Below are positions 1 through 53,411 of a stretch of DNA of 53,411 nucleotides, in pieces. The DNA is from a virus: IMG/VR virus record IMGVR_UViG_3300050821_013390, positions 1-53,411 of that record; one strand, given 5' to 3'. A program made the translations under genes and the position numbers. The notes beneath the pieces were generated by a model. That model was not told the origin of the DNA. It saw only the letters and a program-made list of their open reading frames with translations, and did not search any database. How positions within the stretch are numbered: the first letter of the stretch is position 1; each line of letters starts with the position of its first letter.

Positions 1-98
1 CTATAGCACAACACTATTCTCAAGTGACTGGAAAAGAGTTAATTAATCCAGGCAATAGCGCTATACTTGATTACCAGCCTTATCCATTTCTATTAGCT
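1..98. repeat. Terminal direct repeat, copy 1 (identical to 53314..53411); circular-assembly overlap or terminal redundancy
   Basis: Bases 1-98 (ctatagcacaacactattc...ccatttctattagct) recur exactly at the 3' end of the window. One ORF reads through the join in frame. Confidence 0.95.
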
Positions 99-716
99 CA
101 TCCCGATAGATTAATTAAGGGTGAACGCAAAGGCCTAGAGATAAAAACCGTCAACATGAACTCTAAACATCTGTGGGGCGACGGTGGTCCTAGTACCAGC
201 TCCGATATACCCATGCATTATTATTATCAAATAGCCCACTACATGCTGGTTCTGGACTATCCTGCTTGGGATGTGGCTGTCTTATTTGGCGGTAATGAGT
301 TTAGGATATATAACTTTGAACGCGATTATGAAATGGATGAGCTCATTTTTAATAAAGCAAAGCATTTTTGGGAAGAGCATGTTCTTAAGAAGATTCCGCC
401 TGACCGTAACTTTGTGCATCCTCGTTTTAAAGAATGCATTAAACGTCAATATGATAAGGTGCAAGATGAGGTTGTAGAGCTGCCTGATGACTGCATTCAG
501 ATTAGTGAAGTAATCCATGGGGCTAAAGAGCAAATCAGAGAGTATCAAAAAATTAAAGAAGGTCTAGAGAATAAAATACTAGCTGACATGGGCAATGCCA
601 GTGTGGCTAAGTTAAGCAATGGTAACTACTTCGTTAGAAAACAGGTTACCACTAAAGAATATACTGTAAAAGCCAAAGAGTACGTACAGTTAAGTTTTAA
701 AGTGAGTAAGGAATGA
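1..716 (+). CDS. YqaJ/lambda-Exo-type recombination exonuclease, C-terminal part (gene starts at 53133 and crosses the circular junction)
   Basis: In frame with 53133..53411 through the 98-nt overlap. The joined product is about 298 aa. It has GLGGSDIGAI near the N-terminus and HPDRL...GLEIKT (PD-(D/E)xK-like) motifs typical of YqaJ-family exonucleases. Confidence 0.85.
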   Translation, partial: IAQHYSQVTGKELINPGNSAILDYQPYPFLLAHPDRLIKGERKGLEIKTVNMNSKHLWGDGGPSTSSDIPMHYYYQIAHYMLVLDYPAWDVAVLFGGNEFRIYNFERDYEMDELIFNKAKHFWEEHVLKKIPPDRNFVHPRFKECIKRQYDKVQDEVVELPDDCIQISEVIHGAKEQIREYQKIKEGLENKILADMGNASVAKLSNGNYFVRKQVTTKEYTVKAKEYVQLSFKVSKE

Positions 717-1042
717 AGATAGATATTTTACAAATCATGCAAGAGCTTGGCCTTACGCAAAAACAATTAGCCAAGCTTATGGGTGTTCATCCTCGCAGCG
801 TTGGTAGATGGATGAAGGAACCTGAAACCATTCCCGGACCGCCTAGGCATACTCTAATTGCATGGCAAAAATTACATAGAATTGGAATGGCTTGGGGGCC
901 TCACATGATTGACATTATGACGGATGACCAAAAGGTTCGGGTTAGGGAGGTAGTTACACACCATATAGATTTAAAAAGAACAGAGGCTGAGATTAAAACC
1001 TTAGAAGAAAAACTTAAGCAATTAAAAGTAGAGCAAGCATGA
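713..1042 (+). CDS. HTH DNA-binding protein (XRE-like)
   Basis: LGLTQKQLAKLMGVHPRSVGRWM helix-turn-helix. ATGA start/stop overlap with the exonuclease gene. Confidence 0.7.
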   Translation: MKIDILQIMQELGLTQKQLAKLMGVHPRSVGRWMKEPETIPGPPRHTLIAWQKLHRIGMAWGPHMIDIMTDDQKVRVREVVTHHIDLKRTEAEIKTLEEKLKQLKVEQA

Positions 1043-1224
1043 CAAAAATTACAACAATAGTATTTATATTCGTGTGCTGTCTGGGAGGGTCTTTTGTGGT
1101 TAGCAAGGTAATGGATATGTTAGTGGAAGAAAAAATTATAGACCAATTAGATGTTATTGTTATGCGCTTATGCTTATCGTTTTTTGTGCTTGGGGCCTCA
1201 ATTATGGCTTGGTTTTTAAAATAG
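1039..1224 (+). CDS. Small membrane protein (two hydrophobic segments)
   Basis: ATGA overlap with the upstream gene. TTIVFIFVCCLGGSFVV and LCLSFFVLGASIMAWFL segments. Confidence 0.55.
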   Translation: MTKITTIVFIFVCCLGGSFVVSKVMDMLVEEKIIDQLDVIVMRLCLSFFVLGASIMAWFLK

Positions 1225-1237
1225 TAAAGGAACAAAC

Positions 1238-1459
1238 ATGTCAGACATTAATATAACACCACCGGAAAGAAGGGATATACAAGAGGTTCTTGAAATGCCT
1301 CATCAAAGACAACAAAGAATACGGGGAAATTTGCTCATAGGAAGGCAAGCGGCTCGCCCATTAATAGCGCAATTTCAAGTTGTTACTAACCAGCAAATAC
1401 AAGCAAGAATGACATTAGAGGAGAATAGACGGCAGATTGATAATAGATTGGTAATATAA
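1238..1459 (+). CDS. Hypothetical protein
   Basis: SD-like AAAGGAAC upstream. Lies in a same-strand operon. Confidence 0.55.
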   Translation: MSDINITPPERRDIQEVLEMPHQRQQRIRGNLLIGRQAARPLIAQFQVVTNQQIQARMTLEENRRQIDNRLVI

Positions 1460-1472
1460 ATTAGGAGTAAAG

Positions 1473-2285
1473 ATGAGTAGTATACAGATTTTAGATTTTT
1501 CGAGCTTCGAGCATGCCCAGCGCTCAGCCAACCTAATAGCTAATTCAAGCTTTTGTCCAGGAAGCTTTAAAGGGAGGCCTATAGATGTATTGCTGGCTGT
1601 GGCGCATGGGGGGGAGCTTGGTATACAGCCCCTACAAGCATTACAGAACATTGCGGTTATTAATGGCAAGCCCGCTGTCTGGGGTGACCTAATGAAGGCA
1701 TTATGTGAGAGGGCTGTAGAATGCATGGATATAATAGAAACTTTTGACGAAGATATATGGGTTGCGGTGTGCATTGTTAAGCGAAAGGATAAGGCAGATG
1801 TTGTTGCTAAATTCAGCAAGGAAGATGCACAGAAGGCAAACCTATGGGGTAAACAAGGACCATGGACCACCTATCCTAAGCGTATGCTACAGATGCGTGC
1901 TCGCGGGTTTGCCTTAAGAGATGCTTTCCCTCATTTATTAAAAGGCTTAATATCAGCTGAAGAGGCTCAAGATAGCCCCGCTATTGTGCGCAAGCCTATT
2001 AATGATGGTAATATAATAGAACATACTGTGAATGAGGTCGTTCCTATAACGGTGGAGACCCTGGAAAAATTGGCACATTTGATTACTTTCGCGAGCGATC
2101 CATTTGCAACAGAGGAAGCAATCTTACGCAAAGCTCGGGTAAAAACATTAGCTCAGCTTACAGAAGAAGCAGCACAAGGGTGGGTTAATATGATGGAAGC
2201 AAAGATGCAAGAGCGGGAGAAGGAGCCCAAGGAAGCGCCTATAATTGGGGCTATTGAAACCAATGAACAGATAGGGGGTGAATAA
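1473..2285 (+). CDS. Single-strand annealing protein, Bet(Red-beta)/RecT superfamily
   Basis: GKQGPWTTYPKRMLQMRARGFALRDAFP resembles, as I recall it, the conserved core of Bet/RecT-type annealases. It is partnered with a YqaJ exonuclease in the same operon. AGGAG SD. Confidence 0.75.
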   Translation: MSSIQILDFSSFEHAQRSANLIANSSFCPGSFKGRPIDVLLAVAHGGELGIQPLQALQNIAVINGKPAVWGDLMKALCERAVECMDIIETFDEDIWVAVCIVKRKDKADVVAKFSKEDAQKANLWGKQGPWTTYPKRMLQMRARGFALRDAFPHLLKGLISAEEAQDSPAIVRKPINDGNIIEHTVNEVVPITVETLEKLAHLITFASDPFATEEAILRKARVKTLAQLTEEAAQGWVNMMEAKMQEREKEPKEAPIIGAIETNEQIGGE

Positions 2286-2677
2286 TGAGTATTACTAGTT
2301 TTTTAAAGAGTTTGTTTAATAAGCCAGTAGTAGAGCAAGATGCTTTTATAAATATTGACAGATACACAGAGAGCGCTCTTAGGCTAGCTTTAGAGGCTAA
2401 AATTTGGCAAAAAGAACAGCAAGTTAAGAAGGACTTTCCTATTACTCGCATACCTTGTCAAAAAAGGATCCATATAGAAGGAGGGTATGAGGGAATGGTT
2501 AAGGACATACTTGCGCAAGCTGCTCGCCCTCTTCGTGTGAAAAAAATATTAAAACTAATGGGGCCAAAATATAAAAGCAAAAAACAATCGGTATCGGCAT
2601 GCCTATATAGATGTACAAGGGCAAATAAAACTTTCTTTAGAGATGGTCCTTGTTTTGGCCTTCTGGAATGGGAGTAA
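2285..2677 (+). CDS. Hypothetical protein
   Basis: TAATG overlap with the annealase gene. Basic C-terminal half. Confidence 0.55.
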   Translation: MSITSFLKSLFNKPVVEQDAFINIDRYTESALRLALEAKIWQKEQQVKKDFPITRIPCQKRIHIEGGYEGMVKDILAQAARPLRVKKILKLMGPKYKSKKQSVSACLYRCTRANKTFFRDGPCFGLLEWE

Positions 2678-2679
2678 AA

Positions 2680-2823
2680 ATGAAAAATATACTAGTAATC
2701 CTAGCGATTATGTCGCTTAATGGTTGCATTATGAAGGCTAATGAGATAGATATAGACCCGGAATTTGAGCTTATGAAGTCCATGGTTCTAGATAAAGGGA
2801 ATGGGAATAGGAGACTTTTATAA
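2680..2823 (+). CDS. Mini-lipoprotein candidate (47 aa)
   Basis: Not in the ORF track. MKNILVILAIMSLNG|C is a signal peptide with a lipobox-like LNGC. GGGAG SD 6 nt upstream. Confidence 0.5.
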   Translation: MKNILVILAIMSLNGCIMKANEIDIDPEFELMKSMVLDKGNGNRRLL

Positions 2824-2846
2824 ATATAAATTTTGCTTTCTTTTCT

Positions 2847-4055
2847 TTGTTTGGAATAGCTTTTTCTTCAGGCTCCGTGTTTATTTTTTTAGCAAGCAGC
2901 TTACCGTTATTAATCTATTCTGAGCATGGTTCTGCTAAGCAAATCAGCATTCTAGCGTTAATAACAATTCCCTATTCTTTAAAAATATTATGGGCGCCGT
3001 ATTTCGATCATAATGTGGCCCCAGTTCTATATAGATGCTTTGGTCATCGTAAGGCGTGGGCGTTATTTTTACTTGCTGTTTTATTTATCATGATGGGGTT
3101 TATGCCCTATACATCGCCACACAAGGATTATCTATTAACCTGCTTATTAGCAACTCTCATATGCATGGGGATGGCTATGATAGATACTATATCAGCAGCT
3201 TACCGTGCGGGGAACTTCACCAAGGAACGTTTGCCGATGGCTATGGCTTTTACTAACATGGGATTTTATACGGGTTTATTATTAGCAGGCGCTGGGTCTT
3301 TATATTGTTCTGCTCATAACTTCTCCTGGCAACGAATTAATCTACTAATGCTATATTTATTAATACCTAGCTTTATAGGTTGGTTATGCTTGGGTGATAC
3401 TACCCAAAACGCTATCTCTAATCACCCAGATAAACAGCCCCTACGAGATTTTGTTAAAACTTTACAACATGCATTAAAGGATTTAAACCAGAGCCACTCA
3501 TTGAAGTGGCTTGCATTATTTATATTGTTTTATAAAATTAGTGATTCTGTTACCCAATACTGGGGTCCAGTAATGTTTATGGATTTAGGATTTAGCAAAT
3601 CTGAATTAGCCTTTACCGTAAGAACTGTGGGTACTGTAGCCATGCTGGTGGCGAGTGCTATTGCCGGCAAATGGCTTACTAAAACAGGAATTATGCGAGG
3701 CATGATTGGGTGTGGTATTTTACAGTTAGCTGCTCCCTTGGTGTTGTTGTATTTCGCAACAAGCAGCCAAAACAAAGTTATCTTTACTATTACGGTAGTT
3801 ATTCAAGCTATTGTATGTGGAATGGCTCATACGGCACTAATGACTTTTTTAGCCAGTTTATGTAAAGGTCAATATATAATCACTAAAATTGCTGTAGTAT
3901 GCTCATTTGCATCATTTATGCGCACATTATTGGCTTATGGGAGTGGCTATTTTAAGGGCTATACCAATATCAGTTGGCCCCTTTTCTTTATTATCGTGGC
4001 AGTTTCAAGCATACCCTTTCTGTATGCAGCACGAAAACTAAAATCCTGTAGTTAA
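2847..4055 (+). CDS. ampG: AmpG-family MFS permease (muropeptide transporter-like)
   Basis: Multi-pass membrane protein. PYSLKILWAPYFD...FGHRKAW and IDTISAAYRAGNFTKERLP match the AmpG signatures (FKFLWSPLMD...FGRRRGW, DIVFDAW..D.L..EERG). The only in-frame start is TTG at 2847; the frame is open from 2811. Confidence 0.75.
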   Translation: MFGIAFSSGSVFIFLASSLPLLIYSEHGSAKQISILALITIPYSLKILWAPYFDHNVAPVLYRCFGHRKAWALFLLAVLFIMMGFMPYTSPHKDYLLTCLLATLICMGMAMIDTISAAYRAGNFTKERLPMAMAFTNMGFYTGLLLAGAGSLYCSAHNFSWQRINLLMLYLLIPSFIGWLCLGDTTQNAISNHPDKQPLRDFVKTLQHALKDLNQSHSLKWLALFILFYKISDSVTQYWGPVMFMDLGFSKSELAFTVRTVGTVAMLVASAIAGKWLTKTGIMRGMIGCGILQLAAPLVLLYFATSSQNKVIFTITVVIQAIVCGMAHTALMTFLASLCKGQYIITKIAVVCSFASFMRTLLAYGSGYFKGYTNISWPLFFIIVAVSSIPFLYAARKLKSCS

Positions 4056-4333
4056 GTTACATTCAAGATAATGTTAAGCTGCCTCTTGAATTCTTGCGTT
4101 AGAGCTTTCTCTAGCATTTCATCAGCCACCTCTATTCTCCTCTCTAACGCGGCTGTATACCTACTGCTATCCCCCAGGTCCTCCTCATATGCATCTGACA
4201 ATGCCTGGCATTTTTTCTCTAAATCTTTAATCTGTTTTTGTTCATAGGTCCTGCGTACAGCCAACGCTTTATCAGCCTCAGATGTCTTATTATAGGGAGG
4301 TTGAAGTAATATGTCCTTGAAAATATGGTGCAT
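4052..4333 (-). CDS. Hypothetical coiled-coil protein
   Basis: Last ORF of the leftward late block. Its stop shares a TTAA with the ampG-like stop (convergent, no spacer). Confidence 0.5.
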   Translation of the reverse strand: MHHIFKDILLQPPYNKTSEADKALAVRRTYEQKQIKDLEKKCQALSDAYEEDLGDSSRYTAALERRIEVADEMLEKALTQEFKRQLNIILNVT

Positions 4334-4404
4334 TTGCCGTTCCGTGAGCTTTTGGTCCTATATTTTCGCGCGATATACAACGGACGTCAATATTAAGAGT
4401 CACC

Positions 4405-4773
4405 CTAATTTGGTAGTCCTAACATGGATTTCCTAACTGCCCTTTCTTCTACATGTCTTTCGTGAGGAACCATAATGGTTATGGTATGCGAAAACAATAT
4501 AGCCGGTTGGGCTATTGGTATTTCTGTGTAATCCTCAATACATGCTTGGGTTACCTCTAAAATTCCCAGCGTTGTTGGAGAGGGTGGCCGAGACGCTCTG
4601 CGCGCCCGCGACTCTGTAATAAAATTAGTTAGCTTCTCCCTAATAGACTTTGTGCGAAATAATACATCACATATACAGAAGGGGGCCGCTATTACCAATA
4701 CTGCCATAATTAACCACCAGGTTATCCATTGTGGACCGTTTAATAGGGTAGATACATAATTAAAGATAAACAT
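4405..4773 (-). CDS. Membrane-anchored hypothetical protein
   Basis: N-terminal TM segment WITWWLIMAVLVIAAPFCICDVLF. Confidence 0.55.
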   Translation of the reverse strand: MFIFNYVSTLLNGPQWITWWLIMAVLVIAAPFCICDVLFRTKSIREKLTNFITESRARRASRPPSPTTLGILEVTQACIEDYTEIPIAQPAILFSHTITIMVPHERHVEERAVRKSMLGLPN

Positions 4774-4930
4774 TGGGGAGCCTCTTGTTTATGCAATCGA
4801 CATATTCCAAACCTATTGTCGATATTTTACTTATATTTGAACATTTCTTTTTCTTAGATGCTAGGGCTATTATATAGTCCCTCCATCTATTACTAGCATT
4901 TGAGGGGTGTGCACTGTTTGCGTTCTTCAT
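4760..4930 (-). CDS. Small hypothetical protein (56 aa)
   Basis: Not in the ORF track. ATG at 4928-4930. Fills the gap between the VRR-NUC gene and the next gene and overlaps the next start. Confidence 0.3.
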   Translation of the reverse strand: MKNANSAHPSNASNRWRDYIIALASKKKKCSNISKISTIGLEYVDCINKRLPNVYL

Positions 4931-4945
4931 GTCTAAGCTTACAAA

Positions 4946-5320
4946 TCAGCTAGATAAACCACAATGCTCAAGAAAAACTTGTTGCGCCTCATTCCAGCTA
5001 TAAACGATTTCAACTCGATAGTTTTGTTGTCGTAGGGCGTCCTGAATGTCCTTTTGAATAGGACTAGATTTTCTGCCTTTTACCTTAAACTCAAGCCTTA
5101 AGCCGTGATGTTTACCATCTTTAGAAGCAATGTCAATACTTACATCAGGCACTCCCGCCGTTACCCCCGCAAGCTTCATGTTATGAGCCTCAAAGATATT
5201 ACGGGAGCCTCCGTTAGGTATAGCGTAAACTACTTTCCTTAGCTCAGGATGGGCATAGCTTAACCATCTAAAGAAAAACGCCTGTTCTTTTTCTTCTGTT
5301 TTATTATATTTTCTGGGCAT
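4946..5320 (-). CDS. VRR-NUC domain nuclease
   Basis: GVPDVSI...GLRLEFKVKG...Q is a PD-ExK core. The size and the N-terminal FFRWL pattern are typical of VRR-NUC. Confidence 0.75.
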   Translation of the reverse strand: MPRKYNKTEEKEQAFFFRWLSYAHPELRKVVYAIPNGGSRNIFEAHNMKLAGVTAGVPDVSIDIASKDGKHHGLRLEFKVKGRKSSPIQKDIQDALRQQNYRVEIVYSWNEAQQVFLEHCGLSS

Positions 5321-5322
5321 TT

Positions 5323-6480
5323 TTAACTTATAGTAACGCTTATATCAGCAACGTCTGTAGGCGCATTTGTGTTAGTGGTGAAAGCATAAACCGTAACACT
5401 AGTTGTTAATGTTGCTGCATAGCTAGTAACAATAGATGCGCCATTACCAGCTGTAGCTATCACAACATAATTAGTATTAGCCAATGGCGTTGTATAAGTA
5501 ATTACCCATTGACCCGTAGCAATGTGATTTACAGTTGCTACATTAAACTGTGAATTAATGGTGCAAAGCTGAGGTATAGCTCCTGTTACTCCATTAAACC
5601 GTACATTCGCTATTCCCGAACCAGTTAAAGACCAAACACCAGGAGCAGTACGTACCGGTATCCCCGTTCCTGCTCCAAAGCTAATTAATGCAAGCAAGTC
5701 GCTTCCGAATGCAAAATGAAAAATGCCATTGCCAGTTATAGGGTTGGTTGTGCTGCTTGTTATTACCAAATTAGCTGCATTGGTACCATTGGGAACATCA
5801 GCGCCAATAGAATCAACGTATTGATTTGGCGTTATGCCAATCTGGATGTTAGCGGAACTGGTAGTAACTGTAATAGGAGTGGCACCTGTTATCGACTTTA
5901 ATGCCCACGTATCAACCCCTGTTCTATCAGCGAATCCAGTTGCCCCTCCAAATTGAGTTAATGCCAATAAATCATGTGCTAAACCAACATTAATAGTCCC
6001 TGTAGTTGTTATAGGAAGCCCTGGAGTTCCCGTAATTACAACATTATTATTTAGAGAATCAGCGTTTATGGAGGTAACCGCGGCAGAGCCAGCAGGACGA
6101 ACAACGCGCCAGCTGCCATTTACCGTTGTATTGTCAGTTAAAATAAATTCCCAAAACTCGCCTGGCGCAATAGTGGCTAATGTGGTGCCTCCATTGTTTG
6201 CTACGATATAAGCATTAGTGCCCGGATTATTAAAAGTTACTTTCTCTCCAGTGCTTGCTTCTTGCGCGTTCGGCATCATAACTGTATTGCTGCCCGCATC
6301 TGTCGCGGTTATATCTATCCACCCTGCAACTATATAGGGGGTATCTATAAATTGGGTAGACCAGTATAAAACAAGAGGATTATTAACAGGTACGGTAGTA
6401 TTATTTAGCGTATAAGCCGCATAAGAGGTATAAGAGGTTTGCGTTACCCCGCTACCAATAATATTAATATATGACATCAC
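5323..6480 (-). CDS. Tail fibre / receptor-binding protein 2
   Basis: Thr/Gly/Asn/Val-rich beta-type composition. Internal duplicated module (LLALTQFGGATGFADRTGVDTWAL / LLALISFGAGTGIPVRTAPGVWSL). Lies at the end of the virion block. Confidence 0.6.
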   Translation of the reverse strand: MMSYINIIGSGVTQTSYTSYAAYTLNNTTVPVNNPLVLYWSTQFIDTPYIVAGWIDITATDAGSNTVMMPNAQEASTGEKVTFNNPGTNAYIVANNGGTTLATIAPGEFWEFILTDNTTVNGSWRVVRPAGSAAVTSINADSLNNNVVITGTPGLPITTTGTINVGLAHDLLALTQFGGATGFADRTGVDTWALKSITGATPITVTTSSANIQIGITPNQYVDSIGADVPNGTNAANLVITSSTTNPITGNGIFHFAFGSDLLALISFGAGTGIPVRTAPGVWSLTGSGIANVRFNGVTGAIPQLCTINSQFNVATVNHIATGQWVITYTTPLANTNYVVIATAGNGASIVTSYAATLTTSVTVYAFTTNTNAPTDVADISVTIS

Positions 6481-6542
6481 TTTTCCTTGTTGTTAATTAA
6501 ATCTTCTATGATTTTTACTATCTAAAGCTATTGCTTATAACA

Positions 6543-8822
6543 CTACTCTTCCTTTTGTTCTTTGTTATTTAAATTCTGCGCAATCTTGCCGCTATCTAAA
6601 ACGACTGCCTGCATAAGTCGTTTCAAAATATTTTGTGCTAAAGCTTCTTTGCCGGCTTGTCTGGCAACTGCATAAGAGCGTGCAAAATTTACTATCCTAG
6701 GGCTGGATACCATATGGCTAAGTATGTAAGGGTAGCCTGCTGCATAAGCCGCTGGCAAAATGGCGGCGCCTGCTCCAGTAAGGTTTCCAGTGGTTCCCAA
6801 TACCGCAGATACTGCTGTGGATGCGCTCATCATCATGGCTTTAGACACCAAGCCTTTGCGCACTAAATCAGCAGCCACTAAAGCACTTCCGCTAGTATTT
6901 AATAATTCTCTACCATCTTTAGCAAATTGTTCTGCTATTTTACCCACTTCACTTAATTTCTTATACTCTTCCTTTCCTAATAAGCTCTGTACCAATCTTC
7001 CGTCACCATGTTCTTTTTTGGTAAACAAATTAGCGAAGCTTTGACTACTTAAACCCTCTCTTTCTGGGTTATAACCGTTCCTTGCTAGCACTTCCCGTAA
7101 TTTAGTTTCCTTCAAATCATTAAATATTTTAATGCCTTCAGGTGTTTTGCCGGCAGCTTTTTCTAATAACTCTATGTTTTTAGGAGTAGTCATCAGCGCA
7201 TAAGCTTCTTTAGGTTCTTTATTCTTCAAAATAGCATCAGCTACCGAACTTCTATAGCGGTCTATTATATTTTGTTTATAAAACCTATCTGCATCTTTGT
7301 GCGCTACTACAAATTCCTTATTAGGCGAGCGTTCAATGTCTGCCGCTAATGCCCCCCTTAATCCATTTATAAAATTCTCAACCCCATTCTTAGACTCATA
7401 ACCAGTCTTGCTGCCTAAAATATCTTCAAGCGCCGTCAATTTAGAGGTTGGTATGGCAGTCTTAAATTTCTTTTCTAATTGCTCAGTCACCTGTTTAATA
7501 AAATTTTCCTGTTCCAAAACACTGACTACGCTTTTATTCATTCCCGATAGCTCAGTGCCTTTGTATTTTTCAGATAGTGGTAACTCTAAATCTATTGCTA
7601 AATCTTTTAAGGTGTTAGCTAATTTAACACGACCAGCATCATTTGAGCGAGTGGTTAAAATCTTATCCTTTATTTTTTCAATGAGAGCATGTGTATTATG
7701 CGGAACAATTTTATCCTTATCAGTTAACAATGAGTTTGCCTCTTCATATAATTTAGAGGCCTCTGCTCTAGCTATATTACGACCTGTATGTGCTTCTGCC
7801 TTTAATGCCTGTGAGCCTATTTCAGGAGTTGTATGTTCAGCGCCCAATGACTTTATAGAGCGTTCCACAGCACCTAATACAGATTTATTACTCCTCTTAA
7901 TTGCCTCATTATAAGCTTCACTAGTATAAACAGATTGCAATACATTATTAGCCGCATTATTGGCTCGCTTACTATTCATCCCTACATTAAACGGCAGCTC
8001 AATACCATGCTCTTTGGCCATCTTAAATATTTCAACATTAGGCTTAGCCCCTTTAGCTACAGATGCCAATAATGCCTCTTTAGGTAGCTTAGCGAGTTTC
8101 TTGGCAGCGCTGGGTATAAAAGATGCAGCTATATCAGCTATTGGCTCAGGCAAACCTGCTTGATGTGCGGCTTCGGCTCCTGCACCTAGTAAAGCCGCCT
8201 CTCCTGCGGGGGCGGCGCTTTTCAACAAGGGTCTGGCTATTTTAGCTAAACCTCCCGCTATTCCAGCCCCTACTGTAGTGGCTCCGGTAGCGGCAGCTGC
8301 TGGCGCTCCAGCCCCCAGTAAAGCCCCTAATCCTGTGGCACCCGCTGCGGTTCCAGCCCAACGAGCACCTTTACCTGCTATGCTTTCCCACAAACCTTCT
8401 GCTTGATGCTCATTTACATCAACACCCATTTTTTTTAATTGGTCTTGTATAAAATGCGATGGCAGGTGTTCTGGCTTGAAATCAACGGTACGCTCTAAAA
8501 TAGACGCTTCAGGCATCTCTATATTTAATTTTTTAGCAATAGGTTTTTGTATATATTCCCGTGATAAATGCAGCGGGTTTATATGGCTTGCTAAGCTTAA
8601 TAAATTCTGCGGAATGTCAGGTGCTTCCGTTGCCCCCTTTAGCGCCTCTTGTGCCAAGAATCTAGTAGTGGAGCGCTTGGGGGCTGCGGGAAGTTCTTCA
8701 GGAATGGGTTCTTCAATAGGGGCATCCCTGTGTACGGGTTCAAGAGGTCTTAACTTGGTTCTCCAGCTATCACTGCCATTGTCATTAGATATTGGCCTTA
8801 ATTTAGCTCGCCAATCGCTCAT
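6543..8822 (-). CDS. Large internal virion/ejection-type protein with Gly/Ala-rich membrane segments
   Basis: 759 aa. N-terminal duplicated SDWRAKLRP / DSWRTKLRP. Long GxxxG/Ala-rich hydrophobic runs (AGTAAGATGLGALLGAGAPAAAATGATTVGAGIAGG, and near the C-terminus). Position matches podovirus internal core proteins. Confidence 0.5.
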   Translation of the reverse strand: MSDWRAKLRPISNDNGSDSWRTKLRPLEPVHRDAPIEEPIPEELPAAPKRSTTRFLAQEALKGATEAPDIPQNLLSLASHINPLHLSREYIQKPIAKKLNIEMPEASILERTVDFKPEHLPSHFIQDQLKKMGVDVNEHQAEGLWESIAGKGARWAGTAAGATGLGALLGAGAPAAAATGATTVGAGIAGGLAKIARPLLKSAAPAGEAALLGAGAEAAHQAGLPEPIADIAASFIPSAAKKLAKLPKEALLASVAKGAKPNVEIFKMAKEHGIELPFNVGMNSKRANNAANNVLQSVYTSEAYNEAIKRSNKSVLGAVERSIKSLGAEHTTPEIGSQALKAEAHTGRNIARAEASKLYEEANSLLTDKDKIVPHNTHALIEKIKDKILTTRSNDAGRVKLANTLKDLAIDLELPLSEKYKGTELSGMNKSVVSVLEQENFIKQVTEQLEKKFKTAIPTSKLTALEDILGSKTGYESKNGVENFINGLRGALAADIERSPNKEFVVAHKDADRFYKQNIIDRYRSSVADAILKNKEPKEAYALMTTPKNIELLEKAAGKTPEGIKIFNDLKETKLREVLARNGYNPEREGLSSQSFANLFTKKEHGDGRLVQSLLGKEEYKKLSEVGKIAEQFAKDGRELLNTSGSALVAADLVRKGLVSKAMMMSASTAVSAVLGTTGNLTGAGAAILPAAYAAGYPYILSHMVSSPRIVNFARSYAVARQAGKEALAQNILKRLMQAVVLDSGKIAQNLNNKEQKEE

Positions 8823-9907
8823 GACACTCTCTTGAATTCGCCGCTAGCTTCAGCTGCCTCTATGTCCTCTGGTGTAGCATTAACCATATTAAATGGATTG
8901 CCATTTTTATCTACAAACTGTACCGTGCTCTTCTTTCCCATCTTAAATGATTCTATTAGCTCTTGTGCTTCTTTGGCTTCTTGAATTTGCGCTTCCAGTT
9001 CTAGCTTTTTGTCTTCTAATGCCTCTAATGCCGCTGTTTGTGACCAGGTAGCCCCAGGAATAGCAGCATTTATTTGCTGCTGTAGCTGCTTGTTTTGTCC
9101 TTTAGCTGGAAGTTTTTTAATTTCACTTACCAGAAGACCTTTTCTTAAAGCATTTAATGTTTGTTGATTCTCGGGATTATAGCGTTTAAACCCTATTGCA
9201 GGCTTATCTTTATAAAACTCTATCATTTTATTAACATTGGCTAACCCAATTTTTGCCTCTTTACCTATCTTTAAAGTTTCTTTAGCTCCATCAATCTCTT
9301 TCTTATTCAAATGAGCATTTTGAGCGCCCATCTCCTCGTGTCTTAATTTTCTATCCTCCTCTTGAGCTTTATGATGCCGTTCGGTTTCTATTCTGGATTC
9401 TGCTCTCTCAAGGCGAGCAGCTTCCTTTTCAGATTTACTTAAGTCACGCATTAAATCATGCTCTTCTCTGCTTAAGTTATGTTGTCTTATAGTTTCTCCT
9501 AAGCTGGCGTGTCTGTAAGCTCTATCTTCTTGGTCACGCGCTGCATGTCTTAATGACTCCATAATTTGTTGATTTAGGGCTAATCTCTCTTGCTCGCGCG
9601 CTTTTATAGTAGGCGCAAAATTAGCTAAACGATGGTCACTTGCCTGCGCAAATTCAGCGTTTTTACTACGAGTACCTAGATAATTTCCCAATACCCCTAA
9701 CATATCCATAAAGCCTGGCGTCACCGGCTTATGTCCCGGTCCTGCACCCATAGCCTGACGCACTTGATTAATAGCCTGCATGTCATAAGGACTGGAGCCT
9801 TGCGGCATCATGCCTTGTTGTGGAGGCGACATCATGCCGCGCATAGGTATGCCTGCTTGTTGTTGGGCTAATTGTCCCAAATATATTTGCTGTGCTAAAT
9901 CAACCAT
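8819..9907 (-). CDS. Virion-module coiled-coil protein
   Basis: ATGA-type overlap with the downstream gene. Q/M-rich N-terminus, charged helical centre. Confidence 0.6.
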   Translation of the reverse strand: MVDLAQQIYLGQLAQQQAGIPMRGMMSPPQQGMMPQGSSPYDMQAINQVRQAMGAGPGHKPVTPGFMDMLGVLGNYLGTRSKNAEFAQASDHRLANFAPTIKAREQERLALNQQIMESLRHAARDQEDRAYRHASLGETIRQHNLSREEHDLMRDLSKSEKEAARLERAESRIETERHHKAQEEDRKLRHEEMGAQNAHLNKKEIDGAKETLKIGKEAKIGLANVNKMIEFYKDKPAIGFKRYNPENQQTLNALRKGLLVSEIKKLPAKGQNKQLQQQINAAIPGATWSQTAALEALEDKKLELEAQIQEAKEAQELIESFKMGKKSTVQFVDKNGNPFNMVNATPEDIEAAEASGEFKRVS

Positions 9908-9920
9908 ATTTATACGCCTT

Positions 9921-10394
9921 TTACATGCTGGGCCCTAAGCATCTGTTGTTGATGAATTGCCAGCAATTATTTATAAAATATTTACATATCTCAAAAAAGG
10001 ATTTTTGCTTGGCTTTCTCTTTGTCTTCACTTGATATGCAATTAATTTTTAAGCTCATCATATTCTTTTTATAAGAAATTAAATCAAGCAAACTAGGCTC
10101 TAATAGTTTCATGTCGATGTTATATTTTAAAATATCAGAACAAAAAATGGTTAAACTTTCTATGTTATCTAATCTTAATAGTTGGTCTAAATTTTCAGGA
10201 GTAAGACATAACGATGGCAGCTCATAACAAGCGCGTCCATCTTCATAAATCATTAACACTTTAATATAAGAATTGGCATGCACAGCCTCGCATAGTTTGG
10301 CTACTTCATCACTTTTAATGTCATTTATTTCGAGACGCTCATTTTTGTATTCATCATTTGCTATAGCATCTAGTTTTTGCCGTGATAAGCCCAT
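9921..10394 (-). CDS. AT-rich orphan protein inserted in the virion operon
   Basis: Visibly lower GC than both neighbours. TAATG coupling to the upstream gene. No confident family. Confidence 0.55.
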   Translation of the reverse strand: MGLSRQKLDAIANDEYKNERLEINDIKSDEVAKLCEAVHANSYIKVLMIYEDGRACYELPSLCLTPENLDQLLRLDNIESLTIFCSDILKYNIDMKLLEPSLLDLISYKKNMMSLKINCISSEDKEKAKQKSFFEICKYFINNCWQFINNRCLGPSM

Positions 10395-12211
10395 TAATAT
10401 CCTCCGTAATATTGTTGTGAAACGGGTTGCCCCATTTGATTTCCATCATTTGGTTGTTGAAAACCTTGCTGGGCCAGCATGCGCTGCAGTGGTTGTCCAA
10501 CTTGATAGTCATTGGTTGGCGCATTCCCTTGTCCAAGCCGTTGAGCCATTAGGCGCAGCTGACCTGCGCCTAATGTGGGATTGCTGGCTGCATATGGATC
10601 ATCTTGAACTTGTTGGTATTGCTGGATTTGTTGCGCTTGTCTTTCTTCAGGGGAAACCTCAGGTGGATTAAGCGCATCACTTAACTGTCCTGCTAATTGA
10701 CTTGCCATGTTTCCCAATGCAGAACCAGCCATAGCTCCAGCGGGTCCTCCAAACACGCCACCAACTATAGGGCCTGCAATTCCACCAGCAGCCGATACAT
10801 CATTTAACATTGGATTTAACCATCCTTTTGCTGTATCACCCATAATATCGCCAAAGCTTTTATGTTGCTGAATTCCTTCTACCAAATTATTTATCCCTCC
10901 TACAAATGGGACATATTTCTTAATACCTCCCCATAAATCATCCCAGAAACTAAACTGTGGTAAGCCTGTTTGAGGATTAGTGCTACCGCCAAAATGTCTT
11001 TCTAAGAAAGCTAATTCTTCGGGATTAATATGCGCTAACACTGTATCTCCTGGCGCATGATGGGCGCGCACGTCTTCAGCTTCTTTATGTAGGCTTTTTA
11101 CACTTCCGCCTTTAGCAAATCCCCGCCCATGATGTGCATAGGGGTTGCTCATCCCTGCGGCGCCCCCTCCTATCCCTCCAAAAGCGGATGCCATGCTCAT
11201 AAACCGAGCCAATTCGTCTATAGTGCTTCTATTATTATTTTTATGGGTCGTAGTAGTTGTAGTATGACCTACAGGATGACCATGCATGATATCGCTCCAA
11301 AATTGCAACATCTTCATGGGCCACAATCTTTGCTCTTCGGCCCTCTGTTCATTATAAGAGCGATTTGACTCCTCTTCCATGCGCTCTCTATTATGAGCTG
11401 CACCCATGCTCTCTATCTCTTTTGCTTCCGCTTGTTGCTGGGCTATTGCGCTTTTACCTAACATCTCAGATGACATAATGTTGCGCATTAATTCTTCGTT
11501 ATAAAGTTTAGCACCCGATTCATAAGCTTGACCTAAGGCCAGTCTTTGTTGAGAACCTATTTCTCTCTCTACATCTCTTTGAGCACGTGCCATTAATTCC
11601 TTATGCGCAGCGCTTCCATGTTGTCCTGCACGTACAAATTTCTGCTCTAAAGCTGGCAGGATATCTTCTGTTAAGCGCAGCTTCCCCAGACGCGCTACCT
11701 CATCTGCAACAAATCGTGTATGCGGATTAATATAACGCTGCCGCTCTGCTTCGCCCAGTCCAACAAAACTTTTACCAGCCGCATCCCGCGCTAAATCTGT
11801 AGCTTTTTTATAAGTATCCCTATAGGGATAAATAGGACTAGTACCAACACTTTGAGCTAATCGTTGTTGACGCGTAAAGAATGATGGCACTTCTCCTCGT
11901 GCAAGCTGCCCAGGTATAAATGGACGGCTCGGACCTTGTTGTCCCGCAGGAACCTGAATCTCAGGTTGCTGAACTCGATAGGACTGCGCGGGCTGAAAAG
12001 GCGCCATATATTCTGCTGGTGTTCGTGCCGGTGGCTTATTTTGAGTTCGAGGAGCACCAGGAGGAGCGCCGGCTTCCGGTGGAGCAAATCCATACGGACC
12101 TTCTTGGAGGCCTTTTTCATATAATCCTCTGGCATCTTGTTGTAGTTTTTTTAGCATAGCAGCATGAGCTGCTTCATGTTCAAATTGTTGCTGTTGGCGG
12201 GCGTCTGACAT
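10394..12211 (-). CDS. Gly/Gln-rich internal virion protein (paralogue set A/B)
   Basis: Contains GDTVLAHINPEELAFLERHFGGSTNPQTGLPQF (shared with 13535..14935). A central helical core is homologous to 12289..13518. Also has a FAKGGSVK motif. Confidence 0.6.
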   Translation of the reverse strand: MSDARQQQQFEHEAAHAAMLKKLQQDARGLYEKGLQEGPYGFAPPEAGAPPGAPRTQNKPPARTPAEYMAPFQPAQSYRVQQPEIQVPAGQQGPSRPFIPGQLARGEVPSFFTRQQRLAQSVGTSPIYPYRDTYKKATDLARDAAGKSFVGLGEAERQRYINPHTRFVADEVARLGKLRLTEDILPALEQKFVRAGQHGSAAHKELMARAQRDVEREIGSQQRLALGQAYESGAKLYNEELMRNIMSSEMLGKSAIAQQQAEAKEIESMGAAHNRERMEEESNRSYNEQRAEEQRLWPMKMLQFWSDIMHGHPVGHTTTTTTHKNNNRSTIDELARFMSMASAFGGIGGGAAGMSNPYAHHGRGFAKGGSVKSLHKEAEDVRAHHAPGDTVLAHINPEELAFLERHFGGSTNPQTGLPQFSFWDDLWGGIKKYVPFVGGINNLVEGIQQHKSFGDIMGDTAKGWLNPMLNDVSAAGGIAGPIVGGVFGGPAGAMAGSALGNMASQLAGQLSDALNPPEVSPEERQAQQIQQYQQVQDDPYAASNPTLGAGQLRLMAQRLGQGNAPTNDYQVGQPLQRMLAQQGFQQPNDGNQMGQPVSQQYYGGY

Positions 12212-12288
12212 AGTAAGTTACTCTTTTAAATTAACCATATAAACTAGTTGTAATAGTTTAACATTTTTTCGCTACCGTAGCTCTACAA

Positions 12289-13518
12289 TTATCGCCTTCT
12301 TCTAGCTAGAAGCTGTTTTAAATGTTCCTGTTGTGCGGCTTGTTCCTTCGCATAACGTTCCCAATGTTGCCTCTGATATTCTGCCTGCACTGCGGCAGGA
12401 TTTAGCGGTCTGGCAGCTTCTTGCGCATATATGCCTCTTACGGCAGCCTCTGCTGCGTCAACCCTAGCATGAGCTGGATTAGGCTCTTCACGTCCATACG
12501 GTCTTGCAGGGGGTGGATTCTCATAATATGCACGTATACGTTCGCCGCCGCGTTCTGCCCAATCTCCCCATGCCCTTGCCATCCTTCCAATCACTGGATT
12601 TGGTATTCCCGCGGCTCTTTCTCTTCCTCTAACCTGTTCTTCCCGTGCCGCTTGTTCTCTTCTAACGGGCTCTTCTCTCTCTATTGCTTCCTCTTGCCCT
12701 CTAACAAATGCATCATATTGTTCTTGCTCAACATCAATTGGGGGAGTCTGTATTGGCTTAGCTGGCATCTTACCCTCTCTTATTGCATCAATCCCGTATT
12801 TAAGAGGTAACCCACGTACTATCCTGTTATATCTGTTCAATAAATCAAAAGGATAGCCTAGTATCTTCATCCCAGTTGCTATTAAATGTTCACGCGCTCC
12901 CTGCTCCTCCGCTCTTGCCAGGTTCGCACTCTTACTCAATGTTTCAATATCGTGTATATGCGCCTGTTGTTGACGTATACCACCTTTTCCTAACAATTCC
13001 GAGCCCAGGAGCTTCCGAATCTCATCTTGCTTAGATAGTTGAGCGGCTGAATCCCATCCTTGTGCCATTGCTAATTGTTTTTGTATTTCTATTTCTTTTT
13101 CTAAATCACGATTTAATTGTGCCGGTAAATTTTTATGGAAACTTTTGGGATGTGATGTATTAAATTTCTTATTCATTTCTTGAGCTATAGGTTCATGCGT
13201 CCGTCTCATAGAGCGCGCAAGTTCCTCGCCTACATGAGCTAAATAAGGCATCATGTAGGCATTCATATTCACCGGACCTGCAGCACGCTTCGCTAAATCA
13301 TTACTGGCTGCAAGTGATTGAACATATTTATAAGGAGAGCTTTCACCAGTTTGCGCCGCTAATTCTTGTGCTTTTCTAAATGATTCTCCAGGCGCTCCAC
13401 GTTCAGGGTATAAATCAGCAGGAAAAGGGGTTTTGGCTAACTTTTCAGCACGGGCACCTACATCAGTATATTCTTGTGACCACGGATTTATTCTCTGTAT
13501 TACATACTTTGTTGGCAT
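12289..13518 (-). CDS. Internal virion protein (paralogue of the 10394..12211 core)
   Basis: The segment DLAKRAAG...LGSELLGKGGIRQQQAHIHDIE parallels DLARDAAG...MSSEMLGKSAIAQQQAEAKEIE in the 605-aa protein. Confidence 0.6.
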   Translation of the reverse strand: MPTKYVIQRINPWSQEYTDVGARAEKLAKTPFPADLYPERGAPGESFRKAQELAAQTGESSPYKYVQSLAASNDLAKRAAGPVNMNAYMMPYLAHVGEELARSMRRTHEPIAQEMNKKFNTSHPKSFHKNLPAQLNRDLEKEIEIQKQLAMAQGWDSAAQLSKQDEIRKLLGSELLGKGGIRQQQAHIHDIETLSKSANLARAEEQGAREHLIATGMKILGYPFDLLNRYNRIVRGLPLKYGIDAIREGKMPAKPIQTPPIDVEQEQYDAFVRGQEEAIEREEPVRREQAAREEQVRGRERAAGIPNPVIGRMARAWGDWAERGGERIRAYYENPPPARPYGREEPNPAHARVDAAEAAVRGIYAQEAARPLNPAAVQAEYQRQHWERYAKEQAAQQEHLKQLLARRRR

Positions 13519-13534
13519 GCCAATTTTCTACCTT

Positions 13535-14935
13535 TTAAATCCTGCCAATATATGATGTAAGCGGCTTAGTCTTAGGCGGTAAAATTGACTTAACACCTTT
13601 ATGTGCCAACACATTTTTAAATGCCTTATCTAAAATTTTAGCCCCTTTTACATTATTGCCTCTTCCTAATGCATCTACCACCTTTTTATGTATTATACGT
13701 TCTCCATCCGATACTAAAGCATCAACTTTTTTAGTAGGTTCCCATTTACCTCGTTCACCCCTTATAAATGGTGAGCTACGTAAAACATTTTTCTCAAATT
13801 CTTCTAATTTTTTATCACCATTATTTGAATTGCCATCCCCTAATAAACTAACAATTGTTGCGTTAGCAACATATGAACCATGCGGTATTTTAACGGGACG
13901 GTCATCTGCCTGTCCGCCCGACTTGCCACACACATAACCGCCTGCTTTAAGGCGTTTCGCCCCACCCTGCATCTTGTTAATTTCTGCCATGATTTCTTCA
14001 CGCCTCTCAGGATGCTCACGTAACATTTTCATTAGCATTTCTAGTAATTGAGAATGAGAATAAGGAGAATTTAATTCATTTGTACCGTCGTCGCTTCCCA
14101 CGCCAGACATCGCGGTTTTGCCACCACCAAAATTAGCCACGGCATTGCGACCCGCACTACCTTGTGTCATACCGTGCGAAGTTACAGTAGAAGGTTCCCC
14201 GTGGAACTCATCCTCTTCACCATAACCTGCTCCCGGAGCAGCTCCTTTGCCGCCCCCGGGATAAATCTGACCAATCATTCCGGCAAGTTTAGTGAAGCTT
14301 GAGGGGTTCACACCTTTAACAGCTTCTTGCATAGCAACATCAGGAGCTAAAGTAGAGCGCATGCTATCAAAGAGAGGTTCACGCATACCAATGGTTTTGC
14401 CAAAAGTTCCATAAGGGTCAGCATTAAATAAGTGCGCTAATTCATTGGTGATTGTTGAAGATGCTATTCCCTTACCCGCACCACCCATAAAGGAACCCAT
14501 AGGTGACTGTTTTAGAATACTTCTATTACCCTGTAATGCATTGCCAGCAAGACCAGCTAAACCACCAGCTAATCCACTGGGCAATATAGTGCCAAATTTT
14601 GACATAAAGCTTGGCAACACACCTCCCAACCCAGCCCCTAAAGGACCTGCCAAGAAGGGCAATGCTGCTGCTACATAATTACCCAGACGAGGCTTGCGAT
14701 ATGTTCCCTCTGCTTGCATCTGTCTTTTTTGAGCATGTGACGGTTTACCAAGAGCCCTGCCAATAACATGAAGAAGACCACCCCTAAACTCAGGTAATCC
14801 CGTATGGGGATTAATACTTTGCTTTTGCCCCCCACGCAATAATTCCGCCTCTTCAGGATTGATATGAGCTAAGATTGTATCTCCACTGCGCCCCTTGCTA
14901 CGCAGTTGTTCAGCTATACTTGATAAGTCACGCAT
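13535..14935 (-). CDS. Gly-rich internal virion protein with AHINPEE...NPxTGLPEF motif
   Basis: GDTILAHINPEEAELLRGGQKQSINPHTGLPEF near the N-terminus. C-terminal internal duplication IPHGSYVANATIVSLLGDGNSNNG / VSDGERIIHKKVVDALGRGNNVKG. Confidence 0.6.
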   Translation of the reverse strand: MRDLSSIAEQLRSKGRSGDTILAHINPEEAELLRGGQKQSINPHTGLPEFRGGLLHVIGRALGKPSHAQKRQMQAEGTYRKPRLGNYVAAALPFLAGPLGAGLGGVLPSFMSKFGTILPSGLAGGLAGLAGNALQGNRSILKQSPMGSFMGGAGKGIASSTITNELAHLFNADPYGTFGKTIGMREPLFDSMRSTLAPDVAMQEAVKGVNPSSFTKLAGMIGQIYPGGGKGAAPGAGYGEEDEFHGEPSTVTSHGMTQGSAGRNAVANFGGGKTAMSGVGSDDGTNELNSPYSHSQLLEMLMKMLREHPERREEIMAEINKMQGGAKRLKAGGYVCGKSGGQADDRPVKIPHGSYVANATIVSLLGDGNSNNGDKKLEEFEKNVLRSSPFIRGERGKWEPTKKVDALVSDGERIIHKKVVDALGRGNNVKGAKILDKAFKNVLAHKGVKSILPPKTKPLTSYIGRI

Positions 14936-14945
14936 TTATATCCCC

Positions 14946-15716
14946 TTATTGCATGCCTCTGCGACCAAGCATCATGCTTGATTCATCAGATGGTTCAAAG
15001 TTGTGCATGTTATTGTTCATAGAATGAGACATTTGTGGCAAATATCTTTGTGCCATATTAGATGCAGTTTGCCCTGCTTGATATCCCATGGGTCCTTGAC
15101 CAAACATACTACCCATATTCTGCCCTAATTGGGGTAAATGTTGAGCCATTTGCCCTGCAAATCTACCCAACCCTTGGCCAGGATTTTGTTGATATTGATT
15201 CATCATGCCTTGACCCATATTAGCCATAGTGCTACCCATGCGGCCAATGTTGCGCCCCATATCTCCGGCACCAAACATTTCACCTACATTTTGTCCCAAG
15301 CCTGGCAAGTATTGCGCCATCTGCCCTGGTAATTGTTGAGCAAAGTGATTAAAACTAGGTGCTTGTTGGTATTGGTTATACATGTTTTGACTCATGTGCC
15401 CTAGTTGATTTGCTATATTTCCCGCATTGCCGCCCATATAACTACCTAATCCTTGTAGAGCAGGAGCCATATTTTGTGCAGCACCTTGCATTGCCCCCTG
15501 CCACCAAGGAGTGTTTTGTCCAGGCTTTAACGCGCCTCCTAAAATGCCTTGTCCTAAACCACCCAAAGATTGCCCTAACGCATTTCCTTTATCCCCACCA
15601 ATGAGACCACCAAGCATACCACCGAGACCAGGTAACGCTTGCGAAACCATTCCTCCTAAACCAGGTAGCGCTGATTTAGCCATGTTTAATAAACTACCCC
15701 AATCAAATCCAGCCAT
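14946..15716 (-). CDS. Low-complexity Gly/Gln/Met/Asn-rich virion-module protein
   Basis: Repeated PG(L/Q)G(G/Q)M / MNQYQQ / GQMAQ(Y/H)LP(G/Q)LGQN(V/M)G units. Tightly packed in the operon. Confidence 0.6.
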   Translation of the reverse strand: MAGFDWGSLLNMAKSALPGLGGMVSQALPGLGGMLGGLIGGDKGNALGQSLGGLGQGILGGALKPGQNTPWWQGAMQGAAQNMAPALQGLGSYMGGNAGNIANQLGHMSQNMYNQYQQAPSFNHFAQQLPGQMAQYLPGLGQNVGEMFGAGDMGRNIGRMGSTMANMGQGMMNQYQQNPGQGLGRFAGQMAQHLPQLGQNMGSMFGQGPMGYQAGQTASNMAQRYLPQMSHSMNNNMHNFEPSDESSMMLGRRGMQ

Positions 15717-15727
15717 AATAATCTCCC

Positions 15728-15955
15728 TTAAAAATTTAACATTGCTTGATATACCCCTTCTGCATAATCTTGAAAATTATCATAACCTACAGTAGAAGGT
15801 ACGCCATTAACCGTAAAACTATTTAATTGCGACAAAACATCGCCCCATAATCTCCAGTCTTTTTCATCTAACAATATTGGTATATTGTCATCCGGAAAAT
15901 CTATTATTAAGGAAGCCGCCCAATATGATAATGCAATATTTTTTGGTATAACCAT
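15728..15955 (-). CDS. Small hypothetical virion-module protein
   Basis: Start overlaps the upstream stop by one base at 15955. Same-strand operon. Confidence 0.55.
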   Translation of the reverse strand: MVIPKNIALSYWAASLIIDFPDDNIPILLDEKDWRLWGDVLSQLNSFTVNGVPSTVGYDNFQDYAEGVYQAMLNF

Positions 15956-17532
15956 TATTGGTGCCCATCCCCTAATCTAAATATTAATAAATTCTGTCCC
16001 ATCTGAAAGTCACCTCCTGTAGTGGTAGTGCCAAATTCAGGGGTTTCAAATTTTAATGTCATCTGTCGACGTTGTTGTCTGATGTCTAATTTCTCAGTAG
16101 TTGGTGTAATAGTAGCCTGGTAAATTGGTTCCGATGATACTGGTGATTGTGCGTAGTTCTTGCCATCTACTGTTAACGTCATATTCCCAGATAATAAGAA
16201 ATCTGGTTCTAATCTATAAAGTTCTACCTGCTTATCTATGCCACTCCAATTGCCATCAGGACCCGTGGCACAAAATGTAATATCTGGACTAGTAATAGAG
16301 CTGGGAATTACTGTTAATACATTATTTCTATTTTCATCTACTCCAATATCATGTATCCATACATCATATCCAAAGTCTACATTAGGGGCGTTGCCTGTCC
16401 AGATAGGGTCAGCGAATACTTCGCTAAAGTAACCGCTGCTGCGTTCTAGAGGGGTATCATACCAAGTCTTCTCTCGAACATTATAAACAATCGCCCAATT
16501 GCATTCATGTGTAGGATTAGGCGTGCTGGCTGTATCTTTAGTTGGGAAGGGCCACCAAATTTCACCATATTGCGTACTTTTAGTTCCCCATGTTTTTTGA
16601 GAATACGCATAATCAACATTATTAAAGAAGAAATTTAGATTTGTATCATTAGGTATCTCTTGTACAACACCCGTATATTGTAAAAATCTGTCGACAGAAA
16701 TCCAATAGAATATCCCATCATATTCAACAATAGTTTTTGGTGCGAAAACCGAAGACTCACTTGTGACAGTATCAAAAGTAAAGAGCACAGGTGGTGACGT
16801 AGTAAGCGTCACACGAATTACGCTATCTAAACTCCACAACAAACCGCCAGGACTACTATTGCCGGCCCTCACTTGGAATCCAGCTACTATTTTAGAGGAA
16901 GTAATGCGGGCACTACTTAAAACCGTACTAGGGTCATTCGCGGCACTCCATGCCACAAAGCCATTGTTGCCGAATATAAGTAAATAAGGATGTAGTGATA
17001 CCACGCCGCCACTTACATAATAATCGCCAGCTACTTGTCCGGGCGGAACATTGGTAAATGCCGGTATTAATGGGACTCCTGCATTTACAGGGCCAAAATA
17101 AACAGGTCTATTAATATCGTTCTCAATAGTGCTTAAATTAGGTGCTGCATGTGCTATCAAGCTATTACTTGTTGACGTATCATCATACAAATAATCAAAT
17201 GACCATATATTAAACGGACTTGTTGGAAATCCAAAAGGAGTGTAAATAACAGAAACAGCTCCAAGCGGATTGCCAAAAAAATCTATTTGTTGCGCATATA
17301 AATGAGATTCAGTGCCCATAAATATATTGAAATTAGGGGTATTGTTAACAACAATCATGCCATAAACAATTTCTTGTATAGTATCGCTAATTAGTTTGTA
17401 ACCACCAATCTTCCGCGGTAATCCCCGCTGAAATCTACACCATAAGCCATCGCTCCATCTGCGGGATGCAAACTTAGTCCCATCACGTTGGATGCCCGGC
17501 TGAGCATTTAAGGCTACTATTTTATCAGGCAT
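15955..17532 (-). CDS. Tail tubular/nozzle-type structural protein
   Basis: 525 aa, beta-rich. N-terminal GIQRDGTKFASRRWSDGLWCRFQRGLPRKIGGY motif of a kind seen in podovirus tail proteins (from memory, unverified). Position supports the call. Confidence 0.45.
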   Translation of the reverse strand: MPDKIVALNAQPGIQRDGTKFASRRWSDGLWCRFQRGLPRKIGGYKLISDTIQEIVYGMIVVNNTPNFNIFMGTESHLYAQQIDFFGNPLGAVSVIYTPFGFPTSPFNIWSFDYLYDDTSTSNSLIAHAAPNLSTIENDINRPVYFGPVNAGVPLIPAFTNVPPGQVAGDYYVSGGVVSLHPYLLIFGNNGFVAWSAANDPSTVLSSARITSSKIVAGFQVRAGNSSPGGLLWSLDSVIRVTLTTSPPVLFTFDTVTSESSVFAPKTIVEYDGIFYWISVDRFLQYTGVVQEIPNDTNLNFFFNNVDYAYSQKTWGTKSTQYGEIWWPFPTKDTASTPNPTHECNWAIVYNVREKTWYDTPLERSSGYFSEVFADPIWTGNAPNVDFGYDVWIHDIGVDENRNNVLTVIPSSITSPDITFCATGPDGNWSGIDKQVELYRLEPDFLLSGNMTLTVDGKNYAQSPVSSEPIYQATITPTTEKLDIRQQRRQMTLKFETPEFGTTTTGGDFQMGQNLLIFRLGDGHQ

Positions 17533-18170
17533 TAGTCAGAACTCCTGTTGCTAATTCTGTCCTCGACCCGCATGTCATCTTGTTGATTTAAGCTTGAAAG
17601 TGCCGCTTTGTATAAAGTGGTCCACGTAGTAAGTTTTTCTTCATTCTTTAAAAAGGCTACAGCTTCAAGGAGGGTCGCATAATAAAGCACATCAGGCGCA
17701 TAATCCGTGAGCCAATTAGTTTGATTAGTCACAGTCAATGGGTCTGGTAGTTCTAGATAAGCCAGCTCAAATGGATAGGTGAAATCTGGAGCAGGCACTA
17801 CTAGAAAAGTTGAATAGCCATAGTCCGAGTAATATACCGGCTTGCCAGTTTGAGATGCATTAGGCGAATAAAGGCGGCAATATTCATAATCCCTTAACTC
17901 TAACTGCGTATAATCAAATTGATTCATGAACTCAGTGCTTGGCGTTCCATAATTAAAGCTTATAGTGCGCCTCCATCTGGCAGGTTTGGGTATCTTTTGT
18001 AAACCTACCGTAAAGGCGCCACTCACATATTGCTCAAGCCCCAATGTCTTAGACTCACGACTAATACGCTGCTCAGCCTGACTAATAAAGTTAGGTATTT
18101 GCAGCGTTAAGTCGGCCCTTTCCAGAGTATTGGCAACTTGCGCTATTAATGAGTTGTAGGTCATTGACAT
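17532..18170 (-). CDS. Virion adaptor/connector-like protein
   Basis: N-terminus YNSLIAQVANTLERADLTLQIPNFISQAEQRISRE resembles head-tail adaptor N-termini (pattern recognition only). Confidence 0.4.
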   Translation of the reverse strand: MSMTYNSLIAQVANTLERADLTLQIPNFISQAEQRISRESKTLGLEQYVSGAFTVGLQKIPKPARWRRTISFNYGTPSTEFMNQFDYTQLELRDYEYCRLYSPNASQTGKPVYYSDYGYSTFLVVPAPDFTYPFELAYLELPDPLTVTNQTNWLTDYAPDVLYYATLLEAVAFLKNEEKLTTWTTLYKAALSSLNQQDDMRVEDRISNRSSD

Positions 18171-18176
18171 ATAGTT

Positions 18177-21100
18177 CTACCAAGTAAACCATTGAGTGCC
18201 ATTGCTATAAACCCTAACAATTCCATAAGCCCCTAAAGCCGCTGTAGCTGCACCATCAATATTGCCACCTCCTGTTACGTTAACAGTGCTTCCGCCAACC
18301 CCGCTTTCATCTTTTATTATGTAGGTTTGACCTGAGTTTCCAGCTGCTGCGGTAGGTAAATGTATAGTCAAGGTACTGGCGGTACATGCAATGATGTAAT
18401 CAGTAACAAGAGCACTATAAGTTACAGCAGTTGCGGTACGCTCAACCAATATACCGCCTGTAAAATAAACTTGCGTTCCAGTGGCTCCCAATACTACGGA
18501 ATTAGCAACACTGGCCGTCGCGCCAGCTCCTATAGCTGTAGAATTGGTTTGAGTTGCGTGAGTGTTGAATCCTATGCATGTAGAAGTGCTTCCGCTAGCG
18601 CCAGCAGAAGCGCCCACTGCGGTAGCAGCGAGAGCGGTTGCCGAGCTATTACCTATAGCAATTGTATTGGTTTGGCTGGCCGTAGCAGCCGGCCCTATAG
18701 CTACACCCTGGGTGCCTGATGCGTTAGCGCCTTGACCTACTGCAAGTGCTGATGCCCCTGCTGTACTATTGGAACCAATAGCAGTGCAATTACCGCCGGT
18801 AGCAGATGCCGTATTACCTATAGCAATAGATTCATTTGATGTTGCAGTATTACCATTTCCAATATTAATAGCATACGTAGAGGTGCCGCTTGCAGTAGTG
18901 GAGAGGGTGAAATTTCCGTTTGTGGCATTTACGGTAAGCAGAAGACCGCTATCCTTAATCAATGTACCAGTAGTATTATTATAAGTAGCAATATCGCCCG
19001 CTATTGAGGTGCCAGGACCGGTTACATTCCCAGAGCCTGCGCTTAGAGCTACCCATGCGCCATTTTGACGAAACTGAAATGAAGTGGTGCCAGTATCGTA
19101 AATAACCATTCCATTTACCGGCGATGTTACTGAAGCAGTTGTAGTGCGAGGAACTAAAATACCAGTAGTAGTAGCAGTTACATCTAATACCGCAGCCGGG
19201 GTAGAGGTGCCTATACCAACGCTCACAGCATCAGCGCCAGTACCCCCTAAGATTAAAGTATTTGCAACAGTTGCACTTGCGCTTTCTCCCAATGCTGTTG
19301 CATTAGTTGCGCTTGCATGTGCGTTATATCCTAATGCCGTACTAAAATCCCCTGATGCGAAGGAGCTAGGTCCTATTGCTACAGCGTTTTGATGGGTTGC
19401 GTTAGTCGAGGTGCCAATAGCTAAACCACTAGTAATATTTGCATTAGTATTAAAGCCTATTGCTATAGCGTTGGGGCCTGTAGCGCTGGTTGAATTACCT
19501 ATATTTATGTTATTAGTAGAGGAACCACTAGCGGGAGCGGAGAGACTTAAATTTCCAGCCACGCTATTTACAGCAAGTAATGCGCCGCTATCTTTAATTA
19601 ATGTCCCGGTTGTATTATTGTAAGTAGCTATGTCACCCACAACCGATGTTCCAGGACCTGTTACATTGCCTCCCCCTACTGCAACCCATGCAGTATTTTG
19701 ATAAACCATTATTGCAGTAGTTCCTGTATCATAAATAATCATACCGTTAGCGGGAGTCACTATAGAGGCGGTTGTGGTGCGAGGAACTAAAAGAGCCTTT
19801 GTAGTGCTAGTTAAATCTAAAAGAGCTGATGCAGCGGGAGTGGATGTACCTACACCGATACTTACAGCATTTGCTCCTGTTCCACCCAGTATCATAGTGC
19901 TTGCAACAGTTGCGCTTGCATTAATACCTATAGCAACGGCATTAGCGGCAGTAGCACCGGCAGTATCACCTATAGCAATAGAGCCACCAAAAGATGCGGT
20001 AGAATTGTATCCCATAGCAATAGCTTGACTGCCAGCTGCGGCAGCGGTATCACCTATAGCGATTCCCTTACCTCCAGATGTAGTGGCGCTATTACCTATA
20101 GCAATGCCAGTTCCGGCTGATGCAGCAGCTAAATGACCTATGGAAATATCATAGGTACTAGAACCGCTTGCGGTAGCAGATAAACTAAAATCTCCAGTCA
20201 CACTATTTACGGTAGCTAAAAGACCGCTGTCCTTAATTAATGTGCCGGTGGTGTTGTTATACGTTGCTATATCGCCAACTACTGATGTGCCAGGGCCAAC
20301 CACATTTCCAGAACCTGAGCCTAATGCTACCCAAGCTCCAGCTTGACGAAATTTAAATGCTGTAGCGCTATTATCATAAACAATCATGCCGTTAACAGGA
20401 GATGTTACCGCTCCTGTATTGGCGACGCGAGGAACTAATAATCCGCTGTTTGCACTGGTTACATCCAAAACCGCGGCAGGCGTGGACGTGCCTATACCAA
20501 TGCTTAATGCATCAGAAGTGCCCGATACCCCCCCTAATATCATAGTATTTGCAACAGTTGCAGCTGCGCTACCGCCAATTGCAACAGCCTTATCAGCAGT
20601 TACATTTGCAAAATTACCCATAGCTATTGAACCATCTCCAGCAACAGTGGCGTTATTTCCTATGGCTATACTTACACCAAAAACAGACACTCCTGCTGTC
20701 GTTGTTGCCTCATTTCCTATAGCAATACAGCTGGCATCAGCAGCACTAGCTCCTGGTCCAATTGCTATCGCGCCAGTACTGGAATTGGTGTTAGCTTGAG
20801 ATAGCTGACCAATAGCGATACCACTACCACCAGCTGCAAAAGCTGTATCACCAATGGCCACAGAATGGCTGCCTGTGGAGCTCGCATCGGTTCCAATTAT
20901 GACAGGATTAGTAAGGCCATCATCAACAACGGATGCAGAGCCTATGCAGGTAATACCAGAGCCCGTAATATTAGAGGTGCCAGCTGCATGCCCTATAAAT
21001 ATATTTTCATTTCCATCGGTTGTGCCAGCTCCGGCATTAACACCAATTCCTATATTAAAAGTACCAGTATCTATGGCCTCTAATGCGCCATAACCTAGGG

Positions 21101-21623
21101 CGATGTTATTAGGTTCAGCGCCAGTTGAAGCGCTTGGGACAATTAAGAAATTACTTGTAACTGGATCTATAGTTAAGTGAAGGCCAGAATCACTTGGATT
21201 GCCGCTGCCATTAAATACCATGAAATCCCCAGGGGTTCCTGTAATAACAGGCGGAACAATGCCGCCATCCTGGATGCCAGTGCCAAGAGCATTATTAAAT
21301 ACAGCTAAATGCCCCACTGTTGTTGGACCAGTACCAACTACATTGCCTCCCGCGCCGCCTGTACTTATGGATGCCCAAGCACCATTGGTATAAACCTGCA
21401 TTGTATTGGTAGTACTATTATAAATCTGCGAACCATTTACTACATTTAATAAATCTCTTTGGGCTGTAGTCATCCTAGGAAACAAAACCATTCCAGTAGT
21501 TGTTTGCACTTCAAGTGCAGCATCAACGGGACTGTAATTGTTTACCGTATAGGTCGCAGGGGGTGCAGCTATAATGATGTCTGCAAAATTACTGGGGGCC
21601 GCTGGCCGCGAATTAAGTGCCAT
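18177..21623 (-). CDS. Giant tail fibre/spike with YadA-head-like repeats in about 213-aa super-repeats
   Basis: 1148 aa. Many (S/A)IAIGxxAxA units (Hep_Hag/YadA-head-like). Three modules follow the scheme LVPRxxT...NGM(I/V)(I/V)YD...GAWVA...GPGTS(V/I)xGDIATYNNTTGTLIKDSG. Confidence 0.75.
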   Translation of the reverse strand: MALNSRPAAPSNFADIIIAAPPATYTVNNYSPVDAALEVQTTTGMVLFPRMTTAQRDLLNVVNGSQIYNSTTNTMQVYTNGAWASISTGGAGGNVVGTGPTTVGHLAVFNNALGTGIQDGGIVPPVITGTPGDFMVFNGSGNPSDSGLHLTIDPVTSNFLIVPSASTGAEPNNIALGYGALEAIDTGTFNIGIGVNAGAGTTDGNENIFIGHAAGTSNITGSGITCIGSASVVDDGLTNPVIIGTDASSTGSHSVAIGDTAFAAGGSGIAIGQLSQANTNSSTGAIAIGPGASAADASCIAIGNEATTTAGVSVFGVSIAIGNNATVAGDGSIAMGNFANVTADKAVAIGGSAAATVANTMILGGVSGTSDALSIGIGTSTPAAVLDVTSANSGLLVPRVANTGAVTSPVNGMIVYDNSATAFKFRQAGAWVALGSGSGNVVGPGTSVVGDIATYNNTTGTLIKDSGLLATVNSVTGDFSLSATASGSSTYDISIGHLAAASAGTGIAIGNSATTSGGKGIAIGDTAAAAGSQAIAMGYNSTASFGGSIAIGDTAGATAANAVAIGINASATVASTMILGGTGANAVSIGVGTSTPAASALLDLTSTTKALLVPRTTTASIVTPANGMIIYDTGTTAIMVYQNTAWVAVGGGNVTGPGTSVVGDIATYNNTTGTLIKDSGALLAVNSVAGNLSLSAPASGSSTNNINIGNSTSATGPNAIAIGFNTNANITSGLAIGTSTNATHQNAVAIGPSSFASGDFSTALGYNAHASATNATALGESASATVANTLILGGTGADAVSVGIGTSTPAAVLDVTATTTGILVPRTTTASVTSPVNGMVIYDTGTTSFQFRQNGAWVALSAGSGNVTGPGTSIAGDIATYNNTTGTLIKDSGLLLTVNATNGNFTLSTTASGTSTYAINIGNGNTATSNESIAIGNTASATGGNCTAIGSNSTAGASALAVGQGANASGTQGVAIGPAATASQTNTIAIGNSSATALAATAVGASAGASGSTSTCIGFNTHATQTNSTAIGAGATASVANSVVLGATGTQVYFTGGILVERTATAVTYSALVTDYIIACTASTLTIHLPTAAAGNSGQTYIIKDESGVGGSTVNVTGGGNIDGAATAALGAYGIVRVYSNGTQWFTW
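18510..20435 (-). repeat. Three tandem, diverged copies of about 0.64 kb inside the fibre gene
   Basis: The anchor string taat(t/c)aatgt recurs at 18956, 19595 and 20234, exactly 639 bp apart. VPR codons gcgaggaac occur at 19146, 19779 and 20427. Confidence 0.85.
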
Positions 21624-21663
21624 TTATATACTCCTATGTATTTGTTGCGTTATCATTAATGCA

Positions 21664-21981
21664 TTAAGTTACGGTTACATTGCCCCATACGTTATTTATA
21701 GAGACATAAAATCGATTAAGCGTAGTGTCATAGACAAGCATCCCATTGACTTGAACTAAGGCTAGTCTTTGTGTGGTAGTCATTCTAGGTAATACAAATC
21801 CACCAGTAGTTGATTGCACTTCTACAGCAATGCTTCCTGGTGTAGTAGGCACGGCAGGAGATACATCAGATACAAATAGTCTAGACGTATTAATTGCTGT
21901 AGAAGGAGGAGTAATAGGAGGAGGATTATCAGATAAAACTAATCTGGTTAAGCCGGTTGGTTTTGGTATAGTGTCAGACAT
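21664..21981 (-). CDS. Fibre N-terminal-domain paralogue (105 aa)
   Basis: VEVQSTTGGFVLPRMTTTQRLALVQVNGMLVYDTT parallels LEVQTTTGMVLFPRMTTAQRDLLNVVNGSQIYNST at the N-terminus of the 1148-aa fibre. Confidence 0.6.
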   Translation of the reverse strand: MSDTIPKPTGLTRLVLSDNPPPITPPSTAINTSRLFVSDVSPAVPTTPGSIAVEVQSTTGGFVLPRMTTTQRLALVQVNGMLVYDTTLNRFYVSINNVWGNVTVT

Positions 21982-21996
21982 TAAATTCCCCTTAAA

Positions 21997-22440
21997 TTAA
22001 TTTGCGGTCCACGCATAGTTTCTTAAAATTTGTTCCCTCACATTTTCTGGTAGTGCGGGAACGCCATCAAAATCTCCATCAGGAACCGGCGTGGGCGCTT
22101 GTGGTTGTGCGCTCCACCCGTAATTCTCTAAATTATTAAAAGCTTGTACCGCCGGTACTTGTGGTTGCGGCAAGATAACTCCTGAACCTTGCTGTACCCG
22201 TGGTTCTGGAACTGGTACCGGGTCAGGCGCCACTATTGGGGGACGCAATTGGTCGTTAGGTACATCTAAGTATTGTCTACCTACATATAGACCGGTCCAT
22301 ACCAAATCATCACCGCGATATTCCATCTGCCGTACTAAATCTTTGCGTTCATGTACGAACTGCGTGTAATCGCACATCCCCAATGCTTCGGGTGCTTGCG
22401 AATCAACACTTACATGCTTACCTTTTGGTCTGTAACTCAT
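21997..22440 (-). CDS. Virion-module hypothetical protein (Pro-rich centre)
   Basis: ATGA overlap with the upstream gene. Same-strand operon. Confidence 0.6.
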   Translation of the reverse strand: MSYRPKGKHVSVDSQAPEALGMCDYTQFVHERKDLVRQMEYRGDDLVWTGLYVGRQYLDVPNDQLRPPIVAPDPVPVPEPRVQQGSGVILPQPQVPAVQAFNNLENYGWSAQPQAPTPVPDGDFDGVPALPENVREQILRNYAWTAN

Positions 22441-23630
22441 GAGACGGTATATCCTCTTGAGTAATCGCCATAAACACGCAACGGCACACGCTCAGTATCT
22501 TCTTCCGCGGCTCGTTTAAATTGCTCGTCGCTTTCGCTTTTTAATAATTGAATTTTATTTAAATCAGTAATCTCTTTTATAGATAATTTATAAGCCAAGG
22601 CCGCTGTTAAGGGCTCCAAGAAACGGTTAGGTATTTCGGCTTCATCTAGCATTGTTCCCGCATCCTGCATAGTAGAGGCATAGCTATAGAACATGCAGTT
22701 ATATTGTTGGCTAGGGGTTAAATATAGATTAACTACAGGCTGTCTTTGTCTATCAAGATAAAATAGCGATGGACGACCAGTATTTTCTTTATTAGGATAG
22801 GTCATGTACTCAGAACGCGAGATGCGCGTAAGAATTAAATCATTAATTGAGTTATTGAAATACAATTCATTGATAGATAGAGTTGCATTATTAGTCTCTC
22901 TAATTCTTATATAATTAGAGCCAAAATTCTGAACATATATTTGATATTGCAACGGGTCGGCTTGCGCAAAATATTCTTGGCTTAAGTTAAGTGCAAACCA
23001 AATTAATTGACCTTTAGGATAGGGGAAAGACGGAATAGTCATTAACGGGGGTGTAGCCCAAGTTATCCCATCATCAGAGTATTCTACGACTAATGTATAA
23101 GTAGCATCTACCTGGCTAGTTATGCCTATCAATTGGATTAGTTGTGGCGCGGTTGGCACGCTAGGTAAATTAGTGAAATTATACCCTAGCCATCCATTAG
23201 TAGTGTCAACAGTGCAATAGGTAGCTGGGTTACCATCAAAAGCGCTACTTGCTGGATGTAGCGCAATAGTGCCACTTGCTATGGCGCTCCCCCCTACGGT
23301 AACTCTATTGGAGTTTCTAATAGTTGCTTCTAATATGTCGGTTACAGTATTTTGCCCGACTGCGGTGGGAGTGCTGGCGTCGGTAATAACTTTTGGAGTT
23401 AACTTATAGCTAGTAACATTAGGTGAAAGCCCTAACATATCGAACCTTACGGTCCATAAATTCAGGCCGCGATTAATCCATTCGCTAAGAATTAAGTTTA
23501 ATAATCTTTGTGCTGATATTATTTTTTGGGCAGTAATTAAGCTTGGAACAAATCCAATACGTTCATAAGCATCCACGATGAGCTGCTCTGAGGGAGTATT
23601 TTGGAAATTATATTGTTCCGACGTTGACAC
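22437..23630 (-). CDS. Adaptor/tail-tubular-A-like protein with an inserted discoidin (F5/8 type C)-like domain
   Basis: N-terminus LIVDAYERIGFVP...AQRLLNLILSEWINRGLNLW. Central SSAFDGNPATYCTVDTTNGWLGYNF...YTLVVEYSDDGITW resembles galactose-binding-like domains. Confidence 0.5.
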   Translation of the reverse strand: MSTSEQYNFQNTPSEQLIVDAYERIGFVPSLITAQKIISAQRLLNLILSEWINRGLNLWTVRFDMLGLSPNVTSYKLTPKVITDASTPTAVGQNTVTDILEATIRNSNRVTVGGSAIASGTIALHPASSAFDGNPATYCTVDTTNGWLGYNFTNLPSVPTAPQLIQLIGITSQVDATYTLVVEYSDDGITWATPPLMTIPSFPYPKGQLIWFALNLSQEYFAQADPLQYQIYVQNFGSNYIRIRETNNATLSINELYFNNSINDLILTRISRSEYMTYPNKENTGRPSLFYLDRQRQPVVNLYLTPSQQYNCMFYSYASTMQDAGTMLDEAEIPNRFLEPLTAALAYKLSIKEITDLNKIQLLKSESDEQFKRAAEEDTERVPLRVYGDYSRGYTVS

Positions 23631-23652
23631 TTATTCATACCTAGTAAATTTT

Positions 23653-23856
23653 TTAAAGCCCGCGTGCATGTTTAGCATTTTCGGCCGCCTGTGCGCGTTT
23701 TCTAGTTAAACCATTAGAAGAATGTAATGCTTTGTCCATCTTATTTTCCGATATCTTTTGTCCTACTGGCACATGCAAGCTTTTGTGTAATGCGCCTTTA
23801 TTATGCGCAAATGCTTGTTGCATCCAGTGTCCGTCTTCCTTTTTTCCTCTACCCAT
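23653..23856 (-). CDS. Small basic hypothetical protein
   Basis: 67 aa, Lys/His-rich. In the operon. Confidence 0.55.
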   Translation of the reverse strand: MGRGKKEDGHWMQQAFAHNKGALHKSLHVPVGQKISENKMDKALHSSNGLTRKRAQAAENAKHARGL

Positions 23857-23864
23857 AATTACCC

Positions 23865-24545
23865 CTAATATGTTGGTCGCTCTAAAATATAAGCTGTTAA
23901 AGAGCCTGAAGCATTTGTTAAAGTGCCATCTGGGGGAGGAGCGCCAGGTAGTATAAATATTGCCATGACCGCAATATTTTGGTCTATTGAAGACACTAAT
24001 TCTGAATCTTCGTTTATTGAATCTATTGCTAAACTAGGAGGGTCTATTGCGCTAGTAACTCTAAGCAATGACACTCGTGCTTGCCAATTTATTACATCAT
24101 TATTTTTTATCACTTGAGCAGTCACTACTTGATTTTGCGACTTGTAATCACATGCAAACCAAGTAGTGCGCCCGGTTAATCCTGTTCCTACAGTTACTAT
24201 AACTGCACCAGCACCTGCTACACTCACCCTAGATACTGTGTCAAAAATTTGAGTAGTATATACGGTTGTATTATTAGGCCCTGTGATAGTTTGAGAAACA
24301 GGCCAACCATTTAACGTGCCATATACTGTAAAGGTAGACCCTGAAGCATCCGCAGTAGAATTTATGCTCACAGTTCTAGCCATTCCCATTGCAATTAAAC
24401 TGGCAACCGGATTTCGCACACCAACCGGAACTAAAGTTCCATTTAGCGTTAAGTCTGTACCTGTAGTAGCAGTCTGCCCTGAGCAAAATGCTGTAAGGTC
24501 AACCGCTGGCCAGTTATAAATATTCGTGGGAAATACATCTGACAC
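23865..24545 (-). CDS. Head-associated hypothetical protein (beta-rich)
   Basis: I prefer the GTG start at 24543-24545 (AAGGAA SD 7 nt upstream, just after the capsid stop) over the track's ATG at 24587, which overlaps the capsid gene by 28 nt. Confidence 0.55.
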   Translation of the reverse strand: MSDVFPTNIYNWPAVDLTAFCSGQTATTGTDLTLNGTLVPVGVRNPVASLIAMGMARTVSINSTADASGSTFTVYGTLNGWPVSQTITGPNNTTVYTTQIFDTVSRVSVAGAGAVIVTVGTGLTGRTTWFACDYKSQNQVVTAQVIKNNDVINWQARVSLLRVTSAIDPPSLAIDSINEDSELVSSIDQNIAVMAIFILPGAPPPDGTLTNASGSLTAYILERPTY

Positions 24546-24559
24546 GTTATTATTCCTTA

Positions 24560-25459
24560 TTAAGCGGCTTGCACGCCGAAGCTGCAACGGAAGTTAGAGA
24601 AACCGAAAGAATATCTTTCGACTGCTTTCGCCATTAAATTATCAGTAGAGAAATCGGTGTAAACATCGGTTTCCAATGCTTCTCTGATGTAATGCTTAAA
24701 TCCATCTGGCGCATCAGTGGTTAAGAACCAATTGCCATTGTTATTTAAGTACACATTAACCCGTGCGCCTTCTGGTATCGCGCTATTGTTGTAAATAGCA
24801 TTGATATCGTTGTTAGCAGTTTGAGTTCTAAATGCACTACCTAATATACGAGTTGCTTGCCATTCATTCTTTGGCGAAACAATTAGTTTAAGAGGTTTAA
24901 CAGCGATGGTAAGTCCTGCAATGTCTTTGAACACACGAATTTGTGTAATAGCTTGCTCTATACCTGCTTCAGTTAAATCTACTAAACCAGGTAAAGTGTT
25001 AGGAACAATACCTGTATCGATAGGATGGGTTAAGCTGTATAGAGGCTGTCCATCACCACCAATAGAGGTTGTAAAACCGTTGTTTAAAACAGCTGCGCCT
25101 AAAATTTCTTTAGCAATAGACATCGAGCGTTTTAATGCTTTAGCCGTTTGTGGAAATTGTGTTTTATACAAATTATCCATGATGGCCTGTCTAGTTATGA
25201 TAAAACTTAAGGCCAGGTACCGATGGTGGTAGACCGTCCTGTAACGTTCAGCCATAGTGTCAACCGCAGTAGGCGCGCCTTCATCTCTGAATTGTGCGAC
25301 TCCTAGGAACCTCATTTCGGTTTCAATTTCGTCCGCTTTATCTGATTCATAAGTATCAAAAATTTCAGACCACTGAGATGGGTATAAGTCGTAGTTACCA
25401 AAGCATGCAGCTAAGCCGGGGCGAAGCTCTGATGCGATGGCCGATGTATTTATAGGCAT
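24560..25459 (-). CDS. Major capsid protein (HK97-fold type)
   Basis: 299 aa. The N-terminal pattern SELRPGL...F..Y.S.KA.E.E..MRFLGVAQFRDEGAP...YHHRYLALSF resembles podovirus major capsid proteins. Lies downstream of a strong promoter/leader. Confidence 0.7.
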   Translation of the reverse strand: MPINTSAIASELRPGLAACFGNYDLYPSQWSEIFDTYESDKADEIETEMRFLGVAQFRDEGAPTAVDTMAERYRTVYHHRYLALSFIITRQAIMDNLYKTQFPQTAKALKRSMSIAKEILGAAVLNNGFTTSIGGDGQPLYSLTHPIDTGIVPNTLPGLVDLTEAGIEQAITQIRVFKDIAGLTIAVKPLKLIVSPKNEWQATRILGSAFRTQTANNDINAIYNNSAIPEGARVNVYLNNNGNWFLTTDAPDGFKHYIREALETDVYTDFSTDNLMAKAVERYSFGFSNFRCSFGVQAA

Positions 25460-25493
25460 TTAAATTCTCCTTTAATTAAGTAATAACTATTCG

Positions 25494-26759
25494 TTAAACG
25501 GGTATCGTTAAATACGACACAGAGGCCGTAATCCAGTTGCCCGTATCACTGCCCGCGTTAGCAAATGAAGCCCCTACAGTATTTAGCGCTAAAAATGTAT
25601 GTTTAGAGGTAATTAAAGCACCTGGCGACGTGGGTGTTGGGAGTAATGGAATATAAACAGAACCAGTTCCCGGCACCGTAGCTGTTGGTGTAATAGAGGT
25701 AATCAAAGTAGGTGAAGCTGTTGCACTCGCAACCCCTACATTATTAGTACCATCATAGTAATTAAGCAGTATTCCAGACCCTGCTGTGAATGGCTCGCCA
25801 CCTGCGGTTACAGGTATATTGAAAGTTAAAACCACGCTTATAGGAATAAAAATGGTAGTAGTGCTGGATTGAGGTGTTAATTCAAGGCCACCACCGGCAG
25901 CATTGGTCATGGCTATAAATTGTGCTTTAGTTATATTAGTAACGGTAGTTGTATATGTGTAATTTTGCGATATACCGCTCTTGTAAACACTATTATTTAA
26001 AGTAACTAATACATTGTTAAATGCACCTTGCAGTCCATTGCCATATCCAACTCCAGTAGTAGTCGTGTAAGCATGGGTGCCATTTTGTACACCAGGAGTA
26101 AATTGCTTAATCTTAAACTGAGAAGTTTGATTGCCACTAATAGTTGAAATATCTAAATATTCAGCTGATACGTGGCTAGCTCTTGCATTCCCATTAGCAG
26201 GATTTTGAAGATAAGTCTGTCCGGTAGGAAGGGTTACTATGCCATTAACCGCATCGGTAAATGTTCCTCCAATACCTAAGTCGGCATTTAAACCAATTTG
26301 TGCTTGGGTAATGCCTAGTGGTACTGTCGATGAAACAACATTGCCAGAGAAAGAAGCTTGTACATTAAACAATGCATTTGGATCGTCCATAACCAGGCAA
26401 AAAATTGAGGTCGAATTACCATTAGCTACAAATGTTAAGGTGTTATTTAATAAATAAGGAGAATAAATTGGGTTGCCAAGTACATCCTTATAATAACATC
26501 CTTGGAAAACACCTACGCCTGGTTCGCCAGGATTAGCCGGATATAAATAACTAGACCCAGGATTTGCGTCTTGAGAGGTTCCTAAGCGAACATAATCACC
26601 TTGATAAATACCGGTGAATGCTGCGTTAAGTGGTGCGTAGTTTAAAGGAGGCAGTACTTCGTAGGTGCTAAGTTGCCCTGATTCGGTACGTCCTGCGATG
26701 GTGCCCCATAGTTGAAAGCCTTGAGGCGAATTGACACTGCTAGTGCTAATGTTTGACAT
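25494..26759 (-). CDS. Abundant-looking beta-rich head protein (decoration or alternative capsid component)
   Basis: First gene after the long leader. The ATG at 26757-26759 with a GGGGA SD is preferred to the track's TTG at 26789. Thr/Ser/Asn/Gly-rich. Confidence 0.6.
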   Translation of the reverse strand: MSNISTSSVNSPQGFQLWGTIAGRTESGQLSTYEVLPPLNYAPLNAAFTGIYQGDYVRLGTSQDANPGSSYLYPANPGEPGVGVFQGCYYKDVLGNPIYSPYLLNNTLTFVANGNSTSIFCLVMDDPNALFNVQASFSGNVVSSTVPLGITQAQIGLNADLGIGGTFTDAVNGIVTLPTGQTYLQNPANGNARASHVSAEYLDISTISGNQTSQFKIKQFTPGVQNGTHAYTTTTGVGYGNGLQGAFNNVLVTLNNSVYKSGISQNYTYTTTVTNITKAQFIAMTNAAGGGLELTPQSSTTTIFIPISVVLTFNIPVTAGGEPFTAGSGILLNYYDGTNNVGVASATASPTLITSITPTATVPGTGSVYIPLLPTPTSPGALITSKHTFLALNTVGASFANAGSDTGNWITASVSYLTIPV

Positions 26760-27101
26760 TAATATCCCCGTTAAATCTGTTTTTAACAAACCGTTTTTGG
26801 CTTGCCTAAATTTGACTAATTTTTATAGTCATCAGATATAACGAGGACTTGCACCTCTCACTCTCTCTGCGTCAGACAAGAGTGAATCACCGTTCCGCTA
26901 AAACTTATCAAATTTTAGCCCTCCCATGGAAATATGTCTTTGCCATGGAGACCTCCCTTTTTAAAGTTGTGGGTAGTCCGCAACTGTCCATATAATAAGA
27001 AGCTATTATACCCCTTATTATTTTAAATCTCTACACTATTTTATCATTCAATATAATCTATTTGCAAGGGGAGGCGTAAAACAGTCGCCCTTACAGCTAT
27101 T
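26760..27101 (-). promoter_or_regulatory. Capsid-operon promoter(s) and a structured leader of about 270 nt
   Basis: Minus strand: TTGCAA (27062-27067)-N18-TAAAAT (27038-27043), and TAGAGA-N17-TATAAT (27005-27010). Downstream is an imperfect hairpin CTCCATGG...CCATGGGAG and a purine-rich tract. Confidence 0.5.
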
Positions 27102-27767
27102 TTAATTCCCAAATGATAAATTAGATAATCCACCCTCCACTTTATTGCCACGGAATGATGCCAATCCCTGAGAAGTTTCATTTATGATACTGTCTCGAGT
27201 AAACTGCATTCCCTTAGAAGACCTTACTAGACCATCTAACCCAGGTAAGTCACGGACTGCGCGCTGGGTTTCAGCTGCAAAGTGCCGTCTATCCTCGTCA
27301 TTAAGCTCTTTAGACCTTTCCATTAGAATTACATCTTTATATCTTAGGCATCCATCCAATGATTTTTCTGCTTGCCCAGGAATAACGTAGCACCGCTCTG
27401 GATGACGAGAGGCAGGAACAAAAGTCCAGCCTGTTGACATCATTTCAGTAACGCGCCCAGTATCTAACATACCTTGAGAACTTTCCCTAACCCAGAAGTA
27501 TTCCATGCCCTCAGGGATTTCATGAGGTGCAAAATATAAAGGTCCCCTGTAATTCATCTTAAAGTCTTGACGCAAGGTCGCGGCCCGCAGTTCTTTTGAG
27601 CGTGTTTCGTTATTGCGTGACTCATGAGGTGCAAAATCTCTTGCCTCTCTGCCTCTAATCATGCCCTCTAAGCTTTCAAGTCTTTTATCTAAATCTATGT
27701 TACGAGCCTCAGACGCCGACAACTCTTCCCTTACACGAGCAAATTCTGTTGATTTAATACCTGCCAT
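27102..27767 (-). CDS. Head-module hypothetical protein
   Basis: 221 aa. The EY.WV...GW.FVP motif is also seen in two early proteins (44745..45149, 45920..46246). Confidence 0.6.
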   Translation of the reverse strand: MAGIKSTEFARVREELSASEARNIDLDKRLESLEGMIRGREARDFAPHESRNNETRSKELRAATLRQDFKMNYRGPLYFAPHEIPEGMEYFWVRESSQGMLDTGRVTEMMSTGWTFVPASRHPERCYVIPGQAEKSLDGCLRYKDVILMERSKELNDEDRRHFAAETQRAVRDLPGLDGLVRSSKGMQFTRDSIINETSQGLASFRGNKVEGGLSNLSFGN

Positions 27768-27769
27768 AA

Positions 27770-28753
27770 TTAAAACCTCCCATTACGTTTAGCCATCTCG
27801 AAGTCCCTGCCAAAGCTACGCTGAGCACTTGCTTCTTTAGCTTTGTATTTAACATAGTCTTCTTCCTTAACACCAAAACGTTTAGCCATTGCCTTATCAT
27901 CTTCCGTTAATCTCACTGATATACGGCCTGTCCCTTGAGCGCCTGCACCATTTCTGTTTACAGATGCCACCGTGTTATTTCCTTGTTGCATATTCAATCC
28001 TCTGTTTTTTAACAAACCCTCTCCTACATTATGTGCATACGATTCTATTTCCTGGAAATATTGTGGAGAATAAATTAAATGACCTTGACCACTATTGTGC
28101 AATTGGTAATCCAATTGCGACGCATACTTCCTTACGGGTTCTGCCAATAGAGGCTGGTAGTCATGGCTTCCTGGATTATACCAGGAGTTGTTTTGCACCC
28201 ACGCTTGACCAAATCTTTCATCTATAGGCGCAGGTGTAGGCGCCGGAGCTGCTGCTGCATCTCTGTAAGACTGCTCACGCAAAGATGATTGCGCTTTCCA
28301 TTCCCGCGCTCTTTGTGCTTCAGCTTTAGCTTCTGCCATTTCAGCAATTGCATCAGCTTTAGCTATTACATCGCCAGTCTCTTCGGCAGCTATAAGGCGT
28401 TGTTTAGCCTGGTCTACACGTAAGTTAGCACTGTTGTCATAATGGTTTAGAGCAATATTAGCTGATTGCTGCAACTGCTCACCTAAAGCGACCTTCTCAG
28501 CTTCTAACTGTCTAAGACGTTCATCTTTAGCGCGATTTTCTTCTAATAAATGCCAAACATTATTATGTAACGCAGTAATCTTGTCTCGCACTCTATGTTT
28601 CTTGGGCTGCTCTGCGGATTTCTCTGTTTGGTATTCATCAAAAGGTTGTTCACTGGGCGCGCCTTCTTCCTGCTCAGAAGCTGGTGCATCCAAATGTTCT
28701 GTAACTTCCTCTTGCTCTGGTACATAGCCCGCATTATCTTGTATGTCTGTCAT
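27770..28753 (-). CDS. Scaffolding-like protein
   Basis: Acidic N-terminus, long Ala/Glu/Gln coiled coil. Lies between the portal and capsid genes. Confidence 0.4.
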   Translation of the reverse strand: MTDIQDNAGYVPEQEEVTEHLDAPASEQEEGAPSEQPFDEYQTEKSAEQPKKHRVRDKITALHNNVWHLLEENRAKDERLRQLEAEKVALGEQLQQSANIALNHYDNSANLRVDQAKQRLIAAEETGDVIAKADAIAEMAEAKAEAQRAREWKAQSSLREQSYRDAAAAPAPTPAPIDERFGQAWVQNNSWYNPGSHDYQPLLAEPVRKYASQLDYQLHNSGQGHLIYSPQYFQEIESYAHNVGEGLLKNRGLNMQQGNNTVASVNRNGAGAQGTGRISVRLTEDDKAMAKRFGVKEEDYVKYKAKEASAQRSFGRDFEMAKRNGRF

Positions 28754-28769
28754 TTTTAATTCTCCTTAA

Positions 28770-29372
28770 TTATCCGCGAGTTACGTAAGATGGGTCATCT
28801 ACGGTCCCTAAACATCTATCATCCGGCAAATATTGCATCGGAAGACCCCTATACATAACCTGCGTCCCTTCATTACGTGGGAATACTATAAAATCACCCA
28901 CCTTACACCAAGGACCTGATAGTCTGAACCTTGCGCCTTTGTAACAATCAAAGCCTTGCGCTACGACCAATCCTGTGCAATTACGATATTTGTCTTCGCT
29001 CCTCGTCGTTTCTGCCGCTATAAGGCATTTCTGCTTACCTGTTAACGGGTCCATAATAGGACTACCGTCATCATTAAATAACTTCACTAAATCTTCATCG
29101 CGTGTATAAACTTTAACAATCATATGAAAACCGCTTACACGTGGCGGCTCAAATCCTAACGTAGCTCTAACTACAGCCTTAGCCCGAGCTTCTTCTTCCG
29201 TCTCAATCAAACTGCATTGATTGTCTTTACGATTACTAATGGTAGCCTCAATATCTTCTAACCGTTTACGTAATTCATCATTCTCAGTCTTAATGGCATT
29301 AAAATAATGTTTCAACGTTTCAAAATACTGTTGCTCCTCTTGTCTTACTGCGTTAACCAAGTTCTCCATCAT
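28770..29372 (-). CDS. Protein with C-terminal GroES/Cpn10-like fold candidate
   Basis: HMIVKV...TGLVVAQG...CKVGDFIVFPRNEGTQVMYRG...YLPDDRCLGTVDD follows the GroES pattern (VIVKR...GEVLAVG...VKVGDIVIF...SESDILAIV). Confidence 0.4.
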   Translation of the reverse strand: MMENLVNAVRQEEQQYFETLKHYFNAIKTENDELRKRLEDIEATISNRKDNQCSLIETEEEARAKAVVRATLGFEPPRVSGFHMIVKVYTRDEDLVKLFNDDGSPIMDPLTGKQKCLIAAETTRSEDKYRNCTGLVVAQGFDCYKGARFRLSGPWCKVGDFIVFPRNEGTQVMYRGLPMQYLPDDRCLGTVDDPSYVTRG

Positions 29373-29580
29373 ACACCTCCGTTGCTTTGTCCTTTGGTCC
29401 TACATATTGCAAATATGCAGCCCTCACTTCACCCATGCATTGTTTCGTGGCATTTATCATCCCTATGTGCTCACGATACTCCTCCATGTTCTTAAGACAG
29501 CCGCGCTCAAGTGCTTGAACGTAACTGTCTTTCACTTCACTAAACCTCTTTAACAAATCCTCGCAAAAGTAATCTATCAT
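29353..29580 (-). CDS. Small hypothetical head-module protein
   Basis: TAATG coupling with the upstream gene. Confidence 0.55.
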   Translation of the reverse strand: MIDYFCEDLLKRFSEVKDSYVQALERGCLKNMEEYREHIGMINATKQCMGEVRAAYLQYVGPKDKATEVYDGELG

Positions 29581-30500
29581 TATTGAGTTTTCAGAATAGC
29601 CCGTCTGCTCATTTGTTTATTATGCAAATGAGGTAAATGGTTTGTGCTTTTTCCAGGATTATGAGATTTATGTAAAGGCATACCTTTCATGCTCATCTCT
29701 CCCAATCTAAGTTTTGCCACTCCACCACACGCATACTTATTTGTCCCACCTTCTTTACGCATCATTGGGCGCATCTCTTTCTCTTTTTCTTTCATTTCGC
29801 CACCTTCAGCGCGCTTTGTTCTTCCGCCTTTCTTTAAAGCAGTGCCAGGCATAGAAGTCTGAGTGCCATTAAAACCATAAGAATATGGTTTCATTTGCTG
29901 TCCTTGTTGCTGAGGTTGTTGTTGGGTTTGAAGCTGAGCAGGTTGTCCTTGCTGAACCATTCCACCATCATCATAACAATGGCCACCTTTCTTATAAGCC
30001 TTTCTAATAGGAGTGTTGCCGCGCTCTTGAGCTACATAATTAATATGCCGCGGAGTATGTGACGGATGCATGCCCATCATATCGTGTTCATAAATAGTCC
30101 CGCCGGATGCCTTACGAATTGGAGCACGTTCAGAGCCGCCGTGACTCATGCCTTTCATCTCTTTCATAGTCTCAACGTTTAAACATTTGCGACCACCACC
30201 CGATTTAAGCTTGCCACCGGCATAACTTAAATGTTTTGGTAAGTGCAAATCAGTTTGAGTTTTAGTCAAAGGATGTACCTTCTTGCCATGATGATGGTCA
30301 GTATGAACAACCCGACGTTCATGATGGTCAATCTCTTTATGAGCAACTTTCCCGCCCCTAGCATAAGGACGTTGTTCACCTACGCCCATGGCGCTTCTAC
30401 TTACTTTAGTAAAATTAGATTCGCGCGGACTGCTGTCCTCGTCTCTAAACATTCTTTCAGCGTGGTCACGCATAGAGTCTTTACCCATATAACCTGCCAT
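29580..30500 (-). CDS. Highly basic His/Lys/Gly/Met-rich protein with repeated x-GG motifs
   Basis: The start at 30498-30500 (MAGYMGK, GGAG SD) is preferred to 30527. Motifs YARGGKV, YAGGKL, KASGGTI, YKKGGHC, LKKGGRT, YACGGVA. HHERRVVHTDHHHGKKVH tract. Confidence 0.6.
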   Translation of the reverse strand: MAGYMGKDSMRDHAERMFRDEDSSPRESNFTKVSRSAMGVGEQRPYARGGKVAHKEIDHHERRVVHTDHHHGKKVHPLTKTQTDLHLPKHLSYAGGKLKSGGGRKCLNVETMKEMKGMSHGGSERAPIRKASGGTIYEHDMMGMHPSHTPRHINYVAQERGNTPIRKAYKKGGHCYDDGGMVQQGQPAQLQTQQQPQQQGQQMKPYSYGFNGTQTSMPGTALKKGGRTKRAEGGEMKEKEKEMRPMMRKEGGTNKYACGGVAKLRLGEMSMKGMPLHKSHNPGKSTNHLPHLHNKQMSRRAILKTQ

Positions 30501-30510
30501 AATATTGCTC

Positions 30511-33030
30511 CTATTGGTGTGTTTCACTAAAGTGGCCTAATGGCCGTTCTTGCACTTTGTGCTGGTCCGACTCAAATTTGTGTTCTACTTTAAAAACCTC
30601 GGTTTGCGCCCTTAACTGAGCTTCCTGAGCTTTTTCCTGTAGCTTGGCTTGCTCAGTCTCAAACTTAAGGTTTTCTTTAAAGACATCTGTCTCAAGTTTA
30701 GAGTTTGCTTCTTGATGTTTAAGGTGCGAAGCCTCTCTTCTTTGACCAATGTCCTCCAACATAATCTTATTGGGGTCTAATTGATTTTGTTGGGCTTGTT
30801 GTTGTGCTTCCATTTCCTTCTGTGCTGCTTGCGCATCTTCTTGAGCAAGAGCATTTTGGACTTGGGGCATTTGCATAATCTGCATAATGTCCATTTGACC
30901 CATTTGCTGTATTTGCATTTGCACTTGTTGTTGTAATTGCTGCATCTGCGCCTGAACTTCCATTTGCATTTGCGGCATCATCATTGCTTGTTGTTGTAAT
31001 TGCTCAATCTGCGGTTGCATTTGTTGTTGCATGTTTTGCTGCATCTCCTGCAACATGTGAGCAAAAATCTTATAAGCCTTATGCTGTTGCATATTTAAAG
31101 TTATCTGTGCTTGCAATGGCGGAGTTAATCCTCCCTTAACCTCTAAATCATGCAGGAACTTTCCTTTAACCATTATATGCGCATCATGGTCTTGGAATGG
31201 TGCGGCTTTAACGGGTGCGCCCTGTAGAAGAAGCATGTCTTCACTAGTAGGATCTAGGGTTTGTGGTTCCGGCACAGGGGGTAATATTTTATTAATGTCT
31301 TCAATACCCATAGCCTTATACATACGTTCTAATATTTCGCGTTGATTATGTAATTGCGGGGCACTTGAAGACAACTTTAGTAACGCCTCAGCTCGCATAA
31401 TGCGTTGTGTGCTGGTATTGATATTCGGGTCGGACACCGGGATTATATCTATTTGGTCGTTAAAATCTTGTTTTAATATGTAAGTTTGACTATTAGGCAA
31501 TGAGAACGGATATGGCATATCTCCCAGGTATTTACCAAATAGTTTACTCAGGAGCGTTAACTCTATACCTAATGAAAAGTGAAGGCCACGCAAAATAGCT
31601 GACTGGCCTCTGTGAGCTATGTCTAATAAGGCAAGCGTAGTTCCTACAGGGGCTTGAGCATTATTTTCAGAAATTACAGCACTGGTAACAGAGCCAAGCG
31701 CGCGAGTCTCCTCTATTAATTTATCTCTCAACTGTGCTAATACAATCGATGGCTCCGCATATGGCATTAACATCAATGCTTCTTGGATGGGACGGCCGCC
31801 TGTCTCTATATCAAGAAATTCTGCCGGGCCTACTGCTTTGTTATTACTCTTAATGCGCATGCCAGCTGCTTTTAAACCACCTGGGAAGTTCTTTAAAGTA
31901 CCTGCATCTATTAATTGTCTTTGAATAGAGGTTAAGGTGATGGCGTTGCTTCCTAATAGATGGGCCAACCCCCAAGCATAAAGTCCAAAACTAGGTAGGT
32001 ACTGATATTGAACAAAATATTGAATTCTATTAAAGGCATTATCGTTTTGTTCCCAGTTGCGTCTAATTGCCACTACTTTTTTATTGTATTCATCAATAGT
32101 TACAATATAAGGAAGGGGGATGTTATTAGGATTGATATTCTTGTCTATATCTAATTCTAAATTAGTATGTGACTCATAATATGTAAATAAGTCTTTATTA
32201 TCAGAACCCTTGGTGTCAATACCTTCTTGTCTATTAATAGCGGTCTTTAATTTATTATCATCTTCAGTGTCATCATTAATTGCAGGAACTACATTGCCAA
32301 TAAATTGTCCTATTGATTGCTTTAATAAGATGTCTTTACGGGATAATTCCATCCTATGCGTTATGCGGGAGGATTCCATTAAACTTGTGGTATTGTTATT
32401 AACAATTAAATCGTAAGGTTTTATAAAACGGGCAACTGGACGATTTTGAACAAAGTCTTGATAAACTTTACGGAAAGCACACCCAAAGAAACCTACATAT
32501 AATAATAACTTCTCAGAATCCGGATAATATTCCTTATCCATCTGAGTAAGGTAATAATTAAGAAACTTCTTGACTCGGTCGCCCTGCTCTTCTTTCTCGG
32601 GCGTAACCTCTCCTAATATTCTTGCCCCTACCGGGCCGTTTACTGGAAATAATTCGCTTCGGGCTGTTGCCCAGAAATCAATAAGAGTTGTGCCAAGGGT
32701 TGAATCATATGCACCGCATGCTCGCATGAAAGGGACGGTCCTGTACTCATCTACCTTAAAGCCCAGATACTTCAAGACCTTTTCAATAGTGTTTTCCCAT
32801 TCCTGCCGGGACTCTAAATCTTGATTGATGCCTTCTAATAGCTCTTGGGCGATGGTGCCTAGCTGCCCAGCTGATAAGTGCTCGGCTAAATTGGAGTCAA
32901 AAGGAATAGGAGCGCTTTCTTGCGCTTGTTCTTCAGCTAAAGTGTAAACAGATGAGCCATCCGGTAAGTCTTCCGACTTAACGAATGACCCACTTGTCCC
33001 TTCATCTGAAAAGAGATTCGAATCAGACAT
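30511..33030 (-). CDS. Portal protein with Gln/Met-rich C-terminal extension
   Basis: 839 aa. First gene of the leftward virion block, divergent from the large terminase. The call rests on size and position. The C-terminus has a QQNMQQQMQPQIEQLQQQAMMMPQMQMEVQAQMQQLQQQ tract. Confidence 0.6.
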   Translation of the reverse strand: MSDSNLFSDEGTSGSFVKSEDLPDGSSVYTLAEEQAQESAPIPFDSNLAEHLSAGQLGTIAQELLEGINQDLESRQEWENTIEKVLKYLGFKVDEYRTVPFMRACGAYDSTLGTTLIDFWATARSELFPVNGPVGARILGEVTPEKEEQGDRVKKFLNYYLTQMDKEYYPDSEKLLLYVGFFGCAFRKVYQDFVQNRPVARFIKPYDLIVNNNTTSLMESSRITHRMELSRKDILLKQSIGQFIGNVVPAINDDTEDDNKLKTAINRQEGIDTKGSDNKDLFTYYESHTNLELDIDKNINPNNIPLPYIVTIDEYNKKVVAIRRNWEQNDNAFNRIQYFVQYQYLPSFGLYAWGLAHLLGSNAITLTSIQRQLIDAGTLKNFPGGLKAAGMRIKSNNKAVGPAEFLDIETGGRPIQEALMLMPYAEPSIVLAQLRDKLIEETRALGSVTSAVISENNAQAPVGTTLALLDIAHRGQSAILRGLHFSLGIELTLLSKLFGKYLGDMPYPFSLPNSQTYILKQDFNDQIDIIPVSDPNINTSTQRIMRAEALLKLSSSAPQLHNQREILERMYKAMGIEDINKILPPVPEPQTLDPTSEDMLLLQGAPVKAAPFQDHDAHIMVKGKFLHDLEVKGGLTPPLQAQITLNMQQHKAYKIFAHMLQEMQQNMQQQMQPQIEQLQQQAMMMPQMQMEVQAQMQQLQQQVQMQIQQMGQMDIMQIMQMPQVQNALAQEDAQAAQKEMEAQQQAQQNQLDPNKIMLEDIGQRREASHLKHQEANSKLETDVFKENLKFETEQAKLQEKAQEAQLRAQTEVFKVEHKFESDQHKVQERPLGHFSETHQ

Positions 33031-33209
33031 TTATAAATCCGTGTAATAGTAACCAAGTCCATGGTTAAATGTTTCAAGCCAAAAGAAGAAGTTACGGTAA
33101 GAAACTTACCTAAATTTTATCCAAGAGAGCAATATTCACATTTCTTATCATATGCTCCTTCCTTTAACTCGAATTTATTATATATTAAGATTTCTAAAAT
33201 ATATATAGA
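33031..33209. promoter_or_regulatory. Divergent portal/terminase control region
   Basis: 179-nt AT-rich spacer between divergent operons. Small hairpin GGTAAG-aaa-CTTACC at 33096-33110. Promoter hexamers not resolved with confidence. Confidence 0.4.
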
Positions 33210-34820
33210 ATGAATAACAACTTAAACGCGTATTTACTAGAATTCTTAGGCAAATATCCTGAGATAGTTAAAGAACAAAGGCAAGAAAAGGCTTATGAGA
33301 CCTCGTTTTATGAGTTCGCAAAAGCTGCATGGCCTAATATTGATTCCAGTACCTTCCAGGATGCTTGGCATGCTCGCGCCATATGCGAGCATTTAGAGGC
33401 TGTAGTTAGGGGTCTAATACCAAAGTTAATCATTAATGTACCTCCTCGTACTGGCAAGTCCGCCCTTATATCAATCATGTTCCCAGCCTGGGTATGGATT
33501 ACTCAGCCTAAAATGAAGTTCCTGTACGGCTCTCACGCTTATAGCCTCGCTCTAGACCATTCACGGCGTTGCCGCCTACTAATAGAGAGTGACTGGTATC
33601 AAAAACGCTGGGGAAGCATATTTAAGCTTTCAGCTGACCAGTCCACCAAACACTTCTTCACCAATGACAAGCATGGGCACAGACTGGCTACGAGCGTTGG
33701 GGGAGGGGTTACTGGCTTTGGAGCTAACATATTAATAGGCGACGATTTAAATGACCTAAGCGATGGGTATTCTTCCACGGCTCGTGACCGAGCTAATGAC
33801 TGGGTAAGTCGCGTATGGTCTTCCCGTACCAATCCTGGTCAATTCAGTGCCCATATAATAGTGCAGCAAAGGGTAGCGTGTTCTGATGTAACGGGTTACC
33901 TATTAGATAAAGACGAGAAAAAAGAATGGGTGAAGCTAATCTTGCCCATGGAATTTGAAACAGCTAGACGCGCTAAAACCATTATCCTACCCTCTACCTA
34001 TCCCAATACATGGGAAGACCCTAGAAAGAGAGAGGCAGAGCTCCTGTGGCCCGCAGGAATAGATAGATTAAAAGTCCAAACATTTAAAGGGGACTTAGGA
34101 GATTATAACTACGCAGGACAACATCAACAAAGACCCAGTCCTGAAGCTGGAGGTATTATTCAAAAGAGTTGGTACCAATGGTGGAAGCAACCAGCACCCC
34201 CCAAGTTATTGCAAACTGTTCAAAGCTGGGATACAGCCTTAGAGGCTAAAGATGAGAATTGTTATTCAGCTTGCACAACATGGGGGTTATTCGAGGACGA
34301 TAAGAAGGCAACTAATATAATCTTGTTAAATATGTGGCGAGGTAAGGTTGAGTTCCCAGTGCTAAGAAAAATGGCTAAGCGTCTATATGAGGACTATAGA
34401 GACGACGGTAGCATTGCAATAAAGCCCGATAATAAGCATGTTCCCACCTTTGTGCTGGTAGAAGCCAAGGCATCAGGTAGCTCCTTAATACATGAGCTCC
34501 AAAGCGCGGGCATTCCGGCCTATGGGTTTGACCCAGGAAGGTTTGGCGAGAAGATTCAAAGGGTAAGGCTAGTTACTCACATGATTGAAGGGGGAAGGGT
34601 CTGGGTGCCAGCTTATCCCCCTGAATATGTGAGACTCCGGAACTTTGCCGATATCTTTGTTAATGAGACCTCCCTATTCCCCAAGAGTGATAGCCGGGAC
34701 TTAGTTGACACGATGACCCAAGTTTTATTAAGATTGAATACTTCGGGGCTTATAAAACACCCTGATGCAAAGGACATGGAAGATACAGGAACCGTATTGA
34801 GTGATGCTCTGTACTGGTAA
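33210..34820 (+). CDS. terL: Terminase large subunit
   Basis: Walker [17 protein letters not shown] Walker B-like motif, and a C-terminal nuclease-type region (VLVEAKASG...DSRDLVDT). Confidence 0.9.
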
Positions 34821-34848
34821 TTGGACAAAGACAATAAGGAACGTTCTA

Positions 34849-35067
34849 ATGCTTATCCTCACAAGGAAAATTGGCGATGCCATAATGATTGGCGATGATA
34901 TATCTATAGTTGTGCTAAATGTTATGGCTGAAAACAGGGTGACATTTGGTATAAAAGCACCAAAAGATGTAGATATTTATAGACAAGAGATATATAATTC
35001 AGCTAAAAGAAAGCCCAAGCTGGATAAAGATATAGAAAAGGAGAGTGAGGTTTTTTATAATTCTTAG
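34849..35067 (+). CDS. csrA: CsrA/RsmA-family RNA-binding translational regulator
   Basis: [49 protein letters not shown] aligns along its length with E. coli CsrA. ATG at 34849 with AAGGAA SD. The track's earlier start at 34801 overlaps terL. Confidence 0.9.
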
Positions 35068-35072
35068 GAACA

Positions 35073-35309
35073 ATGATGGCGAAAGAGTTTGACACAGGCA
35101 ATTGGCATATAAAAGATGCTGATAAGGCCGATTTCAAATACTATACGCGATCTGTTCTGGAAGAAGAAGATGATAATGGCTTACGTACAATACTGGGGCT
35201 TACAGATGAGGAATGGAAAAATCGTGGCATCAAACCCGAGATAGTAAAAGCATTATGGAGAAATAGACCCCTCGTTTGCTCTTTTGGCACACATGAAGAA
35301 AAGGAATAA
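35073..35309 (+). CDS. Hypothetical acidic protein
   Basis: AGGA SD. Lies between csrA and ssb. Confidence 0.6.
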   Translation: MMAKEFDTGNWHIKDADKADFKYYTRSVLEEEDDNGLRTILGLTDEEWKNRGIKPEIVKALWRNRPLVCSFGTHEEKE

Positions 35310-35314
35310 AAATA

Positions 35315-35782
35315 ATGGCAAGTGTTAATAAAGTAATTCTAATTGGAAATCTAGGTAAAGAGCCTGAATGCAAGTGTATGCCCAGCGGAACCCAGGTTAC
35401 CAAGTTCAGTCTGGCTACTAATGAGAAGTGGAAAGATAAGAAGACTGGCGAGATGCAAACAAAAACTGAATGGCATAATATAGTTATGTATAATAAGTTG
35501 GCTGAGAGAGCAGCCTTTTTAAAAAAAGGTATGTCTGTTTATATTGAAGGCTCTATCAGCACGAATAAATGGAAGGACAAGGATGGTCAGGATAAAACCA
35601 CAACTAATATAGCAGCTAGCGCTATGCAGATATTAAGCGGAATGGAAGAAATAAAAAGACAACTCGAGGATATGGGCGGAGGAATAAAAAACTTCCCCGG
35701 TGAATTAACTCTCAAAAATATACCCGAGCATAAAGCACAGACTACGTTGGGATTCTTTGCTGATGACGATTTACCTTTTTAA
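35315..35782 (+). CDS. ssb: Single-stranded DNA-binding protein
   Basis: The OB-fold N-terminus VNKVILIGNLGKEPE...TEWHNIVMY and the acidic tail DDDLPF are canonical SSB features. Confidence 0.95.
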   Translation: MASVNKVILIGNLGKEPECKCMPSGTQVTKFSLATNEKWKDKKTGEMQTKTEWHNIVMYNKLAERAAFLKKGMSVYIEGSISTNKWKDKDGQDKTTTNIAASAMQILSGMEEIKRQLEDMGGGIKNFPGELTLKNIPEHKAQTTLGFFADDDLPF

Positions 35783-35796
35783 ATTAGGAAATTAAT

Positions 35797-36807
35797 ATGA
35801 GTGATAGCGACAATATGCGCGCAGATTCGCGCGGCACCTCCCAATCGGGCACATATTTGTCATTACGAACAGGTTTGGCTGCCCTTGCTAGCGGAGCATC
35901 CCATGCTTTCGTCACCCCTTCTATTGATAGGGCACGTGCATCACGTCAGCTTTTTGCTGAGACGGCAGGCCCTGCGCCTGCGCCAGCAGTAGAGGAATCT
36001 CTAACAGGATTGGACGCAGCGTTAACACCCTCTCCAGGCATGGTGCCCCCGCTATCCTATAGGCGCATAATGGATGATACTCGCGCTAATTTGCTGGCTA
36101 CCCAAAATCTCCTAGCTGAAAGAGGATTAGATTTAGCAGCAGCAAGAACACGTATAGCCACACTGGAAAATGCGCTTGACCAACGACGCGCTAGAGAGGA
36201 AGCGGAAGTCGCCGCCCGTGAAGCGCAGACAAAATTAGATGCAGAAAGAGCCCGTGAAGAGGCAGCCAAACATGCTGAGCGCTTACTTGCTGAATATCAA
36301 GCTAGGCAAGAGCAGATAAGGTTAATAGAAAAAACAGCAATAGAAAAAGCTCGTTTAGTTGCAGAACAACATGCTAGAGAATTAGCAGAACATGCTGCTC
36401 GTGTAACAGCTGAGCAACAACAGGTTAGAGAAGCGGCAACAAGAGCTGAGATAGATAGGGAGGCGCGTGAAGCTGCGGCAACGGCAGCTACAGAGAGAGC
36501 TCGCCAAGAAGCAGTAAGAACAGCTGAGGTAGCCAGAGAAGCAGCAGAAAGACAGGCGCGAGAAGCAGCAGAACAAGCGGCCCGTTTAGCTGCTGAGCAA
36601 CAACGTGCTAGGGAAGCTGCGGAGAGAGCGGAAAAAGCAACCAAGGAGGCGGCGGATATTCGTCAGCAATTACTGGAAGCTCGAGAACAAGCACAAAGGG
36701 GCGCAGCAGAAGCTCTCGCAAGAGAGGCAGCAAGAGCGCGCATTCCAACTCCACCGCCAGTAGCACAGCCACCAACAGATACACAAAGAGCTCGTTTTTT
36801 ATTGTAA
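35797..36807 (+). CDS. Ala/Glu/Arg-rich long-helix protein (compositional outlier)
   Basis: About 200 aa of REAAERQAREAAEQAARLAAEQQRAREAAERAE-type repeats. Locally much more GC-rich than its neighbours. Confidence 0.7.
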   Translation: MSDSDNMRADSRGTSQSGTYLSLRTGLAALASGASHAFVTPSIDRARASRQLFAETAGPAPAPAVEESLTGLDAALTPSPGMVPPLSYRRIMDDTRANLLATQNLLAERGLDLAAARTRIATLENALDQRRAREEAEVAAREAQTKLDAERAREEAAKHAERLLAEYQARQEQIRLIEKTAIEKARLVAEQHARELAEHAARVTAEQQQVREAATRAEIDREAREAAATAATERARQEAVRTAEVAREAAERQAREAAEQAARLAAEQQRAREAAERAEKATKEAADIRQQLLEAREQAQRGAAEALAREAARARIPTPPPVAQPPTDTQRARFLL

Positions 36808-37527
36808 CTATAACGATATATTATAAATTATCCCCAACCCACAGGTTAGGCTGTTCTTTGCTTGGATATGTCGATGGGGGTTGGTTTTAGAATATGCCCG
36901 TAAACGATGGGGTCGCCAATAATTATTAAAGACCTCTCTTACCGTAGCCTCCACGCTAAAATCTTTAACATTGTATCCCATTCCAATTTTTATTACCGGT
37001 AATATCTTGGTATTCTGGAAAATAGAACTAATATCAACCATTGTTGTATTATATTGATAAATAAAGGCGTGTGCTTTTACTCGAGAAATACTAAGACCCA
37101 ATCCCCCTAGAGCATAGCAATTACCAAAATTATTAATCTTTATCAATACCATTAATGGTATATGTGACTGTCGCATCTTAGTGCGCATCCTAACAACATG
37201 TCCGGCTGGTATAGGATTGCTTCCGGCTACCATTTCTTCAGACCCAATAGATGCATTATATTTTTGACAGAAATAATTCTCGTATCCTGCTTCAATCCCA
37301 AAATGACGCGAAAACATAAATCCCGCGCTAACACCTACGCCTTTTGTATTCTTATGGAATAAGTTTTTTCCGTAATTGTTTTCCCATTGCGTATGATTAG
37401 ATAAGGCTGATACCCCCAGTCTAATGGTCTTAGGATGGGCATATACTATCTTAAATGAACCATGTTTTTCGGCATAGGAAATGCTGGCAAATATTAATAA
37501 TATGCTACTTAAGATTAATACTTTCAT
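36808..37527 (-). CDS. Outer-membrane beta-barrel protein (OmpA-N/Ail-Lom-like moron)
   Basis: Signal peptide MKVLILSSILLIFASISYA|E (start 37525-37527). Alternating amphipathic strands GVSAGFMFSRHFGIEAGYENY, YALGGLGLSISRV, VIKIGMGYNV, LTCGLGIIYNI. Confidence 0.65.
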   Translation of the reverse strand: MKVLILSSILLIFASISYAEKHGSFKIVYAHPKTIRLGVSALSNHTQWENNYGKNLFHKNTKGVGVSAGFMFSRHFGIEAGYENYFCQKYNASIGSEEMVAGSNPIPAGHVVRMRTKMRQSHIPLMVLIKINNFGNCYALGGLGLSISRVKAHAFIYQYNTTMVDISSIFQNTKILPVIKIGMGYNVKDFSVEATVREVFNNYWRPHRLRAYSKTNPHRHIQAKNSLTCGLGIIYNISL

Positions 37528-37550
37528 TATTTTATTTGCCCTTCTGTCAT

Positions 37551-37712
37551 TTATGGAGCCCATTTATAGGGTTCACCCATGCCGGGGCCCATCGAGAACG
37601 GTCTCCATACGCCACCCTTATACACGCAAATCGCCACCGTCCCATCAGCAGGGATCCAAAGCTTTTCCTGTTGTTCAACAGTCATGTGGGGGATATTTAT
37701 TTTTTCAGTCAT
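37551..37712 (-). CDS. Small early protein (53 aa), possible 4th member of the Y-x-x-G-x-W family
   Basis: Not in the ORF track. ATG at 37710-37712, 3 nt upstream of the preceding gene's stop codon (8-nt overlap). MTEK... N-terminus like its neighbours. AICVYKGGVWRPF motif. Confidence 0.45.
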   Translation of the reverse strand: MTEKINIPHMTVEQQEKLWIPADGTVAICVYKGGVWRPFSMGPGMGEPYKWAP

Positions 37713-37914
37713 TTGCGGCAAGCTTTTGTGCGTCGGTCATTTCAGGAACATCCTTTTCTTTTTCTTTCATTATTCGAAATCTATTAAATAACCGATACCT
37801 GGAGTCGTAAGAAAAATCAAACATATCACATAACGCGCGACAATCAGCTTCGCTTTCAAGCCCCAGTCTCTTCATGAGCTTGATCTGTACATCCTCTACG
37901 CATTGGTCAGTCAT
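37705..37914 (-). CDS. Small early hypothetical protein
   Basis: The start at 37912-37914 (MTDQ...) forms an ATGA overlap with the upstream stop. The track's start at 37938 is less likely. Confidence 0.55.
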   Translation of the reverse strand: MTDQCVEDVQIKLMKRLGLESEADCRALCDMFDFSYDSRYRLFNRFRIMKEKEKDVPEMTDAQKLAAND

Positions 37915-38153
37915 CTCTTCTCCTTCAATAAATGCCACTTATCCCCAGAATAATACTTAACACCTTCTTTGGTGTTAATCAACTGGCCTTCTTTGGGGTT
38001 TTTAATGAAACTTTCCTCAATAACGGGCATACGCGCAATGCTCTCATGGGTTGAGATTTTTTCTTCAACTGAAACATGCCAGCAAATAGCCAGGATTATT
38101 AATAATATGTGAAATAAAATGGTCAAGCATCCTTTTAATATTGATTCCTTCAA
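37911..38153 (-). CDS. Membrane-anchored early protein, TEG(V/I)KxYxxGxW family
   Basis: TTG start. TM segment LTILFHILLIILAICWHV. C-terminal NTKEGVKYYSGDKWHLL. Confidence 0.55.
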   Translation of the reverse strand: MKESILKGCLTILFHILLIILAICWHVSVEEKISTHESIARMPVIEESFIKNPKEGQLINTKEGVKYYSGDKWHLLKEKR

Positions 38154-38191
38154 CCATTATTCTACTCACATCCTTTATCCTGAATACTACA

Positions 38192-38407
38192 TTATACTGT
38201 ATATAAAGCCCATTTACCATCCGTATAGCGCTTAATACCCTCTGTAGTGCGAATAGCATGCCCTTCTGCGGCATCTGTAATGAGGTTTTCATCCTCAATA
38301 GGCGATTCCATAAGGCATTTATAAGCTGCCAGTTTTATTTCTTCATTCCAAATAGGTTGAGCAGGCTCTGCAACCTCTCCTTCAATAATTAAGTTTTCTT
38401 CAGTCAT
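38192..38407 (-). CDS. Early protein, TEG(V/I)KxYxxGxW family
   Basis: C-terminal RTTEGIKRYTDGKWALY. MTEE N-terminus. Confidence 0.6.
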   Translation of the reverse strand: MTEENLIIEGEVAEPAQPIWNEEIKLAAYKCLMESPIEDENLITDAAEGHAIRTTEGIKRYTDGKWALYTV

Positions 38408-38409
38408 CT

Positions 38410-38745
38410 TTAATCTCCTTTAATTTGTTTAGAGCATCCCTTGTAGGGTTCCAAAATCCTACCACTACGCAAGTCTTCTAGGTATTTCTCAATCTTTTCT
38501 TCAGCATCCTTTAATAGGAAGGCAATCCCATCATATGAGGTTGCTGATTTATAATGCTGGTCTTCTTCCGGAATATAATCTAGTAATGCATCAATTCTCA
38601 TTCTTCTGCGTACTGGTATCTCCAACTGCTCTGCTGTGCAAGGGGCATCTAGTTTGTCACGAAAGTGCAGCCGCCACATGTATCGCTCTTTTTCTATAGC
38701 CTGAGGAGCTGCTTCCCTCAGTCTTTTTACCATCTCTTCAGTCAC
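38410..38745 (-). CDS. Early hypothetical protein
   Basis: GTG start (GTGACTGAA). Packed operon. Confidence 0.55.
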   Translation of the reverse strand: MTEEMVKRLREAAPQAIEKERYMWRLHFRDKLDAPCTAEQLEIPVRRRMRIDALLDYIPEEDQHYKSATSYDGIAFLLKDAEEKIEKYLEDLRSGRILEPYKGCSKQIKGD

Positions 38746-39034
38746 CTATCTTCTCCTTACATAAGTTTCTCTTTTCCCATCTTGTATCCCACCAGTTCAT
38801 ATATACATTCTGCTCTTCTTCATCAGGCATTCCACATGGCATTCCTTTTACAGAATGGGTGCAACCGCCTCCAATAGCATTTATCTCATTACAGCCAGAG
38901 GAACGCCATCTACCGTGTGTTCTGGCTCTTATTTTCCAATCATTATCATATCGATTTATAAGCCTCCATGCATCAAAATATTTATCTAATTCCTCCATAG
39001 TCATTGGGATTCTTTCAGTCATCTCTAGTCCCAT
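38738..39034 (-). CDS. Early Cys/His-containing hypothetical protein
   Basis: SSGCNEINAIGGGCTHSVKGMPCG may be a metal site. The start may be 39022 (MTER...). Confidence 0.5.
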   Translation of the reverse strand: MGLEMTERIPMTMEELDKYFDAWRLINRYDNDWKIRARTHGRWRSSGCNEINAIGGGCTHSVKGMPCGMPDEEEQNVYMNWWDTRWEKRNLCKEKIGD

Positions 39035-39452
39035 TTAATGTCTTTCTGTATTTCCATTTCTCATATTCCCACAATACATCCTTAATGCCATATCGCACAC
39101 TCCTTAATAATTCCTTAATTTTTTGCTTAGACCATGCAGGTATTCCCTTTAACTTCTCTATGAAGGCTCCGCATCTTGTCAAATGCAACAGTCTATACAT
39201 TTCGCTATTAGCCTTTTTTTCGGCATCTAGATAAGCTTGTAATCTCCCAGGGTCATTCATATAAACCCTAGGCGCTTCAAACGCCATTTTTGCTATCCTA
39301 CCAATGCATGCTGCGCATTCTTCCATGTCAATTGGTTTTTCCGGCTCACCAGATATCTGATTATATAGAGCTGCAAATTTAACCAAATCAGGATGTTGGG
39401 TAACATCTAATTCAGGAAGGGGATGCACTATTTCTTTATATTTCTTGGTCAT
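39015..39452 (-). CDS. Early hypothetical protein
   Basis: ATG at 39450-39452 (MTKKYKE) with an AAGGAA SD is preferred to the track's start at 39509. Confidence 0.55.
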   Translation of the reverse strand: MTKKYKEIVHPLPELDVTQHPDLVKFAALYNQISGEPEKPIDMEECAACIGRIAKMAFEAPRVYMNDPGRLQAYLDAEKKANSEMYRLLHLTRCGAFIEKLKGIPAWSKQKIKELLRSVRYGIKDVLWEYEKWKYRKTLNGTRDD

Positions 39453-39484
39453 TTTTAGATTCCTTGTTAGTTTTAATATTCCCT

Positions 39485-39805
39485 TTATTTTAATACATCT
39501 TTCCAGCATTCATAAGAAGATATCCATTCTCCCAGGAAATAATTCTTCACACCCTCTGTAGTTCTAACAGGCTGGCATTCTCCTGTGTCTTTAAAGTTAA
39601 AAGAAAAGCATTTCCCAGTATCTATAGGGGGTCTCATCATAGCGTCAATGTATTTTACAAATACCTTTATTCTATCTGCGCTCCACACTAAATCATTCTT
39701 CGCCATCTCATCATAGTTCGGGGCAACCCCGCCTAGCGCAAGGTTCTTTAGAATTATACCAGCTTTTCTGCATGCTACCTCATCCCAGATGAGTGGTTCA
39801 GTCAT
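39485..39805 (-). CDS. Early protein, TEG(V/I)KxYxxGxW family
   Basis: RTTEGVKNYFLGEWISS near the C-terminus. MTEP N-terminus. Confidence 0.6.
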   Translation of the reverse strand: MTEPLIWDEVACRKAGIILKNLALGGVAPNYDEMAKNDLVWSADRIKVFVKYIDAMMRPPIDTGKCFSFNFKDTGECQPVRTTEGVKNYFLGEWISSYECWKDVLK

Positions 39806-39891
39806 TTAGGCCCCCATGGGCCGTACTGCTTATCAAGCTCTGCATGCCATTTAATATATTCTTCTCTATCTAGGTAGCACGTTTTACTCAT
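39802..39891 (-). CDS. Mini-ORF (29 aa) bridging two genes
   Basis: ATGA overlaps at both ends (39888-39891 and 39802-39805). MSKTCYLDREEYIKWHAELDKQYGPWGPK. Confidence 0.35.
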   Translation of the reverse strand: MSKTCYLDREEYIKWHAELDKQYGPWGPK

Positions 39892-40703
39892 CTTGATTCA
39901 AGCCATTTTAGTAAGTTTAAAATTGTTTGCATAGGTCTCTTAACTGAACCGCCTTTAGCAAACTTAAAAACCCATGCTCCATCTGGGTTTTGGTCCCACC
40001 TTCCCTGTCTATTGTTAGCGCCTAAATCTGGCAGATATCCCTTTCGCACTATAAGAGGTAATGCCAATGGACCAAAATCATCTTTATACACACCAAGCCG
40101 TCCCTGCTCAAAGTGCGGCAAGAACATGTTTAATAACCTTGTCTGGTAAAGCGGTCGAAATGGACCCGGAGATGTGGTTCTTTTATAATCCTCTGCCAAA
40201 TAAGCTTGAGCATGCTCTTCTGGAACAAATGGAGGAATAAGGCTGTACAACCTTGCATGAGGAGCAAGTTTAGAAAAAAACTCAGAACAAGACTCATCTC
40301 CAGGGACTGCCCCGGGATTGCCTTCATCGCAATATGCCCTTTCTGACATAACCACGGGTGGTCGCGCAGCTAATAAGGGGCGAGCAGCCAGCGCCAATGG
40401 GGCATGGGTTGGCAATAAGGGGTCTCCAGGCGGCATTAATCCAGCCACTTGCAATGCACCCCGCATAGCCCTTCTCTCAGCATGGTCACTTAAGCCAGGC
40501 ACTCTTGATATACTATTATCAGCAACAGTATGACTAGCCCCCTGCGGCAAATGCACGGTCACCCCTGCCACATTCCTGCGAAACTCTGGGTCAGCCCCTA
40601 CTGCTTCCATTCGCTGGCGGTGTTGCAATGCAGCCATGCCTGACTCATAAGCCGGGTGGTGCTCATGATTTACAACATCCCTATAGGAACGCCAATCGCT
40701 CAT
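39888..40703 (-). CDS. GC-rich early protein sharing motifs with virion proteins
   Basis: The N-terminus MSDWR (ATGAGCGATTGGCG) is identical to the start of 6543..8822. FAKGGSVK is identical to a motif in 10394..12211. Pro/Ala-rich. Confidence 0.65.
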   Translation of the reverse strand: MSDWRSYRDVVNHEHHPAYESGMAALQHRQRMEAVGADPEFRRNVAGVTVHLPQGASHTVADNSISRVPGLSDHAERRAMRGALQVAGLMPPGDPLLPTHAPLALAARPLLAARPPVVMSERAYCDEGNPGAVPGDESCSEFFSKLAPHARLYSLIPPFVPEEHAQAYLAEDYKRTTSPGPFRPLYQTRLLNMFLPHFEQGRLGVYKDDFGPLALPLIVRKGYLPDLGANNRQGRWDQNPDGAWVFKFAKGGSVKRPMQTILNLLKWLESR

Positions 40704-40705
40704 TA

Positions 40706-40783
40706 TTAAACAGCCTTCTTATCGTTAACTATCACGCTATCTTCTTCTAATAATAGCGCTTCTATTTTAAATTCTAAATTCAT
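40706..40783 (-). CDS. Mini-ORF (25 aa)
   Basis: ATGA overlap with the upstream mini-ORF. Stop lies 2 nt before the next ATG. Confidence 0.3.
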   Translation of the reverse strand: MNLEFKIEALLLEEDSVIVNDKKAV

Positions 40784-40896
40784 GATTGTTCCTTATGTAT
40801 TTTTTTCGCAAGACGTTCAACCATTTCTTCGGGCTCTACTTTTCGAACCGGTGATATGCTTACAATCTCTTCCGTAACTTTTTCTTTTAATCCCAT
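40780..40896 (-). CDS. Mini-ORF (38 aa)
   Basis: ATG at 40894-40896, directly after the upstream stop. ATGA overlap downstream. Confidence 0.35.
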   Translation of the reverse strand: MGLKEKVTEEIVSISPVRKVEPEEMVERLAKKIHKEQS

Positions 40897-40897
40897 A

Positions 40898-41125
40898 TTA
40901 TACCCTATCTTCTGGAAAAAAGGGATTGCCACGATTAAATACACACAACCCCGCTCTCCTGTTATCTTCGATAGCCTCTGCTAATATCTCTTCCTTTATT
41001 AAAACTTCCTCGTCATCTAACTCTAAATCTATTAAATATTGATAAATATCTTTCATATACTCCCTTAATGTTGTTGCGCTATTACCAGTAATCTCAATGA
41101 GAATCGCAACCTTTGGTTCTTTCAT
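40898..41125 (-). CDS. Early acidic hypothetical protein
   Basis: Packed operon. Confidence 0.55.
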   Translation of the reverse strand: MKEPKVAILIEITGNSATTLREYMKDIYQYLIDLELDDEEVLIKEEILAEAIEDNRRAGLCVFNRGNPFFPEDRV

Positions 41126-41330
41126 ATAGTATATCGATATCTCGTTTAATTTTACGAAGCTCTTTTTCTAATTTTTCTAAATGAGCTTTCAACTCATCTG
41201 TCACTGTAAAGTCTTCTTCTTCATCTTGCACGCACCTACCTCCTAATTGCATCGGGCCATCATATTTAGTAAGCTTATGAATAACCCATTTAATATAATC
41301 CAACTGCTCTAATACTTTTATTACACTCAT
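41094..41330 (-). CDS. Early hypothetical protein
   Basis: Packed operon. Coiled-coil C-terminus. Confidence 0.55.
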   Translation of the reverse strand: MSVIKVLEQLDYIKWVIHKLTKYDGPMQLGGRCVQDEEEDFTVTDELKAHLEKLEKELRKIKRDIDILYERTKGCDSH

Positions 41331-41332
41331 TC

Positions 41333-41569
41333 TTACCCCTTCTTGTCCAACTCATTCGCTAACACTTTAACCCTACCCACAATTTCCTTAGAACTTTCCT
41401 CAAGCTCCTTAAGTTTTCCCTTATTATAGAGCCAGGGATTATCCTTAACGCTATAGAACACTGGCTTACGCGCACCACCATGCAAGTCATCCGCTAACCA
41501 TCTAATCATCTTGATAGCCTCAGACTGCTCTATCTTTTCTTTTAAGTCAGAGAATGCCTTATATGTCAT
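41333..41569 (-). CDS. Early hypothetical protein
   Basis: Packed operon. Confidence 0.55.
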   Translation of the reverse strand: MTYKAFSDLKEKIEQSEAIKMIRWLADDLHGGARKPVFYSVKDNPWLYNKGKLKELEESSKEIVGRVKVLANELDKKG

Positions 41570-41984
41570 GCTCTTTCTCTAGCCATTCCGGCAACTTATT
41601 TAAACGAAAGATAATCATATCTAATTCATCCCGCATCCTGCCAATCTGGCCCTCAAGCTTCTCCGCTCTATCCTGCATTCTCATTATTTCAACTATAGCT
41701 CTACTTAGGCATATATCCTTAATTTCTTGCGGAATCGCAGCGTTTTTCTTGACTTTCTTCTTAAACAAGCTTCCGGTCATTCCTAAACTTACTTTATGAT
41801 TAGCTAAAGTTTTCTTAATATCGCTCACTTGCTTCTTACCCATATTAACCATCTTCAACAAATCCTTCTCGGTTTTTTGCACCAAATCTCCAATAACATT
41901 AATCCCATCATGCTTTAAGGCATTGGTAGCCCGCGTGGAAAGTTTTAAATCCTCTACTGGTAAATCTAAAAGCCCTTTATACAT
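41559..41984 (-). CDS. RNA polymerase alpha-subunit C-terminal-domain (alpha-CTD) homologue fused to a coiled coil
   Basis: LPVEDLKLSTRATNALKHDGINVIGDLVQKTEKDLLKMVNMGKKQVSDIKKTLANHKVSLGM aligns without gaps to E. coli RpoA 255-316. Strong AAGGAG SD. Confidence 0.8.
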   Translation of the reverse strand: MYKGLLDLPVEDLKLSTRATNALKHDGINVIGDLVQKTEKDLLKMVNMGKKQVSDIKKTLANHKVSLGMTGSLFKKKVKKNAAIPQEIKDICLSRAIVEIMRMQDRAEKLEGQIGRMRDELDMIIFRLNKLPEWLEKEHDI

Positions 41985-42103
41985 CTTCCCTTCTCCTTTG
42001 CTATTTTCTCCACCGCTTCACGAATAAGCTTAATCTCATCTTTAATTCCATATACTGCGCACATAATGAAAAATATGAACAGTATTGTAAAAAACCTTGC
42101 CAT
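41966..42103 (-). CDS. Mini membrane protein (45 aa)
   Basis: Not in the ORF track. MARFFTILFIFFIMCAVYG TM segment. The ATG directly follows the upstream stop. Confidence 0.4.
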   Translation of the reverse strand: MARFFTILFIFFIMCAVYGIKDEIKLIREAVEKIAKEKGRCIKGF

Positions 42104-42499
42104 TTAAAACTCCTCCAATATCTGTAGCGCATGCCTAAAGCTCCTTGCTTTAAATATAGGACACTTAGTTCTAACAATCCAGCTATCAGGCGCAATCAAA
42201 GGACCATATACCATGCCACATGATTGACGAGGAATGACCACGACACACATAGAGCACACCTCTTGCTCGGTCACCTTCTCATGGGTCTGGAATATATGAG
42301 GCTTAACTTCATTAACGCTTAGCACCTTCCCTTTTGCAAACACATACCACAATTCCCTGTCATCATCAGGAGGGATGTCTCGCACAAAAGCCACATTGGG
42401 CGGCACTTTCCCGAGGAAGCCGTCTATTTCTTTCCACACGGGATTGGTTGGTTCTTTCTTGGGCTTAATTACTTTCTTGGTTGGTTTCTTTTTAATCAT
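42104..42499 (-). CDS. Early hypothetical protein (basic N-terminus)
   Basis: Packed operon. Confidence 0.6.
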   Translation of the reverse strand: MIKKKPTKKVIKPKKEPTNPVWKEIDGFLGKVPPNVAFVRDIPPDDDRELWYVFAKGKVLSVNEVKPHIFQTHEKVTEQEVCSMCVVVIPRQSCGMVYGPLIAPDSWIVRTKCPIFKARSFRHALQILEEF

Positions 42500-42699
42500 T
42501 CTAAATCCTTATTCAACATAATTTCCATCGCATCATCCCTCACCCATTCAGTATTTACGCGCCTATATATAGTCCAATCCTTAGTATCACAGAAAACAAG
42601 CCCTTCTACCGCAGGAATTTTATTCATTTCTTCCATAGACAGCATAGGTGTTGAGAAAGCACAGCAATATGCTCTCGCCCTTAATTCACGCTCATTCAT
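42496..42699 (-). CDS. Early hypothetical protein
   Basis: The start at 42697-42699 (MNERE) forms an ATGA overlap with the upstream stop. Confidence 0.55.
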   Translation of the reverse strand: MNERELRARAYCCAFSTPMLSMEEMNKIPAVEGLVFCDTKDWTIYRRVNTEWVRDDAMEIMLNKDLE

Positions 42700-42944
42700 T
42701 CTATGTCCTGTTCCATTTCTTTTTCCATTTCTTTTATGTAATTCGCCGCAGCTTCCCACCGGCTTTCATGTCCATCTAATATCTGACACAACGTAGGGGG
42801 CTGATTAAAATGGTCAGCCAAAGCCCTCATAATGAAAGACTCTTTCTCTTCTTTTCTATCAGGATTTATTAACATATCATCAAGATTGTTAATTATGTCA
42901 TCTCTATTTATAGTAATAGTAACTGCTTCATCTTTATCTTTCAT
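42696..42944 (-). CDS. Early acidic hypothetical protein
   Basis: Packed operon. Confidence 0.55.
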   Translation of the reverse strand: MKDKDEAVTITINRDDIINNLDDMLINPDRKEEKESFIMRALADHFNQPPTLCQILDGHESRWEAAANYIKEMEKEMEQDIE

Positions 42945-43168
42945 TCGTTGTCCCTAGAATTATTTTCAACCCACCTCAATATATCCGACTTACGATAGAA
43001 ATAAAAGAACCTATTCTTCTGGAATGGAATGCCGCCCGCTTTGTATGCCATATCCTTCAGCCATGAAACAGGGCGTCCTATTGCAGCAGCAGTGACTGGG
43101 CGACTAAGTAATGCATCAAGAGGAGCTTCATCAAATTGTGCTAAGAGCTCTTCTTTATCCATAGCCAT
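42941..43168 (-). CDS. Xis/AlpA-type (MerR-like winged-helix) DNA-binding protein
   Basis: LLSRPVTAAAIGRPVSWLKDMAYKAGGIPFQK...YRKSDILRWV. The ATG at 43166-43168 is preferred to the track's TTG. Confidence 0.55.
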   Translation of the reverse strand: MAMDKEELLAQFDEAPLDALLSRPVTAAAIGRPVSWLKDMAYKAGGIPFQKNRFFYFYRKSDILRWVENNSRDNE

Positions 43169-43252
43169 CGTAAACAAATCCTTCTCAGTTTTTCATACCA
43201 GGCCTCCAATACTAAATCTGTAAAAGAGTTAACGGCCCACCTATGACTATGG

Positions 43253-43375
43253 TCACCCCCCCTCCACATCATCTAATGTTTCTTCGCGGTATGCATACAC
43301 GTAAATGTTATCTATAATCCCGTTATCAATATCCTCATAAATCTTCTTGAATACTTTATCTATCGCCCTCTTCAT
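43253..43375 (-). CDS. Mini-ORF (40 aa, acidic)
   Basis: Not in the ORF track. Fills an otherwise empty 215-nt gap. Confidence 0.3.
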   Translation of the reverse strand: MKRAIDKVFKKIYEDIDNGIIDNIYVYAYREETLDDVEGG

Positions 43376-43392
43376 ATTTTTTGTTACATTGT

Positions 43393-43632
43393 TCACTTCA
43401 TCATCTCCATCCATTCAAGCAAGTCTTCCTTAACACAAAACCACCTCTCTCCATGCTTTGACAAAGGAACCCCTTTAGCCCTTAACATGCCAGCGGTGGC
43501 ATAGTAGCAACCACTCTTGTGAAGAACAGCATTTATAGTGGTACACGGAAACACCTCACCAAGAGGCGCATTGTTGAAATCTTCTCGCAGCTCAGCGCGT
43601 GTTTTTCTTTTCATCATCATACTCCCTTTCAT
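43393..43632 (-). CDS. Xis/AlpA-type DNA-binding protein (paralogue of 42941..43168)
   Basis: PCTTINAVLHKSGCYYATAGMLRAKGVPLSK...VKEDLLEWM. Confidence 0.5.
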   Translation of the reverse strand: MKGSMMMKRKTRAELREDFNNAPLGEVFPCTTINAVLHKSGCYYATAGMLRAKGVPLSKHGERWFCVKEDLLEWMEMMK

Positions 43633-43645
43633 TGATTGCCATTGA

Positions 43646-43963
43646 TTATTCCTTTAAAAACGCTGATGCCTTACCCCTTATCATTTCCTTAATAATTGCC
43701 ACCCTGTCTTTACTCTCTGCTAGAAGCGCTTCATGTTCCCTGAAAAAGACTTGCTCATCAACTAGTGATTTTAACTTATTTTTTATAGAATTATCAACGC
43801 TTTCTACCTTGCTATATGTAAGGGATGACATATCGTGCCAATGGGATTTACAATATTCTTCAATATGACAAGCAAAATCTTTAATGTTAGCGGCAAATTC
43901 ATGAAGAGCTTCTACTAAATTATAGGATTGTCTATTTGTAATTACTTTAGTTTTCATCATCAC
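43646..43963 (-). CDS. Early hypothetical protein
   Basis: Packed operon. Confidence 0.55.
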   Translation of the reverse strand: MMMKTKVITNRQSYNLVEALHEFAANIKDFACHIEEYCKSHWHDMSSLTYSKVESVDNSIKNKLKSLVDEQVFFREHEALLAESKDRVAIIKEMIRGKASAFLKE

Positions 43964-44312
43964 ATTCCTTTGTTAATATTTCTCGTTCTAAATCATTCAT
44001 ATGCCAGCTACCAGAGACCCTCTTGCTAACTCCGTATAATACGCGACCTACGGCACCCCTGTCTGCTTCCTTGTAAATCTTTGCTAATGTATTCTTTAAT
44101 CTTAACTTAAAGCTCTCTAAACCTTCTTCAACCTTAAATATATCTGAAGAAGAAGAGGATATATTATCATACCATATGGATATATCTCCACGTTCTCTTT
44201 CTTTATATAAAGCTATTACAGAAACCTTTTCTATTGTACCGTTGTCGCCGTTATAAACATCTTCTAGCAGTAAATCTATTCTTGCTTTTAATACTTTAGT
44301 TGCTGCTTTCAC
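43947..44312 (-). CDS. Early hypothetical protein
   Basis: Packed operon. Confidence 0.55.
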   Translation of the reverse strand: MKAATKVLKARIDLLLEDVYNGDNGTIEKVSVIALYKERERGDISIWYDNISSSSSDIFKVEEGLESFKLRLKNTLAKIYKEADRGAVGRVLYGVSKRVSGSWHMNDLEREILTKECDDEN

Positions 44313-44724
44313 TTCTAGGCCTCTCCCTTATCAAGTAATTAATAAGCTTGTTTTTATACTCAACGTCGAATACAAAGCCCTTAAATACCAATGTACCCAA
44401 GAAGCTATCTCGCATTGTTATTATCTGCCTCATCCAGAATCGCTCTTTTTTCCATTTGCCGCAGATATCCTTGAATCTGAATATCTTTTCTAAATCCCCT
44501 TCGCCATCAAAAAACATCTCTTCAACATATATAGGATTCGCTATCCAAATGGGAGATAGAAGCTCATTGAAGCCTTTAGATAGGTGAAAATATAAACCAG
44601 GTTCGAATACCTTGTTGGACCCCCCCCTCCTCTCCAGCCCATTTACTGGTATACGACATTTTAAAAGGATTGAGGTGGCATCTAGTGCCTGGTTCAAAAT
44701 CTTTATGTCCTGCATTAAATACAT
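44296..44724 (-). CDS. Early hypothetical protein
   Basis: Packed operon. Confidence 0.55.
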   Translation of the reverse strand: MYLMQDIKILNQALDATSILLKCRIPVNGLERRGGSNKVFEPGLYFHLSKGFNELLSPIWIANPIYVEEMFFDGEGDLEKIFRFKDICGKWKKERFWMRQIITMRDSFLGTLVFKGFVFDVEYKNKLINYLIRERPRSESSN

Positions 44725-44744
44725 CTATTACGGGCTCAATCACC

Positions 44745-45149
44745 CTAATCCTCCACACTTTGATGATGTTCAATATTATACTGCGCCCTTCGCAATAATT
44801 CATGCAGGTGCTTAAAAAATTTATGCATTGATACAGATAGCCAATCCGATGGCATGTCGGATTCAGGCTTGTAATCGCAAATTTCATCTATTGCAGCATG
44901 CATTCTTGACCTTAAACTTGCTGTTTCTTCATTCATCCTAATCCTCCCCCCATCATCCTCCTCCTCAAATACTTTACCCATCAAAGTAAAGCCATCATAA
45001 GCGAATTTATTCCTTTCGCTATCCTGGATTTCTTTAGCTTTCTCCGGCATAGCAACCCATCCAGCGGCAGTGAAGTGCTCTATAGCCCTATCTCCTCGCA
45101 CCCACCTGTAATCCATATAGCGCTTACTCATCTTCCGCTTATTCTCCAA
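44745..45149 (-). CDS. Early hypothetical protein (DY.WV...GW motif)
   Basis: MDYRWVRGDRAIEHFTAAGWVAMPE. Confidence 0.55.
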   Translation of the reverse strand: MENKRKMSKRYMDYRWVRGDRAIEHFTAAGWVAMPEKAKEIQDSERNKFAYDGFTLMGKVFEEEDDGGRIRMNEETASLRSRMHAAIDEICDYKPESDMPSDWLSVSMHKFFKHLHELLRRAQYNIEHHQSVED

Positions 45150-45264
45150 TTAAATAAAGTAGTACTGTGTCAGTAATTATTGGCATACTTTCCTTGCAAT
45201 AACAAGCCTTACATATCTTGGTACCAGCTTCGTGGTTACCCTCAAGAATACGCTCACTTGCCAT
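45139..45264 (-). CDS. Mini-ORF (41 aa, CxxCxC)
   Basis: Not in the ORF track. MASERILEGNHEAGTKICKACYCKE... Confidence 0.3.
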   Translation of the reverse strand: MASERILEGNHEAGTKICKACYCKESMPIITDTVLLYLIGE

Positions 45265-45265
45265 T

Positions 45266-45505
45266 TTACTCATCTTCACTGCAAACATAACTCCGCCATA
45301 CATATATCAAAGTAGTTGAAATGGCTGCTAACGTAATTCTAGGACATAATAAAAAGCTTACCATAATTACGCATAGCTTTAGCATACAATGCTTTCTAAG
45401 TAGTGCATGAACAAAGACTGCTATTAATATTAATGGAGTAATAATAATTATATCAAACCCCTCTTCATGCTCTGTTGATAATTCAATTCTCTTCAACACT
45501 TCCAC
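45266..45505 (-). CDS. Multi-TM small membrane protein (holin-like topology)
   Basis: Hydrophobic segments IIIITPLILIAVFVHALL, LCVIMVSFLLC and LAAISTTLIYVW. Confidence 0.5.
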   Translation of the reverse strand: MEVLKRIELSTEHEEGFDIIIITPLILIAVFVHALLRKHCMLKLCVIMVSFLLCPRITLAAISTTLIYVWRSYVCSEDE

Positions 45506-45506
45506 C

Positions 45507-45782
45507 CTATTCTTCCTCCATTAAATCCTCGAGCACCTGCCCAACCTTGTCTCTGTAACTTACGCGCCTTTCATCCCAGTGACGAATAAGGTCATTATAA
45601 TAATCAATAAACTCTTCAGCAGTTATATCCTTATATGCACCAAGGTGGTTAATGCTGCTATGGCAAATGTCTGCATATTCTGTAAGCCCTTGCATATTAA
45701 TCTCGGTTGCCCTTGCCTCTATGCTACGATATACTTCACCTATAGTCTTTAGACATCCTATTCTATGTTCCATTTCTATCAT
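45507..45782 (-). CDS. Early hypothetical protein
   Basis: Packed operon. Confidence 0.55.
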   Translation of the reverse strand: MIEMEHRIGCLKTIGEVYRSIEARATEINMQGLTEYADICHSSINHLGAYKDITAEEFIDYYNDLIRHWDERRVSYRDKVGQVLEDLMEEE

Positions 45783-45798
45783 GTTCGTCTCCTTGATT

Positions 45799-45936
45799 TT
45801 ACATTACCGCAATCTTAGCCTCTAGCTCTTCTATAACCGCCAGCATTGCCTTGTGTATACTAGCGCCAACATATGGCTTCAAGAATGACTTCTTGAGAAC
45901 CTCTATTTGACGAATAATATCAGCTTTGGTTTTCAT
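45799..45936 (-). CDS. Mini-ORF (45 aa)
   Basis: Not in the ORF track. Fills the 45783-45919 gap. Confidence 0.35.
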   Translation of the reverse strand: MKTKADIIRQIEVLKKSFLKPYVGASIHKAMLAVIEELEAKIAVM

Positions 45937-46246
45937 TTGCTCTCTCCATTAAAGCCACCGTTCCGCCCATCTTTACAACATTGCCCTTATCATCTTCAAC
46001 CCACTTCCACCCTTTTGAAATAAGGGCGTCTATTCTGGCGTCACGTTCAGTTGGAGTTTCCAGTATCGTTTTGTACACAGGAATTTCACAAGTGCACGTA
46101 GGGCAATCACAACTCTCGTAAGGGGATACCTCTTCTCCGTTCTCCCCTATATAAAAGACTTTAAATTCAACAACCCAACGATAATCAAACCCTTCTTTTT
46201 GCTCCCTGTATAACGGGGATTTTTCTATAGAAATCTTATCATTCAT
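45920..46246 (-). CDS. Early hypothetical protein (DYRWV...GWKWV motif, CxCxxCxC)
   Basis: FDYRWVVEF...SCDCPTCTCE...ISKGWKWVEDD. Confidence 0.55.
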   Translation of the reverse strand: MNDKISIEKSPLYREQKEGFDYRWVVEFKVFYIGENGEEVSPYESCDCPTCTCEIPVYKTILETPTERDARIDALISKGWKWVEDDKGNVVKMGGTVALMERANENQS

Positions 46247-46499
46247 TATCGCTCTCCAATTTCTTCACACCAACACCCCATAACTTGTTTAAAGCTTGTT
46301 CCAGGTTAGCCTCAAGCTCAGCTATGGTAATGGCTACATCTCTGCGAGAGTTTACCTCAACCCTTAGCTGCTTCAGCAGAACACCCAGAAGGTCTAACTG
46401 TTTCTCCCATTCTTTCGCCTCTTCATTGCTCATTGGCGAGTCTTTCAGGTTTCCCACGATACTCGCTAAGCCTCTTTGTAGTTCATCTAATTTACTCAT
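46239..46499 (-). CDS. Early hypothetical coiled-coil protein
   Basis: Packed operon. Confidence 0.55.
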   Translation of the reverse strand: MSKLDELQRGLASIVGNLKDSPMSNEEAKEWEKQLDLLGVLLKQLRVEVNSRRDVAITIAELEANLEQALNKLWGVGVKKLESDNE

Positions 46500-46732
46500 G
46501 ATTTTTCCCCTTCTTCTGATTTAACGGCCGCAACAATTAACACTAAGTTACGTCTTATCTCATCACATGCCCTCTCAACTGCTTCGCGAATGATAATCGT
46601 AGAGTTGTGAGTCACCATAGTTAAAGGCACCGCTAAAAGCCCACTCAAAACCACTAACTTATCTTTCCAGCTTAGCGCTTTATAACTAACCATTTCCTCT
46701 ATTTTATCTTCCACAAACCCCACATTACTCAT
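46496..46732 (-). CDS. First gene of a leftward early operon (one TM segment)
   Basis: GGAGA SD. Lies downstream of the promoter at 46765-46793. Confidence 0.55.
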   Translation of the reverse strand: MSNVGFVEDKIEEMVSYKALSWKDKLVVLSGLLAVPLTMVTHNSTIIIREAVERACDEIRRNLVLIVAAVKSEEGEKS

Positions 46733-46755
46733 GATTTGTCTCCTTCTTTATTACC

Positions 46756-46793
46756 AATACGTGTAGTATCACGTATTAATTTAAAGTTGTCAA
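46756..46793 (-). promoter_or_regulatory. Sigma70-type promoter overlapped by a perfect palindromic operator
   Basis: Minus strand: TTGACA (46788-46793)-N17-GATACT (46765-46770). The palindrome AATACGTG-tagtat-CACGTATT (46756-46777) covers the -10. Confidence 0.6.
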
Positions 46794-46819
46794 GCATTGG
46801 ATTTTTGGAAGGACGGCGG

Positions 46820-46848
46820 AAAAACGGGGAAGCCGGGCAACTTCCCCC
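46820..46848 (-). terminator. Rho-independent terminator (leftward)
   Basis: Minus strand: GGGGAAG-ttgcccgg-CTTCCCC followed by GTTTTT. Lies downstream of 46980..47435. Confidence 0.7.
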
Positions 46849-46979
46849 GCTTAATGCAAAAGCACTAGGAATTCTAGATAATTTGAATGTTGTTTATCGG
46901 GGAAGCTGGGAAGCTAATATATAAACCTAAGAGAATGGACTCAGAGTATCCCAGAGAAAAACGTAACGTTCCCTTTTCT

Positions 46980-47435
46980 TTATCCACTGGTAAGTCCCTT
47001 CTCTTTATCAAGTTTCTTAATGTACTTCTGTAATATCCCCTTCTCATACAATAAGCGCATAAATTCATCTGCCTTACCTTCAAGGAACAACCATCTAGCG
47101 TCTGTGCTTTCTAGTAGCTCCATCTCTTGTTTCTTTTCTACAAAGACACCCTGGGCTACCCTACCTAAGCCCCTGTCTAGAATCTCCTTCATCACAGGCC
47201 ACTTAGCCATGTCTATAAACATGCTATGGCCCTTTAAATCAGCTATGCAGGACTTTATAAGCTCAGGGGCATACTCGTTACAGAGAGCATGAGAATCCCT
47301 GACATTCTCTATGGTGCGCCCATTTAGAAAATCAACTGAGGCAGAGGCCCCCTCTTTTTTTGAGAAATCTACCTGATTAGTATTTTGCACACATGCTGGT
47401 AAACTATTGGTAACTTCCTTTTTCTTCTTAGCCAT
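46980..47435 (-). CDS. Hypothetical protein, monocistronic, divergent from the RHH gene
   Basis: 151 aa, Lys-rich N-terminus. Followed by the terminator at 46820-46848. Confidence 0.65.
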   Translation of the reverse strand: MAKKKKEVTNSLPACVQNTNQVDFSKKEGASASVDFLNGRTIENVRDSHALCNEYAPELIKSCIADLKGHSMFIDMAKWPVMKEILDRGLGRVAQGVFVEKKQEMELLESTDARWLFLEGKADEFMRLLYEKGILQKYIKKLDKEKGLTSG

Positions 47436-47455
47436 TAAACTTCCTTAACTTATGC

Positions 47456-47484
47456 TTGATGACACATACTTATTGAGTTATAAG
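47456..47484 (+). promoter_or_regulatory. Candidate rightward promoter of the RHH operon
   Basis: TTGATG (47456-47461)-N17-TATAAG (47479-47484). The predicted start falls at or next to the ATG at 47491, so the mRNA may be leaderless. Confidence 0.4.
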
Positions 47485-47490
47485 AGTACC

Positions 47491-47736
47491 ATGGGTATAT
47501 ACGTAAGCGATAGAAAGAGAGACAGGTCATTCACCATGAGGATGCCCAGGAAAATGTTTGAAAAGCTAGCTTATGTATCCAATCATGAGTTCCTAACCAT
47601 GAACAGCGTATTCTTAAAATGCGCAGAGAATGCTCTGGACCAATGGTATGCCTTGATAACCAAGAAAGAGAAGGAGCATCAGGATAAATTAAACAAGATA
47701 GCAACGGAGGAAAGAAATGAATACAACCTTAAGTGA
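47491..47736 (+). CDS. Ribbon-helix-helix (Arc/CopG-like) regulator
   Basis: SFTMRMPRKMFEKLAYVSNHEFLTMNSVFLKCAENAL fits a strand-helix-helix pattern. The alternative upstream start at 47452 (ORF track) lies before the predicted -35. Confidence 0.5.
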   Translation: MGIYVSDRKRDRSFTMRMPRKMFEKLAYVSNHEFLTMNSVFLKCAENALDQWYALITKKEKEHQDKLNKIATEERNEYNLK

Positions 47737-47878
47737 TATAATAGAGCTAATCCTAATTATTTTTATTGGCATACCAATGCTTCTGGTTATATGTATTATT
47801 TGTTTAATTATTTATATGTCACCTTACATAGTAGCCGGAACAGCATTATTGCTAATCTACACTAAACTTCTAAGATGA
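47717..47878 (+). CDS. Small membrane protein (53 aa)
   Basis: Not in the ORF track. GGAGG SD. LILIIFIGIPMLLVICIICLIIY TM segment. Confidence 0.45.
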   Translation: MNTTLSDIIELILIIFIGIPMLLVICIICLIIYMSPYIVAGTALLLIYTKLLR

Positions 47879-47906
47879 ACCCCATCCTCATCAACATATT
47901 CAAGGC
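47873..47906. repeat. 34-bp direct repeat, copy 1
   Basis: agatgaaccccatcctcatcaacatattcaaggc. Copy 2 at 48074 has 2 mismatches. Start-to-start spacing is 201 bp. Confidence 0.9.
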
Positions 47907-47950
47907 CAAAGAAGCTCAAATTAAACCACAAACCATAAAGGACAAATAAT

Positions 47951-48079
47951 ATGAAACTATTTATTACTTACATTCTCAAATCCATCACATTAGCATTAAT
48001 ATTTGTCATGGAGCGTATTTTAACCTTTCTTCTTAATCTTCACGCCCAACTAGAAAAATGGAATCAAGAAAATAGATGA
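47951..48079 (+). CDS. Small membrane protein (42 aa) between the 34-bp repeats
   Basis: Not in the ORF track. MKLFITYILKSITLALIFVM... Confidence 0.35.
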   Translation: MKLFITYILKSITLALIFVMERILTFLLNLHAQLEKWNQENR

Positions 48080-48107
48080 ACCCTATCCTCATCAACATAT
48101 TTAAGGC
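48074..48107. repeat. 34-bp direct repeat, copy 2
   Basis: agatgaaccctatcctcatcaacatatttaaggc. Confidence 0.9.
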
Positions 48108-48114
48108 TCTCGTG

Positions 48115-48579
48115 CTAATATCTAGCTGCATTGTAATGTTTATACTTACACTTCTCACTCATATCATGATAAACCAAATCTAGCATTCCATCTGAAATCA
48201 TCCTCTCTCCCTGAACCGAACCATGTAATATATTACATATCTCATCATTAGCTGCCTTCCATGTCGAATATGATGACCTTACAACTTCCGCGCCCTTCTT
48301 GGTTAACTCATAATGAACCGACCTTCTGTCTTTAGCTTCTGTTTGTTTGATATAACCGCGCATCTCCAACGGTATTAAATTGCGCGTAAGCGTAGACCTA
48401 TCCATGCCCAATGTCTCAGAAAGCTCAGTTAACGTTTCATACTTACCCGATAACCCAACCAATAGATTAAGTTGAGCCCCCCTAATCCCTAACTTATGTA
48501 GAGAAAAGTCAAAGATTTTAGTAACCATTCTGCTAATCTTTTTTAATTTCAAAAAGTAACATTTTTCATTTATATTCAC
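48115..48579 (-). CDS. MarR-family transcriptional regulator
   Basis: LGIRGAQLNLLVGLSGKYETLTELSETLGMDRSTLTRNLIPLEMRGYIKQTEAKDRRSVHYELTKKG is a canonical MarR winged HTH. Confidence 0.85.
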   Translation of the reverse strand: MNINEKCYFLKLKKISRMVTKIFDFSLHKLGIRGAQLNLLVGLSGKYETLTELSETLGMDRSTLTRNLIPLEMRGYIKQTEAKDRRSVHYELTKKGAEVVRSSYSTWKAANDEICNILHGSVQGERMISDGMLDLVYHDMSEKCKYKHYNAARY

Positions 48580-48813
48580 CTAAACACCACCTTTCGATTT
48601 ACAATATATTATATTATTATTTTCATCATTAGCGCTGACCTTATCCTCCAGCACCACGACGGTTTTACTTGGCTGTAGCTTGGTTATTTTCTCAACAAAC
48701 CATGCATATACACATACAAGGCCATAGCTTACCATAACCAAGATAAATGTAAAGAGCCCTATCCTAAAAAGGATGAGAAGAGCTAATATTTTTTCTGACA
48801 TAGATATTCCCAT
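48580..48813 (-). CDS. Small membrane protein upstream of marR-like gene
   Basis: Two hydrophobic segments. C-terminal KSKGGV. Confidence 0.55.
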   Translation of the reverse strand: MGISMSEKILALLILFRIGLFTFILVMVSYGLVCVYAWFVEKITKLQPSKTVVVLEDKVSANDENNNIIYCKSKGGV

Positions 48814-48892
48814 TAATGTTTTTACCTGTCAGTCTCCAACCATTTTGTTCTTATAGTATTAATAACCCTAAACATACATAATGCCATCATTA

Positions 48893-49225
48893 TTATAATT
48901 GTATCCTCTCGAGCAGCAGCGTCTCAAGTTGCCCAATTGTTGCTCCTTCTGGTTTAATCAATCCAGCTCCCTGCATTTTTCGACGAATATCCGTGATAGC
49001 CTTGTGCGCAGGGGTGTAGAGTTCTCTATTTCTAAATATTGCCAGGGCCCCTTCTTTCTGAAACCTATCTTCTGGCTCCATTGATTTCAATTCTTGCTCG
49101 CTATAGTCATATTTTCCCCCTCTATGAATATTTAAAATTTCTTCGGCCTGGATAAGAGGATCTAATATCTCCCTCTGCTTATGAAGCTCCTTTAGCATTT
49201 CCAGACATTCCTTCTCATTTAACAT
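48893..49225 (-). CDS. Early hypothetical protein
   Basis: Packed operon. Confidence 0.55.
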   Translation of the reverse strand: MLNEKECLEMLKELHKQREILDPLIQAEEILNIHRGGKYDYSEQELKSMEPEDRFQKEGALAIFRNRELYTPAHKAITDIRRKMQGAGLIKPEGATIGQLETLLLERIQL

Positions 49226-49245
49226 ATATAACCCCTTTATTTAAT

Positions 49246-49440
49246 CTATTCTTTAGCAGTGGCTTTAATTTGTTCTAATTGCTTTTCTATCAAATTTATT
49301 CGTGCCTTTAATTCTGTTATCCTTAACTGCTGCTCTGTTGGTTCACTGGGACCCGTTGCCGCGCCTGGCGGCGCAGGAATCATCCCCCATACAGCAATCA
49401 GCAACATCGCCCCAACAAACATCCATCCTATCCTATCCAT
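49246..49440 (-). CDS. Membrane-anchored coiled-coil protein (64 aa)
   Basis: The start at 49438-49440 (MDRIGWMFVGAMLLIAVWG) has a GGAGAA SD. The long track version (to 49578) overlaps the next gene. Confidence 0.5.
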   Translation of the reverse strand: MDRIGWMFVGAMLLIAVWGMIPAPPGAATGPSEPTEQQLRITELKARINLIEKQLEQIKATAKE

Positions 49441-49639
49441 CTTTATTCTCCTTCCCCCTTGGAATATAACATATTTCATTATATGACATAATGGGATATC
49501 CACTATCATGATTAACCAGCGGCCATCCTTCATGAATGTAATCACGGGTATAAGTTTCATCAACACAACGACATGCATCTTCCCAAACCTCAGAAGGATA
49601 CAGATGCAAACTATGCCCTAATGATGGTTTACGTAACAT
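49433..49639 (-). CDS. Early hypothetical protein
   Basis: 8-nt overlap with the downstream start. Confidence 0.5.
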   Translation of the reverse strand: MLRKPSLGHSLHLYPSEVWEDACRCVDETYTRDYIHEGWPLVNHDSGYPIMSYNEICYIPRGKENKDG

Positions 49640-49669
49640 CCTTATTTTCCTATATTAATATCTAGCCCA

Positions 49670-49915
49670 CTATCTATTTATAAATAATGGAATAAATACA
49701 GGATGAGAGCTAGATTTTAATTGAATAGAACATAACGTCTCACATAACTCTCTATCTGCATGTTTAGATTGACCGCACCTTTCAATACAAACCTCCATTT
49801 CCCGAGCATCGTTATCTTCAGCATATTTAACAATATATATAAACCCCCAAATCATCAACCCAATAAATATCAAAACAATTTTACCTATATTATCCGCAAT
49901 AATATCACTTAACAT
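49670..49915 (-). CDS. Small membrane protein with Cys-rich tail
   Basis: IGKIVLIFIGLMIWGFIYIV TM segment. CIERCGQ...CETLC. Confidence 0.55.
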   Translation of the reverse strand: MLSDIIADNIGKIVLIFIGLMIWGFIYIVKYAEDNDAREMEVCIERCGQSKHADRELCETLCSIQLKSSSHPVFIPLFINR

Positions 49916-50111
49916 ACCTTCCTTCCTGTCTTGCTTCGCCTCTCTGCCTCTTCACACAACCTCTTGCTGCAATTAAATCTTCCCTTATCATTTGCCGGAG
50001 AAGGTCTCCGCGCTTATCTTGCGCCCTCTGCCTTACAGAGTTCTTCATACATGCATAGGCCAAACAAACCGCATGTACCCCTTCAATAAACAATTTACTA
50101 ATAACCAACAT
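49905..50111 (-). CDS. First gene of a leftward early operon (basic protein)
   Basis: Downstream of the promoter at 50268-50296. Confidence 0.5.
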   Translation of the reverse strand: MLVISKLFIEGVHAVCLAYACMKNSVRQRAQDKRGDLLRQMIREDLIAARGCVKRQRGEARQEGRYVK

Positions 50112-50227
50112 AAATACCTCTACATAGTGAAAATATTAATTTAATTTGTTAAGAGTCCAAATAGCCAAGAACACAAAGACGCAAATAAAAAACCACATAA
50201 GCAACCCCCTTATTTATTGATAAAGAA

Positions 50228-50296
50228 ATCAGCTCATCGAGTGTGCCTCCCTAGAGCTGATATTTATACCCTAACATGCAAATACGTGTATGTCAA
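50228..50296 (-). promoter_or_regulatory. Leftward sigma70-type promoter plus inverted repeat at the transcript start
   Basis: Minus strand: TTGACA (50291-50296)-N17-TAGGGT (50268-50273), with CACGTAT in the spacer. IR ATCAGCTC-N18-GAGCTGAT (50228-50261). Confidence 0.5.
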
Positions 50297-50324
50297 CCTA
50301 TTGTTTAAATATTACCAAAACCCC

Positions 50325-50353
50325 TTGTTTTATAGAGTTAAATCATATATACT
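50325..50353 (+). promoter_or_regulatory. Rightward promoter of the candidate small RNA
   Basis: TTGTTT (50325-50330)-N17-TATACT (50348-50353). Back-to-back with the leftward promoter. Confidence 0.5.
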
Positions 50354-50359
50354 ATCTTT

Positions 50360-50559
50360 GTAGTCGATATATTGACTTGGTTTAGATAGAATGTATTCAC
50401 TGGAGGTTGTCTGTAATAAAAAGCAGATAATCTCCATGGAGTACGAATAATCCTTGTCCCCACCCCTCCTGCATGTAATAATAAATACTCAATCTCCACT
50501 CGATGTAACTCATGACATCGAGTCTTAGCTCAACAACTCATAACTGTTGGGCTCTTTTT
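50360..50559 (+). ncRNA. Candidate structured small RNA of about 200 nt (family unknown)
   Basis: Three hairpins: 50401-50436 (13 bp, two G-U pairs), 50498-50523 (9 bp perfect) and 50527-50553 followed by a T5 run. The G-U pairs would be C-A mismatches on the other strand. No plus-strand ORF. Confidence 0.45.
50527..50559 (+). terminator. Rho-independent terminator (rightward)
   Basis: AGCTCAACA-actcataac-TGTTGGGCT (one G-U pair) then CTTTTT. Confidence 0.6.
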
Positions 50560-50755
50560 ATGTTATCTGTATTTGTTAAACAACCCCTAAATACAAAATA
50601 AATCACCAACCCACCCAAAATACCCTCCGTGAATATCCCTGAGACTTCACTAAAAGCCTGTGGTGACATTTTCTTGCTCCATTAATATGATTCTCTATCT
50701 CTATCAATAATCTCGCCTCTATGGGCCTTAAAATGCGCCAAGCGTTTTATAATAG

Positions 50756-50935
50756 TTAGTCTTTTGACAAGTTATCTTTGTTTTTATCAGTAAGCCTCTC
50801 AAGTAACATTGCTGTAGCTGTGTCAATCCAAAACGCTTTGTCACGTGCCATAGCTCGACGCGCATTATGAAACATTTCCTGTGTAGGTGATGCATTGGCT
50901 GCCGGGCGTTGCGTTTCAATTTCTTGTTTAGACAT
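50756..50935 (-). CDS. Small protein downstream of the initiator gene (59 aa)
   Basis: ATG at 50933-50935, 5 nt after the initiator stop. The track's longer version overlaps the initiator gene. Confidence 0.5.
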   Translation of the reverse strand: MSKQEIETQRPAANASPTQEMFHNARRAMARDKAFWIDTATAMLLERLTDKNKDNLSKD

Positions 50936-50940
50936 GCTGT

Positions 50941-52362
50941 TTACCTTTGCTCTCTGCCCAAGCTCAGCATCATTTCGTGATACGGGATAGAATTCACGAA
51001 GTTGGGGCTGAGAATGTTTAGGTTGCACATTTTCATCAATGAATCGATGGACATGCGCTCTCTTTCCTGAATGAGGAGATAAGTTTTGGTTTTAGCTGTC
51101 TCCGATAATTTATCCCACCATGCAGCGTTTTCGCTAGCAGTAGGGAATATTTTTGTAGCCTGGGGGGCTTGTGTGGTTCTCGCCATTGTTTGCTCCGTAG
51201 TTTTAATTTCTGTGAAAGCTGTAATCACATCTTCCCAACGATGTTGGTTAAGCCATGTACTTGCTCTCGCCCATTCTTCGCACCAGAGGTTGCGATTAAT
51301 CTTTTCCTGACGTTCTTTGATTTGAGCCTCTATCGCTCCCATCATTGTTTCATTATTAGTTAATTTAATTGCTTTCTCATGGTAGGCCCTGCTGGCCATG
51401 TGCTTGCCTTTCTTATTCGGATAGATGGCCCAGAATTTATCAAAGCCGCCTGTATCTAAGTTTGTTTTCTTTGTTTTAATTATTGGGGGAGAAAGTTCAA
51501 GCGGGTCAGGCGAAGCGTGACCAATATATTTATTTGTTCTTTCTTTATTTGTTCTTTGATTGTTTATTCTTAGTGTCTGGTTTTCCGTATACGGTTTTCC
51601 AGGAAGCGGTTTTCCAGGAAGCGGTGAGGTTGGGTCATCCTTCACCGTATCCGGCTTTCCAGGAAGCGGCTGAACATCTGTAAAACAAGGTGTTTCAACC
51701 GCATACGGCTTTCCAGGAAGCGGTTGTACGGTTGTTGGGTGATATTGCCGTGCTGTGGATAACTTTTGTGCTGTGGATAAGTCTGTGGATAAAACCGTAT
51801 ACGGCTTTCCAGGAAGCGGTGATAGCCCTTTAAAATAAGGGTTTAAACTAGGATGCTCATATAAAATCATTATTGATGGACCAAATTTGCCTTTGGATCC
51901 CTTTTTTTGCTCCATGTAGATATAACCATGGTTTTTTAGTTCGTTGAGGGAACGATATAATGCGTCTCGACCATTTGGAGAATGTCTAATAACCTCGTTA
52001 ACGCATATATTCCAGTTATCATTCATGCTTAATAAATAAGCTAAGAGACCCTTTGCTGCCCAAGAAAGATGCTCATCTCGGATACTTTCATTATGGATCC
52101 TGGTGTAGTTAAGACCTTTGTGTTGGGGCATCCTAAAGATACATTTTTTACGAGAGCTAACTTTGGGGGGCTGTATAGGTTCTATTACAGGGAGGGCTTC
52201 TTTGATTACTTCAGTTGTTTCTTCATCAATAATATCTGGTATTTGGTGTTGAAGGTTGTTCATATTGCGAGAAGCTTTCTCTATGCGTTCGAGTATTTTA
52301 GGAAGACATTCTGAAAAAGGGCGCATCATTAAAAATCCTTGTAAATTAAACGGGTCATCCAT
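50941..52362 (-). CDS. Iteron-type replication initiator (winged-helix N-domain; origin embedded in the ORF)
   Basis: YTRIHNESIRDEHLSWAAKGLLAYLLSMNDNW...RDALYRSLNELKNHGYIYMEQ resembles Rep/DnaD-like wHTH. The central linker PLPGKPY x5 is encoded by the iterons. C-terminal FDKFWAIYPNKKGK motif. Confidence 0.75.
   Translation of the reverse strand: MDDPFNLQGFLMMRPFSECLPKILERIEKASRNMNNLQHQIPDIIDEETTEVIKEALPVIEPIQPPKVSSRKKCIFRMPQHKGLNYTRIHNESIRDEHLSWAAKGLLAYLLSMNDNWNICVNEVIRHSPNGRDALYRSLNELKNHGYIYMEQKKGSKGKFGPSIMILYEHPSLNPYFKGLSPLPGKPYTVLSTDLSTAQKLSTARQYHPTTVQPLPGKPYAVETPCFTDVQPLPGKPDTVKDDPTSPLPGKPLPGKPYTENQTLRINNQRTNKERTNKYIGHASPDPLELSPPIIKTKKTNLDTGGFDKFWAIYPNKKGKHMASRAYHEKAIKLTNNETMMGAIEAQIKERQEKINRNLWCEEWARASTWLNQHRWEDVITAFTEIKTTEQTMARTTQAPQATKIFPTASENAAWWDKLSETAKTKTYLLIQERERMSIDSLMKMCNLNILSPNFVNSIPYHEMMLSLGREQR
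51525..51575. promoter_or_regulatory. AT-rich tandem repeats (candidate DNA-unwinding element)
   Basis: TTTATTTGTTCTTT at 51529-51542 and 51544-51557, plus a degenerate third copy. Confidence 0.5.
51585..51820. repeat. Iterons: 5 copies of TTTCCAGGAAGCGG (4 with the CCGTATACGGY 5' extension)
   Basis: Core copies at 51596, 51611, 51656, 51710 and 51806, all in the same orientation. Confidence 0.85.
51754..51792 (-). promoter_or_regulatory. Cluster of three perfect DnaA boxes (TTATCCACA on the minus strand)
   Basis: TGTGGATAA at 51754-51762, 51772-51780 and 51784-51792, between iterons 4 and 5. Confidence 0.8.
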
Positions 52363-52376
52363 AACCCATTGTTAAA

Positions 52377-52601
52377 CTATTTCGCTGTATATGGGCTCGT
52401 GGGCAAACTATTAAGCCACTTGCGAACATTCTCCGCTAAGAACATTTGGCGTCGACCTAATATAGTAACTATTAATCGACCCGCTTTGACTTCTCTAGAA
52501 ACAGTGTCTCTGCTAACCGGCATAAGTTCAGTTAACTCTTTAATGCTAAATGCCAATTTTTTATTTAATAGCCCCGGGTCATCAATCTTCAATTCAACCA
52601 C
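52377..52601 (-). CDS. Xis/AlpA-type HTH protein, first gene of the replication operon
   Basis: FSIKELTELMPVSRDTVSREVKAGRLIVTILGRRQMFLAENVRKWL. The GTG start at 52599-52601 with AAGGAG SD 7 nt upstream is preferred to the track's ATG at 52703, whose N-terminus is odd and Cys-rich. Confidence 0.6.
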   Translation of the reverse strand: MVELKIDDPGLLNKKLAFSIKELTELMPVSRDTVSREVKAGRLIVTILGRRQMFLAENVRKWLNSLPTSPYTAK

Positions 52602-52849
52602 CTTAAATCTCCTTGTTTCAATATTATCTACGCAGTTTACGTTAATTAGGAACTCACTGCAACTAGCCAATAAGAGCAACAAGCAGCTACAAGGGGCTTG
52701 CATTCCTAAAATATTGTGTTAATATACACGTATAGGGTTTGGGTGACTCAAAGGTTTAAGCATTATTGGGTCATCTTAAGAGATAAACGTAGAGCTGATA
52801 TCTGGGGTTATTGTAGGATAAAGGCCATGGCACAATGAGGAGATAAACC
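52602..52849. promoter_or_regulatory. Divergent control region (replication operon leftward, recombination operon rightward)
   Basis: Contains CACGTAT (52727-52733) next to a minus-strand TATATT. Also contains the 12-mer TAGAGCTGATAT (52790-52801), which recurs at 50252-50263. Confidence 0.45.
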
Positions 52850-53140
52850 ATGAGTGAACCAAAAATAGTGGTAACCGATATAGAGCTACTTAAGACGGGT
52901 TATACCCGAGCAGTTCCATATAAGGGCAATGCATGCGAATTATCGTTGTTGCTTCTTGCGGAAGAACTAACAAATAATCCGCTAATTCCCCCAAACATCT
53001 TAGCTAAACATGGTTTTGAATATACAAAAGGATGGTTAGATGGCGGTCACGATGAATATCATCGTTGGGATACATTAACCCACATACCAACTAACCAATA
53101 TTTTGAGGTTAAATGGTATAAGGAAACAAACCATGAGTGA
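52850..53140 (+). CDS. Hypothetical protein, first gene of the rightward recombination operon
   Basis: GAGGAG SD. Its stop overlaps the exonuclease start region. Confidence 0.6.
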   Translation: MSEPKIVVTDIELLKTGYTRAVPYKGNACELSLLLLAEELTNNPLIPPNILAKHGFEYTKGWLDGGHDEYHRWDTLTHIPTNQYFEVKWYKETNHE

Positions 53141-53411
53141 TGAATTTAAGAAAGCTAGAGCTAAAGGTCTAGGCGGCAGTGATATCGGGGCCATATTTGA
53201 CTGTCCTACCGCATATAAATCGGCATATGAGCTCTATATGGAAAAGGTATATGGAACAGAGAGGGATATATCCACTGAGCAGCCTGTCATATGGGGTAAT
53301 CTATTAGAAGAGCCTATAGCACAACACTATTCTCAAGTGACTGGAAAAGAGTTAATTAATCCAGGCAATAGCGCTATACTTGATTACCAGCCTTATCCAT
53401 TTCTATTAGCT
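53133..53411 (+). CDS. YqaJ/lambda-Exo-type exonuclease, N-terminal part (continues at window start)
   Basis: ATG at 53133 with AAGGAA SD. MSDEFKKARAKGLGGSDIGAIFD...WGNLLEEPIAQHY. Open to the window end and in frame with 24..716 via the 98-nt overlap. Confidence 0.85.
   Translation, partial: MSDEFKKARAKGLGGSDIGAIFDCPTAYKSAYELYMEKVYGTERDISTEQPVIWGNLLEEPIAQHYSQVTGKELINPGNSAILDYQPYPFLLA
53314..53411. repeat. Terminal direct repeat, copy 2 (identical to 1..98)
   Basis: Exact 98-nt identity with the window start. Confidence 0.95.

What the first reader, a model, noticed from the sequence alone, without database searches (positions are those of the whole stretch)
2680..4055. AmpG-like muropeptide permease plus a mini-lipoprotein at the end of the recombination operon
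A 402-aa MFS protein carries the AmpG signatures: LKILWAPYFD...FGHRKAW, and D-x3-AAYR...ERLP in loop 2-3. It follows a 47-aa lipobox-bearing peptide.

AmpG imports anhydromuropeptides for peptidoglycan recycling and for AmpR/beta-lactamase signalling. It is a housekeeping inner-membrane gene and not a usual phage gene.

The phage copy lacks an ATG. It has only a TTG at 2847, and the frame opens at 2811. Compared with E. coli AmpG it begins inside TM1, so it may be N-terminally shortened or use an unusual start.

Possible roles are scavenging wall fragments released during infection, altering cell-wall stress signalling, or superinfection exclusion.
Basis: partly seen in the sequence, partly recalled or inferred. 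Interest (0 to 1): 0.65.

Follow-up and report, generated by a model that had tools for sequence, protein, structure and literature searches.

The report
Phage-borne divergent AmpG-like membrane permease
An uncultured 53-kb phage carries a small lipoprotein gene and a very divergent relative of AmpG, the bacterial importer of cell-wall fragments; the gene is real, kept by selection and starts at ATA instead of ATG, but residues that AmpG needs for transport are changed, so its substrate and role are unknown.

Summary
Window 2680-2823 encodes a 47-aa signal-peptide/Cys protein. The next ORF is a 12-helix MFS protein whose best match by profile, by solved-structure sequence and by fold is AmpG.

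The start puzzle is resolved. In the one close relative (78% identity, a syntenic phage contig) the gene starts at ATG. The window has ATA at that position (2820-2822), 6 nt after an AGGAG and overlapping the lipoprotein stop (ATAA). An independent JGI contig also has ATA. The TTG at 2847 aligns with an ordinary Leu codon and has no ribosome-binding site.

The gene is under purifying selection (dN/dS 0.11). Its G+C (38%) is slightly below the genome's 41%, and it has phage genes on both sides in a circular genome.

It is not a typical AmpG. It scores 221 bits against a 350-bit curated cut-off. No protein in 1.84 billion representatives exceeds about 32% identity. It keeps the GlcNAc-site and motif A residues but has replaced Arg153, Glu326, Asp129 and Asp134 (E. 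coli numbering). R153A and E326A abolish E. coli AmpG function.

Most likely it is a working AmpG-derived permease with altered coupling or substrate. The host and the role are unresolved.

The parts
24..716 (+). 3' part of a YqaJ-like exonuclease gene. The full 298-aa gene runs across the window's circular junction.
   Evidence: Pfam YqaJ, E=7e-10. The full gene is seen on ENA contig L002. The window has a 98-bp terminal repeat.
713..1042 (+). 109-aa HTH (Xre-type) protein within the operon
   Evidence: ORF list. Precomputed Pfam hit HTH_3 on L002.
1473..2285 (+). RecT-family single-strand annealing protein
   Evidence: Pfam RecT, E=2e-7.
2285..2677 (+). 130-aa ORF of unknown function, immediately upstream of the cassette. 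It is not shared with the related phage.
   Evidence: No Pfam, NCBIfam, PHROG or PADLOC hit. L001 has a different gene at this position.
2680..2823 (+). 47-aa putative lipoprotein: signal peptide, then L-N-G-C, then the conserved mature N-terminus CIMKANEIDIDPEF
   Evidence: ORF. The homologue in L001 at 151-345 is 64 aa. The 14 conserved codons differ only at synonymous sites. A GGGAG lies 5 nt before the ATG.
2809..2813 (+). Shine-Dalgarno AGGAG, 6 nt upstream of the ATA
   Evidence: Sequence. The motif and spacing match those before the RecT gene and other genes of this genome.
2820..2822 (+). ATA at the position of the orthologous ATG start. It overlaps the lipoprotein stop TAA (2821-2823), giving ATAA.
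   Evidence: Alignment with L001. The same ATA is present in independent JGI contig L006.
2820..4055 (+). AmpG-family (PAT-type) MFS permease, 411 codons from ATA. Gene callers give 402 aa from TTG at 2847.
   Evidence: Family and structure matches. dN/dS of 0.11 against L001.
2847..2849 (+). TTG used as the start by ORF and gene callers. It aligns with a Leu (TTA) codon in the relative and has no SD upstream.
2982..3008 (+). Codons K55 to D63 (E. coli K62, W65, P67, D70): the GlcNAc-contacting Lys and the motif A Asp, all conserved
   Evidence: Residue roles from PMC11568325 and PMC12214514.
3183..3212 (+). TM4 segment D122-T-I-S-A126-A-Y-R129-A-G131. D125 is kept. D129 is Ala and D/E134 is Gly.
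   Evidence: The single SNP against L006 is synonymous, at 3212.
3264..3269 (+). F149-Y150, in place of E. coli Y152-R153. The substrate-binding Arg is lost.
   Evidence: R153A abolishes function (PMC12214514).
3804..3806 (+). Q329, in place of E. coli Glu326, the proposed final proton acceptor
   Evidence: E326A loses function and E326D retains it (PMC12214514).
4052..4333 (-). Convergent 93-aa ORF whose stop overlaps the MFS stop. It is the first gene of the minus-strand block and is syntenic in L001.

Best explanation
A two-gene cassette, a small envelope lipoprotein plus an AmpG-derived 12-helix inner-membrane permease, is a stable and selected part of this phage lineage. It is transcribed as the tail of the early recombination operon.

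The permease is translated from ATA at 2820. Initiation would use the well-placed AGGAG and/or ribosomes terminating at the overlapping lipoprotein stop (ATAA). This should give a full TM1 and probably a low protein level.

The protein keeps the AmpG sugar site (Tyr59, Lys62, Asp125, Arg365), motif A and the TM7 Lys/Asp pair. It has neutral residues at Glu326, Asp129 and Asp/Glu134, and Tyr at Arg153. I therefore infer that it still binds and moves an amino-sugar-type, cell-wall-related solute during infection. I also infer that its energetics (facilitator or exchanger, not H+ symporter) and/or its specificity differ from AmpG.

Shown: the gene structure, family, fold, selection, residue pattern and the ATA. 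Inferred: use of the ATA, the low expression level, the kind of substrate, the loss of coupling, and any partnership with the lipoprotein.
For: Family and fold:
- TIGR00901 AmpG family, E=1.7e-65, aligned over profile positions 9-411 of 417.
- PDB AmpG sequences at E about 1e-20.
- AlphaFold model with pLDDT 85 and pTM 0.84, all-helical. The top five Foldseek PDB hits are AmpG, at E from 2e-15 to 5e-10; other MFS proteins come at about 1e-8.

A selected phage gene:
- The 78%-identical orthologue sits in a syntenic phage contig.
- dN/dS is 0.11 with dS 1.24. This is comparable with the neighbouring VRR-NUC gene (0.07) and the 759-aa gene (0.07).
- The two copies depart from the family consensus equally often: 5 against 6, 3 against 1 and 1 against 0 sites at three thresholds.
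- G+C is 38% against 41% for the genome.

Start codon:
- ATG in L001 aligns with ATA in the window.
- L006 is 1015/1016 identical and also has ATA.
- The AGGAG with a 6-nt spacer matches the ribosome-binding sites of other genes. Nothing comparable precedes the TTG.
- In E. coli, AUA initiates at roughly 1-2% of AUG (bioRxiv 10.1101/063800).

Residues:
- Kept: Y59, K62, W65, P67, D70, R80, W83, D125, R132, K235, D238, R365.
- Changed in both phage copies: D129A, D/E134G, R153Y, E326Q.
- Among 178 homologues, D/E occupies position 129 in 165 and position 134 in 165. R occupies 153 in 161. E/D occupies 326 in 159.
- E326A and R153A abolish function and E326D retains it. E326A still binds substrate, and the authors compare it with LacY Glu325 (PMC12214514).
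Against: - There is no expression or transport data.
- ATA is a very poor start codon in E. coli, so the window copy could be nearly silent.
- At columns where at least 70% of the family agree, 38 of 89 differ in both phage copies. This could mean a non-transport role.
- Losing Arg153 and Glu326 could equally mean loss of transport altogether.
- The host is unknown, so the relevance of peptidoglycan recycling cannot be judged.
- No peptidoglycan hydrolase or recycling gene was recognised in the phage.
- Only two phage lineages carry the gene.
Confidence: 0.5

Rival explanations
1. It is a functional orthodox AmpG: a proton-driven importer of GlcNAc-1,6-anhydroMurNAc(-peptides). The phage would use it to boost peptidoglycan recycling or to change cell-wall signalling in the infected cell.
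For: - AmpG is the best match at every level.
- The GlcNAc-contacting Lys62/Asp125/Tyr59, Arg365, motif A and Lys235/Asp238 are conserved.
- The gene is under purifying selection.
Against: - The score is 221 bits against the 350-bit cut-off. Typical AmpGs score 440-506.
- Arg153 is Tyr and Glu326 is Gln. R153A and E326A abolish function in E. coli AmpG (PMC12214514).
- Asp129 and Asp/Glu134 are also lost, a combination seen in 0 of 178 homologues.
Confidence: 0.2
2. The MFS scaffold has been co-opted for a non-transport envelope role. With the lipoprotein it could, for example, block DNA entry by other phages (superinfection exclusion) or mask an envelope component.
For: - The lipoprotein and the polytopic membrane protein are conserved as a pair in both phages.
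- The lipoprotein's mature N-terminus is 14/14 identical, with only synonymous changes.
- The MFS has diverged heavily from the family consensus.
- Small lipoproteins and inner-membrane proteins are common exclusion factors (general knowledge).
Against: - The substrate-cavity residues Lys62, Asp125, Tyr59 and Arg365 and motif A stay conserved. A pure scaffold would not need them.
- There is no PADLOC hit.
- No integrase or lysogeny module was found, so a prophage-type protective role is less obvious.
Confidence: 0.15
3. In this particular phage the gene is silenced. The ATG-to-ATA change inactivated it recently and it is on its way to decay.
For: - There is no ATG, GTG or TTG start with a ribosome-binding site.
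- AUA supports only about 0.02-3% of AUG initiation in E. coli.
- The lipoprotein gene upstream has also been remodelled by deletions relative to L001.
Against: - The reading frame is intact over 411 codons.
- The window copy has no excess of departures from the family consensus compared with the ATG-bearing copy.
- A strong SD sits at ideal spacing, and the ATAA stop/start overlap fits coupled reinitiation.
- The same ATA allele occurs in a second metagenome.
Confidence: 0.12

Closest known systems
AmpG anhydromuropeptide permease (E. coli, Yokenella, P. aeruginosa; PAT family of MFS; NCBIfam TIGR00901; PDB 9c3f, 8zgz, 9j9z)
   Same: - MFS fold, with AmpG as the best sequence and structure match.
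- AmpG-type extended motif A (W65, P67, D70, R80, W83).
- Sugar-site residues Y59, K62, D125 and R365, and the TM7 pair K235/D238.
   Different: - 21-22% identity to the AmpG structures.
- 221 bits against the 350-bit cut-off.
- No TM13-14.
- R153 is Tyr, E326 is Gln, D129 is Ala, D134 is Gly and S123 is Met.
- Encoded by a phage, preceded by a lipoprotein gene, with an ATA start.
The 'Gln326/Phe152' AmpG-like paralogue clade of cellular bacteria (P0024-P0027, P0037, P0044 and others). It includes the 'MFS transporter' of a Rickettsia endosymbiont of Halotydeus destructor and of Candidatus Cardinium hertigii.
   Same: - These are the nearest relatives in a neighbour-joining tree, at 27-32% identity.
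- They share Gln at 326 and Phe at 152.
- Several also fall below the TIGR00901 cut-off, at 242-334 bits, and NCBI names them only 'MFS transporter'.
   Different: - The cellular members keep D129, E134 and R153.
- They have a longer N-terminus.
- Where the context was seen it is chromosomal: argS, surA, rsmA and lptD around P0025.
- Their substrates are also unknown.
Other virus-encoded MFS transporters (PHROG 2034 of unknown function; MFS proteins of giant viruses in BFVD)
   Same: MFS fold in a viral genome. There is a weak hit to phrog_2034, at 56.7 bits, and fold-level matches to giant-virus MFS proteins at E about 1e-7.
   Different: No specific relationship. The BFVD hits with E below 0.01 are all from eukaryotic viruses, and none was matched as AmpG-like. 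The phage protein's affinity is with bacterial AmpG.
AmpG1 of Acinetobacter baumannii, coupled to the periplasmic lytic transglycosylase Slt (PMC13507758)
   Same: A precedent for an AmpG homologue working with a periplasmic or envelope partner protein.
   Different: That partner is an enzyme bound through a dedicated periplasmic domain. Here the neighbour is a peptide of about 31 residues once matured, with no enzyme domain, and no interaction has been tested.

Membership tests
AmpG family / PAT-type MFS (NCBIfam TIGR00901) | The best profile match is the AmpG family and not another MFS family. | tested here: met
   TIGR00901 gives E=1.7e-65 and 221 bits. The next distinct family, RhtX/FptX, gives 46.7 bits. 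PDB AmpG sequences score 1e-20 against 1e-5 for the acetyl-CoA transporter.
AmpG family / PAT-type MFS (NCBIfam TIGR00901) | The score reaches the curated family cut-off of 350 bits. | tested here: not met
   221 bits for the window copy and 220 for P0002. Typical AmpGs score 441-506, and the nearest clade 242-399.
AmpG family / PAT-type MFS (NCBIfam TIGR00901) | 12-TM MFS fold that superposes best on solved AmpG structures. | tested here: met
   Model pLDDT 85.2 and pTM 0.84. The Foldseek top five are all AmpG, with query-normalised TM-scores of 0.69-0.79.
AmpG family / PAT-type MFS (NCBIfam TIGR00901) | AmpG-type extended motif A: Trp65, Pro67, Asp70, Arg80, Trp83. | tested here: met
   All are conserved, as W58, P60, D63, R77 and W80. 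Arg79 is His, but that position varies in the family.
AmpG (functional anhydromuropeptide:H+ symporter) | Substrate-binding residues Lys62, Asp125, Arg153 and Arg365. Alanine mutants of each lose function (PMC12214514). | tested here: not met
   K62, D125 and R365 are present. Arg153 is Tyr in both phage copies, whereas 161 of 178 homologues have Arg.
AmpG (functional anhydromuropeptide:H+ symporter) | Conserved membrane-embedded acidic residues Asp125, Asp129, Asp238 and Glu326 for proton coupling, plus Asp134 of the charge relay. | tested here: not met
   D125 and D238 are present. D129 is Ala, D/E134 is Gly and E326 is Gln. This triple combination occurs in 0 of 178 homologues.
AmpG (functional anhydromuropeptide:H+ symporter) | Transports GlcNAc-1,6-anhMurNAc(-peptides) and restores AmpC induction in an ampG mutant. 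| not testable with these tools
   This needs complementation and uptake assays.
Bacterial lipoprotein (Lgt/LspA substrate) | N-terminal signal peptide with a basic n-region and a hydrophobic h-region, followed by an invariant Cys. | tested here: met
   MK-NILVILAIMSL-NG-C in the window and MK-IIQIMIVMSL-CSG-C in L001. The Cys is conserved.
Bacterial lipoprotein (Lgt/LspA substrate) | Canonical lipobox [LVI][ASTVI][GAS]C. | tested here: inconclusive
   The window has L-N-G-C, with an atypical Asn at -2. L001 has C-S-G-C, with an atypical Cys at -3. Each copy misses one position (read directly). No lipoprotein predictor was available.
Phage accessory ('moron' or auxiliary) gene | A gene of cellular type embedded between phage genes in a complete phage genome. 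| tested here: met
   The assembly is circular and 53.3 kb, with terminase, portal, head and tail genes. The cassette lies between the RecT operon and the VRR-NUC and structural genes, and is syntenic in L001.
Phage accessory ('moron' or auxiliary) gene | Its own promoter and terminator, giving autonomous expression. | tested here: not met
   The promoter and terminator scan of 1-5400 is no better than shuffled sequence, and there is no convincing site at the cassette borders. The start of the lipoprotein gene is 3 nt after the upstream stop.

The most novel reading that the evidence does not exclude
The phage has turned an AmpG scaffold into a proton-uncoupled facilitator or exchanger that works with a dedicated mini-lipoprotein during infection. 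It might mop up or redirect peptidoglycan fragments made by phage entry or lysis enzymes, so that envelope-damage sensing or fragment release is blunted. Alternatively it might bar superinfecting phages. Either way this would be a new class of phage envelope-manipulating device, expressed at a deliberately low level from an AUA start through stop/start coupling.
Probability: 0.15. Interest if true: 0.75.

Novelty: new variant of a known kind. Interest (0 to 1): 0.45.

Why it matters
AmpG is the gate of peptidoglycan recycling and of AmpC beta-lactamase induction. I found no description of a phage-encoded relative in the literature searched.

In the 50,697-record phage collection all four hits are under 30% identical. 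One was checked and is host flank, and the other three look like non-phage or unannotated records.

If the protein is active, phages can tamper with the traffic of cell-wall fragments, which is a new kind of auxiliary function. The natural E326Q, R153Y, D129A and D134G combination under purifying selection is also a ready-made test of the proposed AmpG proton-coupling mechanism. A conserved gene with a real ATA start behind a strong SD and an ATAA overlap is a tidy case for studying non-canonical or coupled initiation.

If the protein is inactive, this is a curiosity.

Tried and rejected
- Close relatives in IMG/VR viral contigs: none.
- Close relatives in one genome per species for 185,579 species: none with phage-specific patterns. 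With clade patterns the best genome-encoded relative is only 30% identical, and the best hits are mostly Alphaproteobacteria, mixed with several other phyla.
- DNA similarity to known phages: none.
- Host identification failed. There are no tRNAs. TerL relatives all lie on contigs of 65 kb or less, without host flanks. The phage's RNAP alpha-CTD-like protein has only two other homologues. Cultured phages with the nearest TerL (about 40% identity) infect Roseobacter, Paracoccus, Rhizobium, Aeromonas and Pelagibacter, which is too distant to use.
- Lipoprotein homologues in phage records: none.
- Defence-system models: no credible hit.
- A search of the window for a peptidoglycan hydrolase, holin or integrase by Pfam and PHROGs found none.
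- Lipoprotein-MFS fusion by frameshift was rejected. The relative has two separate genes, 15 nt apart, each with its own start.
- TTG at 2847 as the true start was rejected. It aligns with a Leu codon and has no SD.
- Sequencing error at the ATA was rejected because an independent contig has the same base.
- 'Phage AmpG' in Moraxella phage Mcat17 was rejected. The match lies outside attR, in host flank.
Full report
**1. What is in the sequence**

The + strand of window 1-4055 carries a tight run of genes:
- a YqaJ-like exonuclease (24-716, the 3' part only);
- an HTH protein (713-1042);
- two small ORFs;
- RecT (1473-2285);
- a 130-aa ORF (2285-2677);
- a 47-aa ORF (2680-2823);
- a long MFS ORF ending at 4055.

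Minus-strand genes then converge from 4052. The window is a circular assembly. Its first and last 98 bases are identical, and an ENA contig joins the window's end to its start through a 298-aa YqaJ gene.

Terminase, portal, head and tail-type proteins are present. G+C is about 41% throughout, and 38% in the MFS gene. This is therefore a complete phage genome of about 53.3 kb, and the MFS gene lies well inside it, between phage genes.

**2. Family assignment**

- Pfam sees MFS_1 and a weak N-terminal Acatn hit.
- The best NCBIfam model is TIGR00901, 'AmpG family muropeptide MFS transporter'. It gives E=1.7e-65 and covers profile positions 9-411 of 417.
- The two AmpG equivalog models follow. 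The next distinct family, RhtX/FptX, scores only 46.7 bits.
- Against all PDB sequences the only strong hits are AmpG (8zgz, 9c3f, 8zbb, 9j9z; E about 1e-20). The eukaryotic acetyl-CoA transporter follows at 1e-5.
- An AlphaFold2 model built on 18 sequences is confident (pLDDT 85, pTM 0.84) and all-helical.
- Its five best Foldseek matches in the PDB are the five AmpG entries (E 2e-15 to 5e-10, query-normalised TM-score 0.69-0.79). Other MFS transporters come about six orders of magnitude behind the top hit.

The protein is AmpG-derived.

**3. How far it is from AmpG**

- It scores 221 bits against TIGR00901, whose curated cut-off is 350. Ordinary AmpGs that I scored reach 441-506 bits.
- An exhaustive HMMER scan of 1.84 billion cluster representatives found 2,378 homologues. 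Apart from the protein itself, the top-scoring hit is 30% identical and none listed exceeds 32%.
- A scan of one genome per species for 185,579 species found nothing above 30%.
- In a neighbour-joining tree of 181 sequences the phage pair sits on a long branch inside an 11-member clade.
- The named members of that clade are 'MFS transporter' proteins of a Rickettsia endosymbiont of a mite and of Candidatus Cardinium.
- One unnamed member lies in an ordinary chromosomal neighbourhood with argS, surA, rsmA and lptD.
- Rickettsia genomes are known to hold several AmpG-type paralogues (PMC1166351). Their substrates have not, to my knowledge, been defined.

**4. Residue-level test against the solved AmpG mechanism**

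Two structural papers define the functional residues.
- PMC11568325 covers motif A (Asp70, Arg79/80, Trp65, Trp83, Asp134), the sugar site (Tyr59, Lys62, Asp125, Asp129, Tyr152) and the TM7/TM10 cluster.
- PMC12214514 reports that K62A, D125A, R153A and R365A abolish function. D238A and E326A also abolish function, whereas D238E and E326D retain it. E326A still binds substrate, which the authors compare with LacY Glu325.

I mapped these residues through the HMMER alignment to 9c3f and a 181-sequence MAFFT alignment.
- Both phage copies keep Tyr59, Lys62, Trp65, Pro67, Asp70, Arg80, Trp83, Asp125, Arg132, Lys235, Asp238 and Arg365.
- Both have Ala for Asp129, where 165 of 178 homologues have D/E.
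- Both have Gly for Asp/Glu134, where 165 of 178 have D/E.
- Both have Tyr for Arg153, where 161 of 178 have R.
- Both have Gln for Glu326, where 159 of 178 have E/D and 12 have Q.
- Both have Phe for Tyr152, which is common in the family (38 of 178).
- Gln326 and Phe152 are shared with the nearest cellular clade. Ala129, Gly134 and Tyr153 are peculiar to the phage proteins, and no other sequence combines neutral residues at 129, 134 and 326.

It lies in TM4, not in loop 2-3.

From established work on LacY, neutral replacements of Glu325 abolish H+-coupled accumulation but allow exchange. That knowledge is recalled, not tested here. It makes the Gln326 state a hint of uncoupled or exchange-type transport. 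Loss of Arg153, which contacts the anhydro-MurNAc moiety, hints at altered specificity. These are inferences.

**5. Is it a live gene?**

- The only close relative (P0002, 78% identity, 411 aa) lies on a 6.8-kb Logan contig, L001.
- L001 has the same downstream gene order: a coiled-coil ORF, a small ORF, VRR-NUC, a protein of about 390 aa and a protein of about 750 aa. It is a related phage.
- Between the two MFS genes dN/dS is 0.11 with dS 1.24. The flanking VRR-NUC and 759-aa genes give 0.07 each, at similar protein identity of 80-84%.
- The transporter has therefore been inherited and constrained like core genes of this phage lineage.
- A relative-rate check shows no extra decay in the window copy. 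Sites where only one copy still matches the family consensus number 5 against 6, 3 against 1 and 1 against 0 at three thresholds.
- At columns where at least 70% of the family agree, 38 of 89 differ in both phage copies. Most of the divergence is old and shared.

**6. The start codon**

- P0002 begins MNINANFLALFG... In the window the same frame reads I-N-I-N-F-A-F-F-S-L-F-G.
- The ATG of L001 aligns exactly with ATA at 2820-2822.
- A 1,016-bp JGI contig (L006, Ga0210385) is identical to window 2280-3295 except for one synonymous G-to-T at 3212. It also has ATA, so this is not an assembly error.
- The ATA lies 6 nt downstream of AGGAG (2809-2813). This is the same motif and spacing as before RecT and several structural genes.
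- The TTG at 2847 follows a T/C-rich stretch with no SD. It corresponds to an internal Leu codon (TTA) in L001.
- The ATA overlaps the stop of the lipoprotein ORF (ATAA), which mimics the common ATGA stop/start overlap. In L001 the two genes are 15 nt apart.
- The 3' end of the window's lipoprotein gene has been remodelled by deletions relative to L001.
- In E. coli, AUA supports about 1-2% (range 0.02-3%) of AUG initiation (bioRxiv 10.1101/063800).

My reading is that translation starts at 2820, helped by the SD and possibly by termination-reinitiation, and gives a low level of a full-length protein. Starting there gives a full-length hydrophobic TM1 (hydropathy residues 3-33; modelled helix 5-34). 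Both phage proteins have a shorter cytoplasmic N-terminus than their cellular relatives. The alternative, recent silencing, cannot be excluded.

**7. The small ORF**

- The 47-aa product has a typical n-region and h-region followed by L-N-G-C. The 64-aa homologue in L001 has C-S-G-C.
- Each copy misses the classical lipobox at one position, but the Cys and the next 13 residues (CIMKANEIDIDPEF) are identical.
- The DNA under those codons differs only at four synonymous sites.
- The rest of the peptide is not conserved: 50% identity and dN/dS 0.31 overall.
- It is thus a real, selected, probably lipid-anchored peptide whose functional part is the first dozen or so mature residues.
- It has no homologue in phage records and no family hit.
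- It is linked to the MFS gene in both phages, although the gene upstream of it differs. The two therefore form a cassette.
- Whether they interact is unknown. An AmpG homologue that docks a periplasmic partner has been described (PMC13507758), but that is only a lead.

**8. Phage context and host**

- I found no integrase, no recognisable lysis genes and no peptidoglycan hydrolase by Pfam or PHROGs.
- The many TerL relatives (50-58% identity) all sit on contigs of 65 kb or less. The family therefore looks virulent or episomal, not integrated, and a lysogenic-conversion role is not favoured.
- The promoter and terminator scan around the cassette is at chance level. The cassette is probably expressed with the early recombination genes.
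- The host could not be identified. The lipoprotein, an OMP-like gene and the AmpG-type permease point to a diderm host.

**9. Precedent**

- In 50,697 phage records only four match the protein, all under 30% identity.
- I inspected the Mcat17 match. It lies beyond attR, in host DNA.
- The others are an unannotated 3.7-kb record and two 254-kb 'phage' records with an annotated ampG. I take these to be bacterial sequence, but I did not check them.
- PHROG 2034, an MFS family of unknown function, matches only weakly.
- BFVD fold matches are to giant-virus, herpesvirus and baculovirus MFS proteins.
- Full-text searches found no paper on a phage-encoded AmpG.

**10. Verdict**

- The family call 'AmpG-like' is right.
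- The functional call 'muropeptide permease' is not established and is weakened by the residue test.
- The gene is best filed as a new, phage-borne variant of the AmpG/PAT family with a natural non-AUG start and a linked mini-lipoprotein.
- Interest is moderate. It is unusual and experimentally tractable, but its role is unknown and it is so far confined to two phage lineages.

Noticed in passing
window 41559-41984 (-): A 141-aa phage protein made of an RNA polymerase alpha-subunit C-terminal domain (Pfam PF03118, E=5e-20) plus a coiled-coil tail. Only two other homologues were found by word search. It could be a decoy or adaptor for host transcription factors or UP elements.
   Followed up: partly
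window 36808-37563 (-): A 251-aa protein with an N-terminal signal sequence and a weak outer-membrane beta-barrel match (PF13505, E=7e-5, below the cut-off). It is a second possible envelope accessory gene in this phage.
   Followed up: no
window 18177-21623 (-): A 1148-aa protein with YadA head-domain repeats (PF05658, E=4e-29), probably a tail fibre built from adhesin-type repeats.
   Followed up: no
window 1-98 and 53314-53411: An exact 98-bp direct terminal repeat, so the window is a circularly closed assembly with a true length of 53,313 bp. The YqaJ gene is split by the window ends.
   Followed up: yes
window 28770-29372 (-): A 200-aa protein whose C-terminal part matches a GroES co-chaperonin PHROG (phrog_3188, E=9e-7), located among the head genes.
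   Followed up: no
whole window: No integrase, endolysin or holin was recognisable by Pfam or PHROGs among the ORFs scanned. Most structural proteins have no family hit at all.
   Followed up: partly
TerL relatives P0182, P0183, P0235: Some large-terminase relatives of this phage family carry Hint/intein domains (PF07591, PF14890, PF14528) and are 675-894 aa long. The window's own TerL (33210-34820) has no intein.
   Followed up: no
L008 (Moraxella phage Mcat17, KR093641.1, record 52685-54076): The deposited 'complete phage genome' includes an unannotated ampG-like ORF outside attR. This is flanking Moraxella chromosome and could be misread as a phage-encoded AmpG.
   Followed up: yes
window 3212 vs L006 column 933: The only difference between the window and the JGI contig over 1,016 bp is a synonymous GGG-to-GGT change in the Gly131 codon. 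Nearly identical phage genomes therefore occur in at least two metagenome projects.
   Followed up: yes

Follow-up and report, generated by a model that had tools for sequence, protein, structure and literature searches.

A CsrA/RsmA homolog encoded next to the large terminase gene of a novel tailed phage

Gene Neighborhood of the Phage csrA

The window, i.e., the whole stretch of 53,411 nucleotides analyzed here, encodes on its + strand a CsrA/RsmA homolog of 72 amino acids (Table 1). The open reading frame starts with ATG, ends with the stop codon TAG, and was found exactly where the first-pass annotation had placed it, preceded by the Shine-Dalgarno (SD) sequence of its own that had also been claimed. 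A longer version with a GTG start at position 34801 was rejected, because it overlaps the end of terL and because every homolog begins with MLILTR.

Table 1. Features of the csrA locus, with positions in the window.
Feature	Position	Strand	Evidence or remark
terL, large terminase	33210..34820	+	PHROG 38, E 3e-81; 28-nt gap to csrA
Shine-Dalgarno AAGGA	34836..34840	+	8 nt before csrA ATG
csrA homolog CDS	34849..35067	+	ORF, Pfam and NCBIfam matches, dN/dS, fold model
Lineage-specific C-terminal tail, residues 51–72	34999..35064	+	No counterpart in E. coli CsrA
orf78, 78 aa	35073..35309	+	No family match; window-specific insertion
ssb	35315..35782	+	Pfam SSB, 115.5 bits
orf336, 336-aa Ala/Glu/Arg-rich protein	35797..36807	+	ORF; closes the + strand block

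The gene belongs to a compact + strand island, terL-csrA-orf78-ssb-orf336 (33210–36807), with gaps of 5–28 nt between its members; the − strand carries the structural genes (~5.3–33.0 kb) and small early-type genes (36.8–52.4 kb). The position between terL and ssb that had been described for csrA is accurate on the side of terL, which csrA directly follows, but orf78 intervenes before ssb. For the product of orf336 the Pfam and PADLOC scans gave no family match; in L001, one of two diverged relatives of this phage that were found in public assemblies (see below), the gene after ssb encodes a counterpart of 334 aa. A PADLOC scan of csrA and its neighbors returned nothing relevant. As no terminator-like site was identified in the interval between terL and csrA, co-transcription of the two genes appears plausible. 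The earlier claim of co-transcription with the terminase thus agrees with the tight + strand block and with the uninterrupted junction. A promoter-like hexamer pair within the 3′ end of terL (34705–34734) is a possible promoter. Promoter-like matches around csrA are not more frequent than in shuffled sequences.

It had further been proposed that orf78 encodes a FliW-like partner of CsrA. In a FliW–CsrA module one would expect an adjacent gene of the FliW family, with a product of about 140–150 aa that is recognized by the Pfam FliW profile, and conservation of this partner in related elements; neither is seen at this locus. The orf78 product has no match in Pfam (FliW included), NCBIfam, PHROG, or PADLOC, it has about half the size of FliW, and its predicted structure is small, mainly helical, and of low confidence. 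Moreover, orf78 is absent from both relatives, L001 and L002, in which csrA runs straight into ssb, and in the DNA alignment it stands out as a cleanly delimited insertion (~240 bp) that separates csrA from ssb in the window only. The candidate partner was rejected on these grounds, and orf78 is a lineage-specific insertion rather than a conserved partner gene. Its starting sequence, ATGATGGC, is shared with the start of the ssb gene of L002.

Family Membership and Predicted Fold

Comparison with the Pfam CsrA profile (PF02599), which the first-pass annotation had suggested as a check, yielded 74.9 bits (cutoff 27; E 4.8e-21) over profile positions 1–51 of 53. Both NCBIfam CsrA equivalogs were also matched above their cutoffs, PRK01712 with 80.1 bits (cutoff 73) and TIGR00202 with 70.8 bits (cutoff 70.1). 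PRK00568, in contrast, reached only 34 bits (cutoff 106), and by these scores the phage protein is of the gammaproteobacterial type. Among the phage protein families it matches PHROG 9500, “CsrA-like regulator” (E 8.1e-20, positions 1–59 of 65), and with both this profile match and its location in a phage genome it falls into the phage CsrA family. In BLASTP, 25 of 50 residues are identical to E. coli CsrA (78% positives, E 8e-20). This alignment covers residues 1–50 only and leaves a tail of 22 residues unmatched, so that the two proteins do not align end to end as had been stated. Chains of CsrA, RsmA, and RsmE in the PDB were matched by phmmer with E values of about 4e-13.

The AlphaFold2 model of the monomer is of moderate confidence (mean pLDDT 66.5), as is expected for a single chain of an intertwined dimer. 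It contains strands at residues 11–14, 18–26, and 30–36 and a helix at residues 45–53 and, within this moderate confidence, conforms to the CsrA fold of five β strands followed by a C-terminal helix. A Foldseek search of the PDB returned CsrA, RsmA, or RsmE structures for all of the top 12 matches and nothing else of significance; ranks 1–11 had a probability of 1.00 and target-normalized TM scores of 0.62–0.77, and rank 12 (1y00) had a probability of 0.90 and a TM score of 0.45. The complex of CsrA with CesT (5z38) is also among the PDB fold matches. Profile scores above the Pfam and NCBIfam cutoffs, together with the intact RNA-binding residues described below, confirm at the level of sequence that the ORF encodes a genuine phage-borne CsrA/RsmA homolog, as had been claimed.

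RNA-Binding Residues and C-terminal Tail

The alanine scanning of E. coli CsrA by Mercante et al. in 2006 reportedly identified residues 2–7 and 40–47 as critical for RNA binding, and R44 as the most important one. In the phage protein the corresponding subdomains contain L2, L4, R6, and K7 as well as V41, I43, R45, E47, and I48, and by sequence it therefore has both the β1 motif LILTR[RK] and a β5 strand with the critical arginine. An alignment of 12 sequences, comprising the phage relatives, homologs from databases, and reference CsrAs, revealed L2, L4, R6, A37-P38-K39, R45, E47, I48, and Y49 to be invariant. The LILTR strand and the arginine of the xxRxEIY segment, both of which had been noticed at first pass, are thus present and invariant in these 12 sequences, with Arg45 of the phage protein corresponding to R44 of E. 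coli.

Compared to E. coli CsrA, the phage protein has a one-residue insertion in the turn between β3 and β4 and the C-terminal tail mentioned above. This tail consists of a basic patch (KRKPK) followed by an acidic stretch and ends with FYNS; it is a region of low confidence in the AlphaFold2 model. It is common to the window and L002 (ESENFYNS) and missing from L001. The tail and the loop insertion could conceivably alter the specificity of the protein. Among about 170 CsrAs from genomes and metagenomes, a comparable tail end was found only in L089 (DDEEMSYNL), and the tail end SELIVNS of L044 bears a faint resemblance to it. L089 is a CsrA paralog from a Francisellaceae MAG, where it is located in an island that resembles a mobile element and also encodes a sigma-70-family factor, an OMP, toxins, a PDDEXK nuclease, and a RecT protein that is 45% identical to the RecT of the window. 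This likeness of the tails might reflect a docking motif or point to a host group, but neither can be claimed on such slender evidence.

The Phage Genome and Selection on csrA

The window begins and ends with the same 98 nt, and an ORF for a RecE/YqaJ-like protein spans the junction of the contig ends. The contig therefore represents a complete phage genome of ~53.3 kb, which is circularly permuted or terminally redundant. This and the PHROG match of TerL substantiate the claim that csrA is phage-borne. The portal protein was recognized only by a sub-threshold match to Pfam SU10_portal (19.9 bits, cutoff 30) and by relatives with 39–49% identity on related viral contigs. Other recognizable genes encode a Mu gpT-like head protein, a tail fiber, RecE/RecT, a replication initiator, and SSB, and the remaining ORFs are mostly without any match. 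No near match at the DNA level was found among 50,697 phage records, in which the closest TerL proteins, those of the Roseobacter phages CRP-901 and CRP-902, share 40% identity. The window thus stems from a tailed phage that is very novel. According to the first-pass annotation, the phage has no visible lysogeny genes. In keeping with this statement, the PHROGs and Pfam scans detected no integrase among the ORFs of at least 250 aa, but the search for lysogeny genes did turn up proteins with HTH domains of the Xre and MarR types (and only these), so that the phage is not necessarily lytic.

In the two diverged relatives the order terL-csrA-ssb is kept. L001 has a TerL with 88% identity at the protein and about 80% identity at the nucleotide level; L002 is a short contig. 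Over the CsrA core, dN/dS was 0.098 between the window and L001 and 0.14 between L001 and L002, with dS values of about 0.9–1.2; between the window and L002 the synonymous sites are saturated (pS 0.77) and dS was not computable. The constraint on csrA is close to that on terL (dN/dS 0.05). A dN/dS ratio of about 0.1 is the signature of a gene kept by purifying selection and not of a decaying passenger, and csrA is thus evolutionarily maintained in this phage lineage. In more distant relatives with TerL identities of 46–48% (L006–L010), where terL and the portal gene are located on one strand, csrA was not found within flanks of up to 6 kb on each side; the linkage of csrA with ssb is accordingly restricted to a narrow clade. 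An exhaustive HMMER search of 1.84 billion representative sequences retrieved 11,777 CsrA clusters, of which only the clade's own cluster exceeded 63% identity, and searches of IMG/VR, 185,579 species genomes, and JGI metagenomes revealed no further clade member besides L001, L002, and near-identical copies. By sequence relatedness, the CsrAs of the window, L001, and L002 thus form a small and rare clade of their own.

Indications of the Host

It had been expected that the relationships of the phage CsrA would provide a clue to the host, but this was not the case. The nearest cellular CsrAs in the 185,579 species genomes, retrieved by a clade-specific peptide scan of GTDB, are only 45–61% identical and scattered over Pasteurellaceae, Francisellaceae, Pseudomonas, insect symbionts, and others, and thus over several gammaproteobacterial families. 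The nearest clusters of single-domain CsrAs include one from a Syntrophomonadaceae MAG at 56% identity and likewise contain no host signal. Neither did TerL have a relative in the GTDB genomes, nor was a related prophage found in species-representative genomes at the sensitivity used. When the alpha-CTD protein and the AmpG-like MFS protein of the phage were compared with 5.8 billion proteins, all matches were to self, near-self, or sequences of at most 28% identity. The phage also encodes an OMP-like β-barrel protein with a signal-peptide-like N-terminus, which together with the AmpG-like permease fits a Gram-negative host. A Gram-negative gammaproteobacterium might thus be put forward as a weak guess.

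Comparison with Other CsrA Proteins

With E. coli CsrA, P. aeruginosa RsmA, and P. fluorescens RsmE the phage protein shares the small single domain, the same RNA-binding residues, and the predicted fold. It differs from chromosomal CsrAs by a tyrosine in place of H43, the turn insertion, and the 22-residue tail that is first basic and then acidic. A further difference to chromosomal Csr systems is that no CsrB/RsmZ-like RNA was detected on the phage. A scan of the window at Rfam gathering scores matched no family, CsrB, RsmY, and RsmZ included. The densest non-coding GGA cluster of the + strand (46791–46940) overlaps an intrinsic terminator of the − strand and is unstructured (fold z −0.27 vs. 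shuffles), and the region 50360–50559 is weakly structured (fold z −1.77 vs. shuffles) and has no Rfam match. Both were rejected as a phage-encoded sponge RNA, and a GGA-rich structured sponge sRNA thus was not found on the same element.

The first-pass annotation had considered a csrA gene in such a phage unusual, a view that does not withstand comparison with published surveys. Alleles of csrA occur in 30 of 2517 phage genomes (Sobrero and Valverde, 2020; PMC7366521), the carriers including F116-like phages of Pseudomonas, phages of Vibrio, Burkholderia, Erwinia, and Klebsiella, and coliphage PTXU04, and these authors argued that CsrA proteins matter to the fitness of mobile elements. A search of GenBank and IMG/VR with an HMM for phage CsrAs uncovered numerous cases, with phage csrA being correlated with csrA of the host (Campa et al., 2021; PMC8450108). 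It was proposed in that study that phage CsrA manipulates the host and could suppress CRISPR-Cas, because RsmA represses cas mRNAs. Our own tblastn search detected homologs of the protein in 86 phage records, all of them below 60% identity and at most 55% identical over the aligned part, and a phage family, PHROG 9500, exists for these proteins. With the catalogued phage CsrAs (“RsmM” of F116-like phages, those of Vibrio phages and of the Burkholderia phages DC1/Bcep22, and gp28 of PTXU04) the gene shares its character as a CsrA-family gene of a tailed phage. Its placement is different. In F116, Providencia phage PSTCR8lys, and Vibrio phage 431E45.1 csrA is found among small early genes, and in F116 and PSTCR8lys the gene for the cI repressor is no more than about 2 kb away, whereas in the window csrA follows terL in the block leading to ssb. 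Among the sampled phages (n = 3) the terL-adjacent placement is thus atypical; the placement differs, the kind of gene does not. The F116 protein, in addition, comprises 123 aa and has a C-terminal extension different from that of the 72-aa protein of the window.

CsrA proteins are also encoded by other mobile elements. RsmQ of the plasmid pQBR103 takes over translational control of the host (PMC9928087), and this protein as well as the CsrA of the Sinorhizobium plasmid pMBA19a (PMC7366521) resemble the phage CsrA in being mobile-element CsrAs able to interact with the Csr/Rsm network of the host. Unlike the phage, for which no integrase was detected, these plasmids persist in the cell, and any effect of the phage CsrA would therefore be confined to the infection cycle. 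The CsrA paralogs of Legionella integrative and conjugative elements (CsrT) are a similar case, in which a mobile element supplies an additional csrA-like gene (cited in PMC7366521 and PMC8450108), but they are tied to the conjugation and type IV secretion modules of these elements, and the window contains no such module.

Phage CsrAs thus represent a recognized but almost untested viral route into a global post-transcriptional network of the host, and as a category they are already known. A single knockdown phenotype has been published: depletion of the csrA homolog of PTXU04, a plaque-forming lytic coliphage, by dCas13d (CRISPRi-ART) resulted in smaller plaques (PMC11879866). According to its authors (Adler et al., 2025), no earlier experiment had tested CsrA in the life cycle of a phage. 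What is added here is a well-conserved csrA under selection beside terL, in a lineage otherwise almost devoid of recognizable genes. This gene would be a reasonable candidate for telling apart actions on host mRNAs, on host defense transcripts, and on phage messages.

Putative Function

Membership in the CsrA family, intact RNA-binding residues, purifying selection, a conserved gene order, and the phage context are established for this gene. We favor, with a probability of roughly 0.55, the interpretation that it encodes a functional CsrA which adds to the CsrA activity of the host and contributes to a post-transcriptional takeover through the binding of GGA motifs. Judged from the conservation of the β1 and β5 strands, the protein would dimerize with itself in the intertwined manner known from other CsrAs, and its β1 (LILTR) and β5 (V-x-I-x-R-x-E-I) surfaces would bind GGA motifs in RNA. 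It presumably is expressed during infection from the + strand block terL-csrA-(orf78)-ssb-orf336; we infer this timing, as well as dimerization, GGA binding, an action directed at the host, and the identity of the targets. In a host with a Csr system, the phage protein would add to the CsrA pool and out-titrate its sponge sRNAs, and the translation of GGA-bearing host mRNAs would shift in favor of phage production. Candidate targets in the host are stationary-phase, storage, biofilm, and motility genes, and possibly defense genes.

Alternatively, the protein might mainly regulate phage mRNAs and thereby time packaging, structural, or replication functions, perhaps including its own repression at the GGA of its SD. 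The location of csrA in the terL/ssb block instead of an early or moron region speaks for such a function, and the deviating placement relative to F116, PSTCR8lys, and 431E45.1 could mean a different, phage-directed role. Furthermore, the SD of csrA lies within a (C/U)AAGGAA element that is kept in the window, L001, and L002 and resembles the ACARGGA core of high-affinity CsrA sites. A second GGA is located 7–27 nt upstream, and the 110 nt before the start codon contain 4–6 GGA in the three relatives. E. coli CsrA autoregulates its expression via sites that overlap the SD, and a similar autoregulation through the SD of the phage csrA is possible on the basis of this leader. A GGA, however, is expected at any SD anyway, and at least five GGA were counted in the same interval before 11 of 87 gene starts, so that the csrA leader, although within the upper 13%, is not exceptional. 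Nor is there an enrichment of consensus sites in the phage genome. The Pseudomonas-type core CANGGANG was counted 21 times, compared to 17.9 ± 4.3 in shuffled sequences, and the SELEX-type 12-mer RUACARGGAUGU, with at most two mismatches, 17 times, compared to 13.3 ± 3.9 expected; the numbers of CANGGANG and of RTACARGGATGT (2 mismatches at most) thus do not deviate from chance. The first-pass annotation had named phage leaders as targets and quoted three GGA-bearing strings from the leader of the capsid gene. These strings are indeed located in this leader (26760–27030, − strand), but a density of three GGA in ~270 nt is similar to the − strand background (2.3 per 150 nt), and with the consensus not being enriched either, the proposal is not supported. 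We thus consider a role mainly in the regulation of phage mRNAs rather unlikely.

CsrA proteins are obligate intertwined dimers, and the formation of inactive heterodimers with the host CsrA is therefore plausible. The phage protein could accordingly be an antagonist or decoy, which either sequesters the host protein in this manner or uses its tail to soak up sponge sRNAs or a protein partner and thereby alters how active the host CsrA is. The distinctive acidic FYNS tail found in the clade would be compatible with such a function, and known protein antagonists bind the C-terminal region of other CsrAs, namely FliW (PMC13443453) and CesT (5z38). On the other hand, a purely dominant-negative protein would need none of the RNA-binding residues, all of which are kept under strong purifying selection in the phage CsrA, and no partner gene is conserved beside csrA. 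Since L001 lacks the tail, it also must be dispensable in the clade. An antagonistic function is thus improbable.

By analogy with FliW and CesT, one may also speculate that the FYNS tail docks a protein of the host or the phage, and that this partner controls CsrA in such a way that phage or host translation is switched at the onset of packaging, instead of the phage gene merely supplying an extra dose of CsrA. The idea, which we regard as quite improbable, derives from the location of csrA in a packaging/replication operon in combination with the acidic FYNS tail and its likeness to the tail of L089. Lastly, csrA might be a passenger that was picked up recently from a host and has no role in the phage, in line with the apparently repeated acquisition of CsrA by phages from bacteria (PMC8450108, citing PMC7366521) and with the csrA-free flanks of terL in the relatives with 46–48% TerL identity, but this is very unlikely and largely refuted by the selection signal, as dN/dS is ~0.1 at near-saturated synonymous sites and the gene order is conserved; any acquisition furthermore was not recent, since none of the cellular CsrAs in the 185,579 species genomes exceeded 61% identity at the sensitivity of the scan.

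Genome ends and neighborhood of csrA

The first 98 nt of the contig (1..98) are an exact repeat of 53314..53411, and an open reading frame for a RecE/YqaJ-like exonuclease spans the junction of the two ends. The contig is a complete genome of ~53.3 kb that is circular or terminally redundant.

Two diverged relatives from public assemblies, L001 and L002, share the gene order terL-csrA-ssb, and in comparison to both the 78-aa ORF directly downstream of the phage csrA represents a clean insertion of ~240 bp (see table). It opens with ATGATGGC, the same sequence that starts ssb in L002. It looks as if the ORF had been inserted directly 3′ of the ssb initiation codons and the ssb start had been remade downstream. 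The 336-aa protein encoded after ssb has no family matches; its position is kept in L001, where the identity is only ~38%. The block is followed by a convergent gene for a 251-aa protein, which is also present in L001 (74% identity over the compared part) and whose outer membrane protein (OMP)-like features suggest a Gram-negative host.

Among about 170 CsrAs collected, just one other has a C-terminal end similar to the FYNS of the phage protein: a 72-aa paralog (C-terminal end EEMSYNL) on a Francisellaceae island, where it adjoins a sigma-70-family factor. This island further encodes an OMP, a metacaspase, a zeta toxin, an HD-domain protein, a PDDEXK nuclease, and a RecT with 45% identity to the RecT of the phage.

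Coordinates of the features discussed in the text (phage contig unless stated otherwise)
Feature	Position	Strand	Remarks
78-aa ORF	35073..35309	+	~240-bp insertion
336-aa protein	35797..36807	+	Ala/Glu/Arg/Gln coiled-coil-like repeats over most of length
251-aa protein	36808..37563	-	signal-peptide-like N-terminus; weak OMP beta-barrel and OmpA-like matches, all sub-threshold
Mobile-element-like island	7246..16193 of CAIVQA010000013.1 (L089)		Francisellaceae MAG
SD and mini-ORF	26930..26965	-	in intergenic region 26790..27101, upstream of gene 25494..26789
Apparently non-coding region	50360..50559	-	within ~600-nt stretch downstream of replication initiator gene
MFS permease, AmpG/PAT (muropeptide transporter) type	2847..4055	+	402 aa; PF07690, 81.6 bits
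VRR-NUC domain nuclease	4946..5320	-	PF08774, 28.3 bits; adjoins tail-fibre gene
Alpha-CTD protein	41559..41984	-	free-standing, 141 aa; PF03118, 71.3 bits

Candidate CsrA target regions

The first-pass annotation had proposed the capsid leader as a target of the phage CsrA. In this leader, a strong SD (AAGGGAGG) precedes a mini-ORF of 11 codons (MAKTYFHGRAKI). The leader may belong to another structural gene, because 24560..25459 (Mu gpT-like, PF10124) is the likelier gene for the major head protein. Two near-consensus CsrA-type candidate sites, TTCCAAGGATGT and TTATAAGGATGT, are separated by 14 nt at 26482..26507 (minus strand); both fall inside the coding sequence of the gene downstream of the leader (25494..26789; 421/431 aa). 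Their spacing would suit a single CsrA dimer; they may also have occurred by chance.

The apparently non-coding region at 50360..50559, whose RNA had likewise been proposed for CsrA binding assays, contains several GGA motifs. Its predicted fold is marginally better than those of shuffled sequences (z -1.77), and neither an Rfam match nor clear iterons were found in it.

Cargo genes and a free-standing alpha-CTD

The AmpG/PAT-type permease is a strange gene for a phage to carry. Its identity to the nearest named proteins does not exceed 28%, and a 78% identical relative is encoded on another metagenomic contig.

The alpha-CTD gene, which is surrounded by small early-type genes, may be a rarer oddity than csrA. 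The N-terminal 60 residues of its product constitute an RNA polymerase alpha-subunit C-terminal domain, and as a mimic the protein could disturb host transcription that depends on UP elements or activators. Among 5.8 billion proteins, it matched only near-identical copies and one rpoA fragment with 45% identity.

What the first reader, a model, noticed from the sequence alone, without database searches (positions are those of the whole stretch)
41559..41984. Free-standing RNA polymerase alpha-CTD homologue fused to a coiled coil
Residues 7-68 of this 141-aa early protein align without gaps to E. coli RpoA 255-316. The phage sequence is LPVEDLKLSTRATNALKHDGINVIGDLVQKTEKDLLKMVNMGKKQVSDIKKTLANHKVSLGM. 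The E. coli sequence is [62 protein letters not shown].

The positions equivalent to the UP-element/DNA contacts R265, N268, G296 and K298 are conserved; C269 is A and S299 is Q. The activator/sigma contact determinants differ: E261 is K and V287 is K.

There is no alpha N-terminal domain. About 65 C-terminal residues look like a coiled coil that could dimerise the protein.

One hypothesis is a decoy that occupies UP elements, which would starve rRNA-type host promoters. Another is a decoy that titrates alpha-CTD-binding factors. Either would be an unusual host-takeover device.
Basis: partly seen in the sequence, partly recalled or inferred. Interest (0 to 1): 0.8.

Follow-up and report, generated by a model that had tools for sequence, protein, structure and literature searches.

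The report
Phage stand-alone RNA polymerase alpha-CTD protein
A phage gene encodes a copy of the DNA- and activator-docking tail domain of the bacterial RNA polymerase alpha subunit, joined to a probable self-pairing helix; such stand-alone copies turn out to be common in phages, but we found no published study of what they do.

Summary
ORF 41559-41984 (minus strand, 141 aa, strong SD) carries a genuine RNA polymerase alpha C-terminal domain. Pfam PF03118 gives E=5e-20, and 33 of 62 residues match E. coli RpoA 255-316 without gaps. There is no alpha-NTD. After the domain come a Lys-rich linker (71-85) and one long helix (86-131) with a significant heptad pattern, so the coiled coil is about 45 residues, not 65.

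The tail is an orphan in sequence space. The protein type is not unique. At least 128 IMG/VR viral contigs encode alphaCTD relatives, and nearly all of the 80 fetched are short free-standing proteins. UniProt already auto-names about ten such phage proteins. Some are fused to sigma70 region 4 or Arc domains. I found no functional study.

Most likely it is a bivalent A/T-tract DNA binder that interferes with alphaCTD-dependent (UP-element) promoter use by host RNAP. The decoy idea is plausible but untested. Verdict: a new member of an annotated but uncharacterised kind, of moderate-to-good interest.

The parts
41559..41984 (-). Complete 141-aa ORF including its stop codon (41559-41561). It overlaps the upstream 45-aa ORF by 19 nt and the downstream 78-aa ORF by 11 nt, so it sits in a tightly packed leftward operon.
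   Evidence: an identical protein is called on independent metagenome contigs
41993..41998 (-). Shine-Dalgarno AAGGAG, 8 nt before the ATG at 41984
   Evidence: read directly from the sequence
41775..41972 (-). RNAP alpha C-terminal domain, (HhH)2 fold, residues 5-70, equivalent to E. coli RpoA 252-317. R18=R265, N21=N268, N47=N294, G49=G296, K50=K297, K51=K298.
   Evidence: Pfam PF03118 71.3 bits; PDB phmmer 3.5e-15; AF2 pLDDT ~90; Foldseek rmsd 0.3-0.7 A; residue map
41730..41774 (-). Lys-rich flexible linker, residues 71-85 (GSLFKKKVKKNAAIP), net charge about +4
   Evidence: pLDDT 52-57 with no regular secondary structure; composition and charge
41592..41729 (-). Long amphipathic helix with 5.5 heptads, residues 86-131; a probable coiled-coil oligomerisation element. 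It is an orphan in sequence space.
   Evidence: AF2 helix 86-129 at pLDDT 78-89; heptad shuffle tests p=0.008 and 0.004; no homologues apart from the 96%-identical P0002

Best explanation
The gene encodes a small phage protein made of three parts: a genuine RNA polymerase alphaCTD domain, a basic flexible linker, and a heptad-repeat helix that most probably pairs two (or more) chains.

Shown:
- Domain identity and predicted fold.
- Retention of the residues that in E. coli alpha insert into and grip the narrow minor groove of A/T-rich UP elements.
- Absence of the alpha-NTD, so it cannot be built into RNA polymerase.
- Heptad periodicity of the tail.

Inferred: the protein is a free, bivalent A/T-tract minor-groove DNA binder. 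In effect it is an 'alpha dimer without the polymerase', with the order of dimerisation module and CTD reversed. Made from the replication-proximal block of small genes, it would occupy UP-element-like DNA and so compete with the host polymerase's own alphaCTDs. That would lower the advantage of UP-dependent host promoters (rRNA-type) and free host RNAP for phage promoters. No phage polymerase or sigma factor is recognisable, so the phage appears to need host RNAP throughout.

The E261K change would remove the favourable contact with sigma region 4. That fits a competitor better than a co-activator.
For: - Domain and fold.
- DNA-contact residues R265/N268/N294/G296/K297/K298 kept.
- The R265 equivalent is invariant in 63/63 non-redundant viral free-standing alphaCTDs although it was not in the search pattern, whereas positions 261 and 287 vary freely.
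- Net charge over the 64 aligned domain columns is +3, above all 57 gammaproteobacterial RpoA alphaCTDs (range -2 to 0). The viral set is shifted positive, p=3e-7. The domain pI is 9.5 against 5.1 for E. coli, and a KKKVKK linker follows it.
- Heptad helix.
- Phage relatives fuse alphaCTD to other DNA-binding modules: sigma70 region 4 in L023/L049/L055/L024 and Arc in L060, all above Pfam cutoffs, in genuine phage modules. BREX PglW also uses an alphaCTD-like domain as its nucleic-acid-binding part.
- No RNAP or sigma factor was recognised among the phage ORFs scanned.
- Precedent that phages attack exactly this interaction: G1 gp67 blocks alphaCTD-UP binding and so rRNA promoters (PMC3694059); T4 Alt/ModA ADP-ribosylate alpha Arg265 and abolish UP and CRP interactions (PMC2988021).
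Against: - There is no experimental or comparative evidence for the DNA target.
- From my own knowledge, not tested here: isolated alphaCTD binds UP DNA only weakly, so a competitor would need high copy number or avidity.
- From my recollection of the alanine-scan literature, also not tested here: C269A and changes at S299 reduce UP function in E. coli alpha. However, Ala/Val at 269 is common in the viral set.
- UP-consensus-like sites in the phage genome are neither depleted nor enriched (14 against 19.3 +/- 5.5 expected), so there is no sign of self-avoidance.
- The host is unknown, so the host alphaCTD could not be compared.
- Early timing is inferred only from gene order.
- R265 conservation could partly reflect a structural role or the domain's ancestry.
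Confidence: 0.35

Rival explanations
1. It is a phage-directed DNA-binding protein. The alphaCTD serves as a generic A/T minor-groove module, and the oligomeric protein acts on the phage's own DNA. It could be an activator, repressor or architectural factor at phage promoters or the origin. It could also be an H-NS-like or counter-silencing nucleoid protein, since it has the same parts as H-NS (oligomerisation helix, basic linker, minor-groove AT binder) in reverse order.
For: All the DNA-binding evidence above applies. In other phages alphaCTD is fused to sequence-specific DNA-binding domains: sigma region 4, typical of phage late activators, and Arc repressor-like domains. PglW uses an alphaCTD-like domain as a DNA-binding part. 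The phage genome is 59% A+T, so it is itself rich in potential sites.
Against: An alphaCTD plus a coiled coil has no major-groove reading head, so specificity for particular phage sites would be low. No repeated operator-like or UP-like sites stand out in the phage genome. There is no Pfam similarity to H-NS, MvaT or Lsr2.
Confidence: 0.25
2. It is a protein decoy. The free alphaCTD titrates proteins that normally dock on the host alphaCTD, such as class I activators like CRP, Fis or SoxS/MarA-type factors, NusA AR2 or Spx-like regulators. Alternatively it absorbs enzymes or defence factors that target alphaCTD. The coiled coil adds avidity or tethers a second partner.
For: The fold is near-identical to alphaCTD as seen in complexes with CAP, sigma region 4, Spx and NusA. 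Part of the 287 determinant is kept: T285, E286, L289, L290 and G315. The basic 265 surface that acidic partners such as NusA-AR2 bind (my recollection of the 2JZB work, not tested) is kept and is more positive.
Against: The determinant residues best known for partner specificity are changed (E261K, V287K, R317T, L318G), and these positions are highly variable across viral homologues. That argues against selection for a conserved host partner surface. The residues that are kept in the 287 region are also structural. The host and its regulators are unknown.
Confidence: 0.2
3. It is a functionless remnant: a captured fragment of a host rpoA gene that happens to remain open.
For: The domain clearly derives from a gammaproteobacterial-type RpoA; the best cellular matches are all gammaproteobacterial.
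Against: Identity to every cellular alphaCTD found is at most 58%, so this is no recent capture. The ORF is intact, has a strong SD and is translationally coupled to its neighbours. It is fused in frame to a structured, unrelated tail. The variant P0002 differs at 5 of 133 residues, none at DNA-contact or heptad a/d positions. The same gene type recurs in more than 100 phage contigs.
Confidence: 0.03

Closest known systems
C-terminal domain of the bacterial RNA polymerase alpha subunit (E. coli RpoA 249-329; PDB 1LB2, 3K4G, 3N97, 3N4M)
   Same: Same Pfam family (PF03118). 53% identity without gaps over 62 residues. The predicted fold superposes at 0.3-0.7 A. The DNA-binding '265 determinant' is largely kept: R265, N268, N294, G296, K297, K298.
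   Different: There is no alpha-NTD and no rpsD-rpoA-rplQ operon context, so it cannot assemble into RNAP. It is basic rather than acidic (pI 9.5 vs 5.1). Substitutions are E261K, V287K, C269A and S299Q. The oligomerisation element is a C-terminal coiled-coil-like helix instead of the N-terminal domain.
Uncharacterised free-standing phage alphaCTD proteins: UniProt/BFVD 'RNA polymerase, alpha subunit, C-terminal' (e.g. A0A6J5QDR9 133 aa, A0A6J5L490 131 aa, A0A6J7WD60 135 aa; Rhodococcus phage Finch A0A2P1JY10; Mycobacterium phage Mithril A0A5Q2WLP1) and IMG/VR loci L005-L084
   Same: Short phage-encoded proteins with one alphaCTD and no NTD. Fourteen of 53 non-redundant IMG/VR examples share the layout of an N-terminal alphaCTD plus a 40-100 aa tail; L020 is also 141 aa, and L015, L020 and L026 have heptad-like tails. 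The R265 equivalent is invariant. They lie among phage replication and packaging genes.
   Different: The tail of this protein has no detectable homology to any of them or to anything else apart from the near-identical P0002. Most relatives (35 of 53) have the opposite domain order. Only 9 of 50 extensions show a heptad signal.
Phage sigma70-region-4 + alphaCTD fusion proteins (IMG/VR L023, L049, L055, L024) and an Arc + alphaCTD fusion (L060)
   Same: A phage-encoded alphaCTD detached from RNAP and combined with a second module. They suggest that alphaCTD is used as a promoter-upstream DNA-binding unit.
   Different: Those proteins carry a sequence-specific DNA-binding domain. The protein studied here has only a helix, so any specificity must come from alphaCTD itself and from avidity.
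Phage factors that disable the alphaCTD-UP element interaction: S. aureus phage G1 gp67, and T4 Alt/ModA ADP-ribosylation of alpha Arg265
   Same: The proposed outcome is the same: loss of the advantage of UP-dependent host promoters while other promoters are spared (PMC3694059; PMC2988021).
   Different: There is no homology and the proposed mechanism differs: competition for the DNA site by a mimic of the host domain, rather than binding sigma (gp67) or covalently modifying alpha (Alt/ModA). No ART or gp67-like domain was found.
H-NS-type nucleoid proteins (analogy of design only)
   Same: An oligomerisation coiled coil, a basic flexible linker and a small domain that places an arginine in the narrow minor groove of A/T-rich DNA (my knowledge of H-NS; the parts of the phage protein are).
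   Different: The fold is unrelated, the domain order is reversed, and there is no Pfam similarity.

Membership tests
RNA_pol_A_CTD domain family (Pfam PF03118) | Profile match above the curated gathering score | tested here: met
   71.3 bits against a cutoff of 23.8, E=5.4e-20, residues 5-61 covering profile positions 10-66 of 67
RNA_pol_A_CTD domain family (Pfam PF03118) | Compact five-helix (HhH)2 fold that superposes on solved alphaCTD structures | tested here: met
   AF2 model at pLDDT ~90 for residues 9-62. Foldseek hits E. coli, Vibrio, Caulobacter and Bacillus alphaCTD chains at rmsd 0.3-1.0 A, E down to 1.8e-8. This is a predicted model, not an experimental structure.
RNA_pol_A_CTD domain family (Pfam PF03118) | DNA-binding determinant: R265, N268, C269, G296, K298, S299 | tested here: met
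   R, N, G and K are identical, as are N294 and K297. C269->A and S299->Q. DNA binding itself was not tested.
RNA polymerase alpha subunit (RpoA) | N-terminal dimerisation/assembly domain (PF01193/PF01000) and full length of about 310-340 aa | tested here: not met
   The protein is 141 aa and only PF03118 is found. NCBIfam rpoA equivalog models match only their last ~65 positions, 74 bits against a 302-bit cutoff.
RNA polymerase alpha subunit (RpoA) | Location in the ribosomal-protein/rpoA operon of a cellular genome | tested here: not met
   The gene lies in a phage genome with terminase, portal and a replication initiator, among small phage ORFs.
Free-standing phage alphaCTD proteins (auto-annotated, uncharacterised) | Short phage-encoded protein with a single alphaCTD, no NTD and a non-RpoA extension | tested here: met
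Free-standing phage alphaCTD proteins (auto-annotated, uncharacterised) | Homology to other members outside the alphaCTD, i.e. membership of one orthologous family | tested here: not met
   The tail has no significant match to any of 80 viral ORFs, to 5.8 billion proteins by word-seeded search, to PDB or to NCBIfam. Only P0002 at 96% identity is full-length.
Coiled-coil oligomerisation element | Long uninterrupted helix with a hydrophobic a/d heptad repeat | tested here: met
   Helix 86-129. The a/d series runs L93...L131, with shuffle p=0.008 and 0.004.
Coiled-coil oligomerisation element | Actual self-association and its stoichiometry | not testable with these tools
This needs AlphaFold-Multimer or SEC-MALS.
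Phage inhibitors of alphaCTD function (gp67, Alt/ModA) | Homology to gp67 or to an ADP-ribosyltransferase fold | tested here: not met
   No such Pfam or PHROG hit. The resemblance is in the proposed outcome only.

The most novel reading that the evidence does not exclude
Phages widely deploy detached copies of the promoter-upstream recognition modules of the host holoenzyme as DNA-site mimics. These are alphaCTD alone, alphaCTD on an oligomerising helix (this protein), or alphaCTD fused to sigma region 4. They would out-compete host RNA polymerase at UP-element/-35 regions. That would make them a previously undescribed, homology-based class of host-transcription takeover factors, with this coiled-coil alphaCTD acting as a minimal 'alpha dimer decoy'.
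Probability: 0.25. Interest if true: 0.8.

Novelty: new member of a known kind. Interest (0 to 1): 0.55.

Why it matters
The interaction between alphaCTD and UP elements or activators is a central control point of bacterial transcription, including rRNA synthesis. It is already known to be attacked by phages through covalent modification (T4 Alt/ModA) or steric blocking (G1 gp67).

A phage-encoded copy of the domain itself would be a third, conceptually simple route: competition by mimicry. This survey shows that such stand-alone alphaCTD genes occur in more than a hundred viral contigs. Some fusions (sigma region 4 + alphaCTD) reproduce the whole upstream half of promoter recognition. I found no paper that studies them.

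The protein is small, soluble-looking and easy to test by EMSA, in vitro transcription with and without a UP element, and an R18A mutant. A modest experiment could therefore open up a whole uncharacterised class. If instead the domain is just a generic A/T-binding module for phage regulators, the finding is ordinary but would still help annotation.

Tried and rejected
1. Near-identity DNA search of the region against 50,697 phage records found no match.
2. tblastn of the protein against the same records gave 19 hits. Those with annotation lie in bacterial rpoA genes, and the unannotated 46-kb record I checked (MT835508.1) carries rpsD-rpoA-rplQ. I therefore treat them as contamination rather than phage homologues.
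3. PHROGs has no significant family for the protein or for its immediate neighbours.
4. Searches with the C-terminal tail alone found nothing: word-seeded search of 5.8 billion proteins, PDB, NCBIfam, and BLAST/phmmer against 80 viral alphaCTD ORFs.
5. A look-up of contigs encoding the 96% variant P0002 found none on record.
6. A dN/dS-type check was impossible because the independent contigs are the same genome, with 1 mismatch in 17.4 kb.
8. The count of UP-consensus-like sites in the genome is not different from shuffles. Intergenic A/T-tract inspection was uninformative. The sigma70 promoter scan came in below shuffle expectation.
9. Host or donor inference from the genome scan was limited. 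All 80 best cellular alphaCTDs are gammaproteobacterial full-length RpoA at 50-58% identity, with no outstanding donor, and the search pattern itself favoured gamma-type motifs.
10. The idea that a coiled-coil tail is the general rule in the phage family was rejected: only 9 of 50 extensions pass a crude heptad test.
11. Eight literature searches found no paper on phage-encoded alphaCTD homologues. The library lacks most subscription journals, so this is not proof of absence.

Full report
THE OBSERVATION

The window holds a 141-codon ORF at 41559-41984 on the minus strand (ATG at 41984, stop at 41559-41561). An AAGGAG Shine-Dalgarno lies 8 nt upstream. The ORF overlaps both neighbouring ORFs (19 nt upstream, 11 nt downstream), so it is one cistron of a tightly packed leftward operon.

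It aligns without gaps to E. coli RpoA 255-316 with 33/62 identities. The phage residues are 8-69, not 7-68.

This is specific alphaCTD similarity, not generic helix-hairpin-helix similarity:
- Pfam RNA_pol_A_CTD scores 71.3 bits (gathering score 23.8, E=5.4e-20), against 18 bits for HHH_5.
- phmmer against PDB puts E. coli alphaCTD chains at E=3.5e-15, followed by about 50 other RpoA entries.
- NCBIfam rpoA models match only with their last ~65 positions and far below their whole-protein cutoffs.

All residue statements were verified. R265, N268, G296 and K298 are conserved, as are N294 and K297. The substitutions are C269A, S299Q, E261K and V287K.

STRUCTURE

An AlphaFold2 model (23-row alignment, mean pLDDT 80) shows three parts:
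- The alphaCTD fold at residues 9-62 (pLDDT ~90).
- A low-confidence Lys-rich linker at 71-85 (GSLFKKKVKKNAAIP).
- A single long helix at 86-129 (pLDDT 78-89).

Foldseek against the PDB returns only alphaCTD chains at the top. These include E. coli alphaCTD in complex with CAP-DNA, with sigma region 4 and UP DNA, and a Caulobacter alphaCTD bound to AT-rich DNA. The rmsd is 0.3-1.0 A over 65-68 residues.

The helix carries a clean 3-4 hydrophobic series: L93, A96, I100, M103, A107, L110, I114, M117, L121, I124, L128, L131. Only 163 of 20,000 shuffles reach its heptad score, and a second windowed test gives p=0.004. So the coiled-coil reading is supported, but for about 45 residues rather than 65.

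The domain is basic (pI 9.5, against 5.1 for E. coli alphaCTD).

GENOMIC SETTING

The window is a phage genome. It has a large terminase (33210-34820 +), a portal (30511-33030 -), virion proteins and a replication initiator (50941-52362 -). The first 99 bases recur at the end of the window, so it is very probably a complete, circularly assembled genome of about 53.3 kb. The best terminase relatives are only ~40% identical (Roseobacter phages CRP-901/902), and no DNA-level relative exists among 50,697 phage records.

The alphaCTD gene lies in a ~14-kb leftward block of some 45 small ORFs that begins at the replication initiator. 'Early' is therefore a reasonable inference but is not shown.

No phage RNA polymerase or sigma factor was recognised among the ORFs scanned. 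The phage thus seems to depend on host RNAP throughout.

Host clues point to a Gram-negative, probably gammaproteobacterial host, but this remains unproven:
- A canonical SD.
- A 1148-aa YadA-head-repeat protein and an OMP beta-barrel-like gene.
- A CsrA homologue.
- The closest cellular alphaCTDs are all gammaproteobacterial RpoA at 50-58% identity. The search pattern was biased toward gamma-type motifs.

The same genome (1 mismatch in 17 kb) was assembled from JGI sample 3300021402 and two ENA assemblies.

HOW UNUSUAL IS IT?

The C-terminal 71 residues are an orphan. Among 1.84 billion representative proteins, the only full-length relative among the 150 best hits listed is P0002 (96% identical). 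The tail alone finds nothing anywhere.

The protein type, however, is not unique:
- Foldseek against BFVD finds about ten 98-139-aa proteins of uncultured Caudovirales that UniProt auto-names 'RNA polymerase, alpha subunit, C-terminal'. Similar proteins occur in Rhodococcus phage Finch and Mycobacterium phage Mithril.
- A pattern scan of IMG/VR with an alphaCTD alignment found 128 viral contigs.
- Of the 80 loci fetched, only three encode full-length RpoA. The rest are proteins of about 100-290 aa (a few cut by contig ends).
- Neighbouring genes checked in nine of these loci (five with the N-terminal-alphaCTD layout, four sigma-region-4 fusions) are phage genes: DNA polymerase, primase/helicase, terminase, portal, anti-repressor, RecE/RecT and integrase.

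Among 53 non-redundant proteins, 35 have an N-terminal extension followed by alphaCTD. Fourteen have the layout seen here, with alphaCTD first and then a 40-100-aa tail. L020 is also 141 aa.

The extensions are mutually unrelated. Only 9 of 50 show a heptad signal, against about 2.5 expected by chance. A coiled-coil tail is therefore one recurrent solution, not the rule.

All 54 proteins scanned pass PF03118. Six also carry sigma70 region 4 (54-63 bits in L023, L049 and L055; 35 bits in L024). L060 carries an Arc-like ribbon-helix-helix domain.

Eight full-text searches found no paper on phage-encoded alphaCTD homologues. The library lacks most subscription journals.

WHAT IT MOST LIKELY DOES

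Shown: an alphaCTD that cannot join RNAP, keeps the minor-groove-reading residues, and is tied by a basic flexible linker to a probable oligomerisation helix.

Four observations point to DNA binding as the selected activity:
- The R265 equivalent is invariant in 63/63 viral free-standing alphaCTDs and was not part of the search pattern. N268 is kept in 45/63. The sigma-contact position 261 and the CAP-contact position 287 vary freely.
- Over the same 64 columns the query has net charge +3, above all 57 gammaproteobacterial RpoA domains (-2 to 0). The viral set is shifted positive (Mann-Whitney p=3e-7). These sequences are phylogenetically non-independent.
- Relatives are fused to other DNA-binding modules.
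- An alphaCTD-like domain is described as part of the nucleic-acid-binding component of BREX PglW (PMC12839542; weak NCBIfam hit).

Inferred: a bivalent alphaCTD would recognise what the host alpha dimer recognises, namely A/T-rich UP-type DNA, and so compete with host RNAP there. This would lower the advantage of UP-dependent promoters.

Phages are known to attack exactly this interaction by other means. G1 gp67 blocks alphaCTD-UP contacts and thereby rRNA promoters (PMC3694059). T4 Alt/ModA ADP-ribosylate Arg265, abolishing UP and CRP interactions (PMC2988021).

I put this reading at about 0.35. The rivals are:
- A phage-DNA-directed regulator or H-NS-like architectural protein (0.25).
- A protein decoy for alphaCTD-binding factors (0.20). 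The variability of the partner-contact positions argues against this one.
- A dead rpoA fragment (0.03).

Nothing in the sequence identifies the target. UP-like sites in the phage genome are at the chance level.

VERDICT

The structural interpretation is supported. The decoy function is plausible but untested, and 'unusual' is overstated because stand-alone alphaCTD genes are common in phage metagenomes and already auto-annotated.

This is a new member, with an orphan coiled-coil tail, of a known but functionally uncharacterised kind. Interest is 0.55. The single gene is not categorically new. The class, including the sigma-region-4 fusions, looks like an unstudied and readily testable way for phages to interfere with promoter recognition.

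Noticed in passing
L023:5461-6198, L049:5398-6216, L055:5401-6207, L024:5482-6186 (IMG/VR viral contigs): Phage proteins that fuse a sigma70 region 4 domain (35-63 bits, above the Pfam cutoff) to a C-terminal alphaCTD. These are the two modules that read the -35 and UP elements side by side in the holoenzyme. Neighbours are anti-repressor, DnaD-like loader, RecE/RecT, methyltransferase and integrase genes.
   Followed up: partly
L060:4717-5463: A viral protein with an N-terminal Arc-like ribbon-helix-helix domain and a C-terminal alphaCTD.
   Followed up: no
window 34849-35067 (+): A phage-encoded CsrA homologue (PF02599, 74.9 bits) lies just after the terminase gene and before an SSB gene (35315-35782). 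It is a possible post-transcriptional host-manipulation gene.
   Followed up: partly
window 1-99 and 53313-53411: The first 99 bases are repeated exactly at the end of the window. This indicates a circularly assembled, probably complete phage genome of about 53,312 bp.
   Followed up: partly
window 18177-21623 (-) and 36808-37563 (-): A 1148-aa protein has eight YadA-head repeats (adhesin-like, probably a fibre). A 251-aa ORF has sub-threshold similarity to outer-membrane beta-barrel proteins (OMP_b-brl/OmpA, 23.4 bits against a 28.7-bit cutoff). Both point to a Gram-negative host.
   Followed up: no
window 42941-43177 (-) and 43393-43632 (-): Two small paralogous ORFs both match phrog_2528 (unknown function), 1-1.6 kb upstream of the alphaCTD gene in the same operon.
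   Followed up: no
window 48115-48579 (-): A winged-helix (MarR/IclR-like) DNA-binding protein sits in the same leftward small-gene block. It is a candidate phage regulator.
   Followed up: no
window 41094-41330 (-): The 78-aa ORF two genes downstream ends in a heptad-looking stretch (ELKAHLEKLEKELRKIKRDIDILYERTKG). It could in principle pair with the alphaCTD protein's helix. This was seen by eye only.
   Followed up: no
INPHARED record MT835508.1 (L004:2575-4711) and other hits: Some records filed as phage carry bacterial rpsD-rpoA-rplQ DNA. This is contamination or mis-binning that mimics 'phage rpoA' hits.
   Followed up: yes
P0005, P0006, P0014 and other proteins: Metagenomic proteins of 500-1800 aa contain up to 12 tandem alphaCTD-like repeats, and there are many 150-250-aa proteins with two or three copies. 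The domain is widely used outside RpoA.
   Followed up: no
NCBIfam NF033442 (BREX PglW), positions 799-889: The alphaCTD gives a weak hit (E=4e-4) to the BREX kinase PglW. This agrees with a 2026 paper stating that PglW has a helical domain resembling the RNAP alpha CTD.
   Followed up: partly

What the first reader, a model, noticed from the sequence alone, without database searches (positions are those of the whole stretch)
51525..51820. Plasmid-style origin embedded in the initiator ORF
Within about 300 bp inside the 473-aa initiator gene the sequence shows three element types in order. First, two perfect tandem TTTATTTGTTCTTT 14-mers plus a degenerate third. Second, five same-orientation copies of TTTCCAGGAAGCGG; four extend to the 25-mer CCGTATACGGYTTTCCAGGAAGCGG and two are directly tandem. 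Third, three perfect DnaA boxes (TGTGGATAA, which is TTATCCACA on the other strand) packed into 39 bp between iterons 4 and 5.

The iterons are translated as a PLPGKP(Y/D) linker and the DnaA boxes as LSTAQKLSTA. The DNA function therefore probably dictates the protein linker sequence.

An origin inside the initiator gene is the lambda O arrangement. The iteron + DnaA box + AT-rich grammar is that of theta plasmids (P1, F, pSC101). This suggests DnaA-dependent, plasmid-like replication in a phage that has no recognisable helicase, primase or polymerase.
Basis: partly seen in the sequence, partly recalled or inferred. Interest (0 to 1): 0.7.

Follow-up and report, generated by a model that had tools for sequence, protein, structure and literature searches.

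The report
Phage origin with DnaA boxes inside rep gene
The repeats are real and are most likely the phage's replication origin, written into the flexible linker of its own initiator gene; that layout is already known from lambda and some plasmids, and the only unusual feature is three perfect binding sites for the host initiator DnaA inside the coding sequence.

Summary
**Observation:** confirmed. Inside the 473-aa rep ORF (50941-52362, minus strand) lie three element types, and none of them occurs anywhere else in this 53.3-kb circular phage genome:
- five exact TTTCCAGGAAGCGG copies, four of which extend to about 25-mers;
- three perfect DnaA boxes within 39 bp;
- two tandem AT-rich 15-mers plus a degenerate third.

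**Interpretation:** supported. The protein is a winged-helix (wHTH) initiator of the HTH_36 / DnaD-like / lambda-O-like type. The origin DNA encodes exactly the segment predicted to be disordered (aa 181-279).

**Comparison with about 130 related loci:**
- The layout wHTH, then in-gene tandem repeats, then AT-rich DNA, then a C-terminal domain is general to the family.
- The iteron core CCGTATACGG is conserved at the nucleotide level, always in this linker, in replicons of 28-58% GC. This argues for selection on the DNA rather than on the peptide.

**Already described:** an origin inside the initiator gene (lambda O, SPP1 gp38, pSK41 RepA_N, pPR9), and the order DnaA boxes, iterons, unwinding element (RK2, P1).

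**Apparently new:**
- The two designs are combined, with consensus DnaA boxes overprinted on a phage initiator ORF.
- The phage has no detectable helicase, loader, primase or polymerase.

A separate actinophage-like clade also carries DnaA boxes at the same gene position.

**Untested:** DnaA dependence.

**Verdict:** new variant of a known kind; moderate interest.

The parts
50941..52362 (-). rep gene: 473-aa replication initiator (an alternative start at M12 gives 462 aa)
   Evidence: ORF listed. PHROG 4707 (3e-25), 270 (5e-23) and 428 'replication initiation protein', plus 345 'O-like' (6e-7). Pfam HTH_36 at 19.8 bits, below the 25-bit cutoff. P0001 is 100% identical.
51853..52110 (-). Segment encoding the N-terminal winged-helix DNA-binding domain (aa ~85-170)
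   Evidence: AF2 pLDDT 82-94 with an H-E-H-H-E-E topology. It is the only region conserved with homologues (A1). The best Foldseek hits are weak: primosome DnaB of the DnaD-like family, wHTH regulators and RctB domain 1.
51526..51822 (-). Linker-coding segment (aa 181-279), which is the proposed origin as a whole
   Evidence: pLDDT is below 50 for aa 181-252 and 272-337. All repeat classes map here and nowhere else in the genome.
51795..51819 (+). Iteron 5: CCGTATACGGCTTTCCAGGAAGCGG (gene strand: CCGCTTCCTGGAAAGCCGTATACGG, read as PLPGKPYT)
51784..51792 (-). DnaA box 3, a perfect TTATCCACA, read as L-S-T
51772..51780 (-). DnaA box 2, a perfect TTATCCACA
51754..51762 (-). DnaA box 1, a perfect TTATCCACA. 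All three boxes share the extended form CTGTGGATAA on the + strand.
   Evidence: (family D4)
51699..51723 (+). Iteron 4 (CCGCATACGGC-TTTCCAGGAAGCGG)
51645..51669 (+). Iteron 3 (CCGTATCCGGC-TTTCCAGGAAGCGG)
51611..51624 (+). Iteron 2: the 14-mer only, directly tandem to iteron 1
51585..51609 (+). Iteron 1 (CCGTATACGGT-TTTCCAGGAAGCGG)
51519..51580 (.). AT-rich putative DNA-unwinding element (74% A+T, T-rich on the + strand). It holds 15-mers at 51529-43 and 51544-58 and a degenerate copy at ~51559-73, and is read as RINNQRTNKERTNKYI.
   Evidence: It is the least stable 45-bp window in the rep gene and falls in the lowest 0.26% of the genome by nearest-neighbour free energy. Repeats are listed.
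50941..51495 (-). Segment encoding the C-terminal region (aa 290-473), including the WxxYPxKxGK motif shared with many relatives. Presumed to interact with host factors.
   Evidence: PHROG 9474 and 9327 ('replication initiation' / 'primosomal protein') match aa 270-385. The motif is visible in relatives. The model is low-confidence helical.

Best explanation
This is the phage's theta-type replication origin, overprinted on the disordered interdomain linker of its own initiator gene.

Proposed mechanism:
1. The N-terminal winged-helix domain of Rep binds the five iterons. Each iteron contains the family-conserved Rep box TTCCTGGAAARCCGTATACGG, which includes a 10-bp palindrome. (Inferred from conservation.)
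2. Host DnaA binds the three consensus boxes lying between iterons 4 and 5. (Inferred from sequence.)
3. The Rep-DnaA nucleoprotein complex destabilises the adjacent AT-rich 15-mer tract, which lies 3' of the iterons in the direction of the gene. (Inferred.)
4. The phage encodes no helicase, loader, primase or polymerase. DnaA, possibly together with the Rep C-terminal domain, therefore recruits host DnaB-DnaC at the boxes and hands the helicase to the melted tract, as at RK2 oriV. The host replisome then does the rest. (Inferred by analogy.)

The linker peptide (the PLPGKPYT repeats, LST LST LST, and RINNQRTNKERTNK) is largely a by-product of these DNA signals.
For: **The elements are real and unique.** They are statistically non-random and confined to this site.

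**The gene is an initiator.** It matches phage initiator families.

**The origin DNA matches the linker.** It corresponds exactly to the low-pLDDT linker, aa 181-279.

**The architecture is family-wide.** In 66 viral loci, 48 genomic loci and several plasmid or cultured-phage loci, the order is wHTH, then short in-gene tandem repeats, then AT-rich DNA encoding N/K/I-rich peptide, then a variable C-terminus.

**Selection acts at the DNA level.**
- All 5 copies use the identical codons CCG CTT CCT GGA. From background codon usage, four further copies would match by chance with P of about 5e-11, while neighbouring codons and spacers differ.
- The exact sequence CCGTATACGG occurs 11 times in 618 kb of related loci against 0.6 expected.
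- It always lies in the Rep linker, and its flanks are shared.
- The replicons carrying it include a 28%-GC Staphylococcus plasmid, a 36%-GC Bacteroides phage and a 58%-GC gammaproteobacterial prophage.

**The AT tract is unstable.** It is the least stable 45-mer in the gene and falls in the lowest 0.26% genome-wide.

**No replication enzymes detected.** No helicase, loader, primase or polymerase family matched any ORF of at least 120 aa.

**DnaA boxes recur independently.**
- They appear at the same gene position in a distant high-GC clade.
- The 70 related loci scanned hold 38 perfect boxes against 2.7 expected.
- TGTGGATAAC is the only block invariant across that clade.
- A cultured member is Curtobacterium phage Elener gp39.

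**Published precedents.**
- The pSK41 origin lies inside rep, and its ori-encoded linker is dispensable.
- The pPR9 N-terminal domain is of the pfam13730 type. Both points come from PMC5703833.
- SPP1 oriL lies inside gene 38 (PMC6316719).
- Lambda O binds iterons (PMC3985674).
- RK2 and P1 combine DnaA boxes, iterons and a DUE, and DnaA positions DnaB-DnaC (PMC4980987).

**Weak and confounded.** The cumulative GC-skew minimum at 50,879 lies about 0.65 kb from the AT tract.
Against: - There is no experimental datum: no binding, replication or origin-mapping result.
- The host is unknown, so its DnaA-box preference is assumed to be canonical.
- Most relatives of this Rep family lack DnaA boxes (3 perfect boxes in 220 kb of genomic loci, none of them in a linker). 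The family does not in general need DnaA at the origin.
- Many small early ORFs have no detectable homology, and a novel loader could be hiding among them.
- The AT tract is not the single least stable site in the genome; about a dozen intergenic sites are less stable.
- The GC-skew maximum lies only about 6 kb away, so the skew mainly tracks transcription direction.
- The test 'relatives without boxes encode a loader next to rep' was inconclusive.
Confidence: 0.65

Rival explanations
1. The iterons and AT tract form a Rep-driven, lambda-like origin, but the DnaA boxes are not part of the initiation machinery. In this reading they are regulatory. They could make rep expression or initiation timing sensitive to host DnaA level, for instance through DnaA acting as a roadblock or activator inside the rep transcript. 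Alternatively they could titrate DnaA, as datA does, once the phage genome is amplified, which would dampen host initiation.
For: - Most relatives of the Rep family manage without boxes.
- In lambda, DnaA acts through transcription near the origin rather than at the iterons (PMC3985674).
- The boxes lie about 180-270 bp from the AT tract, separated from it by four iterons.
Against: - The order boxes, iterons, DUE is exactly that of RK2 oriV, where DnaA acts in helicase delivery (PMC4980987).
- No phage helicase loader was found.
- The boxes are interleaved between iterons 4 and 5 rather than lying at a promoter.
- No promoter-like enrichment was found in the region.
Confidence: 0.2
2. The element is a plasmid-type maintenance origin of a phage-plasmid, that is, an episomal prophage under iteron and DnaA copy control. 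Lytic replication would start elsewhere or by recombination involving RecT/YqaJ.
For: - No integrase was detected among ORFs of at least 120 aa.
- Rep relatives sit on Legionella, Fluoribacter, Leptospira and Staphylococcus plasmids.
- One relative lies next to a ParA-like gene (L126).
- The iteron plus DnaA-box grammar is typical of low-copy plasmids (PMC4980987).
- The phage encodes RecT, YqaJ and SSB.
Against: - No ParA/ParB, toxin-antitoxin or second iteron set (incA-like) was found in the genome.
- No other origin-like repeat cluster was seen.
- Lifestyle cannot be established from sequence alone.
Confidence: 0.1
3. The repeats exist for the protein: a proline-rich PLPGKPYT repeat linker, with the DNA repeats a mere consequence or the result of recent slippage or gene conversion. 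The true origin is elsewhere.
For: - The peptide motifs KPYT and LST recur in relatives.
- 'LST' is encoded by a different DNA sequence (TTAAGTACT) in the nearest relatives, which could hint at some constraint on the peptide.
Against: - Synonymous positions are invariant among the copies, while adjacent amino acids change.
- The codon triplet CCG TAT ACG is kept even in 28-38% GC replicons.
- Three exact 9-mers equal to the DnaA consensus cannot be explained by an L-S-T peptide, since only 1 of 144 codon combinations gives that sequence each time.
- The segment is predicted to be disordered.
- The equivalent pSK41 linker peptide is dispensable (PMC5703833).
Confidence: 0.04

Closest known systems
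Bacteriophage lambda O protein / ori-lambda (and lambdoid relatives)
   Same: - The origin lies inside the initiator ORF.
- Iterons with internal dyad symmetry are followed, in the direction of the gene, by an AT-rich tract.
- An N-terminal DNA-binding domain and a C-terminal recruitment domain are separated by an ori-encoded flexible segment.
- There is remote sequence similarity (PHROG 345 'O-like', 6e-7).
   Different: - No P-like helicase loader gene follows rep.
- There are five iterons of a different sequence.
- Three consensus DnaA boxes lie among the iterons. In lambda, DnaA sites lie near the pO promoter and act through transcription (PMC3985674).
- The Pfam Phage_rep_O model is not matched.
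RepA_N plasmids (pSK41, pAD1 type) and the pPR9 chimeric Rep with a pfam13730 N-terminal domain
   Same: - The protein is three-part: a wHTH N-terminal domain, a central linker encoded by the origin (Rep boxes inside the gene), and a host-specific C-terminal domain.
- The linker peptide is dispensable.
- The pPR9 N-terminal domain is of the same Pfam type (HTH_36) and is shared with a putative phage replication protein (PMC5703833).
   Different: - The RepA_N model is not matched, and HTH_36 is matched only below its cutoff.
- Those plasmids are Gram-positive, and no DnaA boxes have been detected in them (PMC5703833).
- This case is a Gram-negative-type phage with three perfect boxes.
Bacillus phage SPP1 gp38 / oriL
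   Same: The origin-binding protein binds direct repeats lying within its own gene, next to an AT-rich DUE (PMC6316719).
   Different: - SPP1 encodes its own loader (gp39) and DnaB-type helicase (gp40) and has a second origin (oriR).
- This phage has none of these.
- This phage has DnaA boxes instead.
Iteron plasmids with DnaA boxes: RK2 oriV, P1 oriR, F, pSC101
   Same: - The order of elements is the same: a DnaA-box cluster, five iterons, then an AT-rich DUE with repeated 13-15-mers.
- Replication is presumed to rely on host DnaA for DnaB-DnaC delivery (PMC4980987).
   Different: - The Rep protein is not of the Rep_3/RepE/TrfA WH1-WH2 type (no Pfam hit).
- The origin is inside the rep ORF rather than intergenic.
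- There are no inverted half-iterons at the rep promoter and no second iteron array.
- One iteron lies on the far side of the DnaA boxes.

Membership tests
Origin inside the initiator ORF (lambda O / SPP1 gp38 / pSK41 RepA_N architecture) | Initiator-binding direct repeats located inside the initiator's own coding sequence | tested here: met
   Five iterons lie at 51585-51819, within ORF 50941-52362. Binding itself was not tested.
Origin inside the initiator ORF (lambda O / SPP1 gp38 / pSK41 RepA_N architecture) | An AT-rich unwinding tract adjacent to the repeats | tested here: met
   51519-51580 is 74% A+T, is the least stable 45-mer in the gene, and falls in the lowest 0.26% of the genome.
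Origin inside the initiator ORF (lambda O / SPP1 gp38 / pSK41 RepA_N architecture) | The ori-encoded peptide is a flexible linker between an N-terminal DNA-binding domain and a C-terminal recruitment domain | tested here: met
   In the AF2 model the wHTH domain (aa 85-170) has pLDDT 82-94, and aa 181-252 and 272-337 are below 50. This is a prediction from a shallow alignment, so support is moderate.
Origin inside the initiator ORF (lambda O / SPP1 gp38 / pSK41 RepA_N architecture) | The fragment supports Rep-dependent autonomous replication | not testable with these tools
   Needs cloning and replication assays.
Lambda O family proper (Pfam Phage_rep_O, with a P-type partner) | Sequence membership in Phage_rep_O | tested here: not met
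   No Pfam hit. Only a remote match to PHROG 345 'O-like' at 6e-7.
Lambda O family proper (Pfam Phage_rep_O, with a P-type partner) | A helicase-loader gene (P or DnaC-like) immediately downstream | tested here: not met
   The ORFs downstream are 90 aa or shorter and match no family. No loader was found anywhere among ORFs of at least 120 aa.
HTH_36 / DnaD-like wHTH phage and plasmid initiators (PHROG 4707, 270, 428; pPR9-type N-terminal domain) | N-terminal winged-helix domain of this family | tested here: met
   PHROG E-values run from 3e-25 to 4e-16. tblastn hits fall on annotated replication initiators and DnaD-domain proteins. HTH_36 scores 19.8 bits against a cutoff of 25. The best, though weak, Foldseek hit is the DnaD-like primosome protein DnaB.
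HTH_36 / DnaD-like wHTH phage and plasmid initiators (PHROG 4707, 270, 428; pPR9-type N-terminal domain) | Short tandem DNA repeats directly 3' of the wHTH-coding segment, followed by AT-rich coding DNA | tested here: met
   Seen in the window and across related viral, genomic and plasmid loci. The CCGTATACGG core is shared with 9 other loci.
Iteron theta plasmids using DnaA (RK2, P1, F, pSC101) | Iterons plus DnaA boxes plus a DUE in one compact origin | tested here: met
   The grammar is described in PMC4980987.
Iteron theta plasmids using DnaA (RK2, P1, F, pSC101) | Rep of the Rep_3 / RepE / TrfA (WH1-WH2) family | tested here: not met
   No Pfam or NCBIfam hit.
Iteron theta plasmids using DnaA (RK2, P1, F, pSC101) | Extra iterons or inverted half-iterons for autoregulation and copy control (operator, incA-type array) | tested here: not met
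   No iteron or half-site copies occur outside 51.5-51.85 kb.
Iteron theta plasmids using DnaA (RK2, P1, F, pSC101) | Replication requires host DnaA | not testable with these tools
   Needs dnaA(ts) or depletion experiments, or box mutagenesis.
RepA_N (PF06970) | Sequence membership in RepA_N | tested here: not met
   No hit at E<=0.1.

The most novel reading that the evidence does not exclude
This phage, and independently an actinophage-like clade, has written consensus DnaA boxes into the coding sequence of a wHTH initiator gene. Host DnaA would then replace a phage-encoded helicase loader. That would define an undescribed class of DnaA-dependent phage origins: a single ~300-bp stretch that serves at once as protein linker, Rep-box array, DnaA-box array and unwinding element. 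In the window, the boxes occupy the slot where relatives carry a different, uncharacterised second repeat (TTAAGTACTGA).
Probability: 0.4. Interest if true: 0.6.

Novelty: new variant of a known kind. Interest (0 to 1): 0.45.

Why it matters
- **A testable route to host-replisome capture.** If DnaA is needed here, the element shows how a phage with no replication enzymes of its own can take over the host replisome. It would do so with a plasmid-style Rep-plus-DnaA origin rather than a lambda-P-type loader. Such a dependence would tie phage replication to the host's DnaA-ATP cycle and would limit host range.
- **A clean example of dual coding.** Three DNA signals constrain one protein linker. 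The nucleotide-level conservation of the Rep box across phyla could be used to predict origins in the many phage and plasmid genomes that carry this initiator family.
- **Practical use.** The site is a candidate minimal replicon for an uncultured Gram-negative host lineage.

Tried and rejected
- **Near-identical DNA in cultured phages:** none.
- **Close Rep relatives.** None in IMG/VR. One spurious or weak locus in JGI metagenomes. Only two other contigs carry the same protein. Conservation of the boxes among close relatives therefore could not be assessed.
- **Exact 14-mer scan of IMG/VR:** only single-copy chance matches.
- **Genome scan with alignment A1:** It was redone with A2.
- **Rep-box core within 30 nt of a DnaA box in IMG/VR.**
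  - 32 loci had the box in the window's orientation, against 4 in the control orientation.
  - The excess comes from one conserved structural-gene segment present in about 24 near-identical marine contigs.
  - That segment is single-copy and unrelated to Rep, so this lead was rejected.
- **Do relatives without boxes encode a loader after rep?** The downstream genes had no family annotation. Only Bacillus phage BMBtp16 (DnaC) and Arthrobacter phage Odyssey395 (primase) were informative. Inconclusive.
- **Are 'LST' motifs in the nearest relatives also DnaA boxes?** No. They are encoded by TTAAGTACT.
- **Other searches that gave nothing or little.** PDB sequence search: no hit. NCBIfam: nothing meaningful. 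Foldseek against PDB: no hit at E<=0.001.
- **Promoter and terminator scan:** not enriched.
- **tRNAs for host inference:** none.
- **Host placement:** the large terminase (TerL) is at most 40% identical to Roseobacter phages, so the host stays unknown.
- **GC skew:** the minimum lies near the origin, but the pattern is dominated by transcription direction.
- **Literature searches:** no description of DnaA boxes inside a phage initiator ORF was found. The searchable library excludes most subscription-journal papers, so absence of prior art is not proven.
Full report
**What is in the sequence**

The window is a complete circular assembly. Its first and last 98 nt are identical, so the true length is 53,313 bp. 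It is a tailed-phage genome:
- large terminase (TerL) at 33210-34820, portal at 30511-33030, head and tail proteins, and SSB at 35315-35782;
- RecT at 1473-2285, and a YqaJ exonuclease gene that runs across the junction.

The finding lies in ORF 50941..52362 on the minus strand, which encodes 473 aa.
- **Iterons.** Five exact TTTCCAGGAAGCGG copies start at 51596, 51611, 51656, 51710 and 51806. Four of them belong to 25/26-mers that begin with the 10-bp palindrome CCGTATACGG or a one-mismatch variant of it.
- **DnaA boxes.** Three perfect boxes lie at 51754-62, 51772-80 and 51784-92, reading TTATCCACA on the gene strand. They are the only perfect boxes in 53 kb.
- **AT-rich repeats.** Two tandem 15-mers lie at 51529-58, followed by a degenerate third copy.

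The 14-mer count (12 matches allowing up to 3 mismatches) was reached by none of 100 shuffles. None of 300 Markov-simulated genomes had two or more perfect DnaA boxes within 60 bp. No element type occurs anywhere else in the genome. Read along the gene, the order is: iteron 5, three DnaA boxes, iteron 4, iteron 3, iterons 2 and 1 in tandem, then the AT-rich tract.

**What the gene is**

The protein matches the PHROG 'replication initiation protein' families 4707 (3e-25), 270 (5e-23) and 428. More weakly, it matches DnaD-like loader and 'O-like' families. Pfam gives only a sub-threshold HTH_36 hit at aa 98-148.

An AlphaFold2 model gives a confident winged-helix domain at aa ~85-170 (pLDDT 82-94). 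Residues 181-252 and 272-337 score below 50. The C-terminal region is helical but of low confidence.

The origin DNA (51526-51822) encodes aa 181-279, which is exactly the segment predicted to be flexible. Structural neighbours are weak: the best is Geobacillus primosome protein DnaB, of the DnaD-like family, at E~0.02. There is no sequence match in the PDB.

**Comparative evidence: the layout is general to the family**

The Rep lineage itself is almost unsampled. There is one identical protein on two other contigs, and everything else is at most 45% identical over the wHTH domain alone. I therefore compared distant relatives:
- 66 IMG/VR loci and 48 loci from named genomes;
- metagenomic contigs;
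- cultured phages and plasmids.

Nearly all carry short tandem repeats directly 3' of the wHTH-coding segment, each subfamily with its own unit. Examples are VSGKTVSGETVSGKP, ENPTLENPTLEN, eleven copies of PLTEN in a Lysinibacillus prophage, and KPDTVKPDTV. These repeats are usually followed by AT-rich DNA read as N/K/I/T-rich peptide, and then by a variable C-terminal domain. The window's arrangement is thus the family norm.

**Is the DNA or the peptide under selection?**

Two observations favour the DNA.
- **Within the window.** All five copies spell P-L-P-G as CCG CTT CCT GGA. From the phage's own codon usage, four further copies would match by chance with P of about 5e-11. Meanwhile the adjacent residues (Y/D, T/A) and the spacers differ. 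Gene conversion could contribute to this, but it does not explain the second observation.
- **Across relatives.**
  - The exact palindrome CCGTATACGG occurs 11 times in 618 kb of related loci, against 0.6 expected.
  - Every occurrence lies in the Rep linker, and the flanks are shared (TCCTGRAAANCCGTATACGG).
  - The replicons involved range from a 28%-GC Staphylococcus epidermidis plasmid and a 36%-GC Bacteroides phage (VA7) to a 58%-GC gammaproteobacterial prophage.

Keeping CCG TAT ACG in AT-rich genomes is hard to explain except as a conserved binding site. The simplest reading is that it is the Rep box of this wHTH subfamily.

**The AT tract**

The tract at 51519-51580 is 74% A+T and strongly T-rich on one strand. 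It contains the least stable 45-bp window of the gene and ranks in the lowest 0.26% of the genome by nearest-neighbour free energy. About a dozen intergenic sites are less stable still. There are no GATC sites in the origin.

**The DnaA boxes are the unusual part**

- **Most relatives lack them.** Relatives in named genomes, plasmids and most cultured phages have no boxes in the linker. The genomic loci hold 3 perfect boxes in 220 kb, none of them in a linker.
- **What the nearest relatives have instead.** At the corresponding position and in the same frame, they carry a different tandem motif, TTAAGTACTGA(TCTA), which is also read L-S-T.
- **A separate clade has boxes.**
  - A high-GC, actinophage-like clade carries two or three perfect boxes at the 3' end of the wHTH gene. 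They are in the opposite orientation, read P-V-D-N, and are followed by an AT-rich stretch.
  - The 70 related loci scanned hold 38 perfect boxes against 2.7 expected.
  - TGTGGATAAC is the only block invariant across seven diverged representatives.
  - A cultured member is Curtobacterium phage Elener gp39, with TGTGGATAA plus TGTGGACAA.
  - In that clade it cannot be excluded that the wHTH protein itself binds these sites.

In the window, by contrast, the family Rep box and the DnaA boxes coexist as distinct elements.

**Mechanism**

The order DnaA boxes, iterons, repeated AT-rich DUE is that of RK2 oriV. There, DnaA first positions DnaB-DnaC at the boxes, and Rep and DnaA then transfer the helicase to the melted DUE. 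P1, F and pSC101 also combine iterons with DnaA boxes (PMC4980987).

None of the 46 ORFs of at least 120 aa in this phage matches a helicase, loader, primase, polymerase, integrase or partition family. No early-region ORF exceeds 271 aa.

I therefore consider the following most likely. Rep binds the iterons, host DnaA binds the boxes, the complex opens the AT tract, and DnaA (with or without the Rep C-terminal domain) delivers host DnaB. The sequence features are shown. Binding, melting and DnaA dependence are all inferred.

**Comparison with what is known**

An origin inside the initiator gene is established for several systems:
- lambda O, which binds iterons (PMC3985674);
- SPP1 gp38, whose oriL lies within gene 38 (PMC6316719);

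The same review describes pPR9, whose Rep N-terminal domain is of the pfam13730 type and is shared with a putative phage replication protein. It also states that DnaA boxes have not been detected in those plasmids (PMC5703833).

I found no description of consensus DnaA boxes overprinted on a phage initiator ORF. The searchable library is incomplete, so this is not proof of novelty. I file the element as a new variant of a known kind. It works like a lambda / pSK41-type in-gene origin combined with RK2 / P1-type use of DnaA. It is not a member of the Phage_rep_O, RepA_N or Rep_3 sequence families.

**Rival explanations**
- **(a) The boxes are regulatory or titrate DnaA (about 0.2).** In this reading they do not take part in helicase loading.
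- **(b) A plasmid-prophage maintenance origin, with lytic initiation elsewhere (about 0.1).** In its favour: no integrase was found, and relatives sit on plasmids. Against it: there are no partition genes and no second iteron array.
- **(c) A purely protein-level repeat (about 0.04).** The codon and cross-phylum DNA evidence contradicts this.

**Caveats**
- The host is unknown. TerL is at most 40% identical to that of Roseobacter phages. An AmpG-like MFS transporter and an OMP-like protein suggest a Gram-negative host.
- The GC-skew minimum at 50,879 lies near the origin, but the skew mainly follows transcription direction.
- The structural model rests on 12 sequences.

Noticed in passing
window 1-98 and 53314-53411: The first and last 98 nt are identical, so the window is a circular assembly with a k-mer overlap and a true length of 53,313 bp. 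The YqaJ-like exonuclease gene runs across the junction.
   Followed up: yes
window 2847-4055 (+): A 402-aa MFS transporter encoded by the phage, about 24-27% identical to AmpG-type muropeptide permeases on plasmids and chromids. This is an unusual cargo gene for a phage and may give a clue to a Gram-negative host.
   Followed up: partly
window 41559-41984 (-): A 141-aa protein with a clear RNA polymerase alpha-subunit C-terminal domain (Pfam RNA_pol_A_CTD, 5e-20) in the early region. It may be a decoy or modulator of host transcription.
   Followed up: no
window 36808-37563 (-): A 251-aa ORF with sub-threshold matches to outer-membrane beta-barrel / OmpA-like domains, consistent with a Gram-negative host.
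   Followed up: no
window 44296-44724 (-): A 142-aa ORF with a borderline DUF927 match (21.3 bits against a cutoff of 22.6). DUF927 accompanies some primase-helicase proteins, but no helicase domain is present here.
   Followed up: no
L254:2346-3401, L255:4001-4879, L196:2567-3286, L198:1-1122: The nearest wHTH relatives carry a second tandem repeat after their iterons: TTAAGTACTGA(TCTA) or CTAAGTACNAA. It is read L-S-T-[DENK], in the same frame and position as the window's DnaA boxes (also L-S-T) but from different DNA. This may be an uncharacterised second binding site of the family that the DnaA boxes have replaced in the window.
   Followed up: partly
L146, L150, L161, L164, L167, L181 (~280-350 nt after the start of the wHTH match); L250:1809-1852 (Curtobacterium phage Elener gp39): In a high-GC clade, short wHTH proteins of about 140-150 aa end in PVDNS..PVDNS, encoded by 2-3 perfect DnaA boxes (CCTGTGGATAACT). 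A small hairpin and an AT/purine-rich intergenic stretch follow, and in several loci an HNH-terminase gene comes next. The function is unknown: it could be an origin, or a site bound by the wHTH protein itself.
   Followed up: partly
L204:2501-3496 (Lysinibacillus sp. RS11 prophage); L223 (Roseithermus): Extreme versions of the in-gene repeat array. The Lysinibacillus prophage has about 11 tandem PLTEN units followed by NNNLLNNNLLNKNNN, and the Roseithermus locus has about 8 EPDE(A/E) units.
   Followed up: no
L197 / L199 (Legionella pneumophila and Fluoribacter dumoffii conjugative plasmids): A Rep-family homologue with the same wHTH, P-rich repeat and N/K-rich linker layout sits between traY and traT in the transfer region. 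It is annotated only as 'hypothetical protein'.
   Followed up: no
window ~50879: The cumulative GC-skew minimum of the circularised genome falls at the 3' end of rep, about 0.65 kb from the AT tract. The rep gene has a skew opposite to that of the other minus-strand genes. The maximum lies at ~3958, so the pattern mostly tracks the block of plus-strand genes.
   Followed up: partly
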